Part shown: positions 1 to 64,000 of the stretch, one piece after another
Layout: every line of letters begins with the position of its first letter
How positions within the stretch are numbered: the stretch's first letter is position 1
Source of the DNA: Promethearchaeota archaeon
GTDB taxonomy: Archaea; Asgardarchaeota; Hermodarchaeia; Hermodarchaeales; Hermodarchaeaceae
Assembly (NCBI GenBank): GCA_048938385.1
Contig: JBHLMG010000009.1
Span: forward strand, 31,076 to 95,075
Reading direction: 5' to 3'
Length of the DNA stretch: 64,000 nt
Notes under the pieces: model-generated
The model's database searches: none
Told to the model about the DNA's origin: nothing
Seen by the model: only the letters and a program-made list of their open reading frames with translations
Translations under genes and position numbers: made by a program

Positions 1-1368
1 ATTGAGCCCCCACCGGGACTCCCAACCATCCGGCATCCAGTCCAGGTCAGTATCAGGGTTTCGTGGGTGGGTAAAAAGGGTGAATTCTTCTGCGTTTGTA
101 AGGGCATCCCCGTCTTCATCTCGTGCGGCGTCCGGTTGAGCTAGATTCAACTCGAACATTGACTCCCAGAAAGTAGGTAGTCCGTCATGGTCTGCATCTG
201 AATGATTAAGCATGACAGGAAGCATGGGGTCGCCTAGGCAAGTCATGCCGTAGCACCACTGAGGTGAATCGGGCATTTCCGGAGAGGGATAGACGGCTGA
301 TTGAAGCCATAATTGTAGTGCAGCTCCAAGCCCCCGCCCTTGGGCAAGCGTCTGAAAGAAGGTATTAAAATCGTACATACTTCCTGTTTTCGTAGAGCCG
401 ATGACCGCTAATGGTCCAGCGGAAGAGAACACATAAGCTCCTGCCAAATAGTTGGCAAATCGGTAGTCAGCTGCTGAGCAGGCAAAGAGGTTCGCAAAGA
501 GGATGGTACTCTGCAACGCGAAGATATCCTTCGAATACACATAGTCCCAACCTCCCCAGGCTTGGAAAGCATGCCGTGTGGGATTTGAGTGCGCCCCGAC
601 GAGGACAAACTCGTAACTCTGGTTCAGTTCTTGAAGATATGCCGCAGCAGATGAACCATCGGGTTCACGAATCAGCGTCCCCTCCGGGTATACCAAACTG
701 GCCTGAGTGTACCAAGTGGGGGCTAAGTAAGCCCAGTCGTCATCAATGAAGGTCAATACGCGTTGTGGGGCTCTTAGTGTTCCTCGCCGATACAACGAAT
801 TGCGGTGAAAATAGGATTGAAGCAATTCTGAAGCGTTTCCGAAATTATAAAGGGTAGTCGGTGAAAGGCGACCAAGGAAAATTTCTGGCTCAATATTCCC
901 ACCATGCCAATCCAGGATTCCGTCGGTATTCAAATCACCAAAGATGCCATCAAGGTCCATGAAATACAAATCAATGGGAAACTCTTCAAAACTCGCTCCA
1001 TCCTGTTGGCGAAATATTGGGGCTGAAAGGTTTCCAATAAGAAGACATCCAACCAGCCCGTTTTCATAATGTGTTTGAAGGCGTGAGCGAATGGTATAGG
1101 GCGTGGTTGCGTCGGGAATATACTCGATTAGTATCTGGAATCCCTGATATCCTGCTTCAATAGCAAAGCGTGACATGACCGTCCTGAGATCAGATTCAAA
1201 TTGTTCTTCGATGATGACCACAACGAGATTTTGTAAAGATTCAACAACCGAAGGTCGAGGAACACAGGGGACTGTAGGTGAAGGTGTGTCCACCGATAGT
1301 TGAATAATGGAAGCGTGTGAGCAAAGGAGAAGGAGAACGAACAATCCACTAACTGGTTTTACTAACAC
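1..1368 (-). CDS. Secreted gingipain/C25-like cysteine peptidase with TSP3-like Ca-binding repeats (partial, runs off the window's left edge)
   Basis: Manual translation (absent from the ORF track). Open frame from GTG at 1368 to position 1: hydrophobic N-terminus MLVKPVSGLFVLLLLC, GCLLIG, DLYFMDLDG, PEIFLGRL, candidate dyad GAHS...FACS, closing LGDP, then DADHDG/DEDGDALTNAEE/DTDLDWMPDGWE repeats. Confidence 0.75.
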   Translation of the reverse strand, partial: MLVKPVSGLFVLLLLCSHASIIQLSVDTPSPTVPCVPRPSVVESLQNLVVVIIEEQFESDLRTVMSRFAIEAGYQGFQILIEYIPDATTPYTIRSRLQTHYENGLVGCLLIGNLSAPIFRQQDGASFEEFPIDLYFMDLDGIFGDLNTDGILDWHGGNIEPEIFLGRLSPTTLYNFGNASELLQSYFHRNSLYRRGTLRAPQRVLTFIDDDWAYLAPTWYTQASLVYPEGTLIREPDGSSAAAYLQELNQSYEFVLVGAHSNPTRHAFQAWGGWDYVYSKDIFALQSTILFANLFACSAADYRFANYLAGAYVFSSAGPLAVIGSTKTGSMYDFNTFFQTLAQGRGLGAALQLWLQSAVYPSPEMPDSPQWCYGMTCLGDPMLPVMLNHSDADHDGLPTFWESMFELNLAQPDAARDEDGDALTNAEEFTLFTHPRNPDTDLDWMPDGWESRWGLN

Positions 1369-1465
1369 GAAATGCCCGCCCAACAATCTAATTCTCTCAC
1401 AAAACCAAAAATCTTCTGAAAATTGTTAATCTAAGCAATCTAGCATTCTTTAGCTCTACAAATTG

Positions 1466-1511
1466 GAAAAGAAAAGAAAAAAAGGGAGAGGAACGAGGGC
1501 AGAACGCCCTC
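1466..1511 (-). terminator. Hairpin plus U-rich tract downstream of the SPFH gene
   Basis: GAGGGC/GCCCTC stem (1495-1500/1506-1511) followed on the minus strand by a long pyrimidine/U tract, 9 bp past the stop codon. Confidence 0.55.
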
Positions 1512-1519
1512 AAAGTGAA

Positions 1520-2512
1520 CTATAATTTCTCTCCGCATTCACCGCAGAATTTACCCGATGCAGGAGCGCCACAATTTGGACAGAATTGCTTGGCTTTCGC
1601 TCGTTCATCAACTTGTTTTCGAATCACTTTTCCGCATTCGGAGCAAAACTTGGGTGGTTTGCCACCTTTTAGGGGCATAGCGGCTCCGCAGTGTGGGCAT
1701 GCAACATGGGTGACACCGGCTTCTTCAGGTCTTTGGGATTGGCGCATCATCTCGGCGAGTTGGGGAATGAGGACGATGCCGGCACCGGCCGCGGCTCCTC
1801 CTCCGCCGCCTTGACCGAGGGCTTCAGCGCTGCGTCGCATGGTTTCAGCAGTAAGGACTTCTCGACCGGAGACGCCTTGTACAGCGAAGAAGAGGCGTTC
1901 ACGGTATTCAGGAGAGGTGTCCATGCCCCCGAAGGCCATGTCAAGGAGTTTGAGGCCATATTCTTCGAACTTATCAGATAGGCGAGTCTTCGTCTTCATG
2001 CTGGTCTCATCAAGACGGGTCATTGCATTTTGAAGTGAATATCCGGAAAGTTCATCCATCGATAGTTCGACGAACTTTGATCGGATGAAGTTGGTCACAT
2101 CTTGCGTCGTGTAGTTTTCACCGGCTACAACTTCGTTCACAAAGACCTGTGGGTCTTCGATTTCGAACCAGAATTCACCGTGGAACATGAGGGGAGCTAG
2201 GTCACGGGTCTGTCCCTTGCCACCGAATTTACCTTGGAACTTGGTCATATTTATGAAAATCACTTCTGCGTTGAAGGGTGATTTTGGAAAGCCTGCAAGG
2301 CGGCGGACAATTCCTGTGAGGATGGGCACATTAGCAGTGGTCAACGTGTGACGACCAACACCCAGTACATCTAATGCTTTACCGTCTCGGTAGAAGATTG
2401 CGGCTTGATTTTCGCGCACGAGGCACTGACTACCCCATTTCACGAGGTCATTGGGCCACCGATAGACAAGGTCATCCTTGCGCATCCCTTTCCATTCAAT
2501 TATCTCTGGCAT
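1520..2512 (-). CDS. SPFH/band-7 domain protein with C-terminal double zinc ribbon (YdjI-like)
   Basis: GSQCLVRENQAAIFYRDGK and GRHTLTTANVPIL typical of this SPFH subfamily; C-terminal CPHCG..CSECG..CPNCG..CGECG; GGAGA SD-like motif. Confidence 0.85.
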   Translation of the reverse strand: MPEIIEWKGMRKDDLVYRWPNDLVKWGSQCLVRENQAAIFYRDGKALDVLGVGRHTLTTANVPILTGIVRRLAGFPKSPFNAEVIFINMTKFQGKFGGKGQTRDLAPLMFHGEFWFEIEDPQVFVNEVVAGENYTTQDVTNFIRSKFVELSMDELSGYSLQNAMTRLDETSMKTKTRLSDKFEEYGLKLLDMAFGGMDTSPEYRERLFFAVQGVSGREVLTAETMRRSAEALGQGGGGGAAAGAGIVLIPQLAEMMRQSQRPEEAGVTHVACPHCGAAMPLKGGKPPKFCSECGKVIRKQVDERAKAKQFCPNCGAPASGKFCGECGEKL

Positions 2513-2768
2513 GATTGGTTCTCCTCCTTCATCTGGAGGGGATAGAAGGTCTGTGCTGCCATTGGTGCGCAGCCTTTTGAACTTTACGACTTCTCTTCCA
2601 ATCAGCGCGAAGTTAATGCGAAAAGAACTATTCGAATTATATTCTGGCGAAAAACGAGGCGGAGATAACGGCTAGAGGGCATTTCTGAAGTTGCCACTAA
2701 TGGCTCGTTAAAAAGAGAGAAAAAAGGAAAGCCGCCCACTAAAGGCATCGAGTTGTTTAACCTAGATG

Positions 2769-3323
2769 CTAAACGACCTCAACACCCATAATGACTTGCT
2801 GACGTTCCTTCCACTTACGACTCATCGCTGAAACAGCTTTCCGCAGTTCCTTGATGTGGCCAAGCGCTTCATCTGCGTCCTCTTCAGCCAACCGTAGTAT
2901 GTCATCACAGCGCTGATCAAATGACTGCACATTTTCTGCAAACCATGCGTCAAACTGAAGCATGGTCTCAAGATCCTTCTTGTCAATATGAATCTCATCG
3001 AAGTAAGGTCTATAGCCGTACGATGCGTGTTCGATTTCGCTGATGAGTTTCTCGGTTCGGCTTGAGACTGAGTCGACAAGCGTGTAGGCTTCTTCGATCT
3101 CGTTCTCGACGACTACTGTTCGTATATCCTGGATTTTATCTTGGCTTTGTCGTAGCCGGTTGACGATTTGGTCTCGGAGAATTCGGTCAGCGTTTCGTCG
3201 TTCTTCCTTGATACGGTATCCTCGCCAACCTGGAACAAACTTCAAGATTTTCTGCATGAGCGTGCGTTCATCATCGACTTTTTCTAAAATTGATGGTTTC
3301 TTATCGTCTCCCAACGGGGTCAC
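2769..3323 (-). CDS. Conserved helical hypothetical protein (likely start TTG 3314)
   Basis: 184-aa charged, helical ORF with a VPGWRGYRIKEERRNADRILR motif; GAGGTGA SD precedes TTG at 3314; TATA-like TTTATAAG upstream. Confidence 0.7.
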   Translation of the reverse strand: MTPLGDDKKPSILEKVDDERTLMQKILKFVPGWRGYRIKEERRNADRILRDQIVNRLRQSQDKIQDIRTVVVENEIEEAYTLVDSVSSRTEKLISEIEHASYGYRPYFDEIHIDKKDLETMLQFDAWFAENVQSFDQRCDDILRLAEEDADEALGHIKELRKAVSAMSRKWKERQQVIMGVEVV

Positions 3324-3456
3324 CTCGTTGGTCCTTAATTAGGCATTGGGTTAAGGGCTTATAAACATGCGCCAGATATAGTCGATTCACCAGTTGGGCT
3401 ATCATCTCCTTGAAGATGTGAAGAATCAGTGTTTGAGCTGGGGCATGTTGTTAGGC

Positions 3457-4470
3457 TCAGCGTGCGGCTTCTGCGGCGGTTTTTCTAAACGCAAGATAAA
3501 TTGTTAGTATTGCCAGGATCAGTGGGATTATAGCTAGACCGAGGCTTGCATAGAAGAGACTGCCACCAGTTTGATAAGTCGTATACACCAGGTAAATACC
3601 AGCGATTCCAAGTAAGAACATAAACGCAGCTCTGATCCAGGTTACAGCTTTAAAGCCCGCCGTACGTGGGATCTGAGTGTAAAGCACTCGTCCGTTTGAT
3701 GCATCGAGAGCCGCTTCGTAAACTTTACCTTTATCACCGACAGTGAAGCGAATGTGGTAGATGGGGACATGGATGTAGGCGTGGTCGGTGACTTCAAAAG
3801 CTTCCCGAGCATCCTCGACCTTCACGGTTTCCCGGTTAATGCGTGAATAGATCATGTTTCGCGTGGTAGTAATCGCCTGTTGTCGTGCGGTTTCTTCTGA
3901 CACTTTTGAGAAGAGCACATTTCCGGTATGCTCCTTCACCTGCTCCAGATTGAAGAACTGACGCGACCGTGTAGCAATCGGGTAATTCGTAATCTCAGCC
4001 CGGGCTTCGGGTCCTGCATAGAGTCGAATGTGTCGAGTTTGTTCTTGATGACCTGATTCAGCAACCCATTCCCAATGAATGCTCGAGTATCGACCACCGG
4101 ATTGTCCACGAAAACTCGCCTTCCTATCGACACCACGATACGAGACATTACCGTGGACGGTGTACACCCAATAAGGATAGAAGGTCATGGACAGGTCTTT
4201 CAGGTTAATTAATTGCGCGAGTTCATCAGCAACACCAGGTACTTTGACTAGATAAGCTTTCAAGGTGTCAAACGCGTCTTTCTCCGTGTAGTTTACGGCT
4301 AGCGCAAAATGCTCCTTAAATTGAGAACCCTCTGGAGTGAAACTCGTACCACAATACGAGCATGTGATAATAGTGTCTGAGGGGTGGACTTCAAGGGTTC
4401 CTCCACAATTTGGACAGTGTTTCTTCGTCATTTTTTCTACACCTTTTTCATGGTTTTTGTGAGATTTCAT
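3457..4470 (-). CDS. Zn-ribbon membrane protein (YdjG-like), paralog 1
   Basis: N-terminal CPNCG..CSYCG, FYPYW and YIHVPIY motifs, two C-terminal TM helices; ATGA overlap with the upstream paralog. Confidence 0.7.
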   Translation of the reverse strand: MKSHKNHEKGVEKMTKKHCPNCGGTLEVHPSDTIITCSYCGTSFTPEGSQFKEHFALAVNYTEKDAFDTLKAYLVKVPGVADELAQLINLKDLSMTFYPYWVYTVHGNVSYRGVDRKASFRGQSGGRYSSIHWEWVAESGHQEQTRHIRLYAGPEARAEITNYPIATRSRQFFNLEQVKEHTGNVLFSKVSEETARQQAITTTRNMIYSRINRETVKVEDAREAFEVTDHAYIHVPIYHIRFTVGDKGKVYEAALDASNGRVLYTQIPRTAGFKAVTWIRAAFMFLLGIAGIYLVYTTYQTGGSLFYASLGLAIIPLILAILTIYLAFRKTAAEAAR

Positions 4471-5465
4471 TCGCGCTTCATAGAGCTCATTTTGAGTGAC
4501 TGAGCGGTTGCCACTGCGGCAATTATGAGGCTAATGATGGTCACGACAATAGCCAGAATCTCCAATCCCTGTGGAGCAAAAAGTTCTGCAATAAAGTAGC
4601 TTCCGATTGTTCCGATCGCTAGGAAAATGAGGCTGACAAAAAACATCACACCACGAAATGTACCTGATATCGGAACTTCGCCTTTGAGAACCTTCTTTGT
4701 GTGTCCATCGATCCCGACACGGTAGGTTTCCCCTGCAAATTTGTAGCGGGCTAGCCAATGGGGCACATGGAGAAGATAGGCGCCTGTTTTTCGAATCTGG
4801 CTATGGCAGTCCCAAATCTTGCTTGCCCTTGATTCCGCTCGTTTTCGATGATCCTCTGCTACGAAGGTTTCAGCAAGTTCGTAAGCATCGGGATCCGTCA
4901 ACTCGCTGTTCAAAAAGAGGGGCTTTGATTCAACCGCAGTGATTGCAGTATAATCAAAAGGTTTGATGTTCCCCTTGGTCACAGACAGTGCCTTGTCAAG
5001 CTCATCCTGACTGAAGAAAGTAGCTCCTCTACGACACAAGACATTGACTGAACGGTTCTCGTTGAAGTCACCGGTAATCGGTTCGTACTCGATTTTTGTA
5101 CGGCTTCGTCGATTTCCTTGGGAATCCGTGTAATATTCCGTTTCACGGTGTTCCTTGTACCCTTCGTAATGGGTGAGTGCATGCATCGTTTCAACCCAGA
5201 AGGGGACAAACCGTAACACAGCCTCAGTCACACGAGCCTTACCGCCTCGTCCCACCCATTCGGCGACCTTTTCTCGAATGTCAGCAGAATTTACGGTTGG
5301 TTCCAAGACGAAATGGTTCTCGATCTTCTCACCTTCAACCGTTGCAGTGAATCCACAGTAATTGCACACAATAACTACATCGTCGGGCGATACGGTGAGA
5401 GGAGCATTGCAGGATTGGCACTTTAACGCAGTCATGGTTTCAATAGGCTTAGTAGCTTCCACCAA
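4467..5465 (-). CDS. Zn-ribbon membrane protein (YdjG-like), paralog 2
   Basis: CQSCN..CNYCG, FVPFW and LLHVPHW motifs, two C-terminal TM helices; AGGAGG SD before TTG. Confidence 0.7.
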   Translation of the reverse strand: MVEATKPIETMTALKCQSCNAPLTVSPDDVVIVCNYCGFTATVEGEKIENHFVLEPTVNSADIREKVAEWVGRGGKARVTEAVLRFVPFWVETMHALTHYEGYKEHRETEYYTDSQGNRRSRTKIEYEPITGDFNENRSVNVLCRRGATFFSQDELDKALSVTKGNIKPFDYTAITAVESKPLFLNSELTDPDAYELAETFVAEDHRKRAESRASKIWDCHSQIRKTGAYLLHVPHWLARYKFAGETYRVGIDGHTKKVLKGEVPISGTFRGVMFFVSLIFLAIGTIGSYFIAELFAPQGLEILAIVVTIISLIIAAVATAQSLKMSSMKRE

Positions 5466-5612
5466 CTGCTTTCCTCCTTATTGCCTGACAATAGAGGGAT
5501 CGCCCTTAACTGTTTCCTCTCAAAGTGCTGACAAAAGGAATTCTTAGACTTTTTACAGGGCAGTAAGGAAGGCTGAAAAGGTCTGAATGGCTAGGCATGA
5601 TAGTGGTTAGTC

Positions 5613-6401
5613 ATGACAACTATCCGTGATGGCGATCAAGTGCTTTTTTATTTGGATTCTCGGCGTACATGGCTGCTCCGTGTTGAAGCTGGTAAATCCT
5701 TTCATTTGCATCGAGGAATTCTCCTTTTTGATGATGTAATAGGCCAACAATATGGGAGCCTCATTGCTACCAGCAAAAATGTCTATGTCGCAGCCCTTCC
5801 CTCGCTGCCTAGAGATCGCGCAATTAAGTTAGGTCGGAATACAAACATCGTATATCCTAAGGATGCTGGATTGATCATTATTTTAGCAGGAATTGGTCCT
5901 GGGTCAAAGGTGGTGGAGGCAGGAACAGGAAGTGGCGCCCTAGCATCGCTGTTAGGTTATCATGTTTCACCGAATGGACAGGTGTCTTCTTATGAAATCC
6001 GTGAAGATTTTGCCTTCACAGCCAAAAAAAACCTAGAAAAAGCTGGTTTAGCAGAACTCGTTAGCGTCAAACATCAAGATGTCCTTGAAGGGATTGACGA
6101 ACAGGATGTTGATGCTGTGGTCTTGGACTTGGCAGTTCCCTGGGAAGTAGTTGATCATGCCTACCAGGCGTTGCGTGGTGGGGGTGTTCTCGTATCCTTT
6201 TCGCCAACGATTGAGCAAACCCAACGAACAGTCGAAGCGTTGTATTCCTCGCATTTTATCGAGATTGAAACCCGAGAACTCCTTGAACGACAAATTCTTG
6301 TACGCACTGGTAAGACTCGACCCGCTACTCGCATGATAGGGCATACTGGGTATGTAACCTCAGCTCGAAAAGTCTATCCACCCAAAACTAAACAAGCTTG
6401 A
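5613..6401 (+). CDS. trmI: tRNA (adenine-N1)-methyltransferase
   Basis: TNIVYPKDAG, VVEAGTGSGAL SAM-binding motif, VLDLAVPW, MIGHTGY. Confidence 0.92.
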   Translation: MTTIRDGDQVLFYLDSRRTWLLRVEAGKSFHLHRGILLFDDVIGQQYGSLIATSKNVYVAALPSLPRDRAIKLGRNTNIVYPKDAGLIIILAGIGPGSKVVEAGTGSGALASLLGYHVSPNGQVSSYEIREDFAFTAKKNLEKAGLAELVSVKHQDVLEGIDEQDVDAVVLDLAVPWEVVDHAYQALRGGGVLVSFSPTIEQTQRTVEALYSSHFIEIETRELLERQILVRTGKTRPATRMIGHTGYVTSARKVYPPKTKQA

Positions 6402-6453
6402 TTAGAGCGATGTCGAATTCACTACTAGCAACCGGAGAATGTTAGGGGTCTAA

Positions 6454-6915
6454 CTAATCAAGACTAGCTCCACATCTATGACAAAAGCGTGCCTCAGGAG
6501 CCGGAACCTCTACTCCACATGACGAACAGTATTTCGAAGCATAGGTTCCAGCAGGTTGTTGACCGTTGGGAATAGCTTTGAGTACTGGATCGAGGAGTGA
6601 GTTATTCACGGAACGCTCGCCACCTCCGTGAGTAGGGCAGTGAATCTGAATTTTAGTCGTCAGTTTCAAGGTCCTCTGTCCAACGATGTCAACTGGTGAA
6701 CCACATTTACGGCATAGAAGTACATGTTCACGAATAAGATGGCTAACGGGTTCGTATTGGTCAAGGGGTAGGCGCCAGACGACTTCACTTCGGTGAACAG
6801 GGCAGAGCATGTAGAGAGCTACTTGGTTGGGTTTCGGTTTGCTGACGCGTGTGATAATTCGAGGTCGACCGCAATGGCGACAACTGAGTTTTTGTTGGGC
6901 TTCTTGGAGAGACAT
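6454..6915 (-). CDS. Multi-zinc-finger protein
   Basis: CRHC..CPVH, CRKC..CPTH, and C-terminal CSSCG..FCHRCG zinc ribbon. Confidence 0.7.
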   Translation of the reverse strand: MSLQEAQQKLSCRHCGRPRIITRVSKPKPNQVALYMLCPVHRSEVVWRLPLDQYEPVSHLIREHVLLCRKCGSPVDIVGQRTLKLTTKIQIHCPTHGGGERSVNNSLLDPVLKAIPNGQQPAGTYASKYCSSCGVEVPAPEARFCHRCGASLD

Positions 6916-7049
6916 TGGAGATCACGCTCTGAGTTCCATCTAAAACACAGGCTTTTAAACAATCGTAACGGTTCAAGAGTTGACTAATACCTTCTGAGAA
7001 ATCATTATCTAGATGTCTGAACCTTGCATTACCTATTGAGAGGATAAAA

Positions 7050-8036
7050 TTGATTTCGCATTCACCTTCTAAATCGTTACCTGTGACTCCCGTTATGGTA
7101 TTAGAAGCTAGAAAACGTTTAATGGGGATCACTATTCACACCCCTACTGAGCCCTCGGTAAACCTTACCAGTCTTGTGGGCGCTCCTATATCCGTTAAGT
7201 GGGAGTCTTTACAAAAAACTGGTGTCTTCAAGCTCCGTGGCGCTTACAATAAAATTGTTTCAATCCCTAAAGAAAAAGCGCGTAATGGAGTCGTCACTGC
7301 GTCTACGGGTAATCATGCGCTCGCAGTTGCCTATGCAGCTCAACAATGTGGAGTTGCAGCCACCGTTGTGGTCCCAGAACAAGCCTCTCAGTTAAAGGTT
7401 GACAAATGTCGACGCTATGGAGCAGAGATTATCAACTACGGCTCAAACTATGATGAAGCGGCGAAGTACAGTAACGAATTATCTCAGAAGATGGATGCCA
7501 CGCTTATTCACGCCTATGCGGATCCCCTAGTCATCGCTGGTCAGGGAACGGTTGGTGTTGAGTTACTGATGGATTCACCTAATACCGACATTGTGTTGGT
7601 TCCTATTGGCGGAGGGGGGTTGATTTCTGGGGTTTCACTGTGGGTGAAATCTGTGAATCCCAAAGCTCAGATAATAGGCGTTCAAACTACGGCAACAAGG
7701 GCCTTCTTTGAAAACTTCAAAGCTGGGCGCTTATTCCATGTGCCCATTGAACCGACAATTGCGGATGGATTAGCTGGAAACACAGCGCAGCTTAACCTCG
7801 AAGTGGGCTTCAAATTTGTTGATGATGTAATCCTCGTTGAAGAAGATGGATTACGGGAAGCCATTCGATGGACGCTTCTCAACGAACAGCGAGTCCTTGA
7901 ACCATCTGGAGTTGTGGGAATCGCAGCGCTTCTTCAGAAAAAGCTCACCATACCTCAGAAAGAACATGTGGTGGTTATTGCTAGTGGTAGTAACATCGAT
8001 CCACAGCTACTACGAGATATTTTAACAACCAAATAA
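7050..8036 (+). CDS. PLP-dependent threonine/serine dehydratase (no regulatory domain)
   Basis: LQKTGVFKLRGA (PLP Lys), STGNH, AGQGT, PIGGGGLISG, SGSN. Confidence 0.88.
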   Translation: MISHSPSKSLPVTPVMVLEARKRLMGITIHTPTEPSVNLTSLVGAPISVKWESLQKTGVFKLRGAYNKIVSIPKEKARNGVVTASTGNHALAVAYAAQQCGVAATVVVPEQASQLKVDKCRRYGAEIINYGSNYDEAAKYSNELSQKMDATLIHAYADPLVIAGQGTVGVELLMDSPNTDIVLVPIGGGGLISGVSLWVKSVNPKAQIIGVQTTATRAFFENFKAGRLFHVPIEPTIADGLAGNTAQLNLEVGFKFVDDVILVEEDGLREAIRWTLLNEQRVLEPSGVVGIAALLQKKLTIPQKEHVVVIASGSNIDPQLLRDILTTK

Positions 8037-8050
8037 GGGGGTCAAGTCAC

Positions 8051-8421
8051 CTAGTGGCGTGTTTCGCTTTTACATCCTAAGACATTGCCATCATAGTCAA
8101 TGAAAAACAACACAAACATCGCAGCATCGTATTCATGGATTCCACGAGTTATTGAGACTTCGTGTTACAGGAGGTATTTGAACGCTTCATCGATTTTATC
8201 AATATAGAACTAGATTTGGGGAATTTTGATCTCTTTACCTTTCTTATGCCTGGAGGGTTGTTCGCTTGGTGGGGGTGTAAGGGAATGCCTTTGGTGTTCA
8301 ATGTTACAAAGGATGAGTCGAACCCTTCAACTTCTATGCTCGGAACTTGTTTGTAAAACACAAGTGCTCTTTCTATGTCTTGAACATAGAAGGTAATTCC
8401 TCCAATCTGAGAGAAATTCAC
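8051..8421 (-). pseudogene. VOC/glyoxalase-family pseudogene
   Basis: N-terminal ITFYVQDIERALVFY. The C-terminal half continues in another frame with two stops: PQI*FYIDKIDEAFKYLL*HEV...FFIDYDGNVLG (DxDGN motif). Confidence 0.75.
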
Positions 8422-8424
8422 CTT

Positions 8425-9213
8425 TCACTTGGCACTTCTTATCTGGACCCCTTCAATCATCCAAGTGATTCCACGTTTACCCCAACGATATTTTCCTCGA
8501 CGTCGTGAGGAGCCCCCAATGAATTTCGTTAAAATTTCAATTGTTTTTTTATCAACGGTGATGATGTTGTAATTCTGACAGGGACTTCCTCGCAATCTAG
8601 GGCTTCCGCAGGTTCCCGAATAAGCTAATACCATGTTCTCAAGGCGCCATACCCAAGGATAATGTCGATGGCCGCTCAGCACTAAGGAGACACCCTTGTG
8701 CATCAACAGTTCCAATGTATCCCCTGCATCTAAAAGATTGTCTCGTTCACGACCCGACCGAGGTACGGGTACCAAATGGTGATGTAAAGCGATAACGCGA
8801 AGTAAGTCCTCATCGGCTTTTGAAAAGGTCTCATCAATGAAGTGGCGTCCTTCTCGACCTATATGGCCAGTATCTAAGTCTGGTTGTGAGCTATCCGCTG
8901 CGAGTAGAAACAAGCTTTCGTCTTCATGTTGGACAAATCGAGGACCAAAGAATTCCTCAAATGTCAGGTATCCTACATTTGAGGCATCGTGGTTACCCAT
9001 AGTCATTATGGTAGGGGGCTCAAGGTTTTGTAGTAGATCGCGAGCTTCAATGAATTGTTCACGGATCCCGTTCCAAGTTAAATCTCCGCATAGGACGACA
9101 AGATTGGGTTTGAGTTTGTTAATCTCGTCAATAGCTGCTACGACCATGTCATGTTTAAAGCCTGCTTCACCAACATGCACATCTGATATCTGAACAATTG
9201 TATATTTGGGCAA
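8425..9213 (-). CDS. Calcineurin-like metallophosphoesterase (Icc/CpdA-like)
   Basis: SDVH, GDLT, GNHD, HHH, GHRH motifs. Confidence 0.88.
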   Translation of the reverse strand: MPKYTIVQISDVHVGEAGFKHDMVVAAIDEINKLKPNLVVLCGDLTWNGIREQFIEARDLLQNLEPPTIMTMGNHDASNVGYLTFEEFFGPRFVQHEDESLFLLAADSSQPDLDTGHIGREGRHFIDETFSKADEDLLRVIALHHHLVPVPRSGRERDNLLDAGDTLELLMHKGVSLVLSGHRHYPWVWRLENMVLAYSGTCGSPRLRGSPCQNYNIITVDKKTIEILTKFIGGSSRRRGKYRWGKRGITWMIEGVQIRSAK

Positions 9214-9353
9214 TCGAAATCATCTCGGTTTTTTCCGAACATCTTCACTACCTAATATTAAGACATTCGTATCTGTTTTTTGAACGTAAGTACAGAATTT
9301 AAACCAACTGGCGATAATCTCGTCTGGCATAATATATACACTGGTGAATGTGA

Positions 9354-9761
9354 ATGGCACGATTTGGTACTTCCGAATGGATCGGGCAGTTTGTTACCAC
9401 TCTCAACAACAACGAAGCATATGCGGAGGCTGCTGAAACCTGGGAAGGGGACTTCCTCTTCATTGTTTGGCAAAACAAAGAAGCAGGCCTTGATGAAGAA
9501 ATCGTAATGTGGATGGACTTATGGCATGGAAAATGTCGTGACCATGCTATGCTCACAAATCGCACCGAAAAAGAGACCGCCTTTATCTATGAAGGCGAGC
9601 TCGCAAATTGGAAAGAGATCATCGAAGGACGTTTAGATCCCATTAAGGCGCTTCTAACGCGAAAGATGAAACTAACTGGTGACCGGGCAAAGGTTATGCG
9701 GGCTACTCGTGCCGCGAAGGAACTCGTTCGGACTGCTCAAATGATTAAGACCGAGTTCTAG
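9354..9761 (+). CDS. SCP2 sterol/lipid-binding domain protein
   Basis: WKEIIEGRLDPIKALLTRKMKLTGD, typical SCP2 C-terminal motif. Confidence 0.82.
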   Translation: MARFGTSEWIGQFVTTLNNNEAYAEAAETWEGDFLFIVWQNKEAGLDEEIVMWMDLWHGKCRDHAMLTNRTEKETAFIYEGELANWKEIIEGRLDPIKALLTRKMKLTGDRAKVMRATRAAKELVRTAQMIKTEF

Positions 9762-9900
9762 GTTAGTATTCGCTTATCAAGCCTGTTCATACAATGGGGG
9801 TTCCTATTCTTTTTTCTACAGGAACAACCAATGGTAGGGTAGGTTGGCTCTTCTCGGTTTCACCGAGGAAAGAATCTCATTCCTATGGAAGTTGTGTAGC

Positions 9901-11070
9901 ATGTGGTATTTTCGTTCCCCACGACTCATAGTCTTTGGTGAAGGCGCCCTAGACCATCTTAAAGAACTCGAGGGAAATCGAGTTTTCATCGTCACAGACC
10001 AGACGATCGTGAAACTTGGTTTCTTAGATCAGGTAATTGAGAAACTCAAAGCCTCAGGTAAAGAAGTTGCATTCTATGATAAGGTCCCTCCTGAACCGCC
10101 TGATGAAATAGCGCAGGATTGTGCTCATGTCTTACGAAAATTCGATCCTGACATTATAATGGGAATCGGAGGTGGGTCGGTTTTGGATGTCGCCAAGGTG
10201 GCACGGATCCTGAATGAGCATCCTGACCACCCGATCATCGATATTACCCCTCTAACTCCTATCGCTGTTTCAAAAACTCAACTCATCACTATTCCCACAA
10301 CATCAGGCACTGGTTCTGATGCCACATGGGCGGCTGTTATTACTGATACCCAAGATGGGAATAAGATGGAACTTACTCACCCTGAATTAGTGCCCTTCAT
10401 ATCTATTTTAGATCCCGCTCTAACCAAGTCCATGCCTCCTAAGGTAACGGCTTCAACGGGTATGGATGCTATCGCCCAAGCAATCGATGGGTACACTGTT
10501 CAGTGGCGAAACGATTTCAGTGATGGCCTCGCCATTCATGCCACTCGTCTGCTCTTTAAGTATTTACCAAGAGCTTTTGAAAAACCGAATGATATGGAAG
10601 CCCGAGAGAAAGTTCAGAATGCTGCAACAATTAGTGGGCTAGCTTGGAGCAATTCATTTCTCGGAATAACTCACTCGTTTGGCCACGCAATGGGGGCTGT
10701 GTTCAAAATTCCGCATGGAATAACGGTGGGAATGGTGCTTCCGTACTCCATCGAATACGCAAAGAAAACCCATGCAGCCTTGTATGGCGAGTTATCCCGC
10801 GCCGTAGGGGTGGCTACGAAAGACGACGACAACGATACTGCAACAATGAAACTTCGGGACGCTGTCTTCAAGCTCATGGAAGGGCTACAAGTACCAACAA
10901 GCCTGAAGGAGTATGGGATATCTAAGGAGGAGTTTGAAAAGGCTTACGATGACCTTGTGCGTTTTACACAAGAGTCGGCAGTTAACATCTTCAATTGTCG
11001 TGAACCTACAAACGAAGATATCGAACGCTTCTGGCACTACATGTTTGAAGGGAAATCCATTGACTTCTAA
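9901..11070 (+). CDS. Iron-containing alcohol dehydrogenase
   Basis: GGGSVLDVAK, PTTSGTGSD, GMDA, HSFGH..HG; ATG 9901 chosen as start (MWYFRSP). Confidence 0.9.
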   Translation: MWYFRSPRLIVFGEGALDHLKELEGNRVFIVTDQTIVKLGFLDQVIEKLKASGKEVAFYDKVPPEPPDEIAQDCAHVLRKFDPDIIMGIGGGSVLDVAKVARILNEHPDHPIIDITPLTPIAVSKTQLITIPTTSGTGSDATWAAVITDTQDGNKMELTHPELVPFISILDPALTKSMPPKVTASTGMDAIAQAIDGYTVQWRNDFSDGLAIHATRLLFKYLPRAFEKPNDMEAREKVQNAATISGLAWSNSFLGITHSFGHAMGAVFKIPHGITVGMVLPYSIEYAKKTHAALYGELSRAVGVATKDDDNDTATMKLRDAVFKLMEGLQVPTSLKEYGISKEEFEKAYDDLVRFTQESAVNIFNCREPTNEDIERFWHYMFEGKSIDF

Positions 11071-11115
11071 CTAATTTTAATAATTCCGCGAATGCCTGAG
11101 GAGGTGCGATTACCC

Positions 11116-12957
11116 ATGATTGCAAAGAATGGAATGGGTTTTACTGGAAAGATATTGCATGTTAATCTCACAAATCGAACGATCACGAACATTCCTACAC
11201 CGATGGATCTAGCTAGACAATTTATTGGTGGTGGAGGATTAGCCGCAAGAATCCTGTACCCGTTACTCAAAATCGCTCCTGAACCCCTTGGACCCCATAA
11301 TCCTGTAATCATGATGGCCGGACCCTTCACTGGAACCACTGTTCCATGCTCTGGACGAATGGTCATTTGCGCCCGGTCTCCTCTCACAAACCTATGGGGC
11401 GAGTGTAATATCGGTGGTTATTTTGGTGCTACAATGCGACAGGCAGGTTATGATGGCCTCCTCATCGAAGGGCGAGCCAAAAAACCTAGTTATCTATCAA
11501 TTATCCACGGATCAGCTCAACTCCACGATGCACAGCATCTATGGACAAAGACCGTCCTTGACACGCAAGAAAGCCTTCGAGCCGACTTGAAGGAAAAACG
11601 ATTTTTCACCCTAAGCATCGGACCTGCTGGGGAACACCTCGTTAAATATGCTAACATCATGTCTGAAGGCGGACGTGCAGCCGGTCGGATGGGCTTAGGC
11701 GCCGTCCTCGGTAGTAAACACCTCAAATCTGTCGCAGTTGTTGGCAATCAACGCGTTCCTGTAGCGCAGCCAGACGCAATCATAGAGCTTGCGCGAACCG
11801 CAAATAAAGTGATGATAGAGGATTTCATGCCTGATTGTTACCGAATGATGGGAACCGCTACAGCTGTTGGACCTGCACAAGAAATTGGTGCAATGCCTAA
11901 CAAGTACTTCACTGAGGGTGAGTTCCCAACACACGATAACATCAGTGGCGCAACCCTGCTGGAAACTCGGCTTGTTGGTCGTGATGGTTGCCACCGTTGC
12001 CCAATTCAATGTGGACGTGTTATCGAAATCCCAGATGGTAAATACCAACTTCCCCGGGTGTCAGGACCTGAATACGAGACTCTAGGGGCTCTTGGTTCAA
12101 TGATTCTTGTTGATGACTTGGATGCGGTAATTTATGCGAGTCATTTGTGTGATAACTTGGGATTGGACACAATTAGCTGTGGCAACAGTATTGGCTTTGC
12201 ATACTACCTTGTGGACCAAGGGAAGCTATCCAAACAGGAAGTGGGTATGAATCTGGAATGGGGCGACCCTGAACCGATGATCCAACTCATTCCCCAAATT
12301 GCCCAACGGCAAGGCTTTGGTGCCATCCTTGCTGAAGGAACTCAGGCGATGGGCGTCCGCTACGCTGCAGAAGACATGGCCGTTCAGATCAAAGGTCTTG
12401 AGGTGTCATGCTGGGACCCCCGAGCGCTTTTTGGAATGGCAACAATTTATGCGACAAGCCCCAGAGGTGGTTGCCATCTTGATGGTGATATGTATATGGT
12501 CCTTCAAGGTCAAGTCATTCTTGAACTTGGGATTGATGCTGATGATCCCCAAACTGACGAAGGCATGGGTGAAATTGCAGCAAAATCGCAGAGTTGGCGA
12601 CAGGTGTCTAATGCCCTCATCATGTGCCAGTTTCCCACCTTTACCGTTGATGAAATCACGCAATTCTATAGCTATGTTACTGGTGAAAAAACAACACCTC
12701 AACAACTGCTGACCATCGGTGATCGCATCATCACCTTGAAACGATTAATTAACCTGCACCTAGGGTTCAAACCTGAAATGGATAACCTTCCCAAACTCCT
12801 TCTCAAACCGCTTGAATCTGGTGGAACCCGTGGGTTAGTTCCTAATATACAAAAACAGCTTGCAGACTATAATGCGTACAGGGATTGGGATCCACAAACG
12901 GGGCACCCCTCCGCCACTGCCCTTAAAAAGGTTGGACTCGCTGACTTGATTGAGTAA
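11116..12957 (+). CDS. aor: Aldehyde:ferredoxin oxidoreductase (tungstopterin AOR family)
   Basis: AAGRMGLGAVLGSK, CHRCPIQC, GPEYET, CDNLGLDTIS, RGGCH; GAGGAGGTG SD before ATG 11116. Confidence 0.9.
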   Translation: MIAKNGMGFTGKILHVNLTNRTITNIPTPMDLARQFIGGGGLAARILYPLLKIAPEPLGPHNPVIMMAGPFTGTTVPCSGRMVICARSPLTNLWGECNIGGYFGATMRQAGYDGLLIEGRAKKPSYLSIIHGSAQLHDAQHLWTKTVLDTQESLRADLKEKRFFTLSIGPAGEHLVKYANIMSEGGRAAGRMGLGAVLGSKHLKSVAVVGNQRVPVAQPDAIIELARTANKVMIEDFMPDCYRMMGTATAVGPAQEIGAMPNKYFTEGEFPTHDNISGATLLETRLVGRDGCHRCPIQCGRVIEIPDGKYQLPRVSGPEYETLGALGSMILVDDLDAVIYASHLCDNLGLDTISCGNSIGFAYYLVDQGKLSKQEVGMNLEWGDPEPMIQLIPQIAQRQGFGAILAEGTQAMGVRYAAEDMAVQIKGLEVSCWDPRALFGMATIYATSPRGGCHLDGDMYMVLQGQVILELGIDADDPQTDEGMGEIAAKSQSWRQVSNALIMCQFPTFTVDEITQFYSYVTGEKTTPQQLLTIGDRIITLKRLINLHLGFKPEMDNLPKLLLKPLESGGTRGLVPNIQKQLADYNAYRDWDPQTGHPSATALKKVGLADLIE

Positions 12958-12975
12958 TTGTTACTGTAAACTGAG

Positions 12976-13905
12976 TTGGATGGGATTATGGAGACACTAC
13001 GAAAACAAAACAAAGAGCTATTCACCCTATTAGACCAAGTGGCAACTTCTCAGCACACAAAGCTGCTCTCATTGCTTATTGAACAACTCAAACCCTTTGC
13101 CGAAAAAGATCCACAACTCCTTCTCATGCCCAATGCCTATGAACGAGTAAAAACCTATGCTGAAACAGCTGTAGATTTAGAAATGCGCGGGAAAACATCC
13201 GCGCCCATCGATTTTGGTGGATATACCCTCGTAGTTACTCTCTCAACAAAACAACCCTTCGACACCTTATATCTTACGCGCCCCTTTTCGAACAAACTTA
13301 AAATCACAGCTTTTACTACACAACCTCCAATCTTTCCATTCGCTGTGTGGCTTACTCTCAACCCTACACACCCTGGCATCACAACAGAGGGATTTAACCC
13401 AGAAGGAGCCTTCACCATCTCTCGGGGACCAGCTCCCACTCTTCCAGCGAACCTCAATAATCCCAACGATCTAATTACCGCAGGTGTACTGCTACGCGAA
13501 TCCCTTGAAACCCGAACACTTGACCCCCAAGCCCAAGCCACTCTCTATCAAATAATTCCTTTTCCTATCGAACGTGAAGTAGGCAAGCGTTTCTTTCCGC
13601 CCCTTCAGGTTATACGAAGTGGTGTAGACGATATCCTGCGCCCCGAAAGTTACCTTCTCCGCTTACCCATTGTACCACTCCTAATTACTCGGTCTGCGGA
13701 GCTAAATTGTACTATGATTCAGCTCGAAACTGTCCCCGCGTGGCCCACTAACTGGCAACCGGAGAAGGCTTTTACTAGCGAAACGCAACGGTATGTCACA
13801 ATTGGAGAGGGAATTAACTATGATGTCTTCACGCTTCTTACCCTGATGCGTGATTTAGCAGAAATTACAACAGCCGCAGAAGATATCTACTGGCCTATCG
13901 GTTAA
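12976..13905 (+). CDS. Hypothetical protein
   Basis: 309-aa ORF directly downstream of aor; no recognised motif. Confidence 0.65.
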   Translation: MDGIMETLRKQNKELFTLLDQVATSQHTKLLSLLIEQLKPFAEKDPQLLLMPNAYERVKTYAETAVDLEMRGKTSAPIDFGGYTLVVTLSTKQPFDTLYLTRPFSNKLKITAFTTQPPIFPFAVWLTLNPTHPGITTEGFNPEGAFTISRGPAPTLPANLNNPNDLITAGVLLRESLETRTLDPQAQATLYQIIPFPIEREVGKRFFPPLQVIRSGVDDILRPESYLLRLPIVPLLITRSAELNCTMIQLETVPAWPTNWQPEKAFTSETQRYVTIGEGINYDVFTLLTLMRDLAEITTAAEDIYWPIG

Positions 13906-13984
13906 TTAACTCCTTCACTCAAGTACCAAAAGGTTTATGCCAGTCTGGTTCCTGCGACGGACTAGATACGCTAGGTGAATCATT

Positions 13985-14371
13985 GTGGTGTTTTGCCCTC
14001 TGGCAGGCGGCCCCTGTCAAGGTCGCTCGAACTGTCGATTGTGGGTTCGTGGACGCATCCTCAATACCGATTCAAAACTCCTCGCTGCCCAACTTGCCCG
14101 TTTTCTTGTGCAAGAAAAAACAATACTTGCACAATCCAATCCCAAAAACTCAGAATTCACCCACGCTTTTTGGCAATCGCAGGGCCTTGCAGATATTCAT
14201 CGGGAAGTGATCATTGATCGATATTTGGCAGAGAAGGTTCGCGAAGTTGAAGACTTAGCTAATCGATGGGCAAAAAGCCCAGGGTTTCTCAAAACTTTGG
14301 TTGCTAATAAAACAAAAAGCACTAAGGAATCGCCTGGGCTCCGTAAACAACGCTGCAAGTCCCCTCCATAG
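13985..14371 (+). CDS. Hypothetical protein with N-terminal Cys motif
   Basis: CPLAGGPCQGRSNCRLW; AGGTGA SD upstream; 3' end overlaps the convergent hypD. Confidence 0.55.
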   Translation: MVFCPLAGGPCQGRSNCRLWVRGRILNTDSKLLAAQLARFLVQEKTILAQSNPKNSEFTHAFWQSQGLADIHREVIIDRYLAEKVREVEDLANRWAKSPGFLKTLVANKTKSTKESPGLRKQRCKSPP

Positions 14372-15443
14372 ACACCATACAAGGACCAATTGGGTTGTCT
14401 GGTGTACACTTCGATCCAAACAGTGGACACTCTGTGGGGCGAAGGATACCCCGAAGGACCTCACCACACTTGCATCCTGGGGGCATTTCATATTTTTGGG
14501 ATTCTACATTGATATCAAAGCGTTTGCGTGCATCAAAGTCTTTGTATTTCGGACGAAGGGCTAAACCGGACTTAGGAATGAGTCCAATTCCACGCCATCT
14601 AGCATCCACCGGTTCAAAGACTTGGTTAATCATTTTTCGTGCACGCACATTTCCCTCATAGGTCACTGCCCGTGTATACTCGTTTTCTACTTCACCTCGT
14701 CCCTCTACTGATTGCCTCAAGAGCATCACTAACCCCAGCATCACATCCAATGGCTCAAACCCTGCCACAACCTGAGGGACCTTCCACCGTTTAGAAATCG
14801 GTACATATGCCTGCACTCCAATGATCACACTAACATGCCCGGGAAGTAAGAAACCATCAATTCCCACTTCGCCCTGCTCGAGTAGAAAAATTTCTGCCGG
14901 TGGAATGAGTCGATGGCTAACGAGCACTGAGAAATTCTTAGGTGGATCGCCAAGGATTTCAGCAGCAGTCGGAGGTGTCGTTGTTTCAAAACCAATAGCA
15001 AAATGTACCACTTCTTTATCGCGGTTCTCCCGAGCAGTGATGATAGCATCCATCATGCTATACACCACTTGTACATTTGCGCCCTTACTTCGTGCTGCGT
15101 TTAGAGAACCCAAATCACCTGCAGGAACTCGCATCATATCACCAAAGGTAGTTAACAAAGCATTGGGTTGATTGGCAATCTCAATGGCAAAGGCTACATC
15201 TTCGGGAGGGCAAATACAGACAGGACATCCAGGACCCGCGAGCAACTCAACATTCGTAGGTAATAGATCGCGTAGCCCAGCATGAGTAATAGTGTATTCA
15301 TGTGTACCACAAAGATGCATCCACTTGTAATTGCGGTCACCTGCTAATTCTCGAATTCTTTGCGCGGCTTGCTGGGCAAGCTTTGGGTCCCGAAACCCCT
15401 TTTGCACTTCGAGGGGATCCATATTTGCAAAACTTCCTGTCAT
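14322..15443 (-). CDS. hypD: Hydrogenase maturation protein HypD
   Basis: CGTHE, GPGCPVC, GFETT, PGHVS, GFEP, C-terminal FeS cysteines and PIGPCMVSMEGTC; GAGGTG SD before ATG 15443. Confidence 0.95.
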   Translation of the reverse strand: MTGSFANMDPLEVQKGFRDPKLAQQAAQRIRELAGDRNYKWMHLCGTHEYTITHAGLRDLLPTNVELLAGPGCPVCICPPEDVAFAIEIANQPNALLTTFGDMMRVPAGDLGSLNAARSKGANVQVVYSMMDAIITARENRDKEVVHFAIGFETTTPPTAAEILGDPPKNFSVLVSHRLIPPAEIFLLEQGEVGIDGFLLPGHVSVIIGVQAYVPISKRWKVPQVVAGFEPLDVMLGLVMLLRQSVEGRGEVENEYTRAVTYEGNVRARKMINQVFEPVDARWRGIGLIPKSGLALRPKYKDFDARKRFDINVESQKYEMPPGCKCGEVLRGILRPTECPLFGSKCTPDNPIGPCMVSMEGTCSVVYGAQAIP

Positions 15444-15597
15444 CCTTGGCACCTCGTAACTAACTTCAACACAGGTCCCATACTTCCTGTCGTATGGGAT
15501 ACCTAATACTTCTTTCGCAGTTCCATCTTTTCTCTACATTTGTCTTTCCCGAACAGCTAAAAACTCTAATCAATTCAGAGCTGTCCGAGGGTCTAAA

Positions 15598-16050
15598 ATG
15601 AGTGATGAAACTGTTGAACGCCATGAGTTTCATGTAGGAATCACCTGGACAGGGGGCAAGGAAGGCATTATAACCCTTTCAGGAAAACCTCCGCTACCTC
15701 TAACATCGCCGGTTTATTGGGAAGGAAAACCTGACGCTTATTCTCCCCATGACCTATTCATATCTGCAGTATCAGGCTGTTATATCACAACCTTCGCCAG
15801 TATGATGCAGCGAATGAAACAGCCACTACAAACTCATGAAGTCTCAGGTCATGGAACGCTTCAAAAGCATCCAAAAGGAGGATGGCTGTTCACAGATATC
15901 TACATCACAATGGAGATCACCATACCCAAGGATGCAACACTGTCACAAGTGGAACGCGCTGTCGAGCTAACAAAGAAGTATTGTCATATTTCTCGCTCCA
16001 TTGCCAGCAAGGTTCATGTCAAGGCAACTATCCATCAGCTGGACGAGTAA
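15598..16050 (+). CDS. OsmC/Ohr-family protein
   Basis: SPHDLFISAVSGCY and KKYCHISRSI, the two conserved Cys. Confidence 0.85.
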   Translation: MSDETVERHEFHVGITWTGGKEGIITLSGKPPLPLTSPVYWEGKPDAYSPHDLFISAVSGCYITTFASMMQRMKQPLQTHEVSGHGTLQKHPKGGWLFTDIYITMEITIPKDATLSQVERAVELTKKYCHISRSIASKVHVKATIHQLDE

Positions 16051-16134
16051 GTCAACACAGACGGTCCACAGTCCAATTAGGATGGCAAGTTTAAGTAGGC
16101 AGACACCCTTTTTTCCTGTAAATTCGTCATCCTA

Positions 16135-17181
16135 ATGGTGATTCAGTTGAATAAGGAAAAGCTTGGATTCGAACACTTGGAAGCCAATGTGATCGAAGCC
16201 AACAAATGTTGTAGCTGTGGAGGGTGTGAAGCTGCCTGTCCCATCGATGCAATTGAACTACAAGCCCTCCGTCCAACACTTGTCAAGGATTGTACTAAAT
16301 GTGAGTTTTGTTGGAAATCCTGTCCTCGAATGATACATGATTATTCACCTCTTTACACACAAGTCTTTGGGGAAGATACCCACCGTGATCCCGTATTGGG
16401 CGTATACCGTCAAGCCTATGCCTTGCGCAATGTCGATGAATCGATACGAAAACGAGCTCAGGATGGTGGAGTTGTGACGGCAATTCTCCTCCATCTACTC
16501 AAAACTGGTGGTATCGAAGGAGCGGTTATCTCGGGCATTGATCCCGATAATCCCTGGAGACCCAAACCGATGGTCGCAACGACTCAGGAGGCAATCGTTT
16601 CTGCTACCAAGTCTCGATATACTCGCTCACCAAACCTTATTGCCTTAAAGGAAGCGTTGAAGGAACGGAAGCTTAGCCAGATAGCCGTTGTTGGAACCCC
16701 TTGCCATATCCAAGCCATTCAACGAATGCGCCTTGCACCTTTGAAAAAAATCGATCGTTCTGTTGTGATGACGATCGGGCTCTTTTGTAGTGAGACCTTC
16801 AAGTTCAAAGAACTCATGGAAGACAAGATAGCAAACGAACTCGGTGTTCCTTTAGCTAATCTGCGTAAGCTCGATATTAAGGGAAAGCTACTCATCTATC
16901 CCCAAGGTGCCAAAGATGCTTTACAGATTCCTTTAAGCGAAGCTCAAGAATGGATTGATCCTGGTTGCCATGGTTGCAAGGATTTCGCCTCTGACTTCGC
17001 TGATATATCTGTAGGTGGTGCCGGTACTCCAAGAAAATGGTCTTCTGTTCTAGTACGAACCGAACGAGGTCAAGCAGTCATTGATGGAATGATTGAGGCA
17101 GGGTTGTTCCTGCACGAAGCACTAACGAATGAAGGGCTTAACCAGTTACGCAAGATTGCTGCATCCAAAATCAGAAAATAA
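16135..17181 (+). CDS. F420-binding FrhB/FpoF-family subunit with N-terminal 2x[4Fe-4S] domain
   Basis: CCSCGGCEAACP..CTKCEFCWKSCP, QDGGVVT, VGTPC, IGLFC, GCHGCKDF..ADISVG. Confidence 0.88.
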   Translation: MVIQLNKEKLGFEHLEANVIEANKCCSCGGCEAACPIDAIELQALRPTLVKDCTKCEFCWKSCPRMIHDYSPLYTQVFGEDTHRDPVLGVYRQAYALRNVDESIRKRAQDGGVVTAILLHLLKTGGIEGAVISGIDPDNPWRPKPMVATTQEAIVSATKSRYTRSPNLIALKEALKERKLSQIAVVGTPCHIQAIQRMRLAPLKKIDRSVVMTIGLFCSETFKFKELMEDKIANELGVPLANLRKLDIKGKLLIYPQGAKDALQIPLSEAQEWIDPGCHGCKDFASDFADISVGGAGTPRKWSSVLVRTERGQAVIDGMIEAGLFLHEALTNEGLNQLRKIAASKIRK

Positions 17182-17298
17182 CCCTTCTAAAGGCGATTAA
17201 ATTGACAGCACCTTCGAAAGTAAACACTTTTGTCAGTAGAATACGCCAGAACTTGTTACATCCAACTTTCACTGTAATAATCTGATGGTGGTTATGAC

Positions 17299-18138
17299 AT
17301 GAGTGCAACTCCCTTTCTCCTCGGCGTATTAAAACTTGGTAACATTGGAACCTCGCCGTTATTGGAACTGTTATTCGATGAACGCGCTGAACGCGAAAAC
17401 TTCAATGCTGTTGTAATTGGTTCGGGTGCTAAAATGAATGAAGAAGTCGCAGAAGACAGAGCCAAACTTCTAATCGAACAAAAACCTCATCTCGTACTGA
17501 TTCCAAGCCCTAACGCGGCATTGAAGGGCCCGACCAAAGCCAGAGAATTGGTTAAGGAAGCTGGCATACCCGTTATCCTACTATCTGATCTTCTACCCAA
17601 GGACCAACGAGAAACACTCGCAGAAGAAGGCTATGGCTATATACTCATCCCTGCAGATTCCATGATCGGAGCACGGCGTGAGTTTTTAGACCCTTCCGAA
17701 ATGGCGATCTTCAATGCGCATGTTATTCAGGTCTTAGCTTCTACCGGAGCGTTACGAGCGGCCCAACTCGCACTCGATGAGGTCATTGCCAACATAACCG
17801 CTGGACAATCAGCCCCTCTTCCTACGCTAGTTGTAAACGCTTCTCGTGCAGTAGCGGCAGGGAATTTCTCGAATCCGTATGCACGGGTAAAAGCGATGGC
17901 AGCATACGAAATGGCTGCTGCTGTTGCTGAGATTTCAGTTAAGGGCTGTTTTAGACAGAAGGAACGCGAAGAATACATTCCTACAGTGGCTAGTGCCCAC
18001 GAAATGATGCGAAGTGCTGCCTTACTCGCAGATGAGGCACGCGAACTCGAAAAATCCGGAGACACTCTTTACCGGACGCCCCACTTTGATAACGGCACAG
18101 TAGGATCCAAAACTAAACTGGGTGAAAAACCTGCCTAA
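17299..18138 (+). CDS. mtd: F420-dependent methylene-H4MPT dehydrogenase
   Basis: KLGNIGTS, DERAERE, GSGAKM, SPN, DSMIGARREFLDPSEMA signature. Confidence 0.95.
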   Translation: MSATPFLLGVLKLGNIGTSPLLELLFDERAERENFNAVVIGSGAKMNEEVAEDRAKLLIEQKPHLVLIPSPNAALKGPTKARELVKEAGIPVILLSDLLPKDQRETLAEEGYGYILIPADSMIGARREFLDPSEMAIFNAHVIQVLASTGALRAAQLALDEVIANITAGQSAPLPTLVVNASRAVAAGNFSNPYARVKAMAAYEMAAAVAEISVKGCFRQKEREEYIPTVASAHEMMRSAALLADEARELEKSGDTLYRTPHFDNGTVGSKTKLGEKPA

Positions 18139-18232
18139 TTGAAGTAAAGGAATACTGCCCTTTACTTTGTCAACGAAGGTGCTACCACTCCCTCACTGCG
18201 AATTCTAAGTATAGTCAGAACAAGGTGTTTCC

Positions 18233-18730
18233 CTACTCTTCCTTCTTATCAAGACGAGGAGATTCCCAGTCCTTTCGGAGTGGATAGACATCCTTTGGCC
18301 AATCTTCAGGCAGAATCAACCGCTTTAGGTTTGGATGATCCTTAAACTTCACGCCTAGTAAGTCATGAACCTCGCGTTCGTAGAGAGTTGCACCTGGAAT
18401 TAGAGGTGTGATTGAATCCACATCAGGATGCGATGTCGGAACTTGAATGTGAAGGCTCACCGAAACCGCTTTGACTTCGAAATGGTAAATTACGGCGAGT
18501 TCACCGCGTAGGTCCATCCCAGTAATGCTTGAAAGGTGAGTCAACCCCCATTCCTGTTTCATCCAATCCACGGCCTTACGAACCGCTTCGGCTTTGACGG
18601 TAACATAGATGCTGTGTTCGCGTAGAAATTCTGCAGAGATGAAATCACTACCCAGGGCTTTTTCGATTTCAGTCATCATTTTTGCTTCTTTCGGGGTCGG
18701 TTTCCTTGCAGGTTTTTCTTCACTTGCCAT
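18233..18730 (-). CDS. Complex I/hydrogenase-4 subunit C (NuoC-like)
   Basis: HLSSITGMD, YEREVHDLLGVKF..HPNLKRLILPEDW..YPLRKD. Confidence 0.9.
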   Translation of the reverse strand: MASEEKPARKPTPKEAKMMTEIEKALGSDFISAEFLREHSIYVTVKAEAVRKAVDWMKQEWGLTHLSSITGMDLRGELAVIYHFEVKAVSVSLHIQVPTSHPDVDSITPLIPGATLYEREVHDLLGVKFKDHPNLKRLILPEDWPKDVYPLRKDWESPRLDKKEE

Positions 18731-18752
18731 TTTCTTTCACTCCATTCACTCA

Positions 18753-19187
18753 CTATCCACCCTTGAGCTTTCCAAGGAGTGCTGCTACACCGTAAATAAT
18801 GGCTTCAGGTTTTGGAGGACATCCCGGAATCCAAGCGTCCACTGGAATTACACCATCCAGTCCACCTGTCACATTATAGCATTGTCGGAACACGCCACCA
18901 GACATGGTACAGGCGCCGATGCCCACCACAAATTTCGGTTCAGGCGTTTGATTGTAAATCCGTAAAAACCGTTCAGCAACCTGTTTGGTAATTGGTCCGC
19001 TACAAAGTAAGACATCTGCGTGACGCGGGCTACCTTTTAAGAGGACACCAAATCTTTCAAGGTCATATCGTGGAGTTAACGCATCAAGGATCTCAATGTC
19101 GCAGCCATTGCATCCACCTGAGTTTAGATGGAGTACCCATGGTGACTTGATGCGTGCCCAAGTAACAAGTTTTGATAAGACACCCAT
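18753..19187 (-). CDS. NuoB-family FeS subunit, group-4 [NiFe]-hydrogenase small-subunit type
   Basis: GGCNGCDIE (CxxC, not the tandem CC of true NuoB), SPRHAD, GAC, IPGCPP; GGAGG SD before ATG 19187. Confidence 0.9.
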   Translation of the reverse strand: MGVLSKLVTWARIKSPWVLHLNSGGCNGCDIEILDALTPRYDLERFGVLLKGSPRHADVLLCSGPITKQVAERFLRIYNQTPEPKFVVGIGACTMSGGVFRQCYNVTGGLDGVIPVDAWIPGCPPKPEAIIYGVAALLGKLKGG

Positions 19188-19331
19188 TATGATAGCCTCC
19201 AATCTGGGCGTTGCTAACCTAAACCTATGCCTCGTCTTAAAACCCTTTGGGTGTTTTGGAATGCTAAATCGAAATCCTTTGAATGTATTGCTCAAGTATT
19301 AGTACGAAAGATGCCTTCGGGGCTGGCATGT

Positions 19332-19664
19332 TTATTTCCGAAGGATTAGGATTGCAATGAATGCGACAAGAAGATAGATGATGGGAACCCATCCAAGGAC
19401 GCCCATTGATGTGGCGAGGATGAACGCGATGATGTCAAAGATTGTAAAGTACACAGCATAGCGGAGAAGCTGTGTGTGGAATTGTGCCTTTATAGCGGGT
19501 AAGTCTTCTCCACAAGCGTAAGTTGTGGTCTTTTCTTTGGTGGGGTTGCTTGGGGCAAGTCTTCGTCCAATCCAGTAAAGTAACAGGACAATTATGAGCA
19601 TTATACCAAAGGCTAACAAGAAGTTGAGGAAATTTGAAAAGGTGTTAGACCAGGCAAATTGCAA
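19332..19664 (-). CDS. NuoA-like membrane subunit
   Basis: Three TM helices, KTTTYACGE loop, YAVYFTIFD. Confidence 0.85.
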   Translation of the reverse strand: MQFAWSNTFSNFLNFLLAFGIMLIIVLLLYWIGRRLAPSNPTKEKTTTYACGEDLPAIKAQFHTQLLRYAVYFTIFDIIAFILATSMGVLGWVPIIYLLVAFIAILILRK

Positions 19665-19832
19665 TCTCCGTCACCACGATAATGGCTTGTTAGAAGTCAA
19701 AGGGTTCTAGATTGTATAAAAGGCTTGCTCCCACTGGAAATTTCTGTTAAAGATAAAACTGAAGGTCTTCTCAATAAATGGGTTAAGGTCGGGTAAAGGG
19801 GGCTTCTGCTGCAAGTATTTTGTAATATCGTG

Positions 19833-20000
19833 CTAATCGGAAATTTCGATGCGGATTTTCTCAGAGCCTTTCAGTTTTGGTGCGCGGAGCGTGGAGACTA
19901 TGGCAAAGACCACTTTTTGAATAAGTGTATCAGTGTATTCGTTTAATCCAATCTCTCGGTCGAAAACGACCAGAGTTGTCTTCTTCTCATCTGGAGTCAT
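19833..20000 (-). CDS. Small protein resembling the C-terminal extension of archaeal MobB
   Basis: Manual translation: MTPDEKKTTLVVFDREIGLNEYTDTLIQKVVFAIVSTLRAPKLKGSEKIRIEISD (55 aa); ATGA overlap with the mobB stop. Confidence 0.65.
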   Translation of the reverse strand: MTPDEKKTTLVVFDREIGLNEYTDTLIQKVVFAIVSTLRAPKLKGSEKIRIEISD

Positions 20001-20548
20001 GCAGATTCACCTAACTTTATTCTTGGGGCAGTTGGAAGCCACTTATCGATGGCTTCTAGGAGAAAAGGTAACTCATTTGGAATATGTACGGCTGCTTCGA
20101 TATTAGGGTCTAGGGAACATTGACCGAGTATTGGTCCTGTAGTTGTAGTTTGGAACTTCGCTATTTCTTCTGATGACCGGACGCAAATAATCTTGGCAAT
20201 TTTTGGATGCGTTTGGGTCCAAAAACGGAACCCCTCAAGGACAATCACATCAGCTGAAACTACATGAGTTCCGCGTCGTAAGAGGTCAACTGGATCAACG
20301 ATGGGTCGTTGAAAAAGTAGGGTTGTTGATGATTCGCTTTGAAGAAATGTCGCTGAAGCACCAGCTTCGAGATGTCGATATGAATCAGTGCCGGGGGTAT
20401 CAAGGGAAAATTGTGGGTCACCTACATGTTTTGCACTGAGGATGCCTAGGTTCTGCTGCGAAAGGTGAGTAATGATGTGGGCAGTGACTGTAGTCTTACC
20501 CGAGTCCTTGTATCCAATTACCGAGAGTATCGGAGGGAATGAAACGAT
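19997..20548 (-). CDS. mobB: Molybdopterin-guanine dinucleotide biosynthesis protein B (non-canonical start)
   Basis: Frame open up to TAG at 20563-20561: SVIGYKDSGKTT (Walker A), AKH, DTPGTDSYRHLEAGA, DVIVLEGFR. No ATG/GTG/TTG upstream of the P-loop; GGAGG followed by CTG (20554) and ATC (20548). Confidence 0.85.
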   Translation of the reverse strand: MVSFPPILSVIGYKDSGKTTVTAHIITHLSQQNLGILSAKHVGDPQFSLDTPGTDSYRHLEAGASATFLQSESSTTLLFQRPIVDPVDLLRRGTHVVSADVIVLEGFRFWTQTHPKIAKIICVRSSEEIAKFQTTTTGPILGQCSLDPNIEAAVHIPNELPFLLEAIDKWLPTAPRIKLGESA

Positions 20549-20746
20549 AAGCAGTCCTCCCTAAAGACGAGTTACCTTCAGAAGTGAAAAGGTAACCCTG
20601 AGTATTAAACTTTTCAACATCTTGAGCACCAAAACAACGCTTTTCCGGTTGGATGAGAAAAAATGAAACAGGTAGTCACACTTTTAAGCAGAATGGACAG
20701 AAAAGCGGGTCTAAGGTACTCAAGTCACCGTGACGAGGGTCCAACG

Positions 20747-21097
20747 ATGTCGTTATCGCGTACTGTGGTCGTTGGTCTACTTGCTATTATAGCAGTAGCC
20801 ATTGTTTTGTTTATTCTGATGCTCGCTGGGTTTATCCAGTTCGCTACTTATGGTTTATTATTCATTACGGTGATCTTTGCCATCCTCGCCATTGAAGACA
20901 AAGACCTCTTACACGCTGCACTCTACCTCGCAGGCTCTGCCATTGCCCTGGCTCTAATATACTTGGTTCTGTTCGCACCTTGGGTCGCTTTCTTCCAACT
21001 AGCGATATACGCGGGCGCAGTCACCATTATCCTGGTTTCGGCTGTAGCGTTAACGGCGCGTCGTGGGACTGGTGAAGTTGAGGAGGATGCGTCATGA
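20747..21097 (+). CDS. NuoJ N-terminal half-like membrane subunit
   Basis: DLLHAALYL..APWVAFFQLAIYAGAVTI; likely start ATG 20747 after GAGGG. Confidence 0.8.
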   Translation: MSLSRTVVVGLLAIIAVAIVLFILMLAGFIQFATYGLLFITVIFAILAIEDKDLLHAALYLAGSAIALALIYLVLFAPWVAFFQLAIYAGAVTIILVSAVALTARRGTGEVEEDAS

Positions 21098-21375
21098 AAA
21101 TTAAAGTGGTTGGCCTGTTTCTCACAATTGTACTTGCCGTGTTCATGGTTGTGTTTATTAGTTTTGGATTTGGGGATTGGTTACTTGCCTCACCAGACCC
21201 TGCGACAGTGGCAACGCGGTTCATATTACCAGAGAATATCATTGTGCTAATCCAGAGCTTAAGTAACATGTTATGGCATTACCGTGGCATCGACATGGTG
21301 CTACAGGGAGTGTTCTTGTTCGTCGCAGCACTTGCTGCGTCTGTCTTTTTCCATGGAGTGGTCAAGGAGGAGTAA
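21094..21375 (+). CDS. NuoJ C-terminal half / MnhB-like membrane subunit
   Basis: LWHYRGIDMVLQ motif; lies between the J-N half and K; ATGA overlap. Confidence 0.65.
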   Translation: MKIKVVGLFLTIVLAVFMVVFISFGFGDWLLASPDPATVATRFILPENIIVLIQSLSNMLWHYRGIDMVLQGVFLFVAALAASVFFHGVVKEE

Positions 21376-21381
21376 GAGAAA

Positions 21382-21717
21382 ATGCAAGCGCTTGATACGA
21401 TTGGTGTTCCACTTTCTGGGTTCCTTGCTGTCGCGGTCATCCTGTATGTCATTGGCATCTATGGGATGGCGACGAAACGTAATATGATCAAGTTCCTCAT
21501 TTCACTGGAATTACTCCTTGATGGAGCGCATTTGAACTTCATCGTCTTTGCCACTATCTGGTCGGGTGGGTATATCGACCTGATGGTCCAAGCAATCGTC
21601 ATCGCAAGTATTTGTATCGGCGGTGGAATCATCGCAATTGGGCTTGGATTCATCATTAGTGCTTACAATAAATTCGGAACGCTGGATGTCCGAAAACTCA
21701 ACAAACTGCGTCATTAA
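21382..21717 (+). CDS. NuoK/MrpC-like subunit
   Basis: IGIYGMATKRNMIKFLISLELLL, three TM helices. Confidence 0.88.
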   Translation: MQALDTIGVPLSGFLAVAVILYVIGIYGMATKRNMIKFLISLELLLDGAHLNFIVFATIWSGGYIDLMVQAIVIASICIGGGIIAIGLGFIISAYNKFGTLDVRKLNKLRH

Positions 21718-21737
21718 CCCTGGGGTGAACGAGAAAA

Positions 21738-23888
21738 ATGCTACCTTACGCTGCTTGGCTTTGTTGGGGATTCCCCCTGCTAGGGGCTGTCCTCACACCG
21801 CTCTTTGCAAAAATCCATCCAAAGCTTCGGGATTACGGAGCCATCGTCTTTGGCTTACTAGGCATGATCATGGCCTTCTCCATGATTCCATTCATTTATT
21901 CTGGAGATGCCTGGCTTGGGACTCAATGGCTAGAAATTTCTATTCCTTGGATTAACATCCCAGGTGTTCTTACACTGGAATGGGGAATGCTCATTGACCC
22001 GTTATCCGTTTTCATGGCCTGTGTAGCAACCGGTGTCAGCTTCCTCATCCTTGTATACAGCCTTGGTTACATGCACGGTGATGAATCGCTCACTCGTTAC
22101 TGGTTTTTCATGCAACTGTTCATTGGTGGAATGGTTCTCCTTGTTATGGCGAACAACCTCCTCCAAACTTTCATTGGCTGGGAAATCGTAGGGCTCTGCT
22201 CCTACGCCCTCATCGGCTTCTGGTACAACAAGCCCAACATGGTTATAGACGATCAACTAGGTGAAATCACCGAAGGAAGGCTAAACTCACACAGTGGTAT
22301 GAAAGCCTTCATCGTTACCCGTGTTGGAGATGTCGCCCTCCTTATTGCCATCGTCTTTATCTTCTTCTTCACTGTTCAAGCAGGAACTCCCACCTTCAAC
22401 TACCAAGTTCTCCTTTCAGACTTCACCTGGCTTGGAACCATGGCTCAGGCGATTAGTGCTTTTCCTGGCCTATTACTATTCGTGGTGTTCCTCCTCTTCT
22501 TTCTGGGACCCATTGGAAAAAGCGCGCAATTCCCCTTACAGTTCTGGCTCCCGGAAGCCATGGCAGGTCCAACCACCGTCTCCGCCTTGATCCACGCTGC
22601 TGCAATGGTCAAAGCTGGTGTCTATCTGGTTGCTCGAATGGCCCCAATCCTTGTACAGGGCTTCCACACGGTAGCGATCGCAACAGCTATTGTTCAACAG
22701 GCTCTTAGCAACTTCTTCTATGTTATCGCCATAATCGGGACTTTCACCGCTTTTATGGCGGCAAGCATGGCTTTGGTCTCTAAGGAGCTCAAGAAGGTTC
22801 TTGCTTTCAGCACCATTAGCCAACTCGGTTATATGTTCATGGCAATTGGTGTGTTCGCCATCGCTGCTGAAGGAGCAGCAGGATACGCTGCGGGGGTCTT
22901 CCATTTAGCTGCCCATGCTGTCTTTAAAGCACTCCTCTTCTTGTCCGCAGGGGCTGTGCTCCACGCAGTTCATAGCAAATACATGACGGATATGGGCGGG
23001 ATCCGAAAAGCAATGCCGATTACCTTTATTGTAATGATCATTGGTGCTCTAGCCTTGAGTGGCTTCCCGCCCCTAGCAGGCTTTTGGAGCAAGGAAGCCA
23101 TCTTTTCTGCTGCCTGGGAATTGGGAGTTATGGGCAACATGACAGGTTACATCTTCCTCCTCTTCGCTGCCCTAACTGGTGTATTGACCTTCTTCTACAG
23201 TCTTCGTATGATTGGTATGACCTTCCTTGGTTCACCAAGTGAGAATGTTGAGAAACTAGCTGCAGAAGGGAAACCTGTGCATGAAGCGCCCCTAGTAATG
23301 TGGTTACCTTTAGTAATTCTTGCTATCACTACAGTGGTTCTTGGATTTCTTGAACCGTTCCTGAAGACATTCTTTCTAGGTGAATGGGCTCTTCAATTCT
23401 CAGGGATACCTCATGCTCCCCACATAGGTTCACTTATCGAGATGTATGTAGAACTCTTCGTTCACACCTTTACCTCACCCACATTCCTGATTACCCTTGG
23501 CGTGTTAGCCCTTGGCGGCATCCCCGGATACCTCATCTACATTCGCCAAAGTTGGACACCCGCAATTAGTGAGAAGAACTTCCTGTATCGGTTCTTATAC
23601 AAACGTTGGTACTGGAACGGGCTCATGTACAAGATCTTTGTCAGTGGCACTCTTTGGTTTTCACGGGGAATGTTCAAGACTGTTGAAGCAAAAGGCATCG
23701 ACCAGTTCAACTATGTTGTGGCTGATGGTGCCACAGGGCTAAGCCGCTGGTGGCGTCGAATTCAAACCGGTGTGCACAGCTGGAACATGATTCTGCTGCT
23801 CATTGGTGCTGTGGTCTTCGTAGCACTCCTCATCTTGTTTCAATTTGTAGGAGGCGTGCTACTTCTTCCAATTCCCTTCATACCCTGA
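21738..23888 (+). CDS. NuoL-like antiporter subunit
   Basis: FIGWEIVGLCSY, KAFIVTRVGD, GKSAQFPLQFWLPEAMAGPTTVSALIHAA, long C-terminal lateral-helix region. Confidence 0.92.
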   Translation: MLPYAAWLCWGFPLLGAVLTPLFAKIHPKLRDYGAIVFGLLGMIMAFSMIPFIYSGDAWLGTQWLEISIPWINIPGVLTLEWGMLIDPLSVFMACVATGVSFLILVYSLGYMHGDESLTRYWFFMQLFIGGMVLLVMANNLLQTFIGWEIVGLCSYALIGFWYNKPNMVIDDQLGEITEGRLNSHSGMKAFIVTRVGDVALLIAIVFIFFFTVQAGTPTFNYQVLLSDFTWLGTMAQAISAFPGLLLFVVFLLFFLGPIGKSAQFPLQFWLPEAMAGPTTVSALIHAAAMVKAGVYLVARMAPILVQGFHTVAIATAIVQQALSNFFYVIAIIGTFTAFMAASMALVSKELKKVLAFSTISQLGYMFMAIGVFAIAAEGAAGYAAGVFHLAAHAVFKALLFLSAGAVLHAVHSKYMTDMGGIRKAMPITFIVMIIGALALSGFPPLAGFWSKEAIFSAAWELGVMGNMTGYIFLLFAALTGVLTFFYSLRMIGMTFLGSPSENVEKLAAEGKPVHEAPLVMWLPLVILAITTVVLGFLEPFLKTFFLGEWALQFSGIPHAPHIGSLIEMYVELFVHTFTSPTFLITLGVLALGGIPGYLIYIRQSWTPAISEKNFLYRFLYKRWYWNGLMYKIFVSGTLWFSRGMFKTVEAKGIDQFNYVVADGATGLSRWWRRIQTGVHSWNMILLLIGAVVFVALLILFQFVGGVLLLPIPFIP

Positions 23889-23899
23889 GGTGACACAAA

Positions 23900-25408
23900 A
23901 TGGCACTATTCCACTATCTCTCATTCACGCTGTTGCTCATGTTCATCGGTGCTCCAATCGCCTGGATCATTGGGCGCCGTAACGGTCGCTGGGCAGGTGT
24001 CTTTGCCCTTCTTATCATGCTAGTCAGTATGGTCACCTTTGGTCTTGCCTGGTGGGAAACGCAACTTGCCGGCACCTATATGGAAGAATTCGTTTTGACC
24101 CCCACGCTAGGACCGTTTGGCTGGTACCTTGACGGATTGAGTTCTGTCGTAGGCTGGATCATCCTCTTCCTTACTACTGCTGCAACCTGCTATTCCATCG
24201 CCTACATGGCGAAAGAACATGGCCAATCCCGGTTCTTTGCATTACTTCTCATGTATAACGCTGGCATCCTCGGTGTCGTGTTGGCAACGAACCTATTTGA
24301 GTTCTACATCCTTTGGGAAATCATGCTCATACCCAGCTACTTCCTTATTGCAGAATGGGGTACTAAACCCCAATCCACAAAAATCGCCCTCAAATACTTC
24401 ATCTTTACACACATTGGTGCTGTGCTAATTCTCGTTGGTATCGCCGGCATCTATTCACTGAGCAGTCCTGCTAGCCTAAACTTGTTTTCGACACTGGTTT
24501 CAACAATTGACCTCAGTGGGTCTATGACTGTGGGAACGCTAGCCTTCGATTTAGCTCGCATCATCACAGTTCTCTTAACAATTGGGTTCGCTGTTAAGAT
24601 GGCTATCTTTCCCTTGCACACCTGGCTCCCCGATGCCCATGCCGAAGCTCCGACGCCTATTAGCGTCATCTTATCTGGCGTGATGATTGAAACCGCTGCT
24701 TACGCAATCATTCGAATCTTGATGACCTTCATGCTTCCTGCGTATGGAAGCTTCAGCACCATTCTCATGTTCTTTGGACTCATAACCATGATTTATGGTG
24801 GTATAATGGCTCTAGCCCAAAAGGATACCAAACGCCTTTTCGCCTACTCGTCAGTGTCACAAATGGGCTACATTTTCTTTGGTGTAGGCACAGCCCTTCT
24901 GATTGGAACCGTTGGAGCCGCCTTTCACATCTTTACACACGCCCTAGGTAAAGGCCTCTTGTTTATGACTGCTGGCGTCCTCATCGTTCAAATTGGCCAT
25001 GAACGGGGACGGGATATTACGGCTATGGGCGGTTTAGGGCGCAAGATGCCTTGGACTGCCACCATTGCTCTCATCGCAGGCTTAAGCATCGCTGGCACAC
25101 CACCCCTCGCCGGGTTCGCTTCAGAGTTCTGGATCTTTGTGGGCGGAGCCCTCGGTTATGCTGTCTTAATGTTAATCTTTGCTGTTGCCTCCACTGCACT
25201 TACAGCTTCATACATACTCTGGTTTGTGAAGCGTGTATTCTTCGGTCCTACCCCCGCAGATCTTGAGAAAGTTACAGACAGCCCATTACTCATGCGTATC
25301 CCTATGATCATCCTTGCGCTCCTGATCATCATCTTAGGAGTATGGCCCGCATTAGTACTTGATCCACTATATCAGGCACTGAGTTTGCTTCCTACCCTGG
25401 TCCCATAA
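23900..25408 (+). CDS. NuoM-like antiporter subunit
   Basis: LWEIMLIP, AVKMAIFPLHTWLPDAHAEAPTP, AYSSVSQMG, GFASEF. Confidence 0.9.
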   Translation: MALFHYLSFTLLLMFIGAPIAWIIGRRNGRWAGVFALLIMLVSMVTFGLAWWETQLAGTYMEEFVLTPTLGPFGWYLDGLSSVVGWIILFLTTAATCYSIAYMAKEHGQSRFFALLLMYNAGILGVVLATNLFEFYILWEIMLIPSYFLIAEWGTKPQSTKIALKYFIFTHIGAVLILVGIAGIYSLSSPASLNLFSTLVSTIDLSGSMTVGTLAFDLARIITVLLTIGFAVKMAIFPLHTWLPDAHAEAPTPISVILSGVMIETAAYAIIRILMTFMLPAYGSFSTILMFFGLITMIYGGIMALAQKDTKRLFAYSSVSQMGYIFFGVGTALLIGTVGAAFHIFTHALGKGLLFMTAGVLIVQIGHERGRDITAMGGLGRKMPWTATIALIAGLSIAGTPPLAGFASEFWIFVGGALGYAVLMLIFAVASTALTASYILWFVKRVFFGPTPADLEKVTDSPLLMRIPMIILALLIIILGVWPALVLDPLYQALSLLPTLVP

Positions 25409-25424
25409 TGGAGGTTGAAATGAG

Positions 25425-27005
25425 ATGGCTATCGGAATAAATGAATGGATTCAACTCATCCCCCTCTGGTTACCTCTCGTCGGCGCACTCTTCCTCGCGC
25501 TCATCGGTCGACTCACAAAAGAACGAAACAAAGTGCTCCTTGGGGCAATCTCTGTCGTAATTTTGTTCATTGCCCTCTGGTTCCTCATTTCACCCTTTCC
25601 GCCCTTTCAAGGACTCTACTTCCAGCTCGTCAACGCTGGTTTCACTCCTATTGATATCGTCTACTTCGTGACAACGCCACTGGACCCAAGCATAGGAGCC
25701 GCCTTCTTGCGAATCGACATTCTCTCTGTCTTCATGTCTGTCATCTTCATATTCTTAGGCTTCTTCGTCGCCCTCTACTCCATTAAGTACATGGAACATG
25801 ACACTCGGTTATCCATCTACTATGCCCTTCTCCTCACACTCGTTGGAGGAATGGTGGGGGTCACCATGGCAGGCGATTTCTTCACATTGTTCATCCTTTG
25901 GGAAACGATGTCAATAAGCAGCTATGTTTTAGTCGCCTTCCGGAAAGACGAAGCAGAACCTCTTGAAGCCGGCATCAAGTACCTCTTTCTTAGCGCTGTG
26001 GGTTCCACGCTCATCCTCTTCACCATGTCACTTCTCTACGGGCTCACAGGCACTTTGAATATCTACCAAATCGGTCCAGCACTTTCTTTGATCGTTGGAG
26101 GCGCCACTCCTGGTTCTCCAATCCAGGGCCTTCTCCTCATCACCATCGTTGGTCTCATCATCGGGTTCGGCGTCAAAGCGGCAATTGCTCCACTTTCCAC
26201 CTGGCTTCCAGACGCCCATCCTGCTGCTCCTAGTGGCATCAGTGCCATGCTCAGCGGCGTCGTCATCATGACAGGTGCTTATGCTATTATTCGCACACTT
26301 ATCCTCTTCTATAATCCCGCGGACTTTCCCTACTATGGGGCCGTAGTCAGCTGGTTTGCCCTCTTCACCATGATCTATGGAAACCTCATGGCACTGACAC
26401 AAAAGGATCTGAAACGGCTTCTAGCCTATTCAACTATAGTAAATGTCGGTTACATCATCTACGGGTTCAGTATTGCGATGATGCAGGTAGCTCAGCCTGC
26501 CCAACTCACCTCCGTCACAGGAAGCCTGTTCCACATTACAGCCCATATGCTCTCAAAGGGCATGCTCTTCTTGATCTCAGGAATTTTCTTACACTCTCTA
26601 CATACCCGGGATCTCGATAAACTCCGCGGCGTAGGTCGTAAAATGCCACTGACCATACTCTGTTTGACGATTGGTGCTCTGTCCCTTGCAGGGGTACCTC
26701 CCCTCATCGGATTCTATAGCAAATTCTTCATCATTTGGGGCGCCATCCAAGCAGGTGCATACATTGCCACAATCATCCTGGTGCTCATGAGCGCGTTCAG
26801 CGTAGTCTATTACTTACGCATTATCCAAGTCCTCGTCTTCGCCGAGCCCAGCCCTGAGGCTGCCACCGTCAAACCCACACACCCAATCCTTCTATTTGTT
26901 ATCAGCGTACTCACAATCTTCATCATCGGTATCGGGCTGTTTCCCGGCTTCTTCATTGAAGTAGCCGAATTTGCCGCTCAAGGTGCTCTTGGGCTGCTTC
27001 CCTAA
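25425..27005 (+). CDS. NuoN/MrpD-like antiporter subunit
   Basis: LWETMSISSY, EAGIKY, GVKAAIAP..WLPDAH, KRLLAYST, GFYSKF. Confidence 0.88.
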   Translation: MAIGINEWIQLIPLWLPLVGALFLALIGRLTKERNKVLLGAISVVILFIALWFLISPFPPFQGLYFQLVNAGFTPIDIVYFVTTPLDPSIGAAFLRIDILSVFMSVIFIFLGFFVALYSIKYMEHDTRLSIYYALLLTLVGGMVGVTMAGDFFTLFILWETMSISSYVLVAFRKDEAEPLEAGIKYLFLSAVGSTLILFTMSLLYGLTGTLNIYQIGPALSLIVGGATPGSPIQGLLLITIVGLIIGFGVKAAIAPLSTWLPDAHPAAPSGISAMLSGVVIMTGAYAIIRTLILFYNPADFPYYGAVVSWFALFTMIYGNLMALTQKDLKRLLAYSTIVNVGYIIYGFSIAMMQVAQPAQLTSVTGSLFHITAHMLSKGMLFLISGIFLHSLHTRDLDKLRGVGRKMPLTILCLTIGALSLAGVPPLIGFYSKFFIIWGAIQAGAYIATIILVLMSAFSVVYYLRIIQVLVFAEPSPEAATVKPTHPILLFVISVLTIFIIGIGLFPGFFIEVAEFAAQGALGLLP

Positions 27006-27042
27006 CACGGTGATCGCGTCTGCCTACAAGGTGGACGCTATT

Positions 27043-28560
27043 TCACTCTTTCTTCGTATTAGGCGATTTCAACCACCAATAAGTATGAGATTTCGTATCT
27101 GCAAGTTCAAATCCTAACTCGTTAAGTTTTGTTCGAATACCATCGGCTTCTTGGTATTTGTTTTCCGCCCGAAGTTGAGCACGTTGTTGGAGTAAAGCTT
27201 CTATTAGTTGCTTTATCACAGGATCTATCTCGCTATCGATTTCTCGTTGGTAGAGGTCCCCAAACAGAATGATTCCTATCTTCGAAAAGAACGCAAGCAA
27301 TGCTTGAGCAGAATTTGAACTTACAGCTGATGGTGTTTCCAACTGTCCTTGGATTCTGTTCACTAATCGAAAAAGGGTATTAATTGCTCGCCCCGTGTTA
27401 AAATCATCCAGTAAGGCTTCTTCTATAGCTACCTCTACTTCTTGGAATGAAGTATCCTGTTCAATAGTTTTCTCAGAGGGTTCTGCGAATTCAGCAAGTG
27501 CACGAAGATGGACGAGAACTTTCCGTAACCGTTCGACTTGTTTACGAACGCGTTTAAGCTCAGCTTCTTTAAAGGTCAAGGGTTTCCGATAGTGCATTGA
27601 AAGTAAGTAAAGCCGCAATGTCGCTGCTCCAAACCGGTTCACAGCCTCTCGCACGGTGATCAGATTTCCTACCGACTTGGACATTTTCTCTCCATCGAGT
27701 TTCAGATGGCGAACATGCATCCAATAACGAACATACGGCTTCTCGTTTGCTGCTTCACTTTGAGCGATTGAATTCTCATGATGCGGAAAGATATTATCCT
27801 CACCACCCCCCGAAATATCTAGTGTATCTCCCAGATACTTTTTCGCCATAGCACTGCATTCAAGGTGCCAGCCTGGGCGTCCTGGACCCCACGGACTCCA
27901 CCAGAAAGGCTCATCAGGTTTCGCCTGCTTCCAAAGGACAAAATCCCCCACCTGATCCTTATCGTACTCGTCTTTGTCAACCCGTCCACTTGCCCCTGCC
28001 TGAAGCTTCTGAGGATCAATCCCTGCAAGGCGACCGTACGCAGGGAATCTGCTTATCCGAAAGTACACCCCGTCGTCTGCTTCATAAGCAACTCCTTTCT
28101 CTAGAAGAGTTTGAACTAAGTGGATCATCTCTTGTATGTGCTGTGTTGCGATAGCATAAGTAGAGGGATCTGCAATACCTAGTAGCTGTCGATCCATGTA
28201 GTAATTCCTGGTTTGACGAGTGACTAGTTGTTGGAAGGCTTCACCGCTGGCTTGAACGCGATTCAAGATGTTGTCATCGACGCTGATGTCTGTCACATTC
28301 GAGATGTGCTTGACTTCATAGCCAAGATACTGAAGAAAACGTTCAACCACATCCCAGAATATGTAAGTCCGTGCATGCCCTATGTGCATCAAGTAGTTAA
28401 CTGTCAACCCACAGGTATACATACGAATCTTCCCAGGCTCAATTGGTGTGAATCTCTCCTTTTGCTTCGTCAGAGTATTGTAAATTCTAAGTGTTGATCG
28501 TCGGTTCCATTCGCTCGTTCTTGGATGAAGGGATGTTGGAGGATTCCGCTTCGATGTCAT
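27043..28560 (-). CDS. cysS: Cysteinyl-tRNA synthetase (divergent active site)
   Basis: HIGH, KMSKS, GRPGWHLECSAM, FPHHEN, DDFNT and C-terminal anticodon-domain helices; GGAGGT SD. Confidence 0.85.
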   Translation of the reverse strand: MTSKRNPPTSLHPRTSEWNRRSTLRIYNTLTKQKERFTPIEPGKIRMYTCGLTVNYLMHIGHARTYIFWDVVERFLQYLGYEVKHISNVTDISVDDNILNRVQASGEAFQQLVTRQTRNYYMDRQLLGIADPSTYAIATQHIQEMIHLVQTLLEKGVAYEADDGVYFRISRFPAYGRLAGIDPQKLQAGASGRVDKDEYDKDQVGDFVLWKQAKPDEPFWWSPWGPGRPGWHLECSAMAKKYLGDTLDISGGGEDNIFPHHENSIAQSEAANEKPYVRYWMHVRHLKLDGEKMSKSVGNLITVREAVNRFGAATLRLYLLSMHYRKPLTFKEAELKRVRKQVERLRKVLVHLRALAEFAEPSEKTIEQDTSFQEVEVAIEEALLDDFNTGRAINTLFRLVNRIQGQLETPSAVSSNSAQALLAFFSKIGIILFGDLYQREIDSEIDPVIKQLIEALLQQRAQLRAENKYQEADGIRTKLNELGFELADTKSHTYWWLKSPNTKKE

Positions 28561-28827
28561 GAGTACAAACCTCCGATGTCATTACTAGATACGGAATAAT
28601 TACTACCTAGTAAACTACCATATAGTTGGAATAAGTATTGAGAAACTAAAATGGAGTACGGCGTCACCGAAGGGCTAGTGTTGGCAAACTAAATACCCCA
28701 TGGTATTCACCAACCCAGAGAGAGTTCCTGTTTATACATAAATGTTATGTGCTCAGTAGTTATCAGAGCCCAAATAAGAGGAAGCCTTTTTTACCCACAT
28801 AGTTACTGATGTACCTCCATTCCAAGA

Positions 28828-30783
28828 ATGAATACAGAGTTAATGGTGAAAGCCGTGTCACCAATGCTGTCAGCGAAAATGAGCAGTTTTATTGCGATCA
28901 CACTAGATTTTGATGTTGACTCAGCACTTCGCCTTATTGCCCAAACTGGACTCGCTCATTTTTCAGACATCAAACAAAGCAGTCGCAATCTTTCACAAGG
29001 CCTAGAACCTGTGGAACCTTCAGAACGTTTCTATTATCTTTCCAATCTTCTAACCCGCACAACTACCCTCATCAATGATATGAAGGTCAATCGCGGTGGT
29101 AAAATTAAAAATCCTCTAAAGGTCCCTGAAATCCCTGAAGACAGCTATTTAGAATCCATCGAAACGAAACTTAAGAAAATCGAAGATGAATTCGAGGGCC
29201 ATACTCGTAGCTTAGAAATAGCTGCACGGAAAGAGGATAAAGCTTCCAAAAAAGAAGCTAAAAAACATATCAAAGAATTAACCGAAGAGAAACGTCTGGA
29301 GCTATTAGGCTGGGAAGAACTACTCAAACGTGAACACAGCTTGGAAGAGACTAAGACGCTCTTTTACAAAACAAAACGAACCTACATCATGTATGGCTGG
29401 ATTCCCACTAAGAAAATTAAATCTCTGGAGAAAGCTATTGCGCAACAAAAACAAGTCTCCCTTTCCATTGAATTCGAAGCACATAAAGACAAACCAGAAT
29501 CCGGTCACTATCCAGCTGATGTTGGTCCTCTCGAAGGGGAAGTTGCTCCAGAAGAACCAATTGCACCCCCGACAAAACAAACAAATCCCCGTTTTCTCCG
29601 ATCCTTCCAAAACCTTACAAACGCCTTCGGATTACCCAACCACCGTGAAATTGACCCCGCTTGGTTCATGGCACTCGGATTCCCCATAATCTTCGGCCTT
29701 ATGTTTGGCGACATCGGACATGGATTACTCCTCTTCGGTTTTGCTATGATTGGTATGATAGCAAAACGCCGCAATGTTGACGCTGGTGAAATGATCAATT
29801 ACTTCATTCAAGGATCTGGGCTCATCGCACTCATCGCTCTTGTCTCGGTCTTTTTTGGAGTATTATACGGTGAATTTCTTGGTATCGATATCACTTACCT
29901 TCCCATCTACCAGGCACTCAAATACTCACCCTTCGGGCAAGCAATGAAAAATGTCCTAGTCAACCTTTTTCTCTTCTTCGACTTTGATGGTGGAGTAAAT
30001 TGGTTCCTCGACCCGCATAGTCCTTACAACCTCTGGATCCTCGGTGATCCTCATGGTCACCCCACCCCTATCTGGTTCAGCGCCTTCGAAATGCCTGCTA
30101 ACCTCCCCGCCAACATCGCCAATCCTACCTGGATCCTTTTTGTCCTCAGCATCATTATCGGCTTCATCCACCTAAGCATTGCCATTGGGTTCGATGCCAT
30201 CAACAAGCTTCGCCACCGTGACTGGAAACACGCCATCTTCGGTCCCATCATCTGGCTCTATTTCCTATGGGGACTTGCCTTTATGATCTTTCAATTTGGA
30301 ATTAACTTCATGGCTTGGCCACTTATTGAAATGCTCATCGCGCTCATCCTCCCCGCTGTCATCATGTTCCTCGGAGGCATGGTCGCCTTCGGGTTCATGG
30401 ATGGCTTTATGGAAGGTCTCGAGCGTCTTATCGAGAGCATCAGTAACACCATCAGTTACTCTCGAATTCTTGCCCTCAACATGGCACATGCAGGCTTCGC
30501 TAAAACCTTCATCTTTCTCGCAGGCTTTACAGGAGCTGTTGAGCTTTTTAACATCCTCGAACAACTCTTCCCCGCTGGACAACTCAATTTCGGAACCTTC
30601 CTTACATTTATTGGCATGATCATTCTTGGCACTGTCTTCGTCCTCCTCATGGAAGGCCTCCTCTCGTTCATCCATACCCTTCGTCTCCACTGGGTGGAAG
30701 CTTACCTGAAATTCTACGCAGGGACCGGCTACGAGTACAAACCTCTCACCCTACCACAAAAATGGACGACAACGCCTACATAA
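28828..30783 (+). CDS. atpI: A/V-type ATP synthase subunit I (a)
   Basis: GWIP, P..EIDP, FGLMFGDIGHG, SNTISYSRILAL (essential Arg), HTLRLHWVE..KFY. Confidence 0.93.
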   Translation: MNTELMVKAVSPMLSAKMSSFIAITLDFDVDSALRLIAQTGLAHFSDIKQSSRNLSQGLEPVEPSERFYYLSNLLTRTTTLINDMKVNRGGKIKNPLKVPEIPEDSYLESIETKLKKIEDEFEGHTRSLEIAARKEDKASKKEAKKHIKELTEEKRLELLGWEELLKREHSLEETKTLFYKTKRTYIMYGWIPTKKIKSLEKAIAQQKQVSLSIEFEAHKDKPESGHYPADVGPLEGEVAPEEPIAPPTKQTNPRFLRSFQNLTNAFGLPNHREIDPAWFMALGFPIIFGLMFGDIGHGLLLFGFAMIGMIAKRRNVDAGEMINYFIQGSGLIALIALVSVFFGVLYGEFLGIDITYLPIYQALKYSPFGQAMKNVLVNLFLFFDFDGGVNWFLDPHSPYNLWILGDPHGHPTPIWFSAFEMPANLPANIANPTWILFVLSIIIGFIHLSIAIGFDAINKLRHRDWKHAIFGPIIWLYFLWGLAFMIFQFGINFMAWPLIEMLIALILPAVIMFLGGMVAFGFMDGFMEGLERLIESISNTISYSRILALNMAHAGFAKTFIFLAGFTGAVELFNILEQLFPAGQLNFGTFLTFIGMIILGTVFVLLMEGLLSFIHTLRLHWVEAYLKFYAGTGYEYKPLTLPQKWTTTPT

Positions 30784-30798
30784 CCCACGTGACCAATT

Positions 30799-33700
30799 AT
30801 GCTCCAACAACTCCTCCTTAACATGGGTCAAGTCTACACCGCATTTGGTGCTGTTCTCGCGGCTGGACTCGGAGCTGCAGGAGCTGCCATAGGCATCGGC
30901 TACAGTGGAAGCGCCATGATTAGCGCGGTAGCTGAAAAACCTCAATCCTTCAGTAAAAGCATGATCACAGTGGTTCTTGCTGAAGCTCTCGCTATCTATG
31001 GACTCCTCGCCAGTTTCATGCTTCTTATGCGCATCGGGACAATCACTAACGAAGCCCAAGGCCTCGTCGCTCTTGGTGCTGGACTGGCCATCGGTTTATC
31101 GTGCATTGGTGCTGGCATCGGTATCGCACGAGCAGGTAGCGCTATGGCGACAGGCACCGCAGCTGCCCCCGAAACTTTCAGCAAAGCCCTCGTCTCCGTC
31201 GTCCTCGCTGAGGCCCTTGCTATCTATGGGCTTCTCACTAGCTTTATGCTTCTTATGCGCGTCGAAACGGCATCCTACATCGGACAAGGTCTGGTAGCAA
31301 TCGCCGCAGGGTTAGGCATTGGGTTAGCAGCCCTCGGTGCTGGCGTCGGTATATCAAAAACTGGAGCAGCTCTCAACAAAGCCCTAGCTACTGCTCCTGA
31401 AACCTTCAGCAAAGGCTTAGTAGGCGTCGTGTTAGCCGAAGCCCTGGGTATCTACGGCTTGCTCTCGAGTTTCATGCTGCTCATGCGCATTGAAACCGTC
31501 ACACTCCAAAGCCAAGGATTCATAGCAATCGCTGCTGCCTTCGGTGTAGGACTGGCTGCCCTTGGTGCTGGCATTGGTATCGCGTCGAGCGGGGCCTCGT
31601 TATCAGAAAGCCTGACCAAACGCCCAGAAATCTTCAGTAAGGGTTTGGTCAGCGTCGTGTTAGCCGAAGCCCTAGGTATCTACGGCTTGCTCTCGAGTTT
31701 CATGCTGCTCATGCGCATTGAAACCGCTACAGCAATCGCTCAAGGACTAGCTGGAATTGGTGCTGGATTAGCTGTCGGAATCGCAGGTTTTGGGGCTGGT
31801 ATCGGTATTGCCCAAGCCGGTGGCGCACTCAGCAAAGCCCTCGTCGAAGCCCCTGAAGCCTTTAGTAAGGGTTTGGTCAGCGTCGTGTTAGCCGAAGCCC
31901 TGGGTATCTATGGGCTCTTAGCGAGCTTCATGTTGCTCATGCGCATCGAATCCGTCGCAATAGCGGCACAAGGATACCTTGCGGTTGCAGCAAGTCTAGG
32001 TGTAGGTTTAGCAGCATTCGGTGCTGGTATCGGTATCGCCTCCGCAGGAGCAGCCTTATCACAAAGCCTTGTCGATCGTCCTGAAGTATTCAGCAAGGGC
32101 TTGGTCAGCGTCGTGTTAGCCGAAGCCCTGGGTATCTATGGGCTCTTAGCGAGCTTCATGTTGCTCATGCGCATCGAATCCGTCACTGAAATCGGTCAAG
32201 GACTAGTGGGTTTATCTGCTGCACTTGCCATCGGACTTGCTGCAATTGGTGCAGGGTTTGGCATTGCCAAGGCAGGCGCGTCTATTAATAGAACACTTGT
32301 TGTCGCTCCTGAAGCCTTCAGTAAGGGTTTGGTCAGCGTCGTGTTAGCCGAAGCCCTGGGTATCTACGGGTTGTTAGCCAGCTTCATGTTGTTGATGCGT
32401 ATTGAGTCGGTCACAGGGATAGGTCAAGGCTTCATGGGAATGGCAGCCGCTATCTCGGTTGGTATTGCTGGTATTGGCGCGGGTATCGGTATAGCTTTTG
32501 CAGGCCAGGCACTTTCGCAAAGCCTTGGTGAGCGGCCTGAAATCTTCAGTAAAGGTCTAATCGGCGTCGTTCTCGCTGAAGCTCTCGCCATCTATGGTTT
32601 ACTGGCAGGTTTCATGTTGCTGATGCGTATCGACACGATTAACATCGATATCAGTATAGGTATGAGTCAAGGCGTCGTCGGAATTGGCGGGGGCATCGCA
32701 ATTGGGCTCGCGGCATTTGGTGCGGGAATTGGCATTGCCCAAGCAGGCGCAAGCATGTCTCGCACGATCGTTCACGCTCCTGAAACCTTCAGTAAAGGCC
32801 TCGTCAGCGTAGTGTTAGCAGAGGCACTTGGCATCTATGGATTACTAACGAGTTTCATGTTGTTAATGCGAATAGATTCTGTAACTCAAATCGGTCAAAG
32901 TATCATTGCAATTGGTGCTGGACTTGCCATTGGCTTGGCCGCGTTAGGTGCTGGTCTTGGTATTGCGGCCGCTGGCGCTGCCTTGTCACGAAGTCTCGCA
33001 GCACGACCTGAAGTTTTCAGTAAGGGTTTGGTCAGCGTCGTGTTAGCCGAAGCCCTGGGTATCTATGGGCTCTTAGCGAGCTTCATGTTGCTCATGCGCA
33101 TCGAATCCGTGGTTGATTTGACTCCTGGGTTACTTGCCATAGGTGCAAGTGTTAGTATCGGCCTCGCTGCCATTGGGGCGGGTATTGGTATTGCATCAAG
33201 TGGATCTGCTTTATCCGAAGGATTAGTGCATCGCCCTGAGATTTTCAGTAAAGGCTTGGTAGCCGTTGTTTTAGCCGAAGCCCTTGGAATTTACGGACTA
33301 CTTTCAAGCTTCATGCTTCTGATGCGAATAGAAACCGCAACAGCAATTGGTCAAGGCATGGTTGGCATTGGAGCTGGCGCAGCCATTGGGCTGGCAGCAA
33401 TTGGTGGAGGTGTCGGAATTGCTTTATCTGGTGCTGCACTCAGCCACAGTCTTGTAGATGCTCCTGAAGCTTTCTCCAAGGGCTTGGTGAGTGTTGTACT
33501 GGCTGAGGCGCTTGGGATTTATGGCCTATTGATGAGTTTTATGTTAATTATGCGAATTGATACAGTGACCGATCCCAGTCAGGGGTTGATGGCTCTTGGC
33601 ACAGCAGTAGCGGTGGGATTTGCGTGTTTTGGAGCTGGGTTTGGTATTGCTCACGCAGGTTCGGCTCTCGCTAGGACTATCGCCTCGGAGCCAGGCTCTT

Positions 33701-34242
33701 TCAGTAAGGGGTTGGTGGCGGTGGTGTTGGCGGAGGCCCTTGGGATATATGGATTGCTGGTGGGATTTATGGTGGTTATGCGTGTGGAATCGGCCCTATT
33801 GTTAGCACAAGGATGGCTAGCAATTGGTGCAGGGTTGGCCATTGGTATAGCGGGAATTGGGGGCGGTTTGGGTATTGGCTATTCGGGTGGAGCACTGTGT
33901 ACAAGTATTCGATCGGCCCCGGAGACTTTCAGTAAGGGGTTGGTGGCGGTGGTGTTGGCGGAGGCCCTTGGGATATATGGATTACTGACATCATTTATGT
34001 TAGTAATGCGGTTGGATGCAATTGGGGATATTGGTGCATTTATCGGGGTTGCTGCAGCTGCAACGGTCGGATTGGGGACTTTGATGGCAGGGATTGCGAT
34101 TGGTTGGGCTGGGGCAGGATTAATTGGTGGGATTGCGAAGAAACCGGGGATTTTTAGCAAATCGATGGTGCCAGTTGTGCTTGCCGAGGCGCTTGCTATT
34201 TATGCGTTGTTAGTAGCCTTTATGCTTATAATGCGTATTTAA
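30799..34242 (+). CDS. atpK: A/V-type ATP synthase subunit K (c) with 15 fused hairpins
   Basis: 15 copies of a Gly-rich inner helix, xPE/xPG loop and FSKxxxxVVLAEAL(G/A)IYxLL..FM outer helix, ~76-aa period; begins 16 bp after atpI. Confidence 0.95.
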   Translation: MLQQLLLNMGQVYTAFGAVLAAGLGAAGAAIGIGYSGSAMISAVAEKPQSFSKSMITVVLAEALAIYGLLASFMLLMRIGTITNEAQGLVALGAGLAIGLSCIGAGIGIARAGSAMATGTAAAPETFSKALVSVVLAEALAIYGLLTSFMLLMRVETASYIGQGLVAIAAGLGIGLAALGAGVGISKTGAALNKALATAPETFSKGLVGVVLAEALGIYGLLSSFMLLMRIETVTLQSQGFIAIAAAFGVGLAALGAGIGIASSGASLSESLTKRPEIFSKGLVSVVLAEALGIYGLLSSFMLLMRIETATAIAQGLAGIGAGLAVGIAGFGAGIGIAQAGGALSKALVEAPEAFSKGLVSVVLAEALGIYGLLASFMLLMRIESVAIAAQGYLAVAASLGVGLAAFGAGIGIASAGAALSQSLVDRPEVFSKGLVSVVLAEALGIYGLLASFMLLMRIESVTEIGQGLVGLSAALAIGLAAIGAGFGIAKAGASINRTLVVAPEAFSKGLVSVVLAEALGIYGLLASFMLLMRIESVTGIGQGFMGMAAAISVGIAGIGAGIGIAFAGQALSQSLGERPEIFSKGLIGVVLAEALAIYGLLAGFMLLMRIDTINIDISIGMSQGVVGIGGGIAIGLAAFGAGIGIAQAGASMSRTIVHAPETFSKGLVSVVLAEALGIYGLLTSFMLLMRIDSVTQIGQSIIAIGAGLAIGLAALGAGLGIAAAGAALSRSLAARPEVFSKGLVSVVLAEALGIYGLLASFMLLMRIESVVDLTPGLLAIGASVSIGLAAIGAGIGIASSGSALSEGLVHRPEIFSKGLVAVVLAEALGIYGLLSSFMLLMRIETATAIGQGMVGIGAGAAIGLAAIGGGVGIALSGAALSHSLVDAPEAFSKGLVSVVLAEALGIYGLLMSFMLIMRIDTVTDPSQGLMALGTAVAVGFACFGAGFGIAHAGSALARTIASEPGSFSKGLVAVVLAEALGIYGLLVGFMVVMRVESALLLAQGWLAIGAGLAIGIAGIGGGLGIGYSGGALCTSIRSAPETFSKGLVAVVLAEALGIYGLLTSFMLVMRLDAIGDIGAFIGVAAAATVGLGTLMAGIAIGWAGAGLIGGIAKKPGIFSKSMVPVVLAEALAIYALLVAFMLIMRI
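30799..34242 (+). repeat. Intragenic ~228-bp tandem repeat, 15 units
   Basis: Units 5 and 6 share an identical 84-bp segment 228 bp apart (31873-31956/32101-32184); units 5 and 10 share 92 identical bp (31864-31955/33019-33110). Confidence 0.9.
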
Positions 34243-34345
34243 GATTTTGACTGTTTGTACTTTTCTCACGGCTTTTTGTTTATACAGTTGTGTATTACAT
34301 TCGCAGTAATGATCACCAAGCTGACTGTATTCACTAGCATACCTC

Positions 34346-35287
34346 TCATTTTTTTTCTTGAGGAGCAGCGGTTAGAAGGATCGTAGGCGGAGAGGTTTCT
34401 CCATGTTTGTGAATCGCTGCAATAGCTTCATGGAATTCTTCGACAGCATGTTTTCGGTCAGGTTTGGGGATTTTTTGTGAATCAAGCCAAAAAAGCGGAG
34501 GTGTGGCGGCCAACCGGAAATCATGGATAGAGCTTTTCGCTATGGTATATCCTGCCTTCTCAACTAAGATTCGTAATTCATCTTCCGAAAGAAGCGGCAG
34601 ATCACCTTGTTTATGTTTGATCCGAAGGTTATACAGCTGAAGGTGTGCTTCCTGAGCCTTGGTTTTTGCATAGGGTAGAGATTCAGCAATGCTCATGGTT
34701 CCGTGAGGACCGATGATTCGTGCCATTTGACGAAGAGCATCAACGAATACAATGGGAGAGGATAGGTTTCGTATACTATGAATATTGAGACACATAAGCC
34801 CTGTTTTCGATTTGAGAGGAGGGGAGAGAATATCACCGCGAATTCCTAAAGGATTGAGCTGTAATTTCTTCGCAGTGATGATCCAGTTCTGCCACCAGTC
34901 AAATCGTCCTCCTCCGTTCATTAAATCAATCCCCAATGTTAATGCCCCCTGTAAAGCTGCCGCTATAGTTGTATAACCTCTTCCACATCCCACATCTAAC
35001 ACTACGGCATCTTTTGCAATCTCAAGTTTTCTAATCAGAAGCAGCCTTTCTTTACCAATATCTGAGGTTTTGTACAGGTCTCGATATGAAAGGGTAGTTT
35101 TATCGATTAAATCTGCGACAAAATCGGAGCAAATCCTTAAGCGAGTCATGAATTCTTTTGGACTAAGACCGAAAAATGAACGATATGGGGGGAGTTCTAT
35201 ATCCATTTGATGCAAATCCGCTAGTCGTTGTGCCGCTTGCATACAAAGGAGTGCTAAGTTAATGTTCATTATCAGACTTCTCATCAA
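34346..35287 (-). CDS. Class I SAM-dependent methyltransferase
   Basis: VLDVGCGRG, GIDL, RIIGPHG motifs. Confidence 0.8.
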   Translation of the reverse strand: MMRSLIMNINLALLCMQAAQRLADLHQMDIELPPYRSFFGLSPKEFMTRLRICSDFVADLIDKTTLSYRDLYKTSDIGKERLLLIRKLEIAKDAVVLDVGCGRGYTTIAAALQGALTLGIDLMNGGGRFDWWQNWIITAKKLQLNPLGIRGDILSPPLKSKTGLMCLNIHSIRNLSSPIVFVDALRQMARIIGPHGTMSIAESLPYAKTKAQEAHLQLYNLRIKHKQGDLPLLSEDELRILVEKAGYTIAKSSIHDFRLAATPPLFWLDSQKIPKPDRKHAVEEFHEAIAAIHKHGETSPPTILLTAAPQEKK

Positions 35288-35414
35288 ACTGATTGAATTA
35301 GTGTAGTAATCAACCCATCTCTACGGTAGGTATTTCATTGCATCACAAAAAGTATATCCTCTTACTCTTTATGATACGAGAAAGAATTATTGCTCCTATT
35401 CTTAAGGAGGCGTA

Positions 35415-36023
35415 TTGATGCAAGCTAGACCCACAAAACAACAACATCCAGAATTTAACCTAGAAGCCCTTCTATCTCTGCTCGGTCTTCTTCTCGGTTT
35501 CCTATTCATTGTTGTCATTTATGTTCTTGAGAATCCTCAGGAAGTTTTTTCAGCGTGGGGCTTCCCACTCATTTTCTATCTCCTGATATGCTACGCCATT
35601 GGGCTTACTAACATTGCCCTTATCATCAGCCATGAAGTTAATCTATACTTGTTGAATAGACTAGCCACCCTCGATCCAGAAAAAATCCCGGCTGCAAAAT
35701 TTACAGAACTTAGTCAAAACATTCAACGCACTCTTCGACAAAGTATTAAGCTATTCACATTCTTCATTTTTGGATTTGGCTTATTTCTAATTAATTTGGC
35801 GGGTTTCGCAGCAGCCAAAATTTTCTACTCCTTTTTTGCTCTCTTAGAGAGCTTAGTCTTCATACTCTGGAGTCCCTTAGCAGTTCTTCCTGTCCGGTTT
35901 ATTGTTATGTTCTTAGTTCAATTCGTTCTGATTATACCTTTTGCAAGATACCAGGGTCTTATATGGGATTCTTACAAAGCGGTTGAACAAATCCAACTCC
36001 AAAGTATCAATTCAGAACAATAA
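35415..36023 (+). CDS. Hypothetical membrane protein
   Basis: About 4 hydrophobic segments; AAGGAGG SD. Confidence 0.65.
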   Translation: MMQARPTKQQHPEFNLEALLSLLGLLLGFLFIVVIYVLENPQEVFSAWGFPLIFYLLICYAIGLTNIALIISHEVNLYLLNRLATLDPEKIPAAKFTELSQNIQRTLRQSIKLFTFFIFGFGLFLINLAGFAAAKIFYSFFALLESLVFILWSPLAVLPVRFIVMFLVQFVLIIPFARYQGLIWDSYKAVEQIQLQSINSEQ

Positions 36024-36091
36024 TGAACTTCTGGGAGTTTCGAAAGGGTCAAGAACGGTTTCAGCTAAAGTAAATGTGTTAACATAAGGGT

Positions 36092-37138
36092 GTGTCTTCC
36101 ATGACTGAGGATCGCTATAGTCGATTTCGCGTACTAGATGGGATTGGTGGGAATGGGCTTCAGCGTTTGCGTAATGCTCGAGTAGCCGTAATAGGAATTG
36201 GTGGGCTCGGGAGCGTGTCCGCTCGGCAATTAGCATCTCTGGGTGTAGGATTCCTCCGCATTGTTGACCGAGACATTGTAGAATTATCGAATTTACAGCG
36301 TCAACTTCTTTACACGGTAAAGGATGTTGGTAAACCCAAGGTTGAAGTGGCAACAAGACGGTTAAACGAGTTGAATCCCGATGTCACCGTTGAACCGATG
36401 GCTCTTTCAGTAACCGAAGTCACAGCCGATCGTGTTGTGGAGGGGATGGATGTTGTGTTGGATGGGTTGGATAGCTTTAAGCCACGATATGCATTGAATC
36501 GGGCCTGTGTACGTAACAAGATACCTTATGTGTTTGCCGGAGCGCTTGCTGCAGTTGGGAATTTGACAACGATCATTCCTGGACGCACGGCATGTTTAGA
36601 GTGTATCTTCGGTGGGATTGGTGAGGATCAACCGACATGTGCGACAGTTGGTATCTATCCCACGGTCGTAGGGGTCATTGCAAACCTTCAGGTCCAAGAA
36701 GCACTTCACCTTATCTTAGGGCGTTCCCCAATGCTTGCTAATGAATTACTCATGTTTGATATTGAGCGGTTCCGCCTAGACCAGATCCCAATCCAGTCCC
36801 ATGAGAATTGTCCAGTGTGTGGTAAAAATGCTGATCTTAGAGTCCCTGAATTAACTTCTATATTGGAAATCACAGAGTTATGTACTGAAGAGACTTTTCT
36901 TGTACACTCACATGAGGCTATTTCCATTGATATCTTAAAGGCTGCAGAAATTCTTAGTAAATACTACCCTGTTATTGCTCAAAGTACGCTTGGTGTTCAG
37001 GTACAATTTACGCAGGATGTAGAGGTTAGTATCGTCGGTGAAGGAAATCTTCTGATTAAAGGCATTAAATCACCGAAAACCGCAGAAGAAATTTACAATC
37101 AAATCCTCAGAGAAATAAAGGCTGCAGTACTTCCTTAA
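36092..37138 (+). CDS. ThiF/MoeB/HesA E1-like adenylyltransferase
   Basis: RYSR, IGIGGLG, DRDIVELSNLQRQ, CLEC..TCATVG..CPVC. Confidence 0.9.
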   Translation: MSSMTEDRYSRFRVLDGIGGNGLQRLRNARVAVIGIGGLGSVSARQLASLGVGFLRIVDRDIVELSNLQRQLLYTVKDVGKPKVEVATRRLNELNPDVTVEPMALSVTEVTADRVVEGMDVVLDGLDSFKPRYALNRACVRNKIPYVFAGALAAVGNLTTIIPGRTACLECIFGGIGEDQPTCATVGIYPTVVGVIANLQVQEALHLILGRSPMLANELLMFDIERFRLDQIPIQSHENCPVCGKNADLRVPELTSILEITELCTEETFLVHSHEAISIDILKAAEILSKYYPVIAQSTLGVQVQFTQDVEVSIVGEGNLLIKGIKSPKTAEEIYNQILREIKAAVLP

Positions 37139-37356
37139 AATAAGGCGTATACTATGATTGCTGAAGTGGAAATAACTCAAAACTAGAGATGCTATTTTAT
37201 CAGCTTCTTCAGTAGTCGTAATTCTTAGAGGAACTCGCGTTGTAAGAAGAAGGGCTGAGATCAGGTTCAGTAAATTAAGGTCTATGGATGGCCCCGTATT
37301 CTCATTGTAGCTGCTCAAAAGTTTTAACACAGATGGGTTAGGTGTTTGTGAGGTAA

Positions 37357-37725
37357 TTGCCTATGACAACTGATGTATTATATTCTGGAGCCAGTGTGCT
37401 CATTTCTATTAAGGCTACATATCAGGTGCGAGATGAAAGTGGGTTAGTAACAGTGGAAAAAACCTCTGGAGCGCTTGTCTTAACTGAAAAGGAGATAGTG
37501 TTTCTGGAGGTCAAAGGCGTTTTTAAGAAGGAGAGGAAACGATTGCATAGTTTTTCTGTAAAAAACTTAGTCGGGTATAGCTATGAGCAATGGGGTAGTG
37601 GGGATGTCTCGTTCTATTTGATGTATGAAGACGAGTCAGGAACAAGACATAATCTCATCTACAGTTGTAGCAAGAAAAACTATGAGAAGTTCATTGGGAA
37701 AATTAAGGAGCATGGCTTTTTTTAG
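37357..37725 (+). CDS. Hypothetical protein, possible PH/GRAM-like fold
   Basis: GALVLTEKEIVF..G.F pattern, beta-rich with C-terminal helix; GAGGT SD. Confidence 0.55.
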   Translation: MPMTTDVLYSGASVLISIKATYQVRDESGLVTVEKTSGALVLTEKEIVFLEVKGVFKKERKRLHSFSVKNLVGYSYEQWGSGDVSFYLMYEDESGTRHNLIYSCSKKNYEKFIGKIKEHGFF

Positions 37726-37743
37726 ACTTAACGCGCTTATTTG

Positions 37744-38130
37744 TTATTTTTGTGAGGTTATTCGTGCGTTGAAGCTTTTCCGTGCCTCAATGTTAGCGAA
37801 GGGTTCGAGGTGCACGACAGTATACTCCTCGACCTCTTCCTCGTTGTCGCTGTGTTTTTCATGAAGAATTAGGTAGGTGCTAACACCTTCTCTCACGGAA
37901 AGATAGGCCATGCGTTTGTCAAGAGTTAACAGAGACCAACCTTGCTGTTTGGCATATCCAATGATTTCTTCATCGGTGTGTCCAATGAGATCAGGATAAT
38001 CGTGAACTGAGTGACACTGCCAGTTTTCAGATTGTAATAGTTGGTAGAGTTGTCCACTAAGAGTTTTCGAGGATGTACTCAAATTCTCATCAAAGATAAT
38101 TTCTTTTCGTGTCACAGGGAGCACCTTCAA
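37744..38130 (-). CDS. PIN-like domain protein (DUF5615/Mut7-C type)
   Basis: IIFDENL, TDEEIIGYA, LLTLDK acidic motifs. Confidence 0.78.
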   Translation of the reverse strand: MKVLPVTRKEIIFDENLSTSSKTLSGQLYQLLQSENWQCHSVHDYPDLIGHTDEEIIGYAKQQGWSLLTLDKRMAYLSVREGVSTYLILHEKHSDNEEEVEEYTVVHLEPFANIEARKSFNARITSQK

Positions 38131-38137
38131 ATTTGAT

Positions 38138-39187
38138 TTATAGAATAAGAACTCGAAGTATGATATTTGGATCTAGCTGGTCAGCTTTACCGTTCATTAA
38201 GGCTTTGAGATTAAGTATCTCATACCATTTCAGGTTGAGGTATCCAAGCACAATGCCAAAATGGAATGGGTATCCAAGAAGTGCATCGACACTTGTTCTG
38301 CGGATTTCCTCATGAAAGACCTTTTCAAAGGTGTACAAATTCTGGTATTGCTCATAGGCTTCCCAACTTTGACCAATCATGTATCCATAGCTGCTTTCTT
38401 GGAGTTTTTGAACACGCTCTTCGAAGTTTCTTGTATGAATGGCTTCTTTGCAAAGGGTCAGTGGAAGCCGGTGTTCGACTTGGAGAAGGAGGTTTTCTGC
38501 ATCCCTGGAATCTATCCCCAGAAAGTGGGTACGAAGGGTAGTCATGAAGTTAATGAGATCAATTTCTATGCCTACTAGTTTAGATGTAACTTCTCGATCA
38601 AGACCGTTCAGTTTATTAGCTTCGCGGTAGAGGTTTTCAAGAATTACAGCATCAATTGCCTGCTCAACAACAACGAGTCGTCCAGTTTTTTCATATTGCG
38701 GTAAAAGATCTACAACAAGTTGTTGGAAATATTGGTCAGGGAGGTTAGTGACAAGTTCTCTCAAGTCTTTTGCATTTAAAAGTTTGAGAAGCACTTCGGT
38801 CGTGAAGGGTGACACAGGGATGAGTAGACGCTCTGCAGTTTCTTGATCTTTTTCGGTTACAAAAAGGCGAAGTAGTGGTTTCACAACTTCACGTTGGAAT
38901 TTTCGATTGATCCAATTCATTATTGGCTGCAACGCTTTAGGGATATCTTCGTAAATTTCTGTGAGTACACGGTTGAAGTCTAACTTGAGAGCTTGTTCCA
39001 CCTCAATTGGAGAAGCCTTCTCGTCGAAATCTTTTATGATTTCAGAGTAACTAGTTGCATCCAAAACTCGGAGGGCGGCGTTCATATCTCGGGCGCCAAG
39101 AAGCGCATCCCAATGTTCCTTGGTTAACATGTCAGCTTTAAATCCACGAATTTTCGCGTTAATGAAGCTGTACTTCGCGACAGACAT
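38138..39187 (-). CDS. atpC: A/V-type ATP synthase subunit C (d)
   Basis: YSFINAKIRG, EIDLINF..LR, GYLNLKWYEILNLKAL; 349 aa. Confidence 0.88.
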   Translation of the reverse strand: MSVAKYSFINAKIRGFKADMLTKEHWDALLGARDMNAALRVLDATSYSEIIKDFDEKASPIEVEQALKLDFNRVLTEIYEDIPKALQPIMNWINRKFQREVVKPLLRLFVTEKDQETAERLLIPVSPFTTEVLLKLLNAKDLRELVTNLPDQYFQQLVVDLLPQYEKTGRLVVVEQAIDAVILENLYREANKLNGLDREVTSKLVGIEIDLINFMTTLRTHFLGIDSRDAENLLLQVEHRLPLTLCKEAIHTRNFEERVQKLQESSYGYMIGQSWEAYEQYQNLYTFEKVFHEEIRRTSVDALLGYPFHFGIVLGYLNLKWYEILNLKALMNGKADQLDPNIILRVLIL

Positions 39188-39193
39188 TGTGCC

Positions 39194-39457
39194 TTACCTT
39201 TTTCCTTCTCTTGGTAACTCTTCTTCTTTTACTCCACTTTCTTTCTTTTGTCCAAAAAGACCAGCCAAATAGAAAAGAGTACAGAACATCATGAGGGTTC
39301 CAATTATCGCACCTATCATAGCCCCTAATATATCGCCACCAGGTCCCCAAATAGCAGGCCCAATAATCCATCCCACAAAAGCAAAGATGATTATTTCACA
39401 TGCAATCGAGGTATAACGGAAGGTTCGACCCATTGAAACCGGTGGTTCATCGCTCAT
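39194..39457 (-). CDS. Small two-TM protein resembling the AtpZ/ATPase-gene-1 family
   Basis: SIACEIIIFAFVGWIIG..GAMIGAIIG pattern, charged tail; directly upstream of atpC; start ATG 39457. Confidence 0.55.
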   Translation of the reverse strand: MSDEPPVSMGRTFRYTSIACEIIIFAFVGWIIGPAIWGPGGDILGAMIGAIIGTLMMFCTLFYLAGLFGQKKESGVKEEELPREGKR

Positions 39458-39999
39458 TCCTGTCACCATTGTTATTGTAAGGGAGAGTGCAGCCAGTTTC
39501 GAATTCAACCCTTAAAATTGTCTCTGAAATTTGTTAAATGTTCGGAATCGATAGTAGCTTATCACGTACTCTTAAGGTTTCGGCAGGTTAATGAAAAAAG
39601 GCCAAGTCCTACTGGTTCCATTTAATTCTGTGACCATTCGGCATCAAATAGTCACCGAATATGGGTGTAACCCTACACTCTCTATCCCGTCTACCTTGAA
39701 AGCTTCCGGGACTGCTTTTCGACCTATGCTATAACCGCCGTTCACATCATGAAATTCTGTAGTGTGCACATTCTGAAGAACTGGGTTCAATATGACGATG
39801 GTTATACACTATCATTGGAGCCTGATTTGGTAGTATGGTATAAGGTGATGAGGGGTCTGCGATAAGTAATGAACGGCTGATTCCACTAGGTGTCGCATAT
39901 TTGTAATGTAAAGGGAATTTCAACGGATAATAAGGCTTATTAAGAAAGGTCATCGTTGAAAGGCGAGGAAACCCCCTACAGGAATAGAGTATCGACTGG

Positions 40000-40335
40000 G
40001 TGTCTACGATGAGCGAGGTTCTTACTGGTGTGCAAAAAGCTGAGGCAGATGCCGTTCAAATTCTTGAAAAGGCTCAAACACAAGTTGAACAAATTCAGCG
40101 AGAGGCAGAGAGAAAGGCTCGGGGCATGGATCAGGTTGTTCGAGCTGAACTCACGGAAGAGATTAACGCTTTGCAAAAAAGTGTTGAAGGTAAAGCCAAA
40201 ATTCAGGCCCAGAAAATTCTCTCCAACGCTGACAATGAAGTTACTGAATTAGAGGAACAAGGAAAGAAGAATACGAAAAAAACTGTCGATTTCATTATTA
40301 AGGCGGTTTATACCTTCGGAGGTGGAAGAGACTGA
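40000..40335 (+). CDS. atpH: A/V-type ATP synthase subunit H (G), peripheral stalk
   Basis: 111-aa Ala/Glu/Lys coiled coil (VQKAEADAVQILEKA) upstream of atpE. Confidence 0.78.
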   Translation: MSTMSEVLTGVQKAEADAVQILEKAQTQVEQIQREAERKARGMDQVVRAELTEEINALQKSVEGKAKIQAQKILSNADNEVTELEEQGKKNTKKTVDFIIKAVYTFGGGRD

Positions 40336-40985
40336 GCGAAACTTCTGCCGCTGAGAGAATTCAGCGAACTATTGTGAATGAAGCAAAGAAGGTAGCGAAG
40401 AAGATGATTGATAATGCAGAAGTCTCTGCCCGCCAGCTTACCGAACAAGCAATAGAAAATACTAGAGCAAATTTGGCCGGATGGGCGGATAGACGCCGTC
40501 AAATGGCCCAAGATGCTAGCGAGCGTATAATTGGCAAAGCTCGTAATGATGCTCACATGAAGATTCTTGATGCTAAAGCACAACTTATTAACAATGCGTT
40601 TGAAGAAACTAAGAAAAAATTCGAAAAGGAACATAACACGGCCCAATACAAGACCTTCTTGAAGAATCTCATTATCAATGCTGGAATTCAAATTGGTGGC
40701 AGTGAGGTTGTTGTTATGACACGGAAAGAAGATCAAACTACTGTTTCAGCATTTAAAGGCCTTGCAACTGCAATCTCTAAAGAAATAGGGCAAAGCGTCA
40801 AGGTGACTGTGTCCAAGCGATCCATGGAGATGCTAGGCGGTGTTTTCGTTCAAAACAAAGATGGAAATATTACCGTTGATTATCGAATTGATACGCTGCT
40901 TGATGAAGTAGCTCGTCAACGACGAAATGAAATCGCAAAAATCCTCTTCGCTGCGGAAATGAAAACTGAACAGATCAGCGCATAG
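40332..40985 (+). CDS. atpE: A/V-type ATP synthase subunit E (probable CTG start)
   Basis: N-terminal coiled coil, MLGGVFV..DGNITVDYRIDTLL..IAKILF; in-frame CTG at 40332 after GGAGGTGG and overlapping the atpH TGA. Confidence 0.88.
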   Translation: MSETSAAERIQRTIVNEAKKVAKKMIDNAEVSARQLTEQAIENTRANLAGWADRRRQMAQDASERIIGKARNDAHMKILDAKAQLINNAFEETKKKFEKEHNTAQYKTFLKNLIINAGIQIGGSEVVVMTRKEDQTTVSAFKGLATAISKEIGQSVKVTVSKRSMEMLGGVFVQNKDGNITVDYRIDTLLDEVARQRRNEIAKILFAAEMKTEQISA

Positions 40986-41089
40986 ACGAAACATATTATA
41001 CTAGTGCAAGTGCGTTGGCAATAACACTCAATCTTAAATAAACGAGACGCCCTGAAGACCTCAACAACCTGATCCTCTGATGCAAATTA

Positions 41090-43912
41090 ATGGATGTGTC
41101 CTTGACGACTGAAACGCCATTCCCCCATACCCAGGATGCATCTGCAGTTATGGAGCAGCTCCAAGTTACCGAGAAGGGTTTAGGTAACGCCGAAGCAAAG
41201 CAGCGTCTCTCTTATTACGGCTTAAATGAATTAGAGGTCGTCAAGGGTCCTGGACCATTATCTATGTTTTTTTCTCAATTCAAGGACATTCTCGTCATTA
41301 TCTTGATCTTTGCTGCCGTCATCTCTGGGCTCATCGCCATTTGGACCATGGAACTTCCAATTGATACCATTGTCATCATGGTGATCGTTATCATCAACGC
41401 AGTCATGGGATTCTCACAAGAATACCGAGCTGAGAAATCCATCGAAGCCTTAAAGGAAATGGCCGCTCCTCAAGCTCACTTGCTACGTGATGGAGAGCCA
41501 ATTGATGCTCCAGCCCGTGAGGTAGTTCCTGGCGATCTCCTTCGCCTTGAAACAGGAGATCGACTACCGGCAGATGCGCGCCTTATCGAATCACATAATC
41601 TGTACACGGATGAAGCCTCACTTACTGGCGAATCAATGCCTGTGAAAAAAACAGCTATGATGACACTTGACCGAAACATCCCGCTAGCTGATCGGTCGAA
41701 CATGGTTCATTCAGGTACCATCATTACTTCAGGTCGGGGACTAGCCGTTGTCACACAAACCGGGATGAGGACAGAAATTGGTCGTATAGCTACTATGATT
41801 CAAACAGCTGACACAAAAGAAACGCCACAACAAAAACGAATGCGCCGTTTAGGTAAACAACTTGGATTTGCAATCCTTATAATCTGCATGATTGTGTTGA
41901 CCGTCCAAGTTGCAGTAAACTGGTTAATGGCGTCTCTTGATTTTAACACATTCATTGTCCTCTTTACTATCGCAGTTGCTTTGGCTGTAGCCGCAATCCC
42001 TGAAGGACTTCCTGCAGTCGTAACTATAACTCTAGCTCTTGGTGTCCAACGGATGGTTCGACGAAATGCAATTATCCGACGGCTCCCTGCGGTTGAAACT
42101 CTTGGGGCTGCTGATATCATCTGTTCGGATAAAACGGGAACGCTAACTAAAGATGAAATGACAGTCCGTGAAATCTATGTTCCAGGCCAGAGTTATGAGG
42201 TCACCGGGGCTGGATATTCCCCTGAAGGTGAGTTTATCTACAATGGGAATACAATAGACCCGCTTCAAAATCCTCAGCTGACTCTTCTCGTGCGTATCGG
42301 TCGTCTATGCAACAACGCCCAAGTTCGACAGGTTAACAGTACATGGGAGGTAGTGGGCGATCCAACTGAAGGGGCTTTAGTCGTTGCCGCCCAAAAAGCA
42401 GGGCTTACTGACCAACTACTCAACGAGTTTCCCCGAATTGCTGAACTGCCTTTCGACCCTGAACGCAAAAGAATGGCTACCTTACATGATAGCCCGAGCC
42501 AAGAAACTCTAGCGTATGTGAAGGGTGCTCCTGAATTAATACTTGAAGAAAGCACTCATGTCTTCGCTGAAAATGGAGTACGCCCCCTAACCGAAGAGGA
42601 CCGAGCAGAAATTCTGGGAAGTAATGACCGTATGGCAAATAAAGCTCTTCGTGTGCTTGGAATGGCCTACCGAATCTGTCCTGAAGACCTCTGCGATATT
42701 TCACCAGAAGGTGTAGAGCATGATTTAGTCTTCGTCGGGTTAATGGGCATGATGGATCCTCCCCGACCTGAAGTCTACGACGCCATTAAAACAGCACGTG
42801 GAGCAGGTATCAATTCTGTCATGATTACTGGAGATAATCAATACACTGCAGTTGCTGTAGCCAATGAGCTTGGAATGTTTGAAGAAGATGATGTTGTATT
42901 GACGGGTGAGGCACTTGACGCCTTATCCGATGAAGATCTTACAGATGCAGCTTCTCAAATTCGCGTCTATGCACGTGTATCTCCTGAACACAAACTTCGT
43001 ATCGTTAAAGCGCTAAAAAATCGTGGACATATAGCCGCGATGACAGGTGACGGTGTGAATGATGCCCCAGCACTAAAGTACGCTGATATCGGTATATCCA
43101 TGGGAATCACTGGAACAGATGTGACGAAAGAAGCTTCTGACATGATTTTAACTGATGATAACTACGCCTCAATTGTTAATGCCATCGAAGAAGGGCGTGG
43201 AATTAGCGATAACACACGAAAATTCGTATCTTATCTCTTATCCTGTAACGCTGGAGAAATTTTAGTGATTTTTTTGGCTAGCATCACTCTCTCCGTGCTG
43301 TTTCGATGGCCCCTCCCGCTATTAGCTATTCAAATTCTTTTCGTTAATCTGGTCACAGATGGATTACCCGCACTTGCGCTAGGTATGGATCCGATGGAAC
43401 CTGATGTAATGCAACGCGGACCTAGAGACCCCAAGGAAGGCGTTATCACAAAACGGGTTTGGATATTGATTTGGGTAGTGGGACTCACTATAGCTTTCGC
43501 ATCCCTTGGCATTTACGCTTTCGAAATGGCATACCTCACAGGTCCCCCGCTCTATCTCAGTTCCGAGGTGGCTTGGTATCGTGCTAGTACTTTGGCCTTC
43601 ACAGTTTTAGTAATGACTCAGATGGTTCACGCCTTGAATTCTCGTTCTGGTCATCTATCTCTATTCCAAGTGGGATTTCTGAAAAATCGTCTTCTCCTTT
43701 TAGCCATTAGCGTATCTATTATCCTTCACATCACCATACTCTATGTTCCTTTCCTCTCTGCGGTATTCAATACGGTACCACTCTATCCCCTCGACTGGAT
43801 AATCGTAATACTACTCTCCCTTTCGGTGTTCCTTGTTGTTGAAGTATTCAAGTTCCTCATCCGCTTCCAACAAAAAAGAAAAACTGACAACTTGGAGACG
43901 AAAGCACAATAA
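41090..43912 (+). CDS. P-type Ca2+-transporting ATPase (P2A, SERCA/PMR1-like)
   Basis: [42 protein letters not shown]. Confidence 0.93.
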
Positions 43913-44012
43913 TCTGGTATTTGAGAAGAGAAAGAGTTAAGGCACAAGTACGATGATTGGTTGAGCATCTTAATAATTTTCAACTATTTCGCTCATATGG
44001 TAGGTCAAACTC

Positions 44013-44270
44013 ATGGAGCTCAGTAACCAAGGAAAATGGCTTCTTGGAATCATAATAATCACGCTCAGCACTATTTTGTTTGTCCTAGGTTGGACTTCCC
44101 CGTTTTGGCCGCCTGGCTTAGGTTGGCTCGGATTACCCATAATGAAGACGGTATTTCCACTCACTGTAACCTCTCTTTGTGTTCTCATCTATTTCTTTGG
44201 TCTTGTACTACTCGCTCGAACCGATCCTCCTCCCATGTCAATCATGGAGACCGAAGTCACTGACAATTAA
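44013..44270 (+). CDS. Small membrane protein
   Basis: 85 aa, two TM helices, GGTAGGT SD-like motif. Confidence 0.55.
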   Translation: MELSNQGKWLLGIIIITLSTILFVLGWTSPFWPPGLGWLGLPIMKTVFPLTVTSLCVLIYFFGLVLLARTDPPPMSIMETEVTDN

Positions 44271-44390
44271 ATAACTTGAAACCTCGGGCTTCTCACTATT
44301 TCAGCCCTTGCCAAGATGCAAATCTATAATAGGGCAGTTGCCTGCACAATTCTACAACACTCAAGATTGTTGTACTAAGGATGCGAGATC

Positions 44391-44864
44391 ATGACCGACC
44401 TTCGAGACAAATTACTCACTTTGGATCGGGCTGGATTAGTGAAGGAAGCTGATAAATTGGGGCTCAAAGTGTCAGACGCCATGAGCCGGGCAGAACTCAT
44501 CACCCTCATAGAAAAAGAACACGCGCTCCAAGAATTTGGAGAACTTAAAACCTTATCCGAGCATCGATTCCTCATTGTCGGACTTTTCTTTGTTACCCTA
44601 GCAACATTCATTCTGGCCTTCGAAACACTCTTCACTCTCCAATCAGGAACCAATGTATTTACGGCTATGCTAGCACCGATATATCTAGTGTTTCGAGGAT
44701 TAGGTGGATTCTTAATCGCTGTAGCGCTCATAATGATTGCCTTGAAGACGAGTTACCAAAGTATTACGCCTTTGGTACGGGCCGCCCTCATCATTGGAGC
44801 AATCTTGATAGTCACCTTTGCCCTCTTCTTCATGCCTTTTCCTGCCCAATGGTTACTCCCCTAA
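44391..44864 (+). CDS. Membrane protein with N-terminal helical (Rho-N/SAP-like) segment
   Basis: LVKEADKLGLKVSDAMSRAELITLI followed by three TM helices. Confidence 0.6.
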   Translation: MTDLRDKLLTLDRAGLVKEADKLGLKVSDAMSRAELITLIEKEHALQEFGELKTLSEHRFLIVGLFFVTLATFILAFETLFTLQSGTNVFTAMLAPIYLVFRGLGGFLIAVALIMIALKTSYQSITPLVRAALIIGAILIVTFALFFMPFPAQWLLP

Positions 44865-44895
44865 ATCGAGCCAGAGTACAAATTTCTAAGAGGAG

Positions 44896-45666
44896 ATGGG
44901 TGTGTCACAGGAAACGGACCAAACAGACAGAGAATCCCCCGCTATTGAAACCTTTCGACTTAGTAAGATCTTCCCCCCCAACATGCTTGCAGTGAATCGT
45001 CTTAACCTAAAAATTCGACAAGGAGTCGTTCATGCCTTGGTCGGACCAAATGGTGCCGGGAAAACAACGACACTCCGTCTGATTGCTGGGTTAAGCCGAC
45101 CGAACCGGGGGAGCATCTTCATCATGGGCTATGATATGTTACGAGAATCCTGGAAGGCTAAGCAACACCTAGGCATTCTCCCTGATGCTCCAACGGCCTA
45201 TGAGGCTTTACGAGTGGAAGAGTTCCTTCAATTTATCGGGAGTTTATACCGGGTCCCTGATGAGCAATTTGAAGAGCGTCGTCTAGAATACTTGAACCGC
45301 TTTGATATCAGGGGGTATTTGCATAAGCATATGGGGGAGTTGTCGAGGGGAATGCTTCAACGAACTCTTCTTACAGCCCTTCTCATTCGGAATCCCAAAG
45401 TTATGTTGATGGACGAACCTCTTTACGGACTTGATCCTGAAGGAGGTTATGTACTCAAACAAGTGATAAGAGAATTAGCGGCTAGCGGGAATACTGTAGT
45501 CGTGTCTACACACATCCTCAGTATTGCTGAAGAAATCAGTGACGAATTCACAATTCTTTCGGAAGGAGTCAAAGTCGCTTCTGGCACTGTTGAAGACCTT
45601 CGAAACAAAATCGACGGAGGCACAAATTTAGAAGACTATTACATCAAGACGCTCCGAGGGAGGTAA
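44896..45666 (+). CDS. ABC transporter ATP-binding protein (exporter type)
   Basis: GPNGAGKTT, LSRGM, DEPLYGLDP, STH. Confidence 0.92.
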   Translation: MGVSQETDQTDRESPAIETFRLSKIFPPNMLAVNRLNLKIRQGVVHALVGPNGAGKTTTLRLIAGLSRPNRGSIFIMGYDMLRESWKAKQHLGILPDAPTAYEALRVEEFLQFIGSLYRVPDEQFEERRLEYLNRFDIRGYLHKHMGELSRGMLQRTLLTALLIRNPKVMLMDEPLYGLDPEGGYVLKQVIRELAASGNTVVVSTHILSIAEEISDEFTILSEGVKVASGTVEDLRNKIDGGTNLEDYYIKTLRGR

Positions 45667-45692
45667 CGGGTCTGAAAGGTAGTACTACTAGT

Positions 45693-47321
45693 ATGTTGAC
45701 TCGATGGGAGTTCCGTCGGTTATGGAATCAGTTAACCCTAACCGCTAAACGCCCCGCCTACCTCGCTGTTCAGGTGGTCTCGTTTTCTATTGTAGGATTA
45801 ATCCTCTGGCTCCTGTGGTTTCTCATCTTTATTTTACCCTATAACATCCGAAATTCCATGTACCTTCTAATTACTCAAAGTGGGCTGGTTGGACCTAACG
45901 CCGTTTTGTTATGTTATGGGCTGTTGTCTCTTCTCGTTGCTCAACAACTGATAAAAGCGTTCATGGGAGTTCCGCTCGCAGCGGATTCTGAACCCGCTGA
46001 TGCTGATCTACTTTTTCCTGCTCCTATTCAAGGCCATGTGTTCTTTACCTCAAAATATATTCGATCGATTCCTAGACGACTCCTCTTCTTTGTCTATGCT
46101 CTCATCGCACTTCAACCAGTGATCTGGTTTTTTGGTTTTAAGTACGGGCTAACACTCACCACGTTCCTCCTCTTTTTAGTCATTGTCTTCCTATTAAGCG
46201 AAATTGGGTCTATTACGGCGCATATACTTTATTCACTCCGCAAATATACTGGTCAAGATCGGCACTGGAGGCGGTGGTACAGACTGATTTTCTATCTTGC
46301 CACCGTGATAGGCACAATACTTCTTCTAACGCCAATCTACATGGTGAATGGGGAAATGGTGCCTTCTGCTATCTACAATCTAGCCTATGTGCTTGTAGCC
46401 TTGGGTACAGAAGGTTACTTCGCATACCTCTATTATCCAGCTATTCCTGGAGTTCTCTTCGGTCTCGTCATTGCTTACCTCCTATTTCTTATCGTCGCAC
46501 GATTTCTTTCAGATAAAATTACTATTGATCTTTACGAAGATCTAGCAATTGTGACTCAAGGTAGGGGCACTGTTCGGGGTTTGTTAGGTCGACTTCCGAT
46601 CCAATATCGGGCAAACAAATCACCTGTGCGTGCAATTCTTCGAAAGGATACGGTCACAGGGATTCGGAAACCAGGGAAGGCTCTCTATCTTGCTGGCATT
46701 CTTGTAAACTACGCCTTTGCTCTTTTCTTCATCTCACTCATTCCCACTTTCCAAACCTTGTTTCCTCTTCCACCGGTCTTTATCCCATTCAAACAAGCAC
46801 TCTATGCAATTTTATTAGTCGTAATCATCCCGCTCCTGTCGATAACAGCTTCAGATCCCTTCCGAGGTGAATATGGAACCATTTACCTTATCCGACTCGC
46901 ACCTGTGCCCCCTGTTCAATTCGCTTTTATTAAATATCTACAACAGCTATTAACCCCGTTCATACTGGCTATACCATTCGCTATCTATTTCGCTGTCATT
47001 TTAGGCGATCTTACACTACTCCCTATCGCACTAGCAATTATCCCGCATTCAATCCTGTTATCTACAATTATCGGAGTAGCCTTGGGAAGTCGATATCCAT
47101 ATCCCATTCGTGGCAAGAGCGAAACCCCTGTTGCGTTGATGGTTACCTATCCAGTGATCTCTTGGATTGCGATTATGCCTGTGCTTGTGTTTCTATTAGG
47201 CTTCATTCAAGCCGGAATTAGCTGGACACTCTTAGGATCTCTATTTTTTACACCTTACACAATCGGTCTAACGCTTATGCTCCTTCAATGGTCTGCTCAC
47301 TCTTACATACGGCAAGAATAA
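45693..47321 (+). CDS. ABC exporter permease
   Basis: About 12 TM helices in two halves (DLLFPAPI..K; LIRLAPV..K), downstream of the ATPase. Confidence 0.75.
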   Translation: MLTRWEFRRLWNQLTLTAKRPAYLAVQVVSFSIVGLILWLLWFLIFILPYNIRNSMYLLITQSGLVGPNAVLLCYGLLSLLVAQQLIKAFMGVPLAADSEPADADLLFPAPIQGHVFFTSKYIRSIPRRLLFFVYALIALQPVIWFFGFKYGLTLTTFLLFLVIVFLLSEIGSITAHILYSLRKYTGQDRHWRRWYRLIFYLATVIGTILLLTPIYMVNGEMVPSAIYNLAYVLVALGTEGYFAYLYYPAIPGVLFGLVIAYLLFLIVARFLSDKITIDLYEDLAIVTQGRGTVRGLLGRLPIQYRANKSPVRAILRKDTVTGIRKPGKALYLAGILVNYAFALFFISLIPTFQTLFPLPPVFIPFKQALYAILLVVIIPLLSITASDPFRGEYGTIYLIRLAPVPPVQFAFIKYLQQLLTPFILAIPFAIYFAVILGDLTLLPIALAIIPHSILLSTIIGVALGSRYPYPIRGKSETPVALMVTYPVISWIAIMPVLVFLLGFIQAGISWTLLGSLFFTPYTIGLTLMLLQWSAHSYIRQE

Positions 47322-47356
47322 TTAGAGGACTTGACACCTAATTCGAAGTAAGTTAG

Positions 47357-49216
47357 GTGAACATTATGAGTCCTTCAGTTGTGACATTGGATGGCCAATC
47401 CTTATCCCTTGCGAATGTGGTTGATGTTGCCCGAAATTATGCTAAGGTGAAATTAAGCGTTCAAGCTCAGAAGAAAGTAGACGCTACTGCCCAATTGGTT
47501 TCTCAATGGGTTAATTCTGGAAAAATCATCTATGGTGTAACTACAGGTTTTGGACCCTTCAGTGAAGTTATCATTCCACTTGAGAAAGCTCGTGAGCTGC
47601 AACGAAATCTGTTACTCAGCCATGCTACGGGTGTAGGGTCTCCATTTCCTACTGAAGTGGTTCGTGCAGCGATGCTCCTTCGCGCCAACACCTTAACCAG
47701 TGGGTATTCAGGGATTCGACTACAAACTCTTGAACTTCTCATAAGTCTTCTGAATAAACGCGTTCATCCCATTATCCCTGAAAAGGGTTCTGTGGGAGCA
47801 AGTGGTGATCTTGCTCCTCTTTCTCATCTAGCACTCGTTCTCATCGGAGAAGGAGAAGCGGAGTACAAAGGAACTGTCCTCTCCGGGGCTAAGGCCCTCA
47901 AAAAAGCTGAACTTGCACCTATCGAACTAGAACAAAAGGAAGGAATAGCTCTAATTAATGGTACTCAAATCACCACCGCTATAGCGGTTCTAGCACTTGC
48001 AGATGCAAAGGCTTTGGTTAATTCCGCTGAAATTGCTGCGGCTTTATCGATAGAGGCATTAGAAGGTGTCCTTGATGCTTACGATGAACGGATTCATCAG
48101 GTACGCCCACATCCTGGTCAGATACAATCCGCAAAGAATCTGGCTTCATTATTAAAGGGTAGCTCGTTGGTTATCACATCAAAACAGCGTGCCGAACAAG
48201 CCACCAAGGCTGCCACTCGATTTCATCAAACCTTTCCTTCAACCACACCCGACCAAAAGACGATCACAACTATTTTGGAACAGGCTATTCACACTGTCTC
48301 TGCCATCGATCACCAACTCCCTATCGAAACTCCCGCTTCTGCAGCCGTACTTGAAAAACAACGAAACCAGATTAAAAAACACTTTCAAAATATTGGTGTG
48401 TCATCTCAGGCCTTTGAAGCTGCTGTTGAAATGGTAAACACCACCAGCCGCGTGCAAGATGCCTATTCTCTTCGATGTACCCCACAAGTACTCGGAGCAG
48501 CGCGTGATGCGATCGAATATGTAGACAATGTCCTCCTCATCGAAATTAATTCTGCCACAGATAATCCACTCATATTCCCTGAATCTCGAACCTTCTTGTC
48601 TGGTGGAAATTTCCATGCGCAACCAATTGCCATCGCTATGGACCTACTTGGTATTGCAGTGACTAGCATAGGAAGCATCGCTGAACGACGAATAGCCCGC
48701 CTCATTGATGACAAACTCAGCAATGGACTCCCACTTCTTCTTGTCCATCCTCAGCTTGCTGAGCGAGGGGTTCACTACGGTCTAGGTCTTGCTCACATTA
48801 CCGCAGCTGCCTTAACAGCTGAATGCCAAACCTTGACCAGTCCTGCCAGCGTTCGAACCATTCCAACCTCAGCCAATCAAGAAGATCATGTAAGCATGGG
48901 AACTCTTGCGGCACGCCATGCCCGTGAAATCGTGCATAATATCGAACAAATCGTTGCTATTGAATTCTTATGTGCTGCTCAGGGTGTTGATATTCGTAAA
49001 ATTCACAAACCCGTTATACTTGGTAAAGGATCTAATATTGCCTTTGATTTGATTCGAAGCCATGTTCCACGAACCACTAAAGCCACAGAGAGTCCGCGTG
49101 ACCGGTTACACCAAGATGTTCTGGTTCACCGAGACATCAATATCCTTTGGGATCTTGTTCACCAACAAACAATTCTGAAGGCTGTAAAACAGCGGGTTTC
49201 AGGGTTTACCACATGA
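47357..49216 (+). CDS. hutH: Histidine ammonia-lyase
   Basis: YGVTTGFG, SH, GSVGASGDL (MIO), INGT, QDAYSLRC, SGGNFH, QEDHVSMG. Confidence 0.93.
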   Translation: MNIMSPSVVTLDGQSLSLANVVDVARNYAKVKLSVQAQKKVDATAQLVSQWVNSGKIIYGVTTGFGPFSEVIIPLEKARELQRNLLLSHATGVGSPFPTEVVRAAMLLRANTLTSGYSGIRLQTLELLISLLNKRVHPIIPEKGSVGASGDLAPLSHLALVLIGEGEAEYKGTVLSGAKALKKAELAPIELEQKEGIALINGTQITTAIAVLALADAKALVNSAEIAAALSIEALEGVLDAYDERIHQVRPHPGQIQSAKNLASLLKGSSLVITSKQRAEQATKAATRFHQTFPSTTPDQKTITTILEQAIHTVSAIDHQLPIETPASAAVLEKQRNQIKKHFQNIGVSSQAFEAAVEMVNTTSRVQDAYSLRCTPQVLGAARDAIEYVDNVLLIEINSATDNPLIFPESRTFLSGGNFHAQPIAIAMDLLGIAVTSIGSIAERRIARLIDDKLSNGLPLLLVHPQLAERGVHYGLGLAHITAAALTAECQTLTSPASVRTIPTSANQEDHVSMGTLAARHAREIVHNIEQIVAIEFLCAAQGVDIRKIHKPVILGKGSNIAFDLIRSHVPRTTKATESPRDRLHQDVLVHRDINILWDLVHQQTILKAVKQRVSGFTT

Positions 49217-49238
49217 ATCTGGACGGGTGTGAAAAAGA

Positions 49239-49733
49239 GTGGTTGACTCGAAGCTGGATCCACTGGCCAAGGCGAATGAACAGTTTTTGAGTTGGACGCT
49301 CTTTGGCCCGAAACTACTTTTTAGACTACCTCGGAATCGCACTATGACCTACCGGTTTCGTTTTCATGTAAAGAATCCGACTGATGAAACCCTACGTGTA
49401 AAGATTCAGCTTGAATCTCCTTCACCCATTTTGGTTTTTCAGGAGGCAAAATCGAAACATATGTCAAAAAGTCGACTCTACGCAAAAATTACCTCGCTAG
49501 GTCGAGCCCGCGAACAGAAAATCTCTCCTGGTCAAGAAAAAACCTTTGATTTTCCTGCCGACTATACACCTTACTTAACCCGAAACCTCCCATCGGTTCT
49601 GGTTCTCTACTTTGGTATTTTTGTCTTTGACCTGAAGGATCAAATCAAGATGCGGATCGGACCACGAAAAATAAAACTCCCAATATCTGAACAAGGTTCC
49701 AAAACAGTTTCAGTTGACGATTATGTCCTCTAG
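49239..49733 (+). CDS. Hypothetical basic beta-rich protein
   Basis: 164-aa ORF following hutH; GGGTG SD-like motif. Confidence 0.55.
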   Translation: MVDSKLDPLAKANEQFLSWTLFGPKLLFRLPRNRTMTYRFRFHVKNPTDETLRVKIQLESPSPILVFQEAKSKHMSKSRLYAKITSLGRAREQKISPGQEKTFDFPADYTPYLTRNLPSVLVLYFGIFVFDLKDQIKMRIGPRKIKLPISEQGSKTVSVDDYVL

Positions 49734-49749
49734 TGTCTTTTTGAAATAG

Positions 49750-49773
49750 TGAAAAGGGAGATCTCCCTTTTCA
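49750..49773. terminator. Perfect 24-bp palindrome between convergent genes
   Basis: TGAAAAGGGAGA|TCTCCCTTTTCA; ends in U-runs on both strands. Confidence 0.55.
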
Positions 49774-50226
49774 AAAAATCGACGGCTGAAAATGCTTGTC
49801 TCCACCATTCGGTTCAATGAAGTTGGTGTCTTCCCAACCTTCATCACAACAAGTGAGCACGATTTCTTCCCAATCACAGCACCAAGTTAGATTATACCGA
49901 CCCATTGGGAGTTTTTCAAAATAAACCCAACCATTGGGGTCAGTTGTGTAGGTGGCTAGCCAGTTCCATTCGCCACTATCCCACATGTATAAATTAACAT
50001 CAAGTCCTTCAATCGGATTTGCACAATGGCATGGGGCAACCACCTCGTCACCCCAATCGTATTCGCCGAGTAGTGGCCAGTAGCAGAAGCGTTTGTGAAT
50101 GTATCTACCGGATGGAGACAAGCCGCTTTCATCCGCTGAAATTTTGGGAAGTGTCAGTGCGAAAGCGATCGCAACAAATGTTATGGTGGTTACAAGCAAA
50201 AGGTTCGTCTTTGTATGTCGCTCCAT
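49771..50226 (-). CDS. Small exported Cys-rich protein with prealbumin/Cna-B-like segment
   Basis: N-terminal hydrophobic signal, TTDPNGWVYFEKLPMGRYNL, 7 Cys. Confidence 0.6.
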   Translation of the reverse strand: MERHTKTNLLLVTTITFVAIAFALTLPKISADESGLSPSGRYIHKRFCYWPLLGEYDWGDEVVAPCHCANPIEGLDVNLYMWDSGEWNWLATYTTDPNGWVYFEKLPMGRYNLTWCCDWEEIVLTCCDEGWEDTNFIEPNGGDKHFQPSIF

Positions 50227-50498
50227 GTTCTCTCTCCATCAACTGGGTTTAGTTTATTGGTGGAGATTATGGCGGCGATAAGCCTCCTCCCTACTCCACT
50301 TGAGGCTGGCTATTCCTCAGAACCCCTGCTGATGGTTGATTGTAGCCTAGAACTTCGTTGGAAACCACAACCTCGCCGGAGTATAGCTTCCTCCTTGGCT
50401 TAAATCTAGTGGTTTTTCTTCCAAGAGAAAATTAACGCGCTTTTTTTCATGGTTTTTGTAATATCAGAGGGAATTTTTCCCGGTTTTTCATGTGTGTA

Positions 50499-51794
50499 TT
50501 AGCATTTTTTCCGCGAATGTGTAGAAAATACCACTTTTCCTGCTTTTACAACTTTATCCACTAGATTCACACCAAAATGGTAAGGAATGTGCGCGTGGTT
50601 AGGAACATCCATAATCACAAGATCTGCTTGTTTATTGGGCTCCAAGCTTCCTATTAGATGTGATCGGTTAATCGCATGCGCAGCGTTAATTGTGGCAGCA
50701 GAAATTACCTCTGCCGGCGTCATCCGCATGTTTAGGCATGCTAAGGTCAAAACGATTTGCATCGACTCCGTAAGGCAGTTGGGATTATAATCGGTGGCCA
50801 AGGCGACTGGCACGCCTGCGTCAATCAGGCTTCGTGCTGGGGCATAGTCTTTTGCCATGATTACGAACGCCGTGGCTGGTAGCAAGACGGCAATAACTTG
50901 CGCTTTTGCAAGCGCCTGAATTCCCCTTCTAGATACTTTCAAGAGGTGATCTGCAGATACGGCTCCTACTTCTGCTGCCAGTTCAGCACCACCCATGGTG
51001 GTCATTTCGTCCGCATGGATTTTGGGGACTAGTCCTTTTTCTTTCGCCGCTAACAGAATCCGCTTGGATTGTTCAAGATTAAAGACTCCTTTTTCAGTAA
51101 AGACATCGCAAAACTCTGCTAGACCTTTTCCTGCGACGGTTGGAATCATCTTTGAGATAATTAATTCCACATATTTTTCGGGGGTTTTTTTGTACTTTAG
51201 GGGGATAACATGAGCTCCCATAAAGGTTGGAATCACATCCAAATGATGTATTAGATTCAAATCCCTAATAGCAAGAAGCTGTTTGTATTCGTGTCGTGGA
51301 TCTAAGCCATATCCAGATTTTCCTTCAACCGTCGTTGTTCCATATTCCATCATTCGATCCAATACATGTTGTCCTAACGATACTAGAGTGCTTCGACTGG
51401 CTTTCCGTGTTGCCTTCACGGTGACATTAATCCCGCCCCCTGCTTCCAGGATTTCCATGTAGGTAGCGCCTTGGATTTTTTGTACGAATTCTTGTTCTCG
51501 GCTCCCCGCGAAGGCTAGATGGGCGTGAGGATCCACAAAGCCTGGCAAGACGGTTTTTTCTGAAGCATCGATAATGCGAGGTTTACTTCCAGGTTTCACT
51601 AATCGTCGGATGTCCTTTGTGGTATCAACGGCTACAATTTGGTTCCCACGAATGGCCACAGCTCCATCTTCGATAATTCCTAGTTCGCCAAGATCGGTTT
51701 TTAATTTAGGTGCATGACTGGCTCCCGCTACTGTAACCAGTTCTGAAGCGTTTAAAATCACCATGTCTAGATGGATGCGTTCCATTAGTATCAA
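50499..51794 (-). CDS. hutI: Imidazolonepropionase
   Basis: PGFVDPHAH, EGKSGYG, FCDVF, HADE, SADHL, ATDYNP. Confidence 0.93.
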   Translation of the reverse strand: MILMERIHLDMVILNASELVTVAGASHAPKLKTDLGELGIIEDGAVAIRGNQIVAVDTTKDIRRLVKPGSKPRIIDASEKTVLPGFVDPHAHLAFAGSREQEFVQKIQGATYMEILEAGGGINVTVKATRKASRSTLVSLGQHVLDRMMEYGTTTVEGKSGYGLDPRHEYKQLLAIRDLNLIHHLDVIPTFMGAHVIPLKYKKTPEKYVELIISKMIPTVAGKGLAEFCDVFTEKGVFNLEQSKRILLAAKEKGLVPKIHADEMTTMGGAELAAEVGAVSADHLLKVSRRGIQALAKAQVIAVLLPATAFVIMAKDYAPARSLIDAGVPVALATDYNPNCLTESMQIVLTLACLNMRMTPAEVISAATINAAHAINRSHLIGSLEPNKQADLVIMDVPNHAHIPYHFGVNLVDKVVKAGKVVFSTHSRKKC

Positions 51795-51825
51795 AGAAGT
51801 CAGTTACACCTAATAAATCGACGGT

Positions 51826-52782
51826 TCACTTCCCTGAGAGCGTACTCGCATGTTTGGGATTAATTTCTGCAAGTTTTCGGTCAATAGCGACTTCGAGAAG
51901 GTTTTCCATGGAAAAGCCTTCCAATCGGAGATAGTAGTTGGCTACATCGATTAAGGCTTGTACTGGGACTAATCCGCAGAATTCAGCACCCACCACGGAG
52001 ACACCGTAGCGTGCTGCTTCGATTTTGACTAACTCCATTTGGCGATACAAGGGAGACTTTCGAAAGTCTGTGTTTGTGATACCGATTTGAGTTATTCCCC
52101 GGTCTTCCCACAAACACCCCATCGCTTTGATCCGGACCAGACCGCCTTTCTTTTTGTGAATAGCCTTTGCCACAGCTTTTGCCACTCTAAGGTCTGTGGT
52201 CCCCAGATTAATGTTCAAACCCACCATCACTTCGCGGGCGCCAGTCATGGTTGCGCCTGCCGTTGGGTGGGGTTTCGTAGGTCCAAAGGCTGGGTGGCGT
52301 TCGGGGTCTTTCATGTTTTCCTCGAGGGTTTCCCATTCGCCTTTGCGGATCCAATCAACATCACCCTTTTCAGGAGTGGTAGCTGCTTCACCATAGAGAT
52401 AGACTGGAACTTGGTGTTGGTCAGCGAAGGTTTTCCCAAACTCCTTAGCTAGCTGAATACATTCAGTGGTGGTGATATTCTTGATAGGAACAAAAGGAGC
52501 GACATCCAAAGCGCCGATTCGAGGGTGTTGGCCTTGGTGGTTTCGCATGTCGATGCGTTCTACCGCAACTCGTCCCGCATTCAGCATCGCTGTCTTCACT
52601 GCTTCAGGAGTTCCAAAATAGGTTACTACAAGCCGATTATATGCTGAATCCGCCTCATAATCAAGGAGGAAGACATCTTCAGTATTCCGAACGGCATTGA
52701 CAATGGCGTCGATTGTGGCTTGATCGTCACCGACGCTAAAATTCGGGACACATTCTACAATTCTTTCCATATACATGTTCAC
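51826..52782 (-). CDS. ftcD: Glutamate formimidoyltransferase (transferase domain only)
   Basis: IVECVPNFS, IDMRNHQGQHPRIGALDVAPFVP, HPTAGA..GAR. Confidence 0.9.
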   Translation of the reverse strand: MNMYMERIVECVPNFSVGDDQATIDAIVNAVRNTEDVFLLDYEADSAYNRLVVTYFGTPEAVKTAMLNAGRVAVERIDMRNHQGQHPRIGALDVAPFVPIKNITTTECIQLAKEFGKTFADQHQVPVYLYGEAATTPEKGDVDWIRKGEWETLEENMKDPERHPAFGPTKPHPTAGATMTGAREVMVGLNINLGTTDLRVAKAVAKAIHKKKGGLVRIKAMGCLWEDRGITQIGITNTDFRKSPLYRQMELVKIEAARYGVSVVGAEFCGLVPVQALIDVANYYLRLEGFSMENLLEVAIDRKLAEINPKHASTLSGK

Positions 52783-52788
52783 CTGTTT

Positions 52789-54453
52789 TTAATCGGTCAG
52801 GAAGGGAATTTTTATGCCATGTTTTTTAGCAAATTCAATCGCTTCTCGATACCCAGCATCTACATGACGGACCACACCCATTCCTGGATCGGTCGTAAGC
52901 ACTCGCAAAAGGCGTTTTTCGGCTTCTGGAGTACCATCAGCGACTGAGACTTGACCAGCTGAAATTGCGTAAGGGATGCCTACACCTCCTCCTTGATGGA
53001 GGGATACCCAAGTGGCTCCCGCAACGGCATTTATGAGTACATTTAGTACTGGCCAGTCGGCGATGGCATCGCTGCCGTCTCGCATGCCCTCGGTTTCACG
53101 ATTGGGTGAAGCAACGGATCCAGCGTCCAAATGATCGCGTCCGATGACAATCGGGGCTTTCAGTACGCCTTTGGCCACTAAATCGTTGAGGGCTTTCCCA
53201 AACTTAGCTCGTTCACTATAGCCTAACCAACAGACTCGGGCAGGTAACCCTTCAAATTGTACTTTTTTGTGGGCTAGGTTGATCCAGCGTTTTAGTATAT
53301 AGTTGTCAGGAAAAAGTTCAAGCACCAAGTCATCTGTTCGGTAAATGTCGTCGGGTTCACCAGAGAGGGCTACCCAGCGGAAGGGTCCACGCCCTTCGCA
53401 GAATAGGGGTCGAATATAGGCTTCCACGAATCCAGGGTACTTCCACTTGTTCGCATTCGCATCCCATGAGATGCTGCGGGTATGCTGTCGGAGGTTATTG
53501 CCATAATCAAAAGCAATGGTTCCCTTAGCCTGGAGCTTTAGAATTGCTTTCACATGATGGAGCATCGAATCCTTTGAATGCTGGATGTATTCTTCTGGAG
53601 CGTCTTCTCGTAGCTCATCTGCTTCTTCTTTGCTGAATCCGACAGGATAGTAACCGGTTAACGGATCATGGGCGGCTGTTTGATCAGTAATAATGTCGAC
53701 CTTTATCCCTCGCTTGACGATTTCGGGATGGGTTTCCGCAGCGTTTCCAATTAGCCCGATGGAGAGCGGTTCTCTTTTCGCAAGGGCGGCTTCAGCCATG
53801 TTTAGGGCTTCATCCAGACTGTCAGTTTTTTCTTCACAATACCCAGATCGGATGCGTTTATCGATGGCTACTTCATCCACATCCACAGCTATGACTACGC
53901 CCTCGTTAAAAGTAACAGCGAGAGGTTGAGCACCCCCCATGGCGCCTACACCTGCAGTTAAAGTGAGTTTCCCTTTTAGGGTGCCATTAAAATGACGGTC
54001 TGCAACAGCCGCAAATGTTTCGAATGTCCCTTGGAGAATACCTTGTGTGGCGATGTATATCCAGGATCCTGCTGTCATTTGTCCGAACATGGTGAGGCCC
54101 TTTTTGTATAACTTGTGGAAGTTCTCTTCTGTTGCCCAATGAGGAACAATCAGGGAATTAGCGATTAGAGCGCGTGGAGCGTCAGTATGGGTCTTGAATA
54201 CAGCCACAGGTTTCCCAGATTGTATGAGCATTGTTTCATCCGGTTCAAGTGCCAAAAGGGTTTCAATGATTTTATCAAACGCGTCCCAATTCCGTGCTGC
54301 TTGTCCGGTTCCACCATATACAATAAGGCGTTCCCAGTCTTTTGCCACATCTGGGTCTAGGTTATTTTGGAGCATGCGGAGGATGGCTTCGATTTGCCAG
54401 TTCTTACAATGTAATTTGGTTCCACGATAGGCTCGAATCGGTTTTCGAGTCAT
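52789..54453 (-). CDS. hutU: Urocanate hydratase
   Basis: [45 protein letters not shown]. Confidence 0.95.
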
Positions 54454-54581
54454 GTAAATCCGTCCTTTTTTCCTGTGTAGAAGGCATTGGTCTTTCAGTC
54501 TTTAAGTGATTTTCTTAACACACTTCGAATTGCTCCTATTGACTGTAGAGCTTGTAGAAGTATTTATCCTCTAAATTTGGG

Positions 54582-55268
54582 TTGATTTGCACAGGGAGTG
54601 TATTGTCTATGTTTGAAGAACTCTTCTTCCGTATTGGGTTTCTGATTATCGCGTTCTCCTTCCTTGGGATTCGTGGCTACTATGGCCGTAAGGCTCAACC
54701 CCCGGGTCAAAAGCGAACTCGTAGAGAACGCTGGGCGGACCAAGTAAAACATGAAAGTAAGGCATTGGTCCTCTTTCGCATCATCGTGGTTTATGCTATG
54801 ATTGCCTTCATCATCATCTGGAGCTTGATCCCTTTCCTTTTACCTAGTTGGACTCAACTCATTGTTCCCAGTTGGGCTCGATGGGCAGGGGTAATAATCT
54901 GCCTCCTTCTGATCGGCGCGCTCATTTGGGTGGGTGTTCATCTTGGTCGACAAGTATCGGGAAGCTTAGAAATCAAAGACAGACACGAACTTGTCACTAG
55001 CGGTCCGTACAAATACATTCGTCATCCCATGTACTTAGTGTACCTGATTTTCAATCTTGGATTGCTGTTAATCTCTATGAACCTCATCCTGGCAATCATC
55101 ATATTACTCGGCATCATTGTGCTAATGGTACGAATTCCTGTGGAAGAGAATATGATGATTGAGCGGTTTGGTGATGCGTATCGAAAATACATGAAACGAA
55201 CAGGCCGATTATTTCCGAAACTCCAACAGCAAGAACAAAGTGAACCCCCTCCTTTTAGCGAGAAATAA
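54582..55268 (+). CDS. Isoprenylcysteine carboxylmethyltransferase (Ste14/PEMT) family protein
   Basis: HELVTSGPYKYIRHPMY, EE..FG..Y..Y. Confidence 0.88.
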   Translation: MICTGSVLSMFEELFFRIGFLIIAFSFLGIRGYYGRKAQPPGQKRTRRERWADQVKHESKALVLFRIIVVYAMIAFIIIWSLIPFLLPSWTQLIVPSWARWAGVIICLLLIGALIWVGVHLGRQVSGSLEIKDRHELVTSGPYKYIRHPMYLVYLIFNLGLLLISMNLILAIIILLGIIVLMVRIPVEENMMIERFGDAYRKYMKRTGRLFPKLQQQEQSEPPPFSEK

Positions 55269-55694
55269 TGGTCAAAAACTGCTTTTCTCAGGCTCATATT
55301 ACTCAAGAAAAAATGGGCTGCGAAAGAGGTCGTGCTTATGGCATTCCTGTTAGAATTGAAGAGGTGAAACATTACATGCACATTTTTACTGATCGAAACG
55401 GAGCCCCCCAAGTTACCAGGATCGCCAAGGTGCTGAAGTGTACACGCTATCGGAGTAGTTTTCAAGTTCCCCTCTGATTTCACTGTTTAAGGATGGTTGT
55501 CCCTCGATGTTGGTTGTTGATGATAAGATCAATGTGTTAGTGTTGTTAGGGCATTCACAGACGCTTTGTTAGTTCGGAACCCCAGGCTTCTACAGTACCA
55601 GAATTTCAGACTAAATCTTTTCTTTCAAAGTGTGGAGTATCGCGTCGTATAATACTTCGTGGGTTATTAGCATACCTTTATTATAGGCTAGGCA

Positions 55695-56540
55695 GTGGAG
55701 CTTCTTCGGTTTACAGAGCTGATACTAATGACAAATACTCGTACACTTCCAATTCTGCGATGTGAACAGGATATGTGCAAAGAGGTTCAGGATACGGTAG
55801 TTCGAGAGCAGGGGCTGCGTATCATACTTGGGGACTCCGGTGGTGAAGAGAATTTTGCATTCATTCGGACAATCCCTGGTGAACCCCGTCCATTAATATT
55901 CGGGCTGCTATACACCACACGCCTCATTTCAGGGCTTAATGATGTGCTAAGGCTCACAGTAGAAAATCAACTAGCGAAAGTGCGGGTCACTGATACCTGC
56001 GAGTTACACCAAAAACTCGAAAGGCTTCGTCCAACAATGCGCCTTGTCACTGGCGTGTGCGGTCCCGAAGAAGGTGCGTTAGGAACCTGGCAGGCCTGTG
56101 ATTTGCCACCGATAGAGTCTTCATATACTGTGGAGGCCGGGGGAATCAGACGAGCGATTCAGAGTTTGAATGCGAACATGGAGATTTATCGGGTTACAGG
56201 AGGAACTCATGGTGCTGCATTAGCTAAGTTTGATGGGTCATTGCGTGTACTAGCTGAAGATGTGGGTCGCCATAATGCTGTAGATCGCGTAATCGGGAAG
56301 GGGCTTGAGGCGAATCTTGATCTTGCATCTCTGATGCTAGTATGTACGGGTCGATTAACTTCGGATTTAGTCTTAAAAGCGGCTGTGGCTCGAATACCCC
56401 TCCTTGCTTCAATTAGTGCTGCCGTGGATTCGGGAGTTGAACTTGCCGATGCTGCAGGGATTTCACTTGTGGGGTTTGTGAGAGGTTCGCGGATGAATGT
56501 CTACACGCACCCTAATCGACTGACAATGCATGCAACCTAG
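55695..56540 (+). CDS. fdhD: Formate dehydrogenase accessory sulfurtransferase FdhD
   Basis: TGGTHGAA, EDVGRHNAVDRVIG, TGRL, LVGFVRG. Confidence 0.9.
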   Translation: MELLRFTELILMTNTRTLPILRCEQDMCKEVQDTVVREQGLRIILGDSGGEENFAFIRTIPGEPRPLIFGLLYTTRLISGLNDVLRLTVENQLAKVRVTDTCELHQKLERLRPTMRLVTGVCGPEEGALGTWQACDLPPIESSYTVEAGGIRRAIQSLNANMEIYRVTGGTHGAALAKFDGSLRVLAEDVGRHNAVDRVIGKGLEANLDLASLMLVCTGRLTSDLVLKAAVARIPLLASISAAVDSGVELADAAGISLVGFVRGSRMNVYTHPNRLTMHAT

Positions 56541-57352
56541 CGCACATAGATTTCAGGTGTAAACCGGTCGTGGAGGTCTACCTGTTCCATGCATTCATCG
56601 CATAGAGCCTCTGGATCGGCAGTGATTTTGAACTGTCTGAAGAAATGCACAATGTTAGTAATATCTCGAAGAAGAATTGGACGCCCTTGCTTCAGAATCT
56701 GGTGACGGCCTGGTCGTGATGCAAAATCGATAGCTTGAGGGAAATCAATGATCCAGGATTCTTGTCGATGGTATAAGATGTTGAAACTTGAGAGGTCGCC
56801 GTGGATGATGAACGCCCGGTATAGCGTAAAAATTTGGTCGATAATGGTCTTGAACAGGCGATTCGGATGTTCAATTGAGACGTCTTTAAGTAAAGGGGCT
56901 GCGCACCCATCTTCACCGATAAAGCTGGCAGTAAACATGTTATCGATATGGCGAGCAGGAGTGGGTACATTCACACCCGCCCGGAAGGCGCGGTCAAGAA
57001 TCCAGAATTCACGAGATGCCCAGTAGCTCATGATGTCCTTAGAAAAGCCCTGTTTTTTGCCTCCCATCTTCTTGCGCTTCCCTCCCTTCGCATGAGGTGT
57101 ATGATGAAGTCGGTAAGCTTTTAACGCGAGGGGAAACTCATGCCACAGGGCAAAGAAGACAGTAGCTTCTTTACCTGCGCTAATTATCCCTGTCACATTC
57201 GTGGCAATTTGGGTAGCGAGAGCTTCCGCTCGGACGGAAGTAAGGGTAATTTCAGGCAGGTCTTCTAATCGACCACGGAGCCCATCACCTTTACTGATTT
57301 CCCGTTGCACTTGGCTGCGTTTGGATATATATGGTGCAGGGTTATTAGGCAC
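56537..57352 (-). CDS. RIO-family atypical Ser/Thr kinase
   Basis: ISAGKEATVF, ALKAYR, IHGDLSSFNIL, IIDFPQA. Confidence 0.9.
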   Translation of the reverse strand: MPNNPAPYISKRSQVQREISKGDGLRGRLEDLPEITLTSVRAEALATQIATNVTGIISAGKEATVFFALWHEFPLALKAYRLHHTPHAKGGKRKKMGGKKQGFSKDIMSYWASREFWILDRAFRAGVNVPTPARHIDNMFTASFIGEDGCAAPLLKDVSIEHPNRLFKTIIDQIFTLYRAFIIHGDLSSFNILYHRQESWIIDFPQAIDFASRPGRHQILKQGRPILLRDITNIVHFFRQFKITADPEALCDECMEQVDLHDRFTPEIYVR

Positions 57353-57708
57353 TGTTTTTCAAACCTTGTTGATTGCTTTTTTAACAACCTCACCCACACT
57401 CTCGTTCAGGAAGAATCAATCGTAATCGACTGACAGGCTTCTCAGAGAGATGCAGGGAGATTGCGAGAGGGTCCCTAAAAAAACGGGTACAATTAGTGCC
57501 CTGCTTTGGAGGTGGCAATCATGCCTACTTCCCAAAACAGGCAAGTCAATTGTAAAGGAAATTCTAAGACCATCATAGGCAATGACACCTCCATCGGTTA
57601 TCGAATCGAGTAAGGGGCAATTCACTATTCTCTTATAAATCTATTCTCTTTCTTTTCCAAACAACTGCCCAAGCACTTAATAACTGCTAATCGTATGTCT
57701 AGGAAAGG

Positions 57709-58575
57709 GTGCATCCCTTGGACCGGAACTTAGCATCTTTTCTCTCCGCAGTAATAATCCTAATCCTTTTTGTGATTCTCGCTGGGCTCAATTTAATTCC
57801 TTTGCAGATGGCCATGTGGCTCCCTTTACTTGGGTTGCTTCTATGCAGTTTAATCATAGGATGGGGTGGCACATATCGCACTGTATACCTACTAATCTAT
57901 TCGTTCCTCATCTACATGGGGCTGATGCTTTTTCTTGCAATCAATGCCACCTTCCTTTCTGGTCAAGTGTTTGGGCCTCTTTCTTTTAGTCAAATCAACG
58001 ATGCATGGTCGAGCTTCCAGGGCTTTGTGAATACCATTCCATTTCTCCCTTTTCTTTCCTCTCTTGCTTTAGTAGTTCGGACAACTCTTGGCGATTCGCT
58101 ATTAGCAATTTTTCTTGAATTTCTCGTCGCCTCCTTATTTTCAGGATTCCTTGCTCTCCTCCTTACCGGAATTAGTGGATACCTCACTAGATCCACAAGA
58201 TTGCATGTTGTGACGGCCCCCGAAACCCCCTCTGAACTTCCTGAGTCTCCTATTCCCTCAAGTCCTCCAGCTGTCCCAACTCCCCATACAGCTACTGCTC
58301 CCGTTCAAACTGTAACTCCGCCCATGGCTCCTTCACAAACACCGCCTGCCTTCCCGCCTCCTCGGCCTGTTGAAGATGCTCTACCTCCACCCCCTTCAGT
58401 CCCAAAAGGTGGATCACCTAGCGCCAAAGCGATCGCCGGTGTTAGAGGTAAGGTTGACAAACACCTCAAAGGCACCGGCCAAAAGGCTCCAGCTGGTCAA
58501 ACTCGCTGTCCTCATTGTCAAGCCACGGTGATACAAGGTTCACGATTCTGTAACGCCTGTCAAAGAGAAATTTAG
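57709..58575 (+). CDS. Membrane protein with Pro-rich linker and C-terminal zinc ribbon
   Basis: 4-5 TM helices, P-rich stretch, CPHC..FCNAC. Confidence 0.7.
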   Translation: MHPLDRNLASFLSAVIILILFVILAGLNLIPLQMAMWLPLLGLLLCSLIIGWGGTYRTVYLLIYSFLIYMGLMLFLAINATFLSGQVFGPLSFSQINDAWSSFQGFVNTIPFLPFLSSLALVVRTTLGDSLLAIFLEFLVASLFSGFLALLLTGISGYLTRSTRLHVVTAPETPSELPESPIPSSPPAVPTPHTATAPVQTVTPPMAPSQTPPAFPPPRPVEDALPPPPSVPKGGSPSAKAIAGVRGKVDKHLKGTGQKAPAGQTRCPHCQATVIQGSRFCNACQREI

Positions 58576-58872
58576 GTCCAAATAATCAGCACATATTCGT
58601 GTCTTCAAGCCTATACAAATAAGCAACATTTATATAGTAGACTCTTTAAATCAGTCGAAACTCGAAGCTTTAAGAGTTTCGACGCATCGCGCGGGACGAC
58701 ACCCCAATAATGTACACCGTCACTCGCTCTCCAAGCGCTTCTTATCATGAGGTCGGAGAGGGTTCTCTATCCATGCAACTACCTGCTAACATCACTCCGT
58801 ATAGATGTCCTTCGTCTAAACGGAGGGTTGGTACTCACCGCGCAACTACTCAACTCATTGGTAGGTCCCCAA

Positions 58873-59841
58873 ATGGCAAATCCCGCTCAAACAGCCCAAA
58901 GCACTCGCACTCCTCGACTTCAGGACAACACCGAGTCCATAACAGGTTGCAGTGACTGTGGCAACGCAAATATCATTCGTGATCCCGTCCGCGGTGAAGT
59001 TATCTGTACAAACTGTGGGCTAGTCCTTGACTCACATATGGTGGACCAAGGGCCTGAATGGCGAGCATTTACTAGCGAAGAACGCGATAAACGCGCACGC
59101 ACAGGTAGTCCCATCGATTACACACGCCACGATAAGGGTCTTAGTACTACAATTGATTGGCGTGATCGTGATGCAAATGGACGCAAACTGGCTCCGGGGC
59201 TTCGAGCACAGATTTATCGCCTCCGCAAATGGCAAATCCGTACACGGGTTCACTCAAGCATCGATCGAAATCTCGCACGCGCGATGAGCGAACTTGACCG
59301 AATTACGAGTCAGCTCAGCGTTCCACGCCCCGTGAAAGAGGCTTCAGCGATATTGTATCGCCGAACTGTCGAACGACGCTTAATCCGAGGTCGTAGTATC
59401 GAAGCAATGATCGCTGCTTGCGTATACGCTGGTTGCCGCCTCCGCCAAGTTCCACGAACTTTGGATGAGATCGCTCATCACAGCCGCATCAACCGGAAAG
59501 AGCTAGGCCGCTGTTACCGTCTCCTCCTGCGTAAACTTGACATGCGCGTACCCATTTCTAAACCCGCCGACTTTGTGCCTCGCTTCGCTCAAGCTTTAAC
59601 TGTTAGCAGCCGGGTCCAGCGTCGAGCGATTAACATCTTGGACTTGGCAAAAACACGGGGCATTACTGCTGGTAAAGACCCAACAGGACTCGCAGCAGCT
59701 ACATTATATATTGCTTCAATTCAGGAAGGTGAACGACGCACGCAACGCGAAATCGCCAATGTTGCACGCGTTACCGAAGTAACAGTTCGGAATCGGTACA
59801 AAGAGATGGTTCGTGTTCTAAATCTTCAGGTAGAGATTTAG
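58873..59841 (+). CDS. tfb: Transcription initiation factor IIB, copy 1
   Basis: CSDC..CTNCG Zn ribbon, GPEWRAF, LIRGRSI, GKDPTGLAA, TEVTVRNRYKE; likely start ATG 58873. Confidence 0.95.
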   Translation: MANPAQTAQSTRTPRLQDNTESITGCSDCGNANIIRDPVRGEVICTNCGLVLDSHMVDQGPEWRAFTSEERDKRARTGSPIDYTRHDKGLSTTIDWRDRDANGRKLAPGLRAQIYRLRKWQIRTRVHSSIDRNLARAMSELDRITSQLSVPRPVKEASAILYRRTVERRLIRGRSIEAMIAACVYAGCRLRQVPRTLDEIAHHSRINRKELGRCYRLLLRKLDMRVPISKPADFVPRFAQALTVSSRVQRRAINILDLAKTRGITAGKDPTGLAAATLYIASIQEGERRTQREIANVARVTEVTVRNRYKEMVRVLNLQVEI

Positions 59842-60103
59842 TAAAAAGAATGGGCTCATTGGCTACCCTCACTATCAGGCGTTAGGGCGTAAAGCTTAAA
59901 TATTTGTTTTAGTAGTAAAATAATGGGAAAGTTTAAAAGGCTATCGACAACCACCGCGGAGATTTCTGCTGTATCTCGCTAAACGGTGCACGATCCCAGT
60001 CCCTGTGTTGACTCTGGGATTTGTTCTGACGCAAATTGAATCTTTGATGCGGAAAGCCGTAACCAATTCCTTCCTTTCCCTCACTCAAGGAGGAAGTAAA
60101 AAG

Positions 60104-61060
60104 ATGGAAGAAAATTCGTCAATCCATGACCGAAACCGGATCGCTATCCAAGAAGAGCACCGTGCGTGTCCTGATTGCGGTGCTACGGAAGCAGTCCGTG
60201 ATGAGAGCCGTGGGGAAATCGCCTGCGCGAACTGTGGATTAGTCCTAGATGACAATACTATTGATTCTGGTCCTGAATGGCGGGCTTTCACCAGCGAGGA
60301 ACGTGATAAACGCGCACGCACAGGCAGTCCTATTAACTATGCAATTCAAGATCATGACCTAAGTACGATGATTGATTGGCGTAACCGCGACGCGTCCGGT
60401 CGACAGATATCATCCAACCGCCGGGCTGAAATTTACCGATTACGCAAATGGCAGCGCCGTTCACGAGTTCATTCTAGTATTGAACGGAACCTCGCTAGCG
60501 CTATGAGTGAACTCGATCGTTTAAGCAGTCAACTCGGCGTGTCTCGAACAGTGAAAGATACAGCAGCTGTTATGTACCGTCGTGCCCTTGAACGTCGATT
60601 GATTCGAGGACGTAGCATCGATGCCATGATTGCCGCCGCAATGTATGCTGCTTGTCGGCTTCGAGAGGCACCCTGTACTCTAGACGAGATTGCTCACCAC
60701 AGCCGCATCAACCGGAAGGAGCTAGGTCGCTGCTATCGCCTTCTGCTCCTTCGATTAGATGTTCAAATGCCCGTTTCGCAACCTACCAACTTCATTCCAC
60801 GATTTGCCCAAGCCTTAGGCTTGAGTAGTCGGGTTCAACGCCATGCAACAAACATCCTCGAACGAGCCCGGGCTAAAGGCATTACAGCTGGGAAGGATCC
60901 CACGGGGCTAGCCGCTTCTTCACTATACATCAGTGCCATCATGGAAGCTGAGCGTCGTACGCAACGCGAAATCGCAGAAGTGGCTCATGTCACAGAAGTG
61001 ACGGTTCGAAACCGTTACAAGGAACTTGTCCGCGAGCTCCAATTAGCAGTAGACTTCTAG
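60104..61060 (+). CDS. tfb: Transcription initiation factor IIB, copy 2
   Basis: CPDC..CANCG and the same core motifs; AGGAGG SD before ATG 60104. Confidence 0.95.
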   Translation: MEENSSIHDRNRIAIQEEHRACPDCGATEAVRDESRGEIACANCGLVLDDNTIDSGPEWRAFTSEERDKRARTGSPINYAIQDHDLSTMIDWRNRDASGRQISSNRRAEIYRLRKWQRRSRVHSSIERNLASAMSELDRLSSQLGVSRTVKDTAAVMYRRALERRLIRGRSIDAMIAAAMYAACRLREAPCTLDEIAHHSRINRKELGRCYRLLLLRLDVQMPVSQPTNFIPRFAQALGLSSRVQRHATNILERARAKGITAGKDPTGLAASSLYISAIMEAERRTQREIAEVAHVTEVTVRNRYKELVRELQLAVDF

Positions 61061-61127
61061 ACCTGATTAACATCAGCTAGACTTAATTACGAAGTTACAG
61101 CAAAGAGGTCGCGGAGGCCTTGCAGTC

Positions 61128-61649
61128 TTGACTAATCCTGTCGAATTTGAAGAGCTTACCCGAGAAGAGTTACTCCAGATAATAGACATGTATGCAAAGA
61201 ATTGGCTCGCAATCGATGGAACCTGGTTTCTCGCAGTCGAACAGAAATTCGGAATTGATACTGCTATCGAACTCGATACTGAATCTTGGAGACGGTTCTC
61301 ACCAATTGAAGCTAGACGAATCATGAAAGAGATGCACATTCCACCTAATTCAGGACTGGAAGGATTGAAGAAAGCCCTTCAATACCGTGTCTATGCAACA
61401 CTGAATAAGCAATCAATCGAGGATGTTAACGAGGCTCAGTTCATATTTCGAATGGAAAAATGTCGAGTTCAAGACGCTAGGAAACGCAAAGGATTACCTG
61501 ATTTTCCTTGCAAAACAGTTGGCATAGTCGAGTATTCCGAATTTGCTAAAACTATTGATCCAAAAATTACTACACGCTGTCTAGGTTGTCCACCAGACCC
61601 GCATCCTGATGAGTGGTGGTGTGCTTGGGAATTTACACTTAGAAAGTAA
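61128..61649 (+). CDS. DUF6125-like protein
   Basis: WLAIDGTWF, CRVQDARKRKGLPDFPCK, CLGCPPDPHP..WCAWEF. Confidence 0.75.
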   Translation: MTNPVEFEELTREELLQIIDMYAKNWLAIDGTWFLAVEQKFGIDTAIELDTESWRRFSPIEARRIMKEMHIPPNSGLEGLKKALQYRVYATLNKQSIEDVNEAQFIFRMEKCRVQDARKRKGLPDFPCKTVGIVEYSEFAKTIDPKITTRCLGCPPDPHPDEWWCAWEFTLRK

Positions 61650-61850
61650 TTTCTTGATAAACAATTGTCCACATTTTTTTGTGTCTGATTTAACTTGGAG
61701 GGAATCGTCACGATAACTAACCGATTCAGATCTTATAAAATAGCGATGTAAAGACCGTCAGATTTAACAGCTAAATAAAAAAGAAATATCGCATGAAATT
61801 TATTAAATTAGTAACCTGACCTTTGTGCAGAAAAGATAACTGGTGTGTAA

Positions 61851-62762
61851 ATGATGCAAGGTGATCCATTTTCCCAATTCTTACAAACCCTATCCATATG
61901 GTGGCAACTATGGGGATGGCGCTTTCTTCCCATTATTGGCCTAATCATCGTTTGGATAACACTATTCATTTCTTACGGATTGATCCGCCGTATACTGAAA
62001 AAAAGAGTAATGAAGGCAGGCGTACCCCCTGATGCCATAAATGGGTTGAATTTAGCGATTGGACTCGCGTTCATCTACATTGCTGTTATGGCATTCGTAA
62101 TTGCTTTACCTGATATCTATTCGTACTTTACTGTCATACTAGGCACAAGTTCAATAATCATCGGCGCCGCAATTGGATTAGCTCTTGGTCAAGCGGTGCG
62201 CAATTTTGTTTCAGGACTATATGTGATTTTTTCAAGGCCATTTCATGTCGAAGATTATGTCCGAATAGGGAATAAAGAAGGTGTAGTTAAAGAAATCAGC
62301 ATGAATTACACAAAAATTCTACAACCAGATGGATCAGATATTCTAGTCCCAAATAGCGTAGTACTCGAATCTGATGTTACAAATTATATGTTTGAAAAGA
62401 AAAAACTCGAAGGCTTATTACAGACTACACAAAGTGCAAATACCACCCGGAAAAAGGTGCTTAGCAAGGTCAGTAAAGTCATAGAAGTTAAAAAAGTAGT
62501 ACGCTATGTTTTTCCAATGGCGTTTCATACTAGTAGCGATTTACGAAAATTGCGAACTAGCTTCGATCAAGTATGCAAGCAATGGGAAAAGAAGTTTGGA
62601 TTTCAACCCCTATACGAAATCACTGAAGTTGAACAATTCGCCTTTACCTACAATTTCACCATCTTTTCCGATAGTGCTAGAAAAATCCTTGAATTCAAGC
62701 CACTGTTTATGGATAAAATTCTGAACGCAATTTTCCTCTCTGAAACTGCTCCAACGCAATGA
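61851..62762 (+). CDS. MscS-family mechanosensitive channel
   Basis: GLALGQAVRNFVSG..SRPFHVEDYV, VPN. Confidence 0.82.
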   Translation: MMQGDPFSQFLQTLSIWWQLWGWRFLPIIGLIIVWITLFISYGLIRRILKKRVMKAGVPPDAINGLNLAIGLAFIYIAVMAFVIALPDIYSYFTVILGTSSIIIGAAIGLALGQAVRNFVSGLYVIFSRPFHVEDYVRIGNKEGVVKEISMNYTKILQPDGSDILVPNSVVLESDVTNYMFEKKKLEGLLQTTQSANTTRKKVLSKVSKVIEVKKVVRYVFPMAFHTSSDLRKLRTSFDQVCKQWEKKFGFQPLYEITEVEQFAFTYNFTIFSDSARKILEFKPLFMDKILNAIFLSETAPTQ

Positions 62763-62803
62763 TAGCCCCGTATAGTGTGTAAAGAAGTCAAGGCAATGGC
62801 TTT

Positions 62804-63898
62804 TTGGGAAATCAAATATTATTTACAAAGGTGTGTTTGATGTTGTGGTCATTTCAGCAAAAATCTATTAAATCTGGCCTTCCTCCTGGAACTCCGGTAT
62901 ACATTGGTGAAAAGAAACCAAAAAATACACGAATAACAGTCATCGAGTATGACGAGGCTACTCTCATTCAAAAAGAAGTTAAAACTGTGGAAGAATGCCT
63001 ACCATTCAAAGATAGTGCAAAGGTAACCTGGTTTAAAATTGTAGGTTTGAAGCAAATTAAGCTTTTAGAACAACTTGGAGATCATTTCAAGCTCCATCCT
63101 CTTGTGATCGAAGATATCGTAAATACTACGCAACGGTCTAAAATTGAAGATTATGGTGATTTTCTCTTCATTGTCGTAAGAGATGTCAATTACGATGAAG
63201 ACGAAATCCAATCTAATCAAATAAGCATCGTTTTAGGAACCAACTTTGTCATTTCATTTCAAGAGCGGCAAGAAGTACTCTTGCAACCAATTCTGGAGAG
63301 AATTCAGAATAGTCGAGGAATCATTCGGCGAATGAAAAACGATTTTCTTGCTTACACAATCCTGGATACTGTTTTGGATAACTACTTTGTAGTTATGGAA
63401 AAAATAAGTGATAAAATTGAGTTATTAGAAGACGAGCTAGTCAGTAATCCGACACAAGATACTCTACACAAAATACACCATTTAAAGCAGAATCTTATTG
63501 TTTTACGAAAATCGATTTGGCCTTTCAGAGAGGTTGTTAGTCGAATGGAACGAGGTCGATTTGGTCTCATCGACGAGAAACTCATTCTCTACATTCGTGA
63601 TATCTACGATCATTCTATACAAGTCATGGAAACCGTGGAAACCTATCGGGATATGTTGTCTGGAATGCTTGATATCTATCTATCCAGTGTCAGTAATAGA
63701 ATGAATGAGGTAATGAAGGTTCTCACTATTATTGCTACGATTTTCATTCCACTCACTCTTATCGCAGGGATATATGGTATGAATTTTCGCTTCATGCCAG
63801 AACTTGAAATACCGCTTGCTTATCCTCTCGTCTGGCTATCTATGGCCGTAATTGGTTTGATCATGCTTGTATTTTTCAGACAAAAAAGGTGGATCTAG
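62804..63898 (+). CDS. corA: Mg2+/Co2+ transporter CorA (likely start ATG 62840)
   Basis: GLPPGT, LHPLVIEDI, GIYGMNF, MPEL. Confidence 0.95.
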   Translation: MGNQILFTKVCLMLWSFQQKSIKSGLPPGTPVYIGEKKPKNTRITVIEYDEATLIQKEVKTVEECLPFKDSAKVTWFKIVGLKQIKLLEQLGDHFKLHPLVIEDIVNTTQRSKIEDYGDFLFIVVRDVNYDEDEIQSNQISIVLGTNFVISFQERQEVLLQPILERIQNSRGIIRRMKNDFLAYTILDTVLDNYFVVMEKISDKIELLEDELVSNPTQDTLHKIHHLKQNLIVLRKSIWPFREVVSRMERGRFGLIDEKLILYIRDIYDHSIQVMETVETYRDMLSGMLDIYLSSVSNRMNEVMKVLTIIATIFIPLTLIAGIYGMNFRFMPELEIPLAYPLVWLSMAVIGLIMLVFFRQKRWI

Positions 63899-64000
63899 GG
63901 CAAAAACTTTCAATGGCTTCTTGATATTTCAACAAAGAATGAAATGCCTTCATATCTAGGGCAATCACTGGAAATGCGAAAATCAATGTAAGAAAATAAA

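What the first reader, a model, noticed from the sequence alone, without database searches (positions are those of the whole stretch)
30799..34242. Single-gene 15-hairpin ATP synthase rotor: a candidate monomeric c15 ring
Seen: atpK encodes 1147 aa containing exactly 15 c-subunit hairpins. Each has a unique inner helix, and each keeps the carrier Glu in VVLAEAL. There are no internal stops. Known: c subunits usually have 1-3 hairpins; eukaryotic V-type 4-TM subunits keep Glu in only one of their two hairpins; the long-fusion precedent I know is the 13-hairpin subunit of Methanopyrus kandleri; c15 rings built from single-hairpin monomers occur in some cyanobacterial F-ATPases. Inference: one polypeptide folds into the whole rotor, genetically fixing 15 sites per 3 ATP, or 5 ions/ATP. 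That lowers the threshold ion-motive force to roughly 105-125 mV for a phosphorylation potential of 50-60 kJ/mol, which would suit an energy-starved anaerobe. I cannot confirm novelty without a database search.
Basis: partly seen in the sequence, partly recalled or inferred. Interest (0 to 1): 0.95.

Follow-up and report, generated by a model that had tools for sequence, protein, structure and literature searches.

The report
Fifteen-hairpin single-gene ATPase rotor, Asgard archaeon
An Asgard archaeon from sediment encodes the proton-carrying rotor of its only rotary ATPase as one 113-kDa protein of 15 fused, all-active hairpins. That is two more than the 13-hairpin Methanopyrus subunit, the longest fused form named in the papers I read, and it probably fixes the cost at 5 protons per ATP.

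Summary
Window 30799-34242 (+) is one open frame of 1147 aa with 15 PF00137 hairpins, each carrying the carrier Glu in VVLAEAL.

- **Not an assembly artefact.** The units are about 75% identical as DNA. The longest exact repeat is 92 nt. Five other species-level genomes carry 1148-1149-aa frames with 15 hairpins at nearly the same spacing and no other proteolipid gene.
- **Organism and enzyme.** It is an Asgard archaeon (Thor-like, labelled Promethearchaeota) with a single A/V-ATPase gene set.
- **Restricted distribution.** Of 400 genomes in the phylum, only this family exceeds 7 hairpins. At the same locus, relatives carry 8 hairpins, or 7 + 3 in two genes.
- **Origin.** The first two and last three hairpins are shared between forms. 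Seven internal hairpins were added.
- **Selection.** Outer helices are kept by purifying selection.
- **Ion.** The site is H+-type.
- **No larger case found.** Database searches found nothing above 15, and the papers I could search still cite 13.

What is not shown is that one copy closes the ring. The AlphaFold model was weak and came without coordinates. A monomeric c15 ring (5 H+/ATP) is the best reading, at about 0.6.

Earlier notes of this scan cover this same stretch only, not other DNA.

The parts
28828..30783 (+). A/V-ATPase subunit I (stator a subunit), 651 aa. It keeps the conserved Arg motif SYSRILALNMAH at residue 543.
   Evidence: PF01496, E 6.3e-55; motif found.
30799..34242 (+). 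atpK: 1147-aa proteolipid of 15 fused hairpins (112.6 kDa, GRAVY 1.17). An alternative start lies at Met9 (nt 30823).
   Evidence: 15 PF00137 stretches; 15 VVLAEAL motifs.
30799..31263 (+). N-terminal cap, hairpins 1-2. They are positional orthologues of hairpins 1-2 of the 8-hairpin and 7-hairpin relatives.
   Evidence: Unit identity tables. In the unit tree the first hairpins of all forms make one clade with support 95/74.
31264..33558 (+). Internal hairpins 3-12. Loop types APE and RPE alternate, and seven of these units are extra relative to the 8-hairpin form. Hairpin 9 (32632-32874) carries a 5-residue longer linker. Hairpins 5, 6 and 10 share an 83-92-nt identical stretch in the outer-helix coding part.
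   Evidence: Repeat periods of 228 and 456 nt.
33559..34239 (+). C-terminal cap, hairpins 13-15. They are positional orthologues of the last three hairpins of the 8-hairpin and 7-hairpin forms.
   Evidence: Unit tree clades: last 97/94, penultimate 99/91, antepenultimate 97/71 with an inner 98/88.
38138..39187 (-). A/V-ATPase subunit C (d, AC39), the socket between the central stalk and the ring.
   Evidence: PF01992, E 1.4e-54.
40000..40335 (+). Probable peripheral-stalk subunit G/H. The match is weak.
   Evidence: PF03179, 24.5 bits, below the cut-off of 28.6.
40374..40985 (+). A/V-ATPase subunit E (peripheral stalk).
   Evidence: PF01991, E 2.7e-26.

Best explanation
atpK encodes the complete membrane rotor of this Asgard archaeon's only A/V-type ATPase as one polypeptide. 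Fifteen helical hairpins sit side by side, and hairpin 15 packs against hairpin 1 to close a 30-helix ring. Each outer helix offers one protonatable Glu to the Arg of stator subunit I, so one turn carries 15 H+ and makes 3 ATP, which is 5 H+ per ATP. The outside of the ring is kept uniform because every hairpin must pass the same stator. The inner helices and loops are free to differ, which gives each position its own identity. The array grew inside this family by adding seven internal hairpins, mostly as two-hairpin modules, to an 8-hairpin-like ancestor, while the specialised end hairpins were kept. Shown here: the gene, the 15 conserved sites, that it is the sole rotor gene, its conservation, and its origin. 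Inferred: that a single copy closes the ring, H+ coupling, and use as a synthase at low proton-motive force.
For: 1. There are 15 PF00137 hairpins with 15 Glu in one frame.
2. It is the only PF00137 gene in the genome. The genome has one set of A, B, D and F, found on other contigs, and C, E and I lie in the window.
3. Five further species-level genomes have exactly 15 hairpins in one 1148-1149-aa frame and no other match. All 15 Glu motifs are kept, with the same spacing apart from a u8-u9 step of 80 or 81.
4. Outer helices are 87% identical as protein, yet only 41% of codons for identical residues are themselves identical. Every site is therefore held by selection rather than only by DNA homogenisation.
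5. Two consecutive hairpins align in one stretch with solved ring-forming four-helix V-ATPase c subunits and with E. hirae NtpK, so the linker length fits neighbours in a ring.
6. Solved or measured A/V rings have 12 protomers in T. thermophilus, whose chains are 73-102 aa (PMC3639240). From my own knowledge, E. hirae and eukaryotic V rings have 20 hairpins. Fifteen lies inside that range and 30 lies outside it.
7. The site reads E-A-L-[G/A]-I-Y. It lacks the E-[ST]-[STQ]-x-x-Y sodium motif defined in the supplement of PMC11738941 and in 10.64898/2026.10.01.756066, so it is H+-type. 
8. Subunit C of an 8-hairpin sister genome is 72% identical to this one, against 59-61% in other 15-hairpin genomes. 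The socket subunit does not track the hairpin count per gene. That fits similar ring sizes, 15 versus 2 x 8 = 16.
Against: Ring closure by a single copy was not tested. The AlphaFold2 model is of low confidence (pLDDT 60, pTM 0.60) and comes without coordinates. Sister genomes carry 8 hairpins, or 7 + 3, at the same locus. Some proteolipids of this family therefore very likely oligomerise, so this one could too: 15 x 2 = 30, 8 x 4 = 32 and (7 + 3) x 3 = 30 are also numerically consistent. Subunit I sequences of the two 8-hairpin genomes cluster together, which could reflect adaptation to a different ring. There are no protein or RNA data. The genome is 89.8% complete, so a second proteolipid gene on unassembled DNA cannot be fully excluded.
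Confidence: 0.6

Rival explanations
1. The 15-hairpin polypeptide is a building block rather than the whole ring. Two copies, or a copy plus another proteolipid, would assemble into a much larger ring of about 30 hairpins and about 10 H+ per ATP.
For: Relatives with 8 or 7 + 3 hairpins at the same locus very likely oligomerise. First and last hairpins form conserved clades in all forms, so the same end-to-end seam could join different chains. The totals 30, 32 and 30 are mutually consistent.
Against: No rotary ATPase ring with more than 20 hairpins is known to me (background knowledge; PMC3639240 gives 12 protomers for T. thermophilus and 15 for Spirulina). No forms between 8 and 15 hairpins were seen in this family. 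That is what one would expect if 15 alone and 2 x 8 give about the same ring. A ratio of 10 H+ per ATP would be extreme.
Confidence: 0.17
2. The long precursor is cut at the conserved MRI|E/D junctions into single or double hairpins, which then assemble as a conventional ring of unknown size.
For: Every junction has the same ...LMRI-(E/D)-(S/T) sequence, and the protein ends exactly at ...MRI. Unit boundaries therefore equal a natural C-terminus.
Against: Each position keeps its own inner helix and pairs with the same-numbered unit in an orthologue that is 80% identical. This is most easily explained if order matters, that is, if the chain stays intact. No processing of this kind is described for A/V proteolipids in the papers read. 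Linkers are only about 7-9 residues, as in uncut four-helix V-type c subunits.
Confidence: 0.07
3. The ring is a monomeric c15, but the enzyme runs mainly as an ATP-driven proton pump in a fermentative cell, not as a synthase tuned to low proton-motive force.
For: Many Asgard archaea are predicted to be fermenters (abstract of PMC9723677). A/V-type enzymes are reversible.
Against: A high H+/ATP ratio limits the force a pump can build. A complex-I-like (Nuo/Fpo-type) ion pump with an FrhB/FpoF-like subunit is encoded just upstream, so a chemiosmotic source for ATP synthesis exists.
Confidence: 0.25
4. The array is an assembly or binning artefact, or a decaying pseudogene.
For: k = 31 contigs break inside the gene, and none bridges the whole array. 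One relative's gene is interrupted by a run of N, and two others are split over contig ends.
Against: The units are about 75% identical as DNA and the longest exact repeat is 92 nt. Depth is near-even over most of the gene, though several bins rise about 2.5-fold and one falls to 4.5. Six genomes in all have the same 15-unit frame with nearly the same spacing. There is strong purifying selection.
Confidence: 0.02

Closest known systems
Methanopyrus kandleri A-ATPase subunit K: 13 fused hairpins, 1021 aa, deduced to be a monomeric rotor (Lolkema & Boekema 2003, cited in PMC3639240 and 10.64898/2026.10.01.756066)
   Same: It is one gene with many hairpins. My unit profile counts 13 hairpins in the Methanopyrus sp. 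KOL6 protein P0027. The same sequence-based deduction that one chain makes the ring applies.
   Different: This protein has 15 hairpins, giving 5.0 rather than 4.3 ions per ATP. Identity to the Methanopyrus proteins is only 29-32%, whereas units within this protein are 40-76% identical to each other. The rest of the Asgard phylum has 1-7 hairpin matches per genome, almost all 1-3. The array therefore arose independently. The host is a mesophilic-sediment Asgard archaeon, not a hyperthermophilic methanogen.
Eukaryotic V-ATPase proteolipids c and c'' (e.g. PDB 6xbw, 6vq6, 3j9t)
   Same: They are the closest solved sequences (E 5e-16 to 1e-12). Two neighbouring hairpins align end to end with the four-helix c subunit. 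The site context ...EA.AIYG.. is similar.
   Different: V-type subunits keep the Glu in only one of their two hairpins (PMC3639240) and form rings from about 10 separate chains. Here every hairpin keeps the Glu and all are in one chain.
Thermus thermophilus V/A-ATPase K (L) ring, 12 single hairpins (PDB 6qum, 5gar; PMC3639240)
   Same: It is an A/V-type enzyme with an H+ site on every hairpin, and its ring size (12) is of the same order.
   Different: It has twelve separate identical chains and 4 H+ per ATP, with no positional identity within the ring.
Spirulina (Arthrospira) platensis F-type c15 ring (PMC3639240)
   Same: It has 15 sites per turn and 5 H+ per ATP.
   Different: It is F-type and made of 15 identical single-hairpin monomers, so the stoichiometry is set by packing and not by the gene.
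Proteolipids with 8 hairpins, or 7 + 3 hairpins, of the same Asgard family (P0008-P0016; L019)
   Same: They occupy the same locus (Nuo-like genes, CysRS, I, K). Their first and last hairpins are orthologous, and the outer helix is the same.
   Different: They have fewer hairpins per gene. The 3-hairpin protein carries an N-terminal domain of about 310 aa that is probably extracellular. These forms very likely need more than one chain per ring.

Membership tests
A/V/F-ATPase proteolipid (subunit K/c, PF00137) | Hairpin domain matches PF00137 above the curated cut-off | tested here: met
   15 stretches, 717 bits against a cut-off of 24; each stretch scores 56-67 bits in the genome scan.
A/V/F-ATPase proteolipid (subunit K/c, PF00137) | [quoted passage not shown] | tested here: met
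   Glu is invariant in all 15 units. All 15 are kept in six relatives' genomes and four database orthologues.
A/V/F-ATPase proteolipid (subunit K/c, PF00137) | Gly-rich inner helix | tested here: met
   G23 and G37 are invariant; G28, G30 and G32 are nearly invariant in the unit alignment.
A/V/F-ATPase proteolipid (subunit K/c, PF00137) | Encoded next to the stator subunit I/a that carries the essential Arg, in a genome with a full enzyme set | tested here: met
   Subunit I ends 15 nt upstream and has the SYSRILALNMAH motif. A, B and F, D, and C and E are present.
A/V/F-ATPase proteolipid (subunit K/c, PF00137) | Forms a closed ring in the membrane | not testable with these tools
   The AlphaFold2 model has 30 transmembrane helices in 15 helix pairs, some outer helices being drawn broken, with pLDDT 60 and pTM 0.60. 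No coordinates are returned.
Single-chain (monomeric) multi-hairpin rotor, Methanopyrus type | About 12 or more hairpins in one reading frame, all with a carboxylate | tested here: met
   15 of 15.
Single-chain (monomeric) multi-hairpin rotor, Methanopyrus type | No other proteolipid gene in the genome | tested here: met
   All 15 matches in the own genome lie in this gene (genome 89.8% complete). The same holds in five relatives.
Single-chain (monomeric) multi-hairpin rotor, Methanopyrus type | Common descent of the fused array with the Methanopyrus gene | tested here: not met
   Identity to the Methanopyrus proteins is 29-32%, below the 40-76% identity between units. Only this family in 400 genomes of the phylum has more than 7 hairpin matches. 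It is an analogue that arose independently.
Single-chain (monomeric) multi-hairpin rotor, Methanopyrus type | One chain per ring, shown physically | not testable with these tools
   This needs native mass spectrometry or cryo-EM. As far as I know, it is also only a deduction for Methanopyrus (PMC3639240 says 'presumably').
V-type four-helix proteolipid with one site per two hairpins | Loss of the carboxylate in every second hairpin | tested here: not met
   All 15 hairpins keep the Glu.
Na+-binding c/K subunits | Q/E in helix 1 plus E-[ST]-[STQ]-x-x-Y in helix 2 (PMC11738941 supplement; 10.64898/2026.10.01.756066) | tested here: not met
   All units read E-A-L-[G/A]-I-Y, and no conserved Q/E occurs in the membrane part of helix 1. 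The site is predicted to bind H+.

The most novel reading that the evidence does not exclude
This family is a natural experiment in hard-coding rotor stoichiometry. Closely related Asgard archaea write the same rotor as 15 x 1, 8 x 2 or 7 + 3 (+...) hairpins. The 15-hairpin form would be a true single-chain, internally asymmetric c15 ring. It would have the highest ion/ATP ratio (5.0) inferred for any A/V-type enzyme, and it would sit in the lineage closest to eukaryotes, with V-ATPase-like hairpins. Because each position is genetically addressable, it would allow direct tests of what sets ring size and of how many sites a rotor needs.
Probability: 0.5. Interest if true: 0.8.

Novelty: new variant of a known kind. 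Interest (0 to 1): 0.72.

Why it matters
The number of ion sites on the rotor sets the ion cost of ATP, and what fixes that number is still debated. Here the number is written in the gene. Fifteen is above the 13 of Methanopyrus, which an October 2026 preprint still cites as the most-fused c subunit and as the highest ratio (4.3) inferred for A-type enzymes. [quoted passage not shown] This would be such a case, in Asgard archaea, and sister genomes carry 8-hairpin and 7 + 3-hairpin versions for comparison. A single-chain ring also lets each site be mutated separately. Until now that has required engineered fusions.

Tried and rejected
- **Structure.** AlphaFold2 on the 6-sequence alignment gave pLDDT 60 and pTM 0.60 with no coordinates, so ring closure could not be judged. 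I did not run fold searches on such a weak model. Complex prediction was not used: the protein exceeds its 1000-residue limit, and fragment pairs would pass merely by likeness to solved rings.
- **Expression.** No RNA holder was listed.
- **Reads.** The Logan contigs laid on the gene do not bridge the whole array, because they break at repeats of 31 nt or more. No long-read run was available.
- **Apparent intermediate forms.** The '11-hairpin' protein P0007 is a 15-hairpin gene interrupted by a run of N. The '10 matches' in G106, and the split gene in G100, are contig breaks. The '10 matches' in G108 and G109 are two genes of 7 + 3 hairpins. No real form between 8 and 15 hairpins was found.
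- **Larger proteins.** A search for proteins above 2008 aa found none, which is weak evidence.
- **Gene-fusion origin.** I tested whether 15 arose as an end-to-end fusion of two 8-hairpin genes (8 + 7). The middle hairpins 6-9 do not resemble end-cap hairpins, so I rejected this.
- **Second rotor gene.** G107 holds both a 15-hairpin and an 8-hairpin locus, but both have the same flanking genes. I read this as a mixed bin, not as two rotors in one cell.
- **Literature.** Searches for Asgard or Thorarchaeota multi-hairpin proteolipids found nothing. The library lacks most subscription journals.
Full report
**Observation**

Window 30799-34242 (+) is one open frame of 1147 aa. Pfam finds 15 separate PF00137 (ATP-synt_C) stretches, E 1.4e-221. 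The motif VVLAEAL, which holds the carrier Glu, occurs exactly 15 times. Twelve of the 14 spacings are 76 residues; the u8-u9 spacing is 81 and the last is 75.

The unit alignment shows an invariant P..FSK...VVLAEAL.IY.LL..FM..MR outer half and a variable, Gly-rich inner half. For units 2-14 the inner helix is 52% identical between units and the outer helix 87%. The protein is 112.6 kDa with GRAVY 1.17. The database copy starts at Met9 and has 1139 aa. This does not affect the count.

**Is the array real?**

The units are only about 75% identical as DNA, with repeat periods of 228 and 456 nt. The longest exact repeat is 92 nt, shared by the outer-helix parts of hairpins 5, 6 and 10.

Contigs of four sediment metagenome runs match at 99% or better, with no differing letters listed. 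These runs come from one study and may be the source of the assembly. Depth is near-even over most of the gene, though several bins rise about 2.5-fold and one falls to 4.5. The contigs break at repeats of 31 nt or more, so none bridges the whole gene.

The stronger evidence comes from other genomes:
- Five other species-level genomes of the same genus (G094, G098, G102, G104, G105) each have exactly 15 PF00137 matches inside one 1148-1149-aa frame, with no other match.
- G107 also has a full frame.
- All keep the 15 Glu motifs at the same spacing, including the longer 80-81-residue step between hairpins 8 and 9.
- Database orthologues at 80-90% identity align without gaps over all 1147 columns.

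Three apparent exceptions are artefacts. P0007 (829 aa) is interrupted by a run of N. G106 and G100 are split at contig ends.

**Organism and context**

The closest database proteins are labelled Promethearchaeota archaeon, and the 8-hairpin relatives are labelled Thorarchaeota. The genome is a 2.48-Mb, 51-contig assembly, 89.8% complete.

The gene follows subunit I by 15 nt (PF01496). Subunit I keeps the stator Arg motif SYSRILALNMAH. Subunit C, a weak G/H-like ORF and subunit E lie 4-7 kb downstream. F, A and B are on contig C18, and D is on C23.

There is thus one dispersed but complete A/V-ATPase gene set, and this is its only proteolipid gene. Just upstream lie complex-I-like genes (homologues of NuoB, C, J, K, L, M and N), an FrhB/FpoF-like protein, Mtd and HypD. 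A membrane ion pump is therefore encoded next to the rotor.

**Distribution**

In 400 genomes of the phylum, 348 have PF00137 matches, almost all with 1-3 hairpins. Only the window's family reaches more than 7.

Inside that family the same locus comes in three forms. The locus is defined by the order: Nuo-like genes, CysRS on the opposite strand, I, then K.
- 15 hairpins in one gene.
- 8 hairpins in one gene of 630-644 aa.
- In genus g2, two genes: one of 7 hairpins, and one with an N-terminal region of about 310 aa rich in N-x-S/T, plus 3 hairpins.

No form between 8 and 15 was found.

A tree of the flanking proteins NuoM, NuoN and CysRS places the 8-hairpin genomes G095 and G101 among the 15-hairpin genomes. 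In the subunit I tree these two group together. The I-K module therefore has its own history, by recombination or by co-adaptation.

**How the array arose**

Unit-by-unit identities and a unit tree give these groupings:
- The first hairpins of the 15-, 8-, 7- and 3-hairpin proteins form one clade (95/74).
- The last hairpins form one clade (97/94).
- The penultimate hairpins form one clade (99/91).
- The antepenultimate hairpins form one clade (97/71, with an inner 98/88).

Each unit of this protein pairs with the same-numbered unit of an orthologue that is 80% identical. Loop types read cap-A-A-R-[A-R-A-R-A-R-R]-A-x-A-cap, against cap-A-A-R-A-R-A-cap in one 8-hairpin protein.

So seven internal hairpins were added, mostly as two-hairpin A-R modules, which explains the 456-nt period. 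The end hairpins were kept. An end-to-end fusion of two 8-hairpin genes is not supported, because the middle hairpins do not resemble end caps.

The array is independent of Methanopyrus. Identity to the Methanopyrus proteins is 29-32%, against 40-76% between this protein's own units.

**Selection**

In the outer helix, residues are 87% identical between units, but only 41% of codons for identical residues are the same. The figure for the inner helix is 34%. The uniform outer face is therefore maintained by selection on each of the 15 sites. Local gene conversion or recent duplication is visible only among hairpins 3-7 and 10, and between 13 and 14.

**Ion**

All sites read E-A-L-[G/A]-I-Y and lack the E-[ST]-[STQ]-x-x-Y sodium motif (rules from the supplement of PMC11738941 and section 2.3 of 10.64898/2026.10.01.756066). 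The prediction is H+.

The closest solved sequences are eukaryotic V-ATPase c'' and c, followed by E. hirae NtpK and T. thermophilus K.

**Does one chain make the ring?**

This is inferred, not shown.

In favour:
- It is the sole proteolipid gene.
- Pairs of neighbouring hairpins align in one stretch with ring-forming four-helix c subunits, so the linkers fit side-by-side packing.
- Known A/V rings span 12 protomers in T. thermophilus (PMC3639240; chains of 73-102 aa) to 20 hairpins in E. hirae and eukaryotic V-type enzymes (my own knowledge). Fifteen fits that range and 30 does not.
- The family shows 8 and 15 but nothing in between, as expected if 2 x 8 = 16 and 1 x 15 give nearly the same ring.
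- Subunit C of the 8-hairpin genome G101 is 72% identical to this genome's, against 59-61% for other 15-hairpin genomes. Neighbouring housekeeping proteins are 57-77% identical in all the genus g1 genomes compared. The socket subunit does not track the per-gene hairpin count.

Against:
- The AlphaFold2 model is weak and no coordinates are returned: 30 transmembrane helices in 15 helix pairs, pLDDT 60, pTM 0.60.
- The 8-hairpin and 7 + 3 relatives show that oligomerisation very likely occurs in this family.
- Totals of 30-32 are also numerically self-consistent.

I put the monomeric c15 ring at about 0.6-0.65.

**Consequence**

With 15 sites per turn and three catalytic sites, the ratio is 5 H+ per ATP.

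**Comparison and novelty**

Reviews describe the Methanopyrus kandleri subunit, 13 fused hairpins, as the most-fused case (PMC3639240). An October 2026 preprint still cites its 4.3 ions per ATP as the highest ratio inferred for A-type enzymes. [quoted passage not shown]

The searches gave the following:
- Among proteins of 630-2008 aa, 71 fused proteolipids were found. The highest counts are 15 (this family only) and 13.
- None was found above 2008 aa.
- A scan of 1.84 billion representatives with a one-hairpin profile also gave 15 as the maximum.
- Subunits with 12-13 hairpins are in fact widespread in uncultured Nanoarchaeota/DPANN and other archaea, and 6-hairpin forms fused to PKD domains occur in Thermoplasmatota.

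I found no paper on multi-hairpin proteolipids in Asgard archaea. The library lacks most subscription journals.

**Verdict**

This is a new, independently evolved and larger variant of a known kind. It occurs in a lineage of special interest and comes with informative sister forms.

Noticed in passing
L019:1520-3139 (-) and L019:3156-4763 (-) (G109; the same arrangement in G108): In the sister genus the rotor is written as two genes. One has 7 hairpins. The other has a hydrophobic N-terminus, a region of about 310 aa rich in N-x-S/T that is probably extracellular and glycosylated, and then 3 hairpins. A rotor subunit carrying a large outside domain recalls the accessory proteins that sit in the eukaryotic V-ATPase ring. 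That comparison comes from my own knowledge and was not tested.
   Followed up: partly
P0017-P0048 and P0050-P0072: Single-gene proteolipids with 12-13 hairpins are widespread in metagenomic Nanoarchaeota/DPANN and 'Euryarchaeota archaeon' genomes. Some carry extra N-terminal domains (PF22619, PF22648). Thermoplasmatota have 6-hairpin forms fused to PKD domains. The literature read here mentions only Methanopyrus.
   Followed up: partly
window 16135-27005 (both strands): There is a complex-I-like gene set: NuoB and NuoC homologues on the minus strand at 18233-19295, and NuoJ, K, L, M and N homologues at 20663-27005. An FrhB/FpoF-like protein (16135-17181), Mtd (17299-18138) and HypD (14322-15452) lie beside it. 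This is a likely F420- or ferredoxin-driven ion pump encoded beside the rotor genes.
   Followed up: partly
L031:7671-8663 (+) (own genome, contig C18): A 330-aa ORF without any Pfam match sits between the ATPase A and B genes, in the order F-A-ORF-B.
   Followed up: no
L040 and L041 (G107 contigs C282 and C318): One genome bin holds both a 15-hairpin and an 8-hairpin version of the same syntenic I-K locus. It is most likely a mixed bin of two related populations.
   Followed up: partly
window 37744-38130 (-): A small PIN-like/DUF5615 ORF lies directly next to the subunit C gene.
   Followed up: no
window 41090-43912 (+): A 940-aa P-type cation ATPase (type II-like domains) lies just downstream of subunit E.
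   Followed up: no
window 28828-30783 versus L037 and L038: In a tree, subunit I of the two 8-hairpin genomes forms its own clade (100/99), although the flanking genes place these genomes apart. The I-K pair seems to move or co-evolve as a module.
   Followed up: partly
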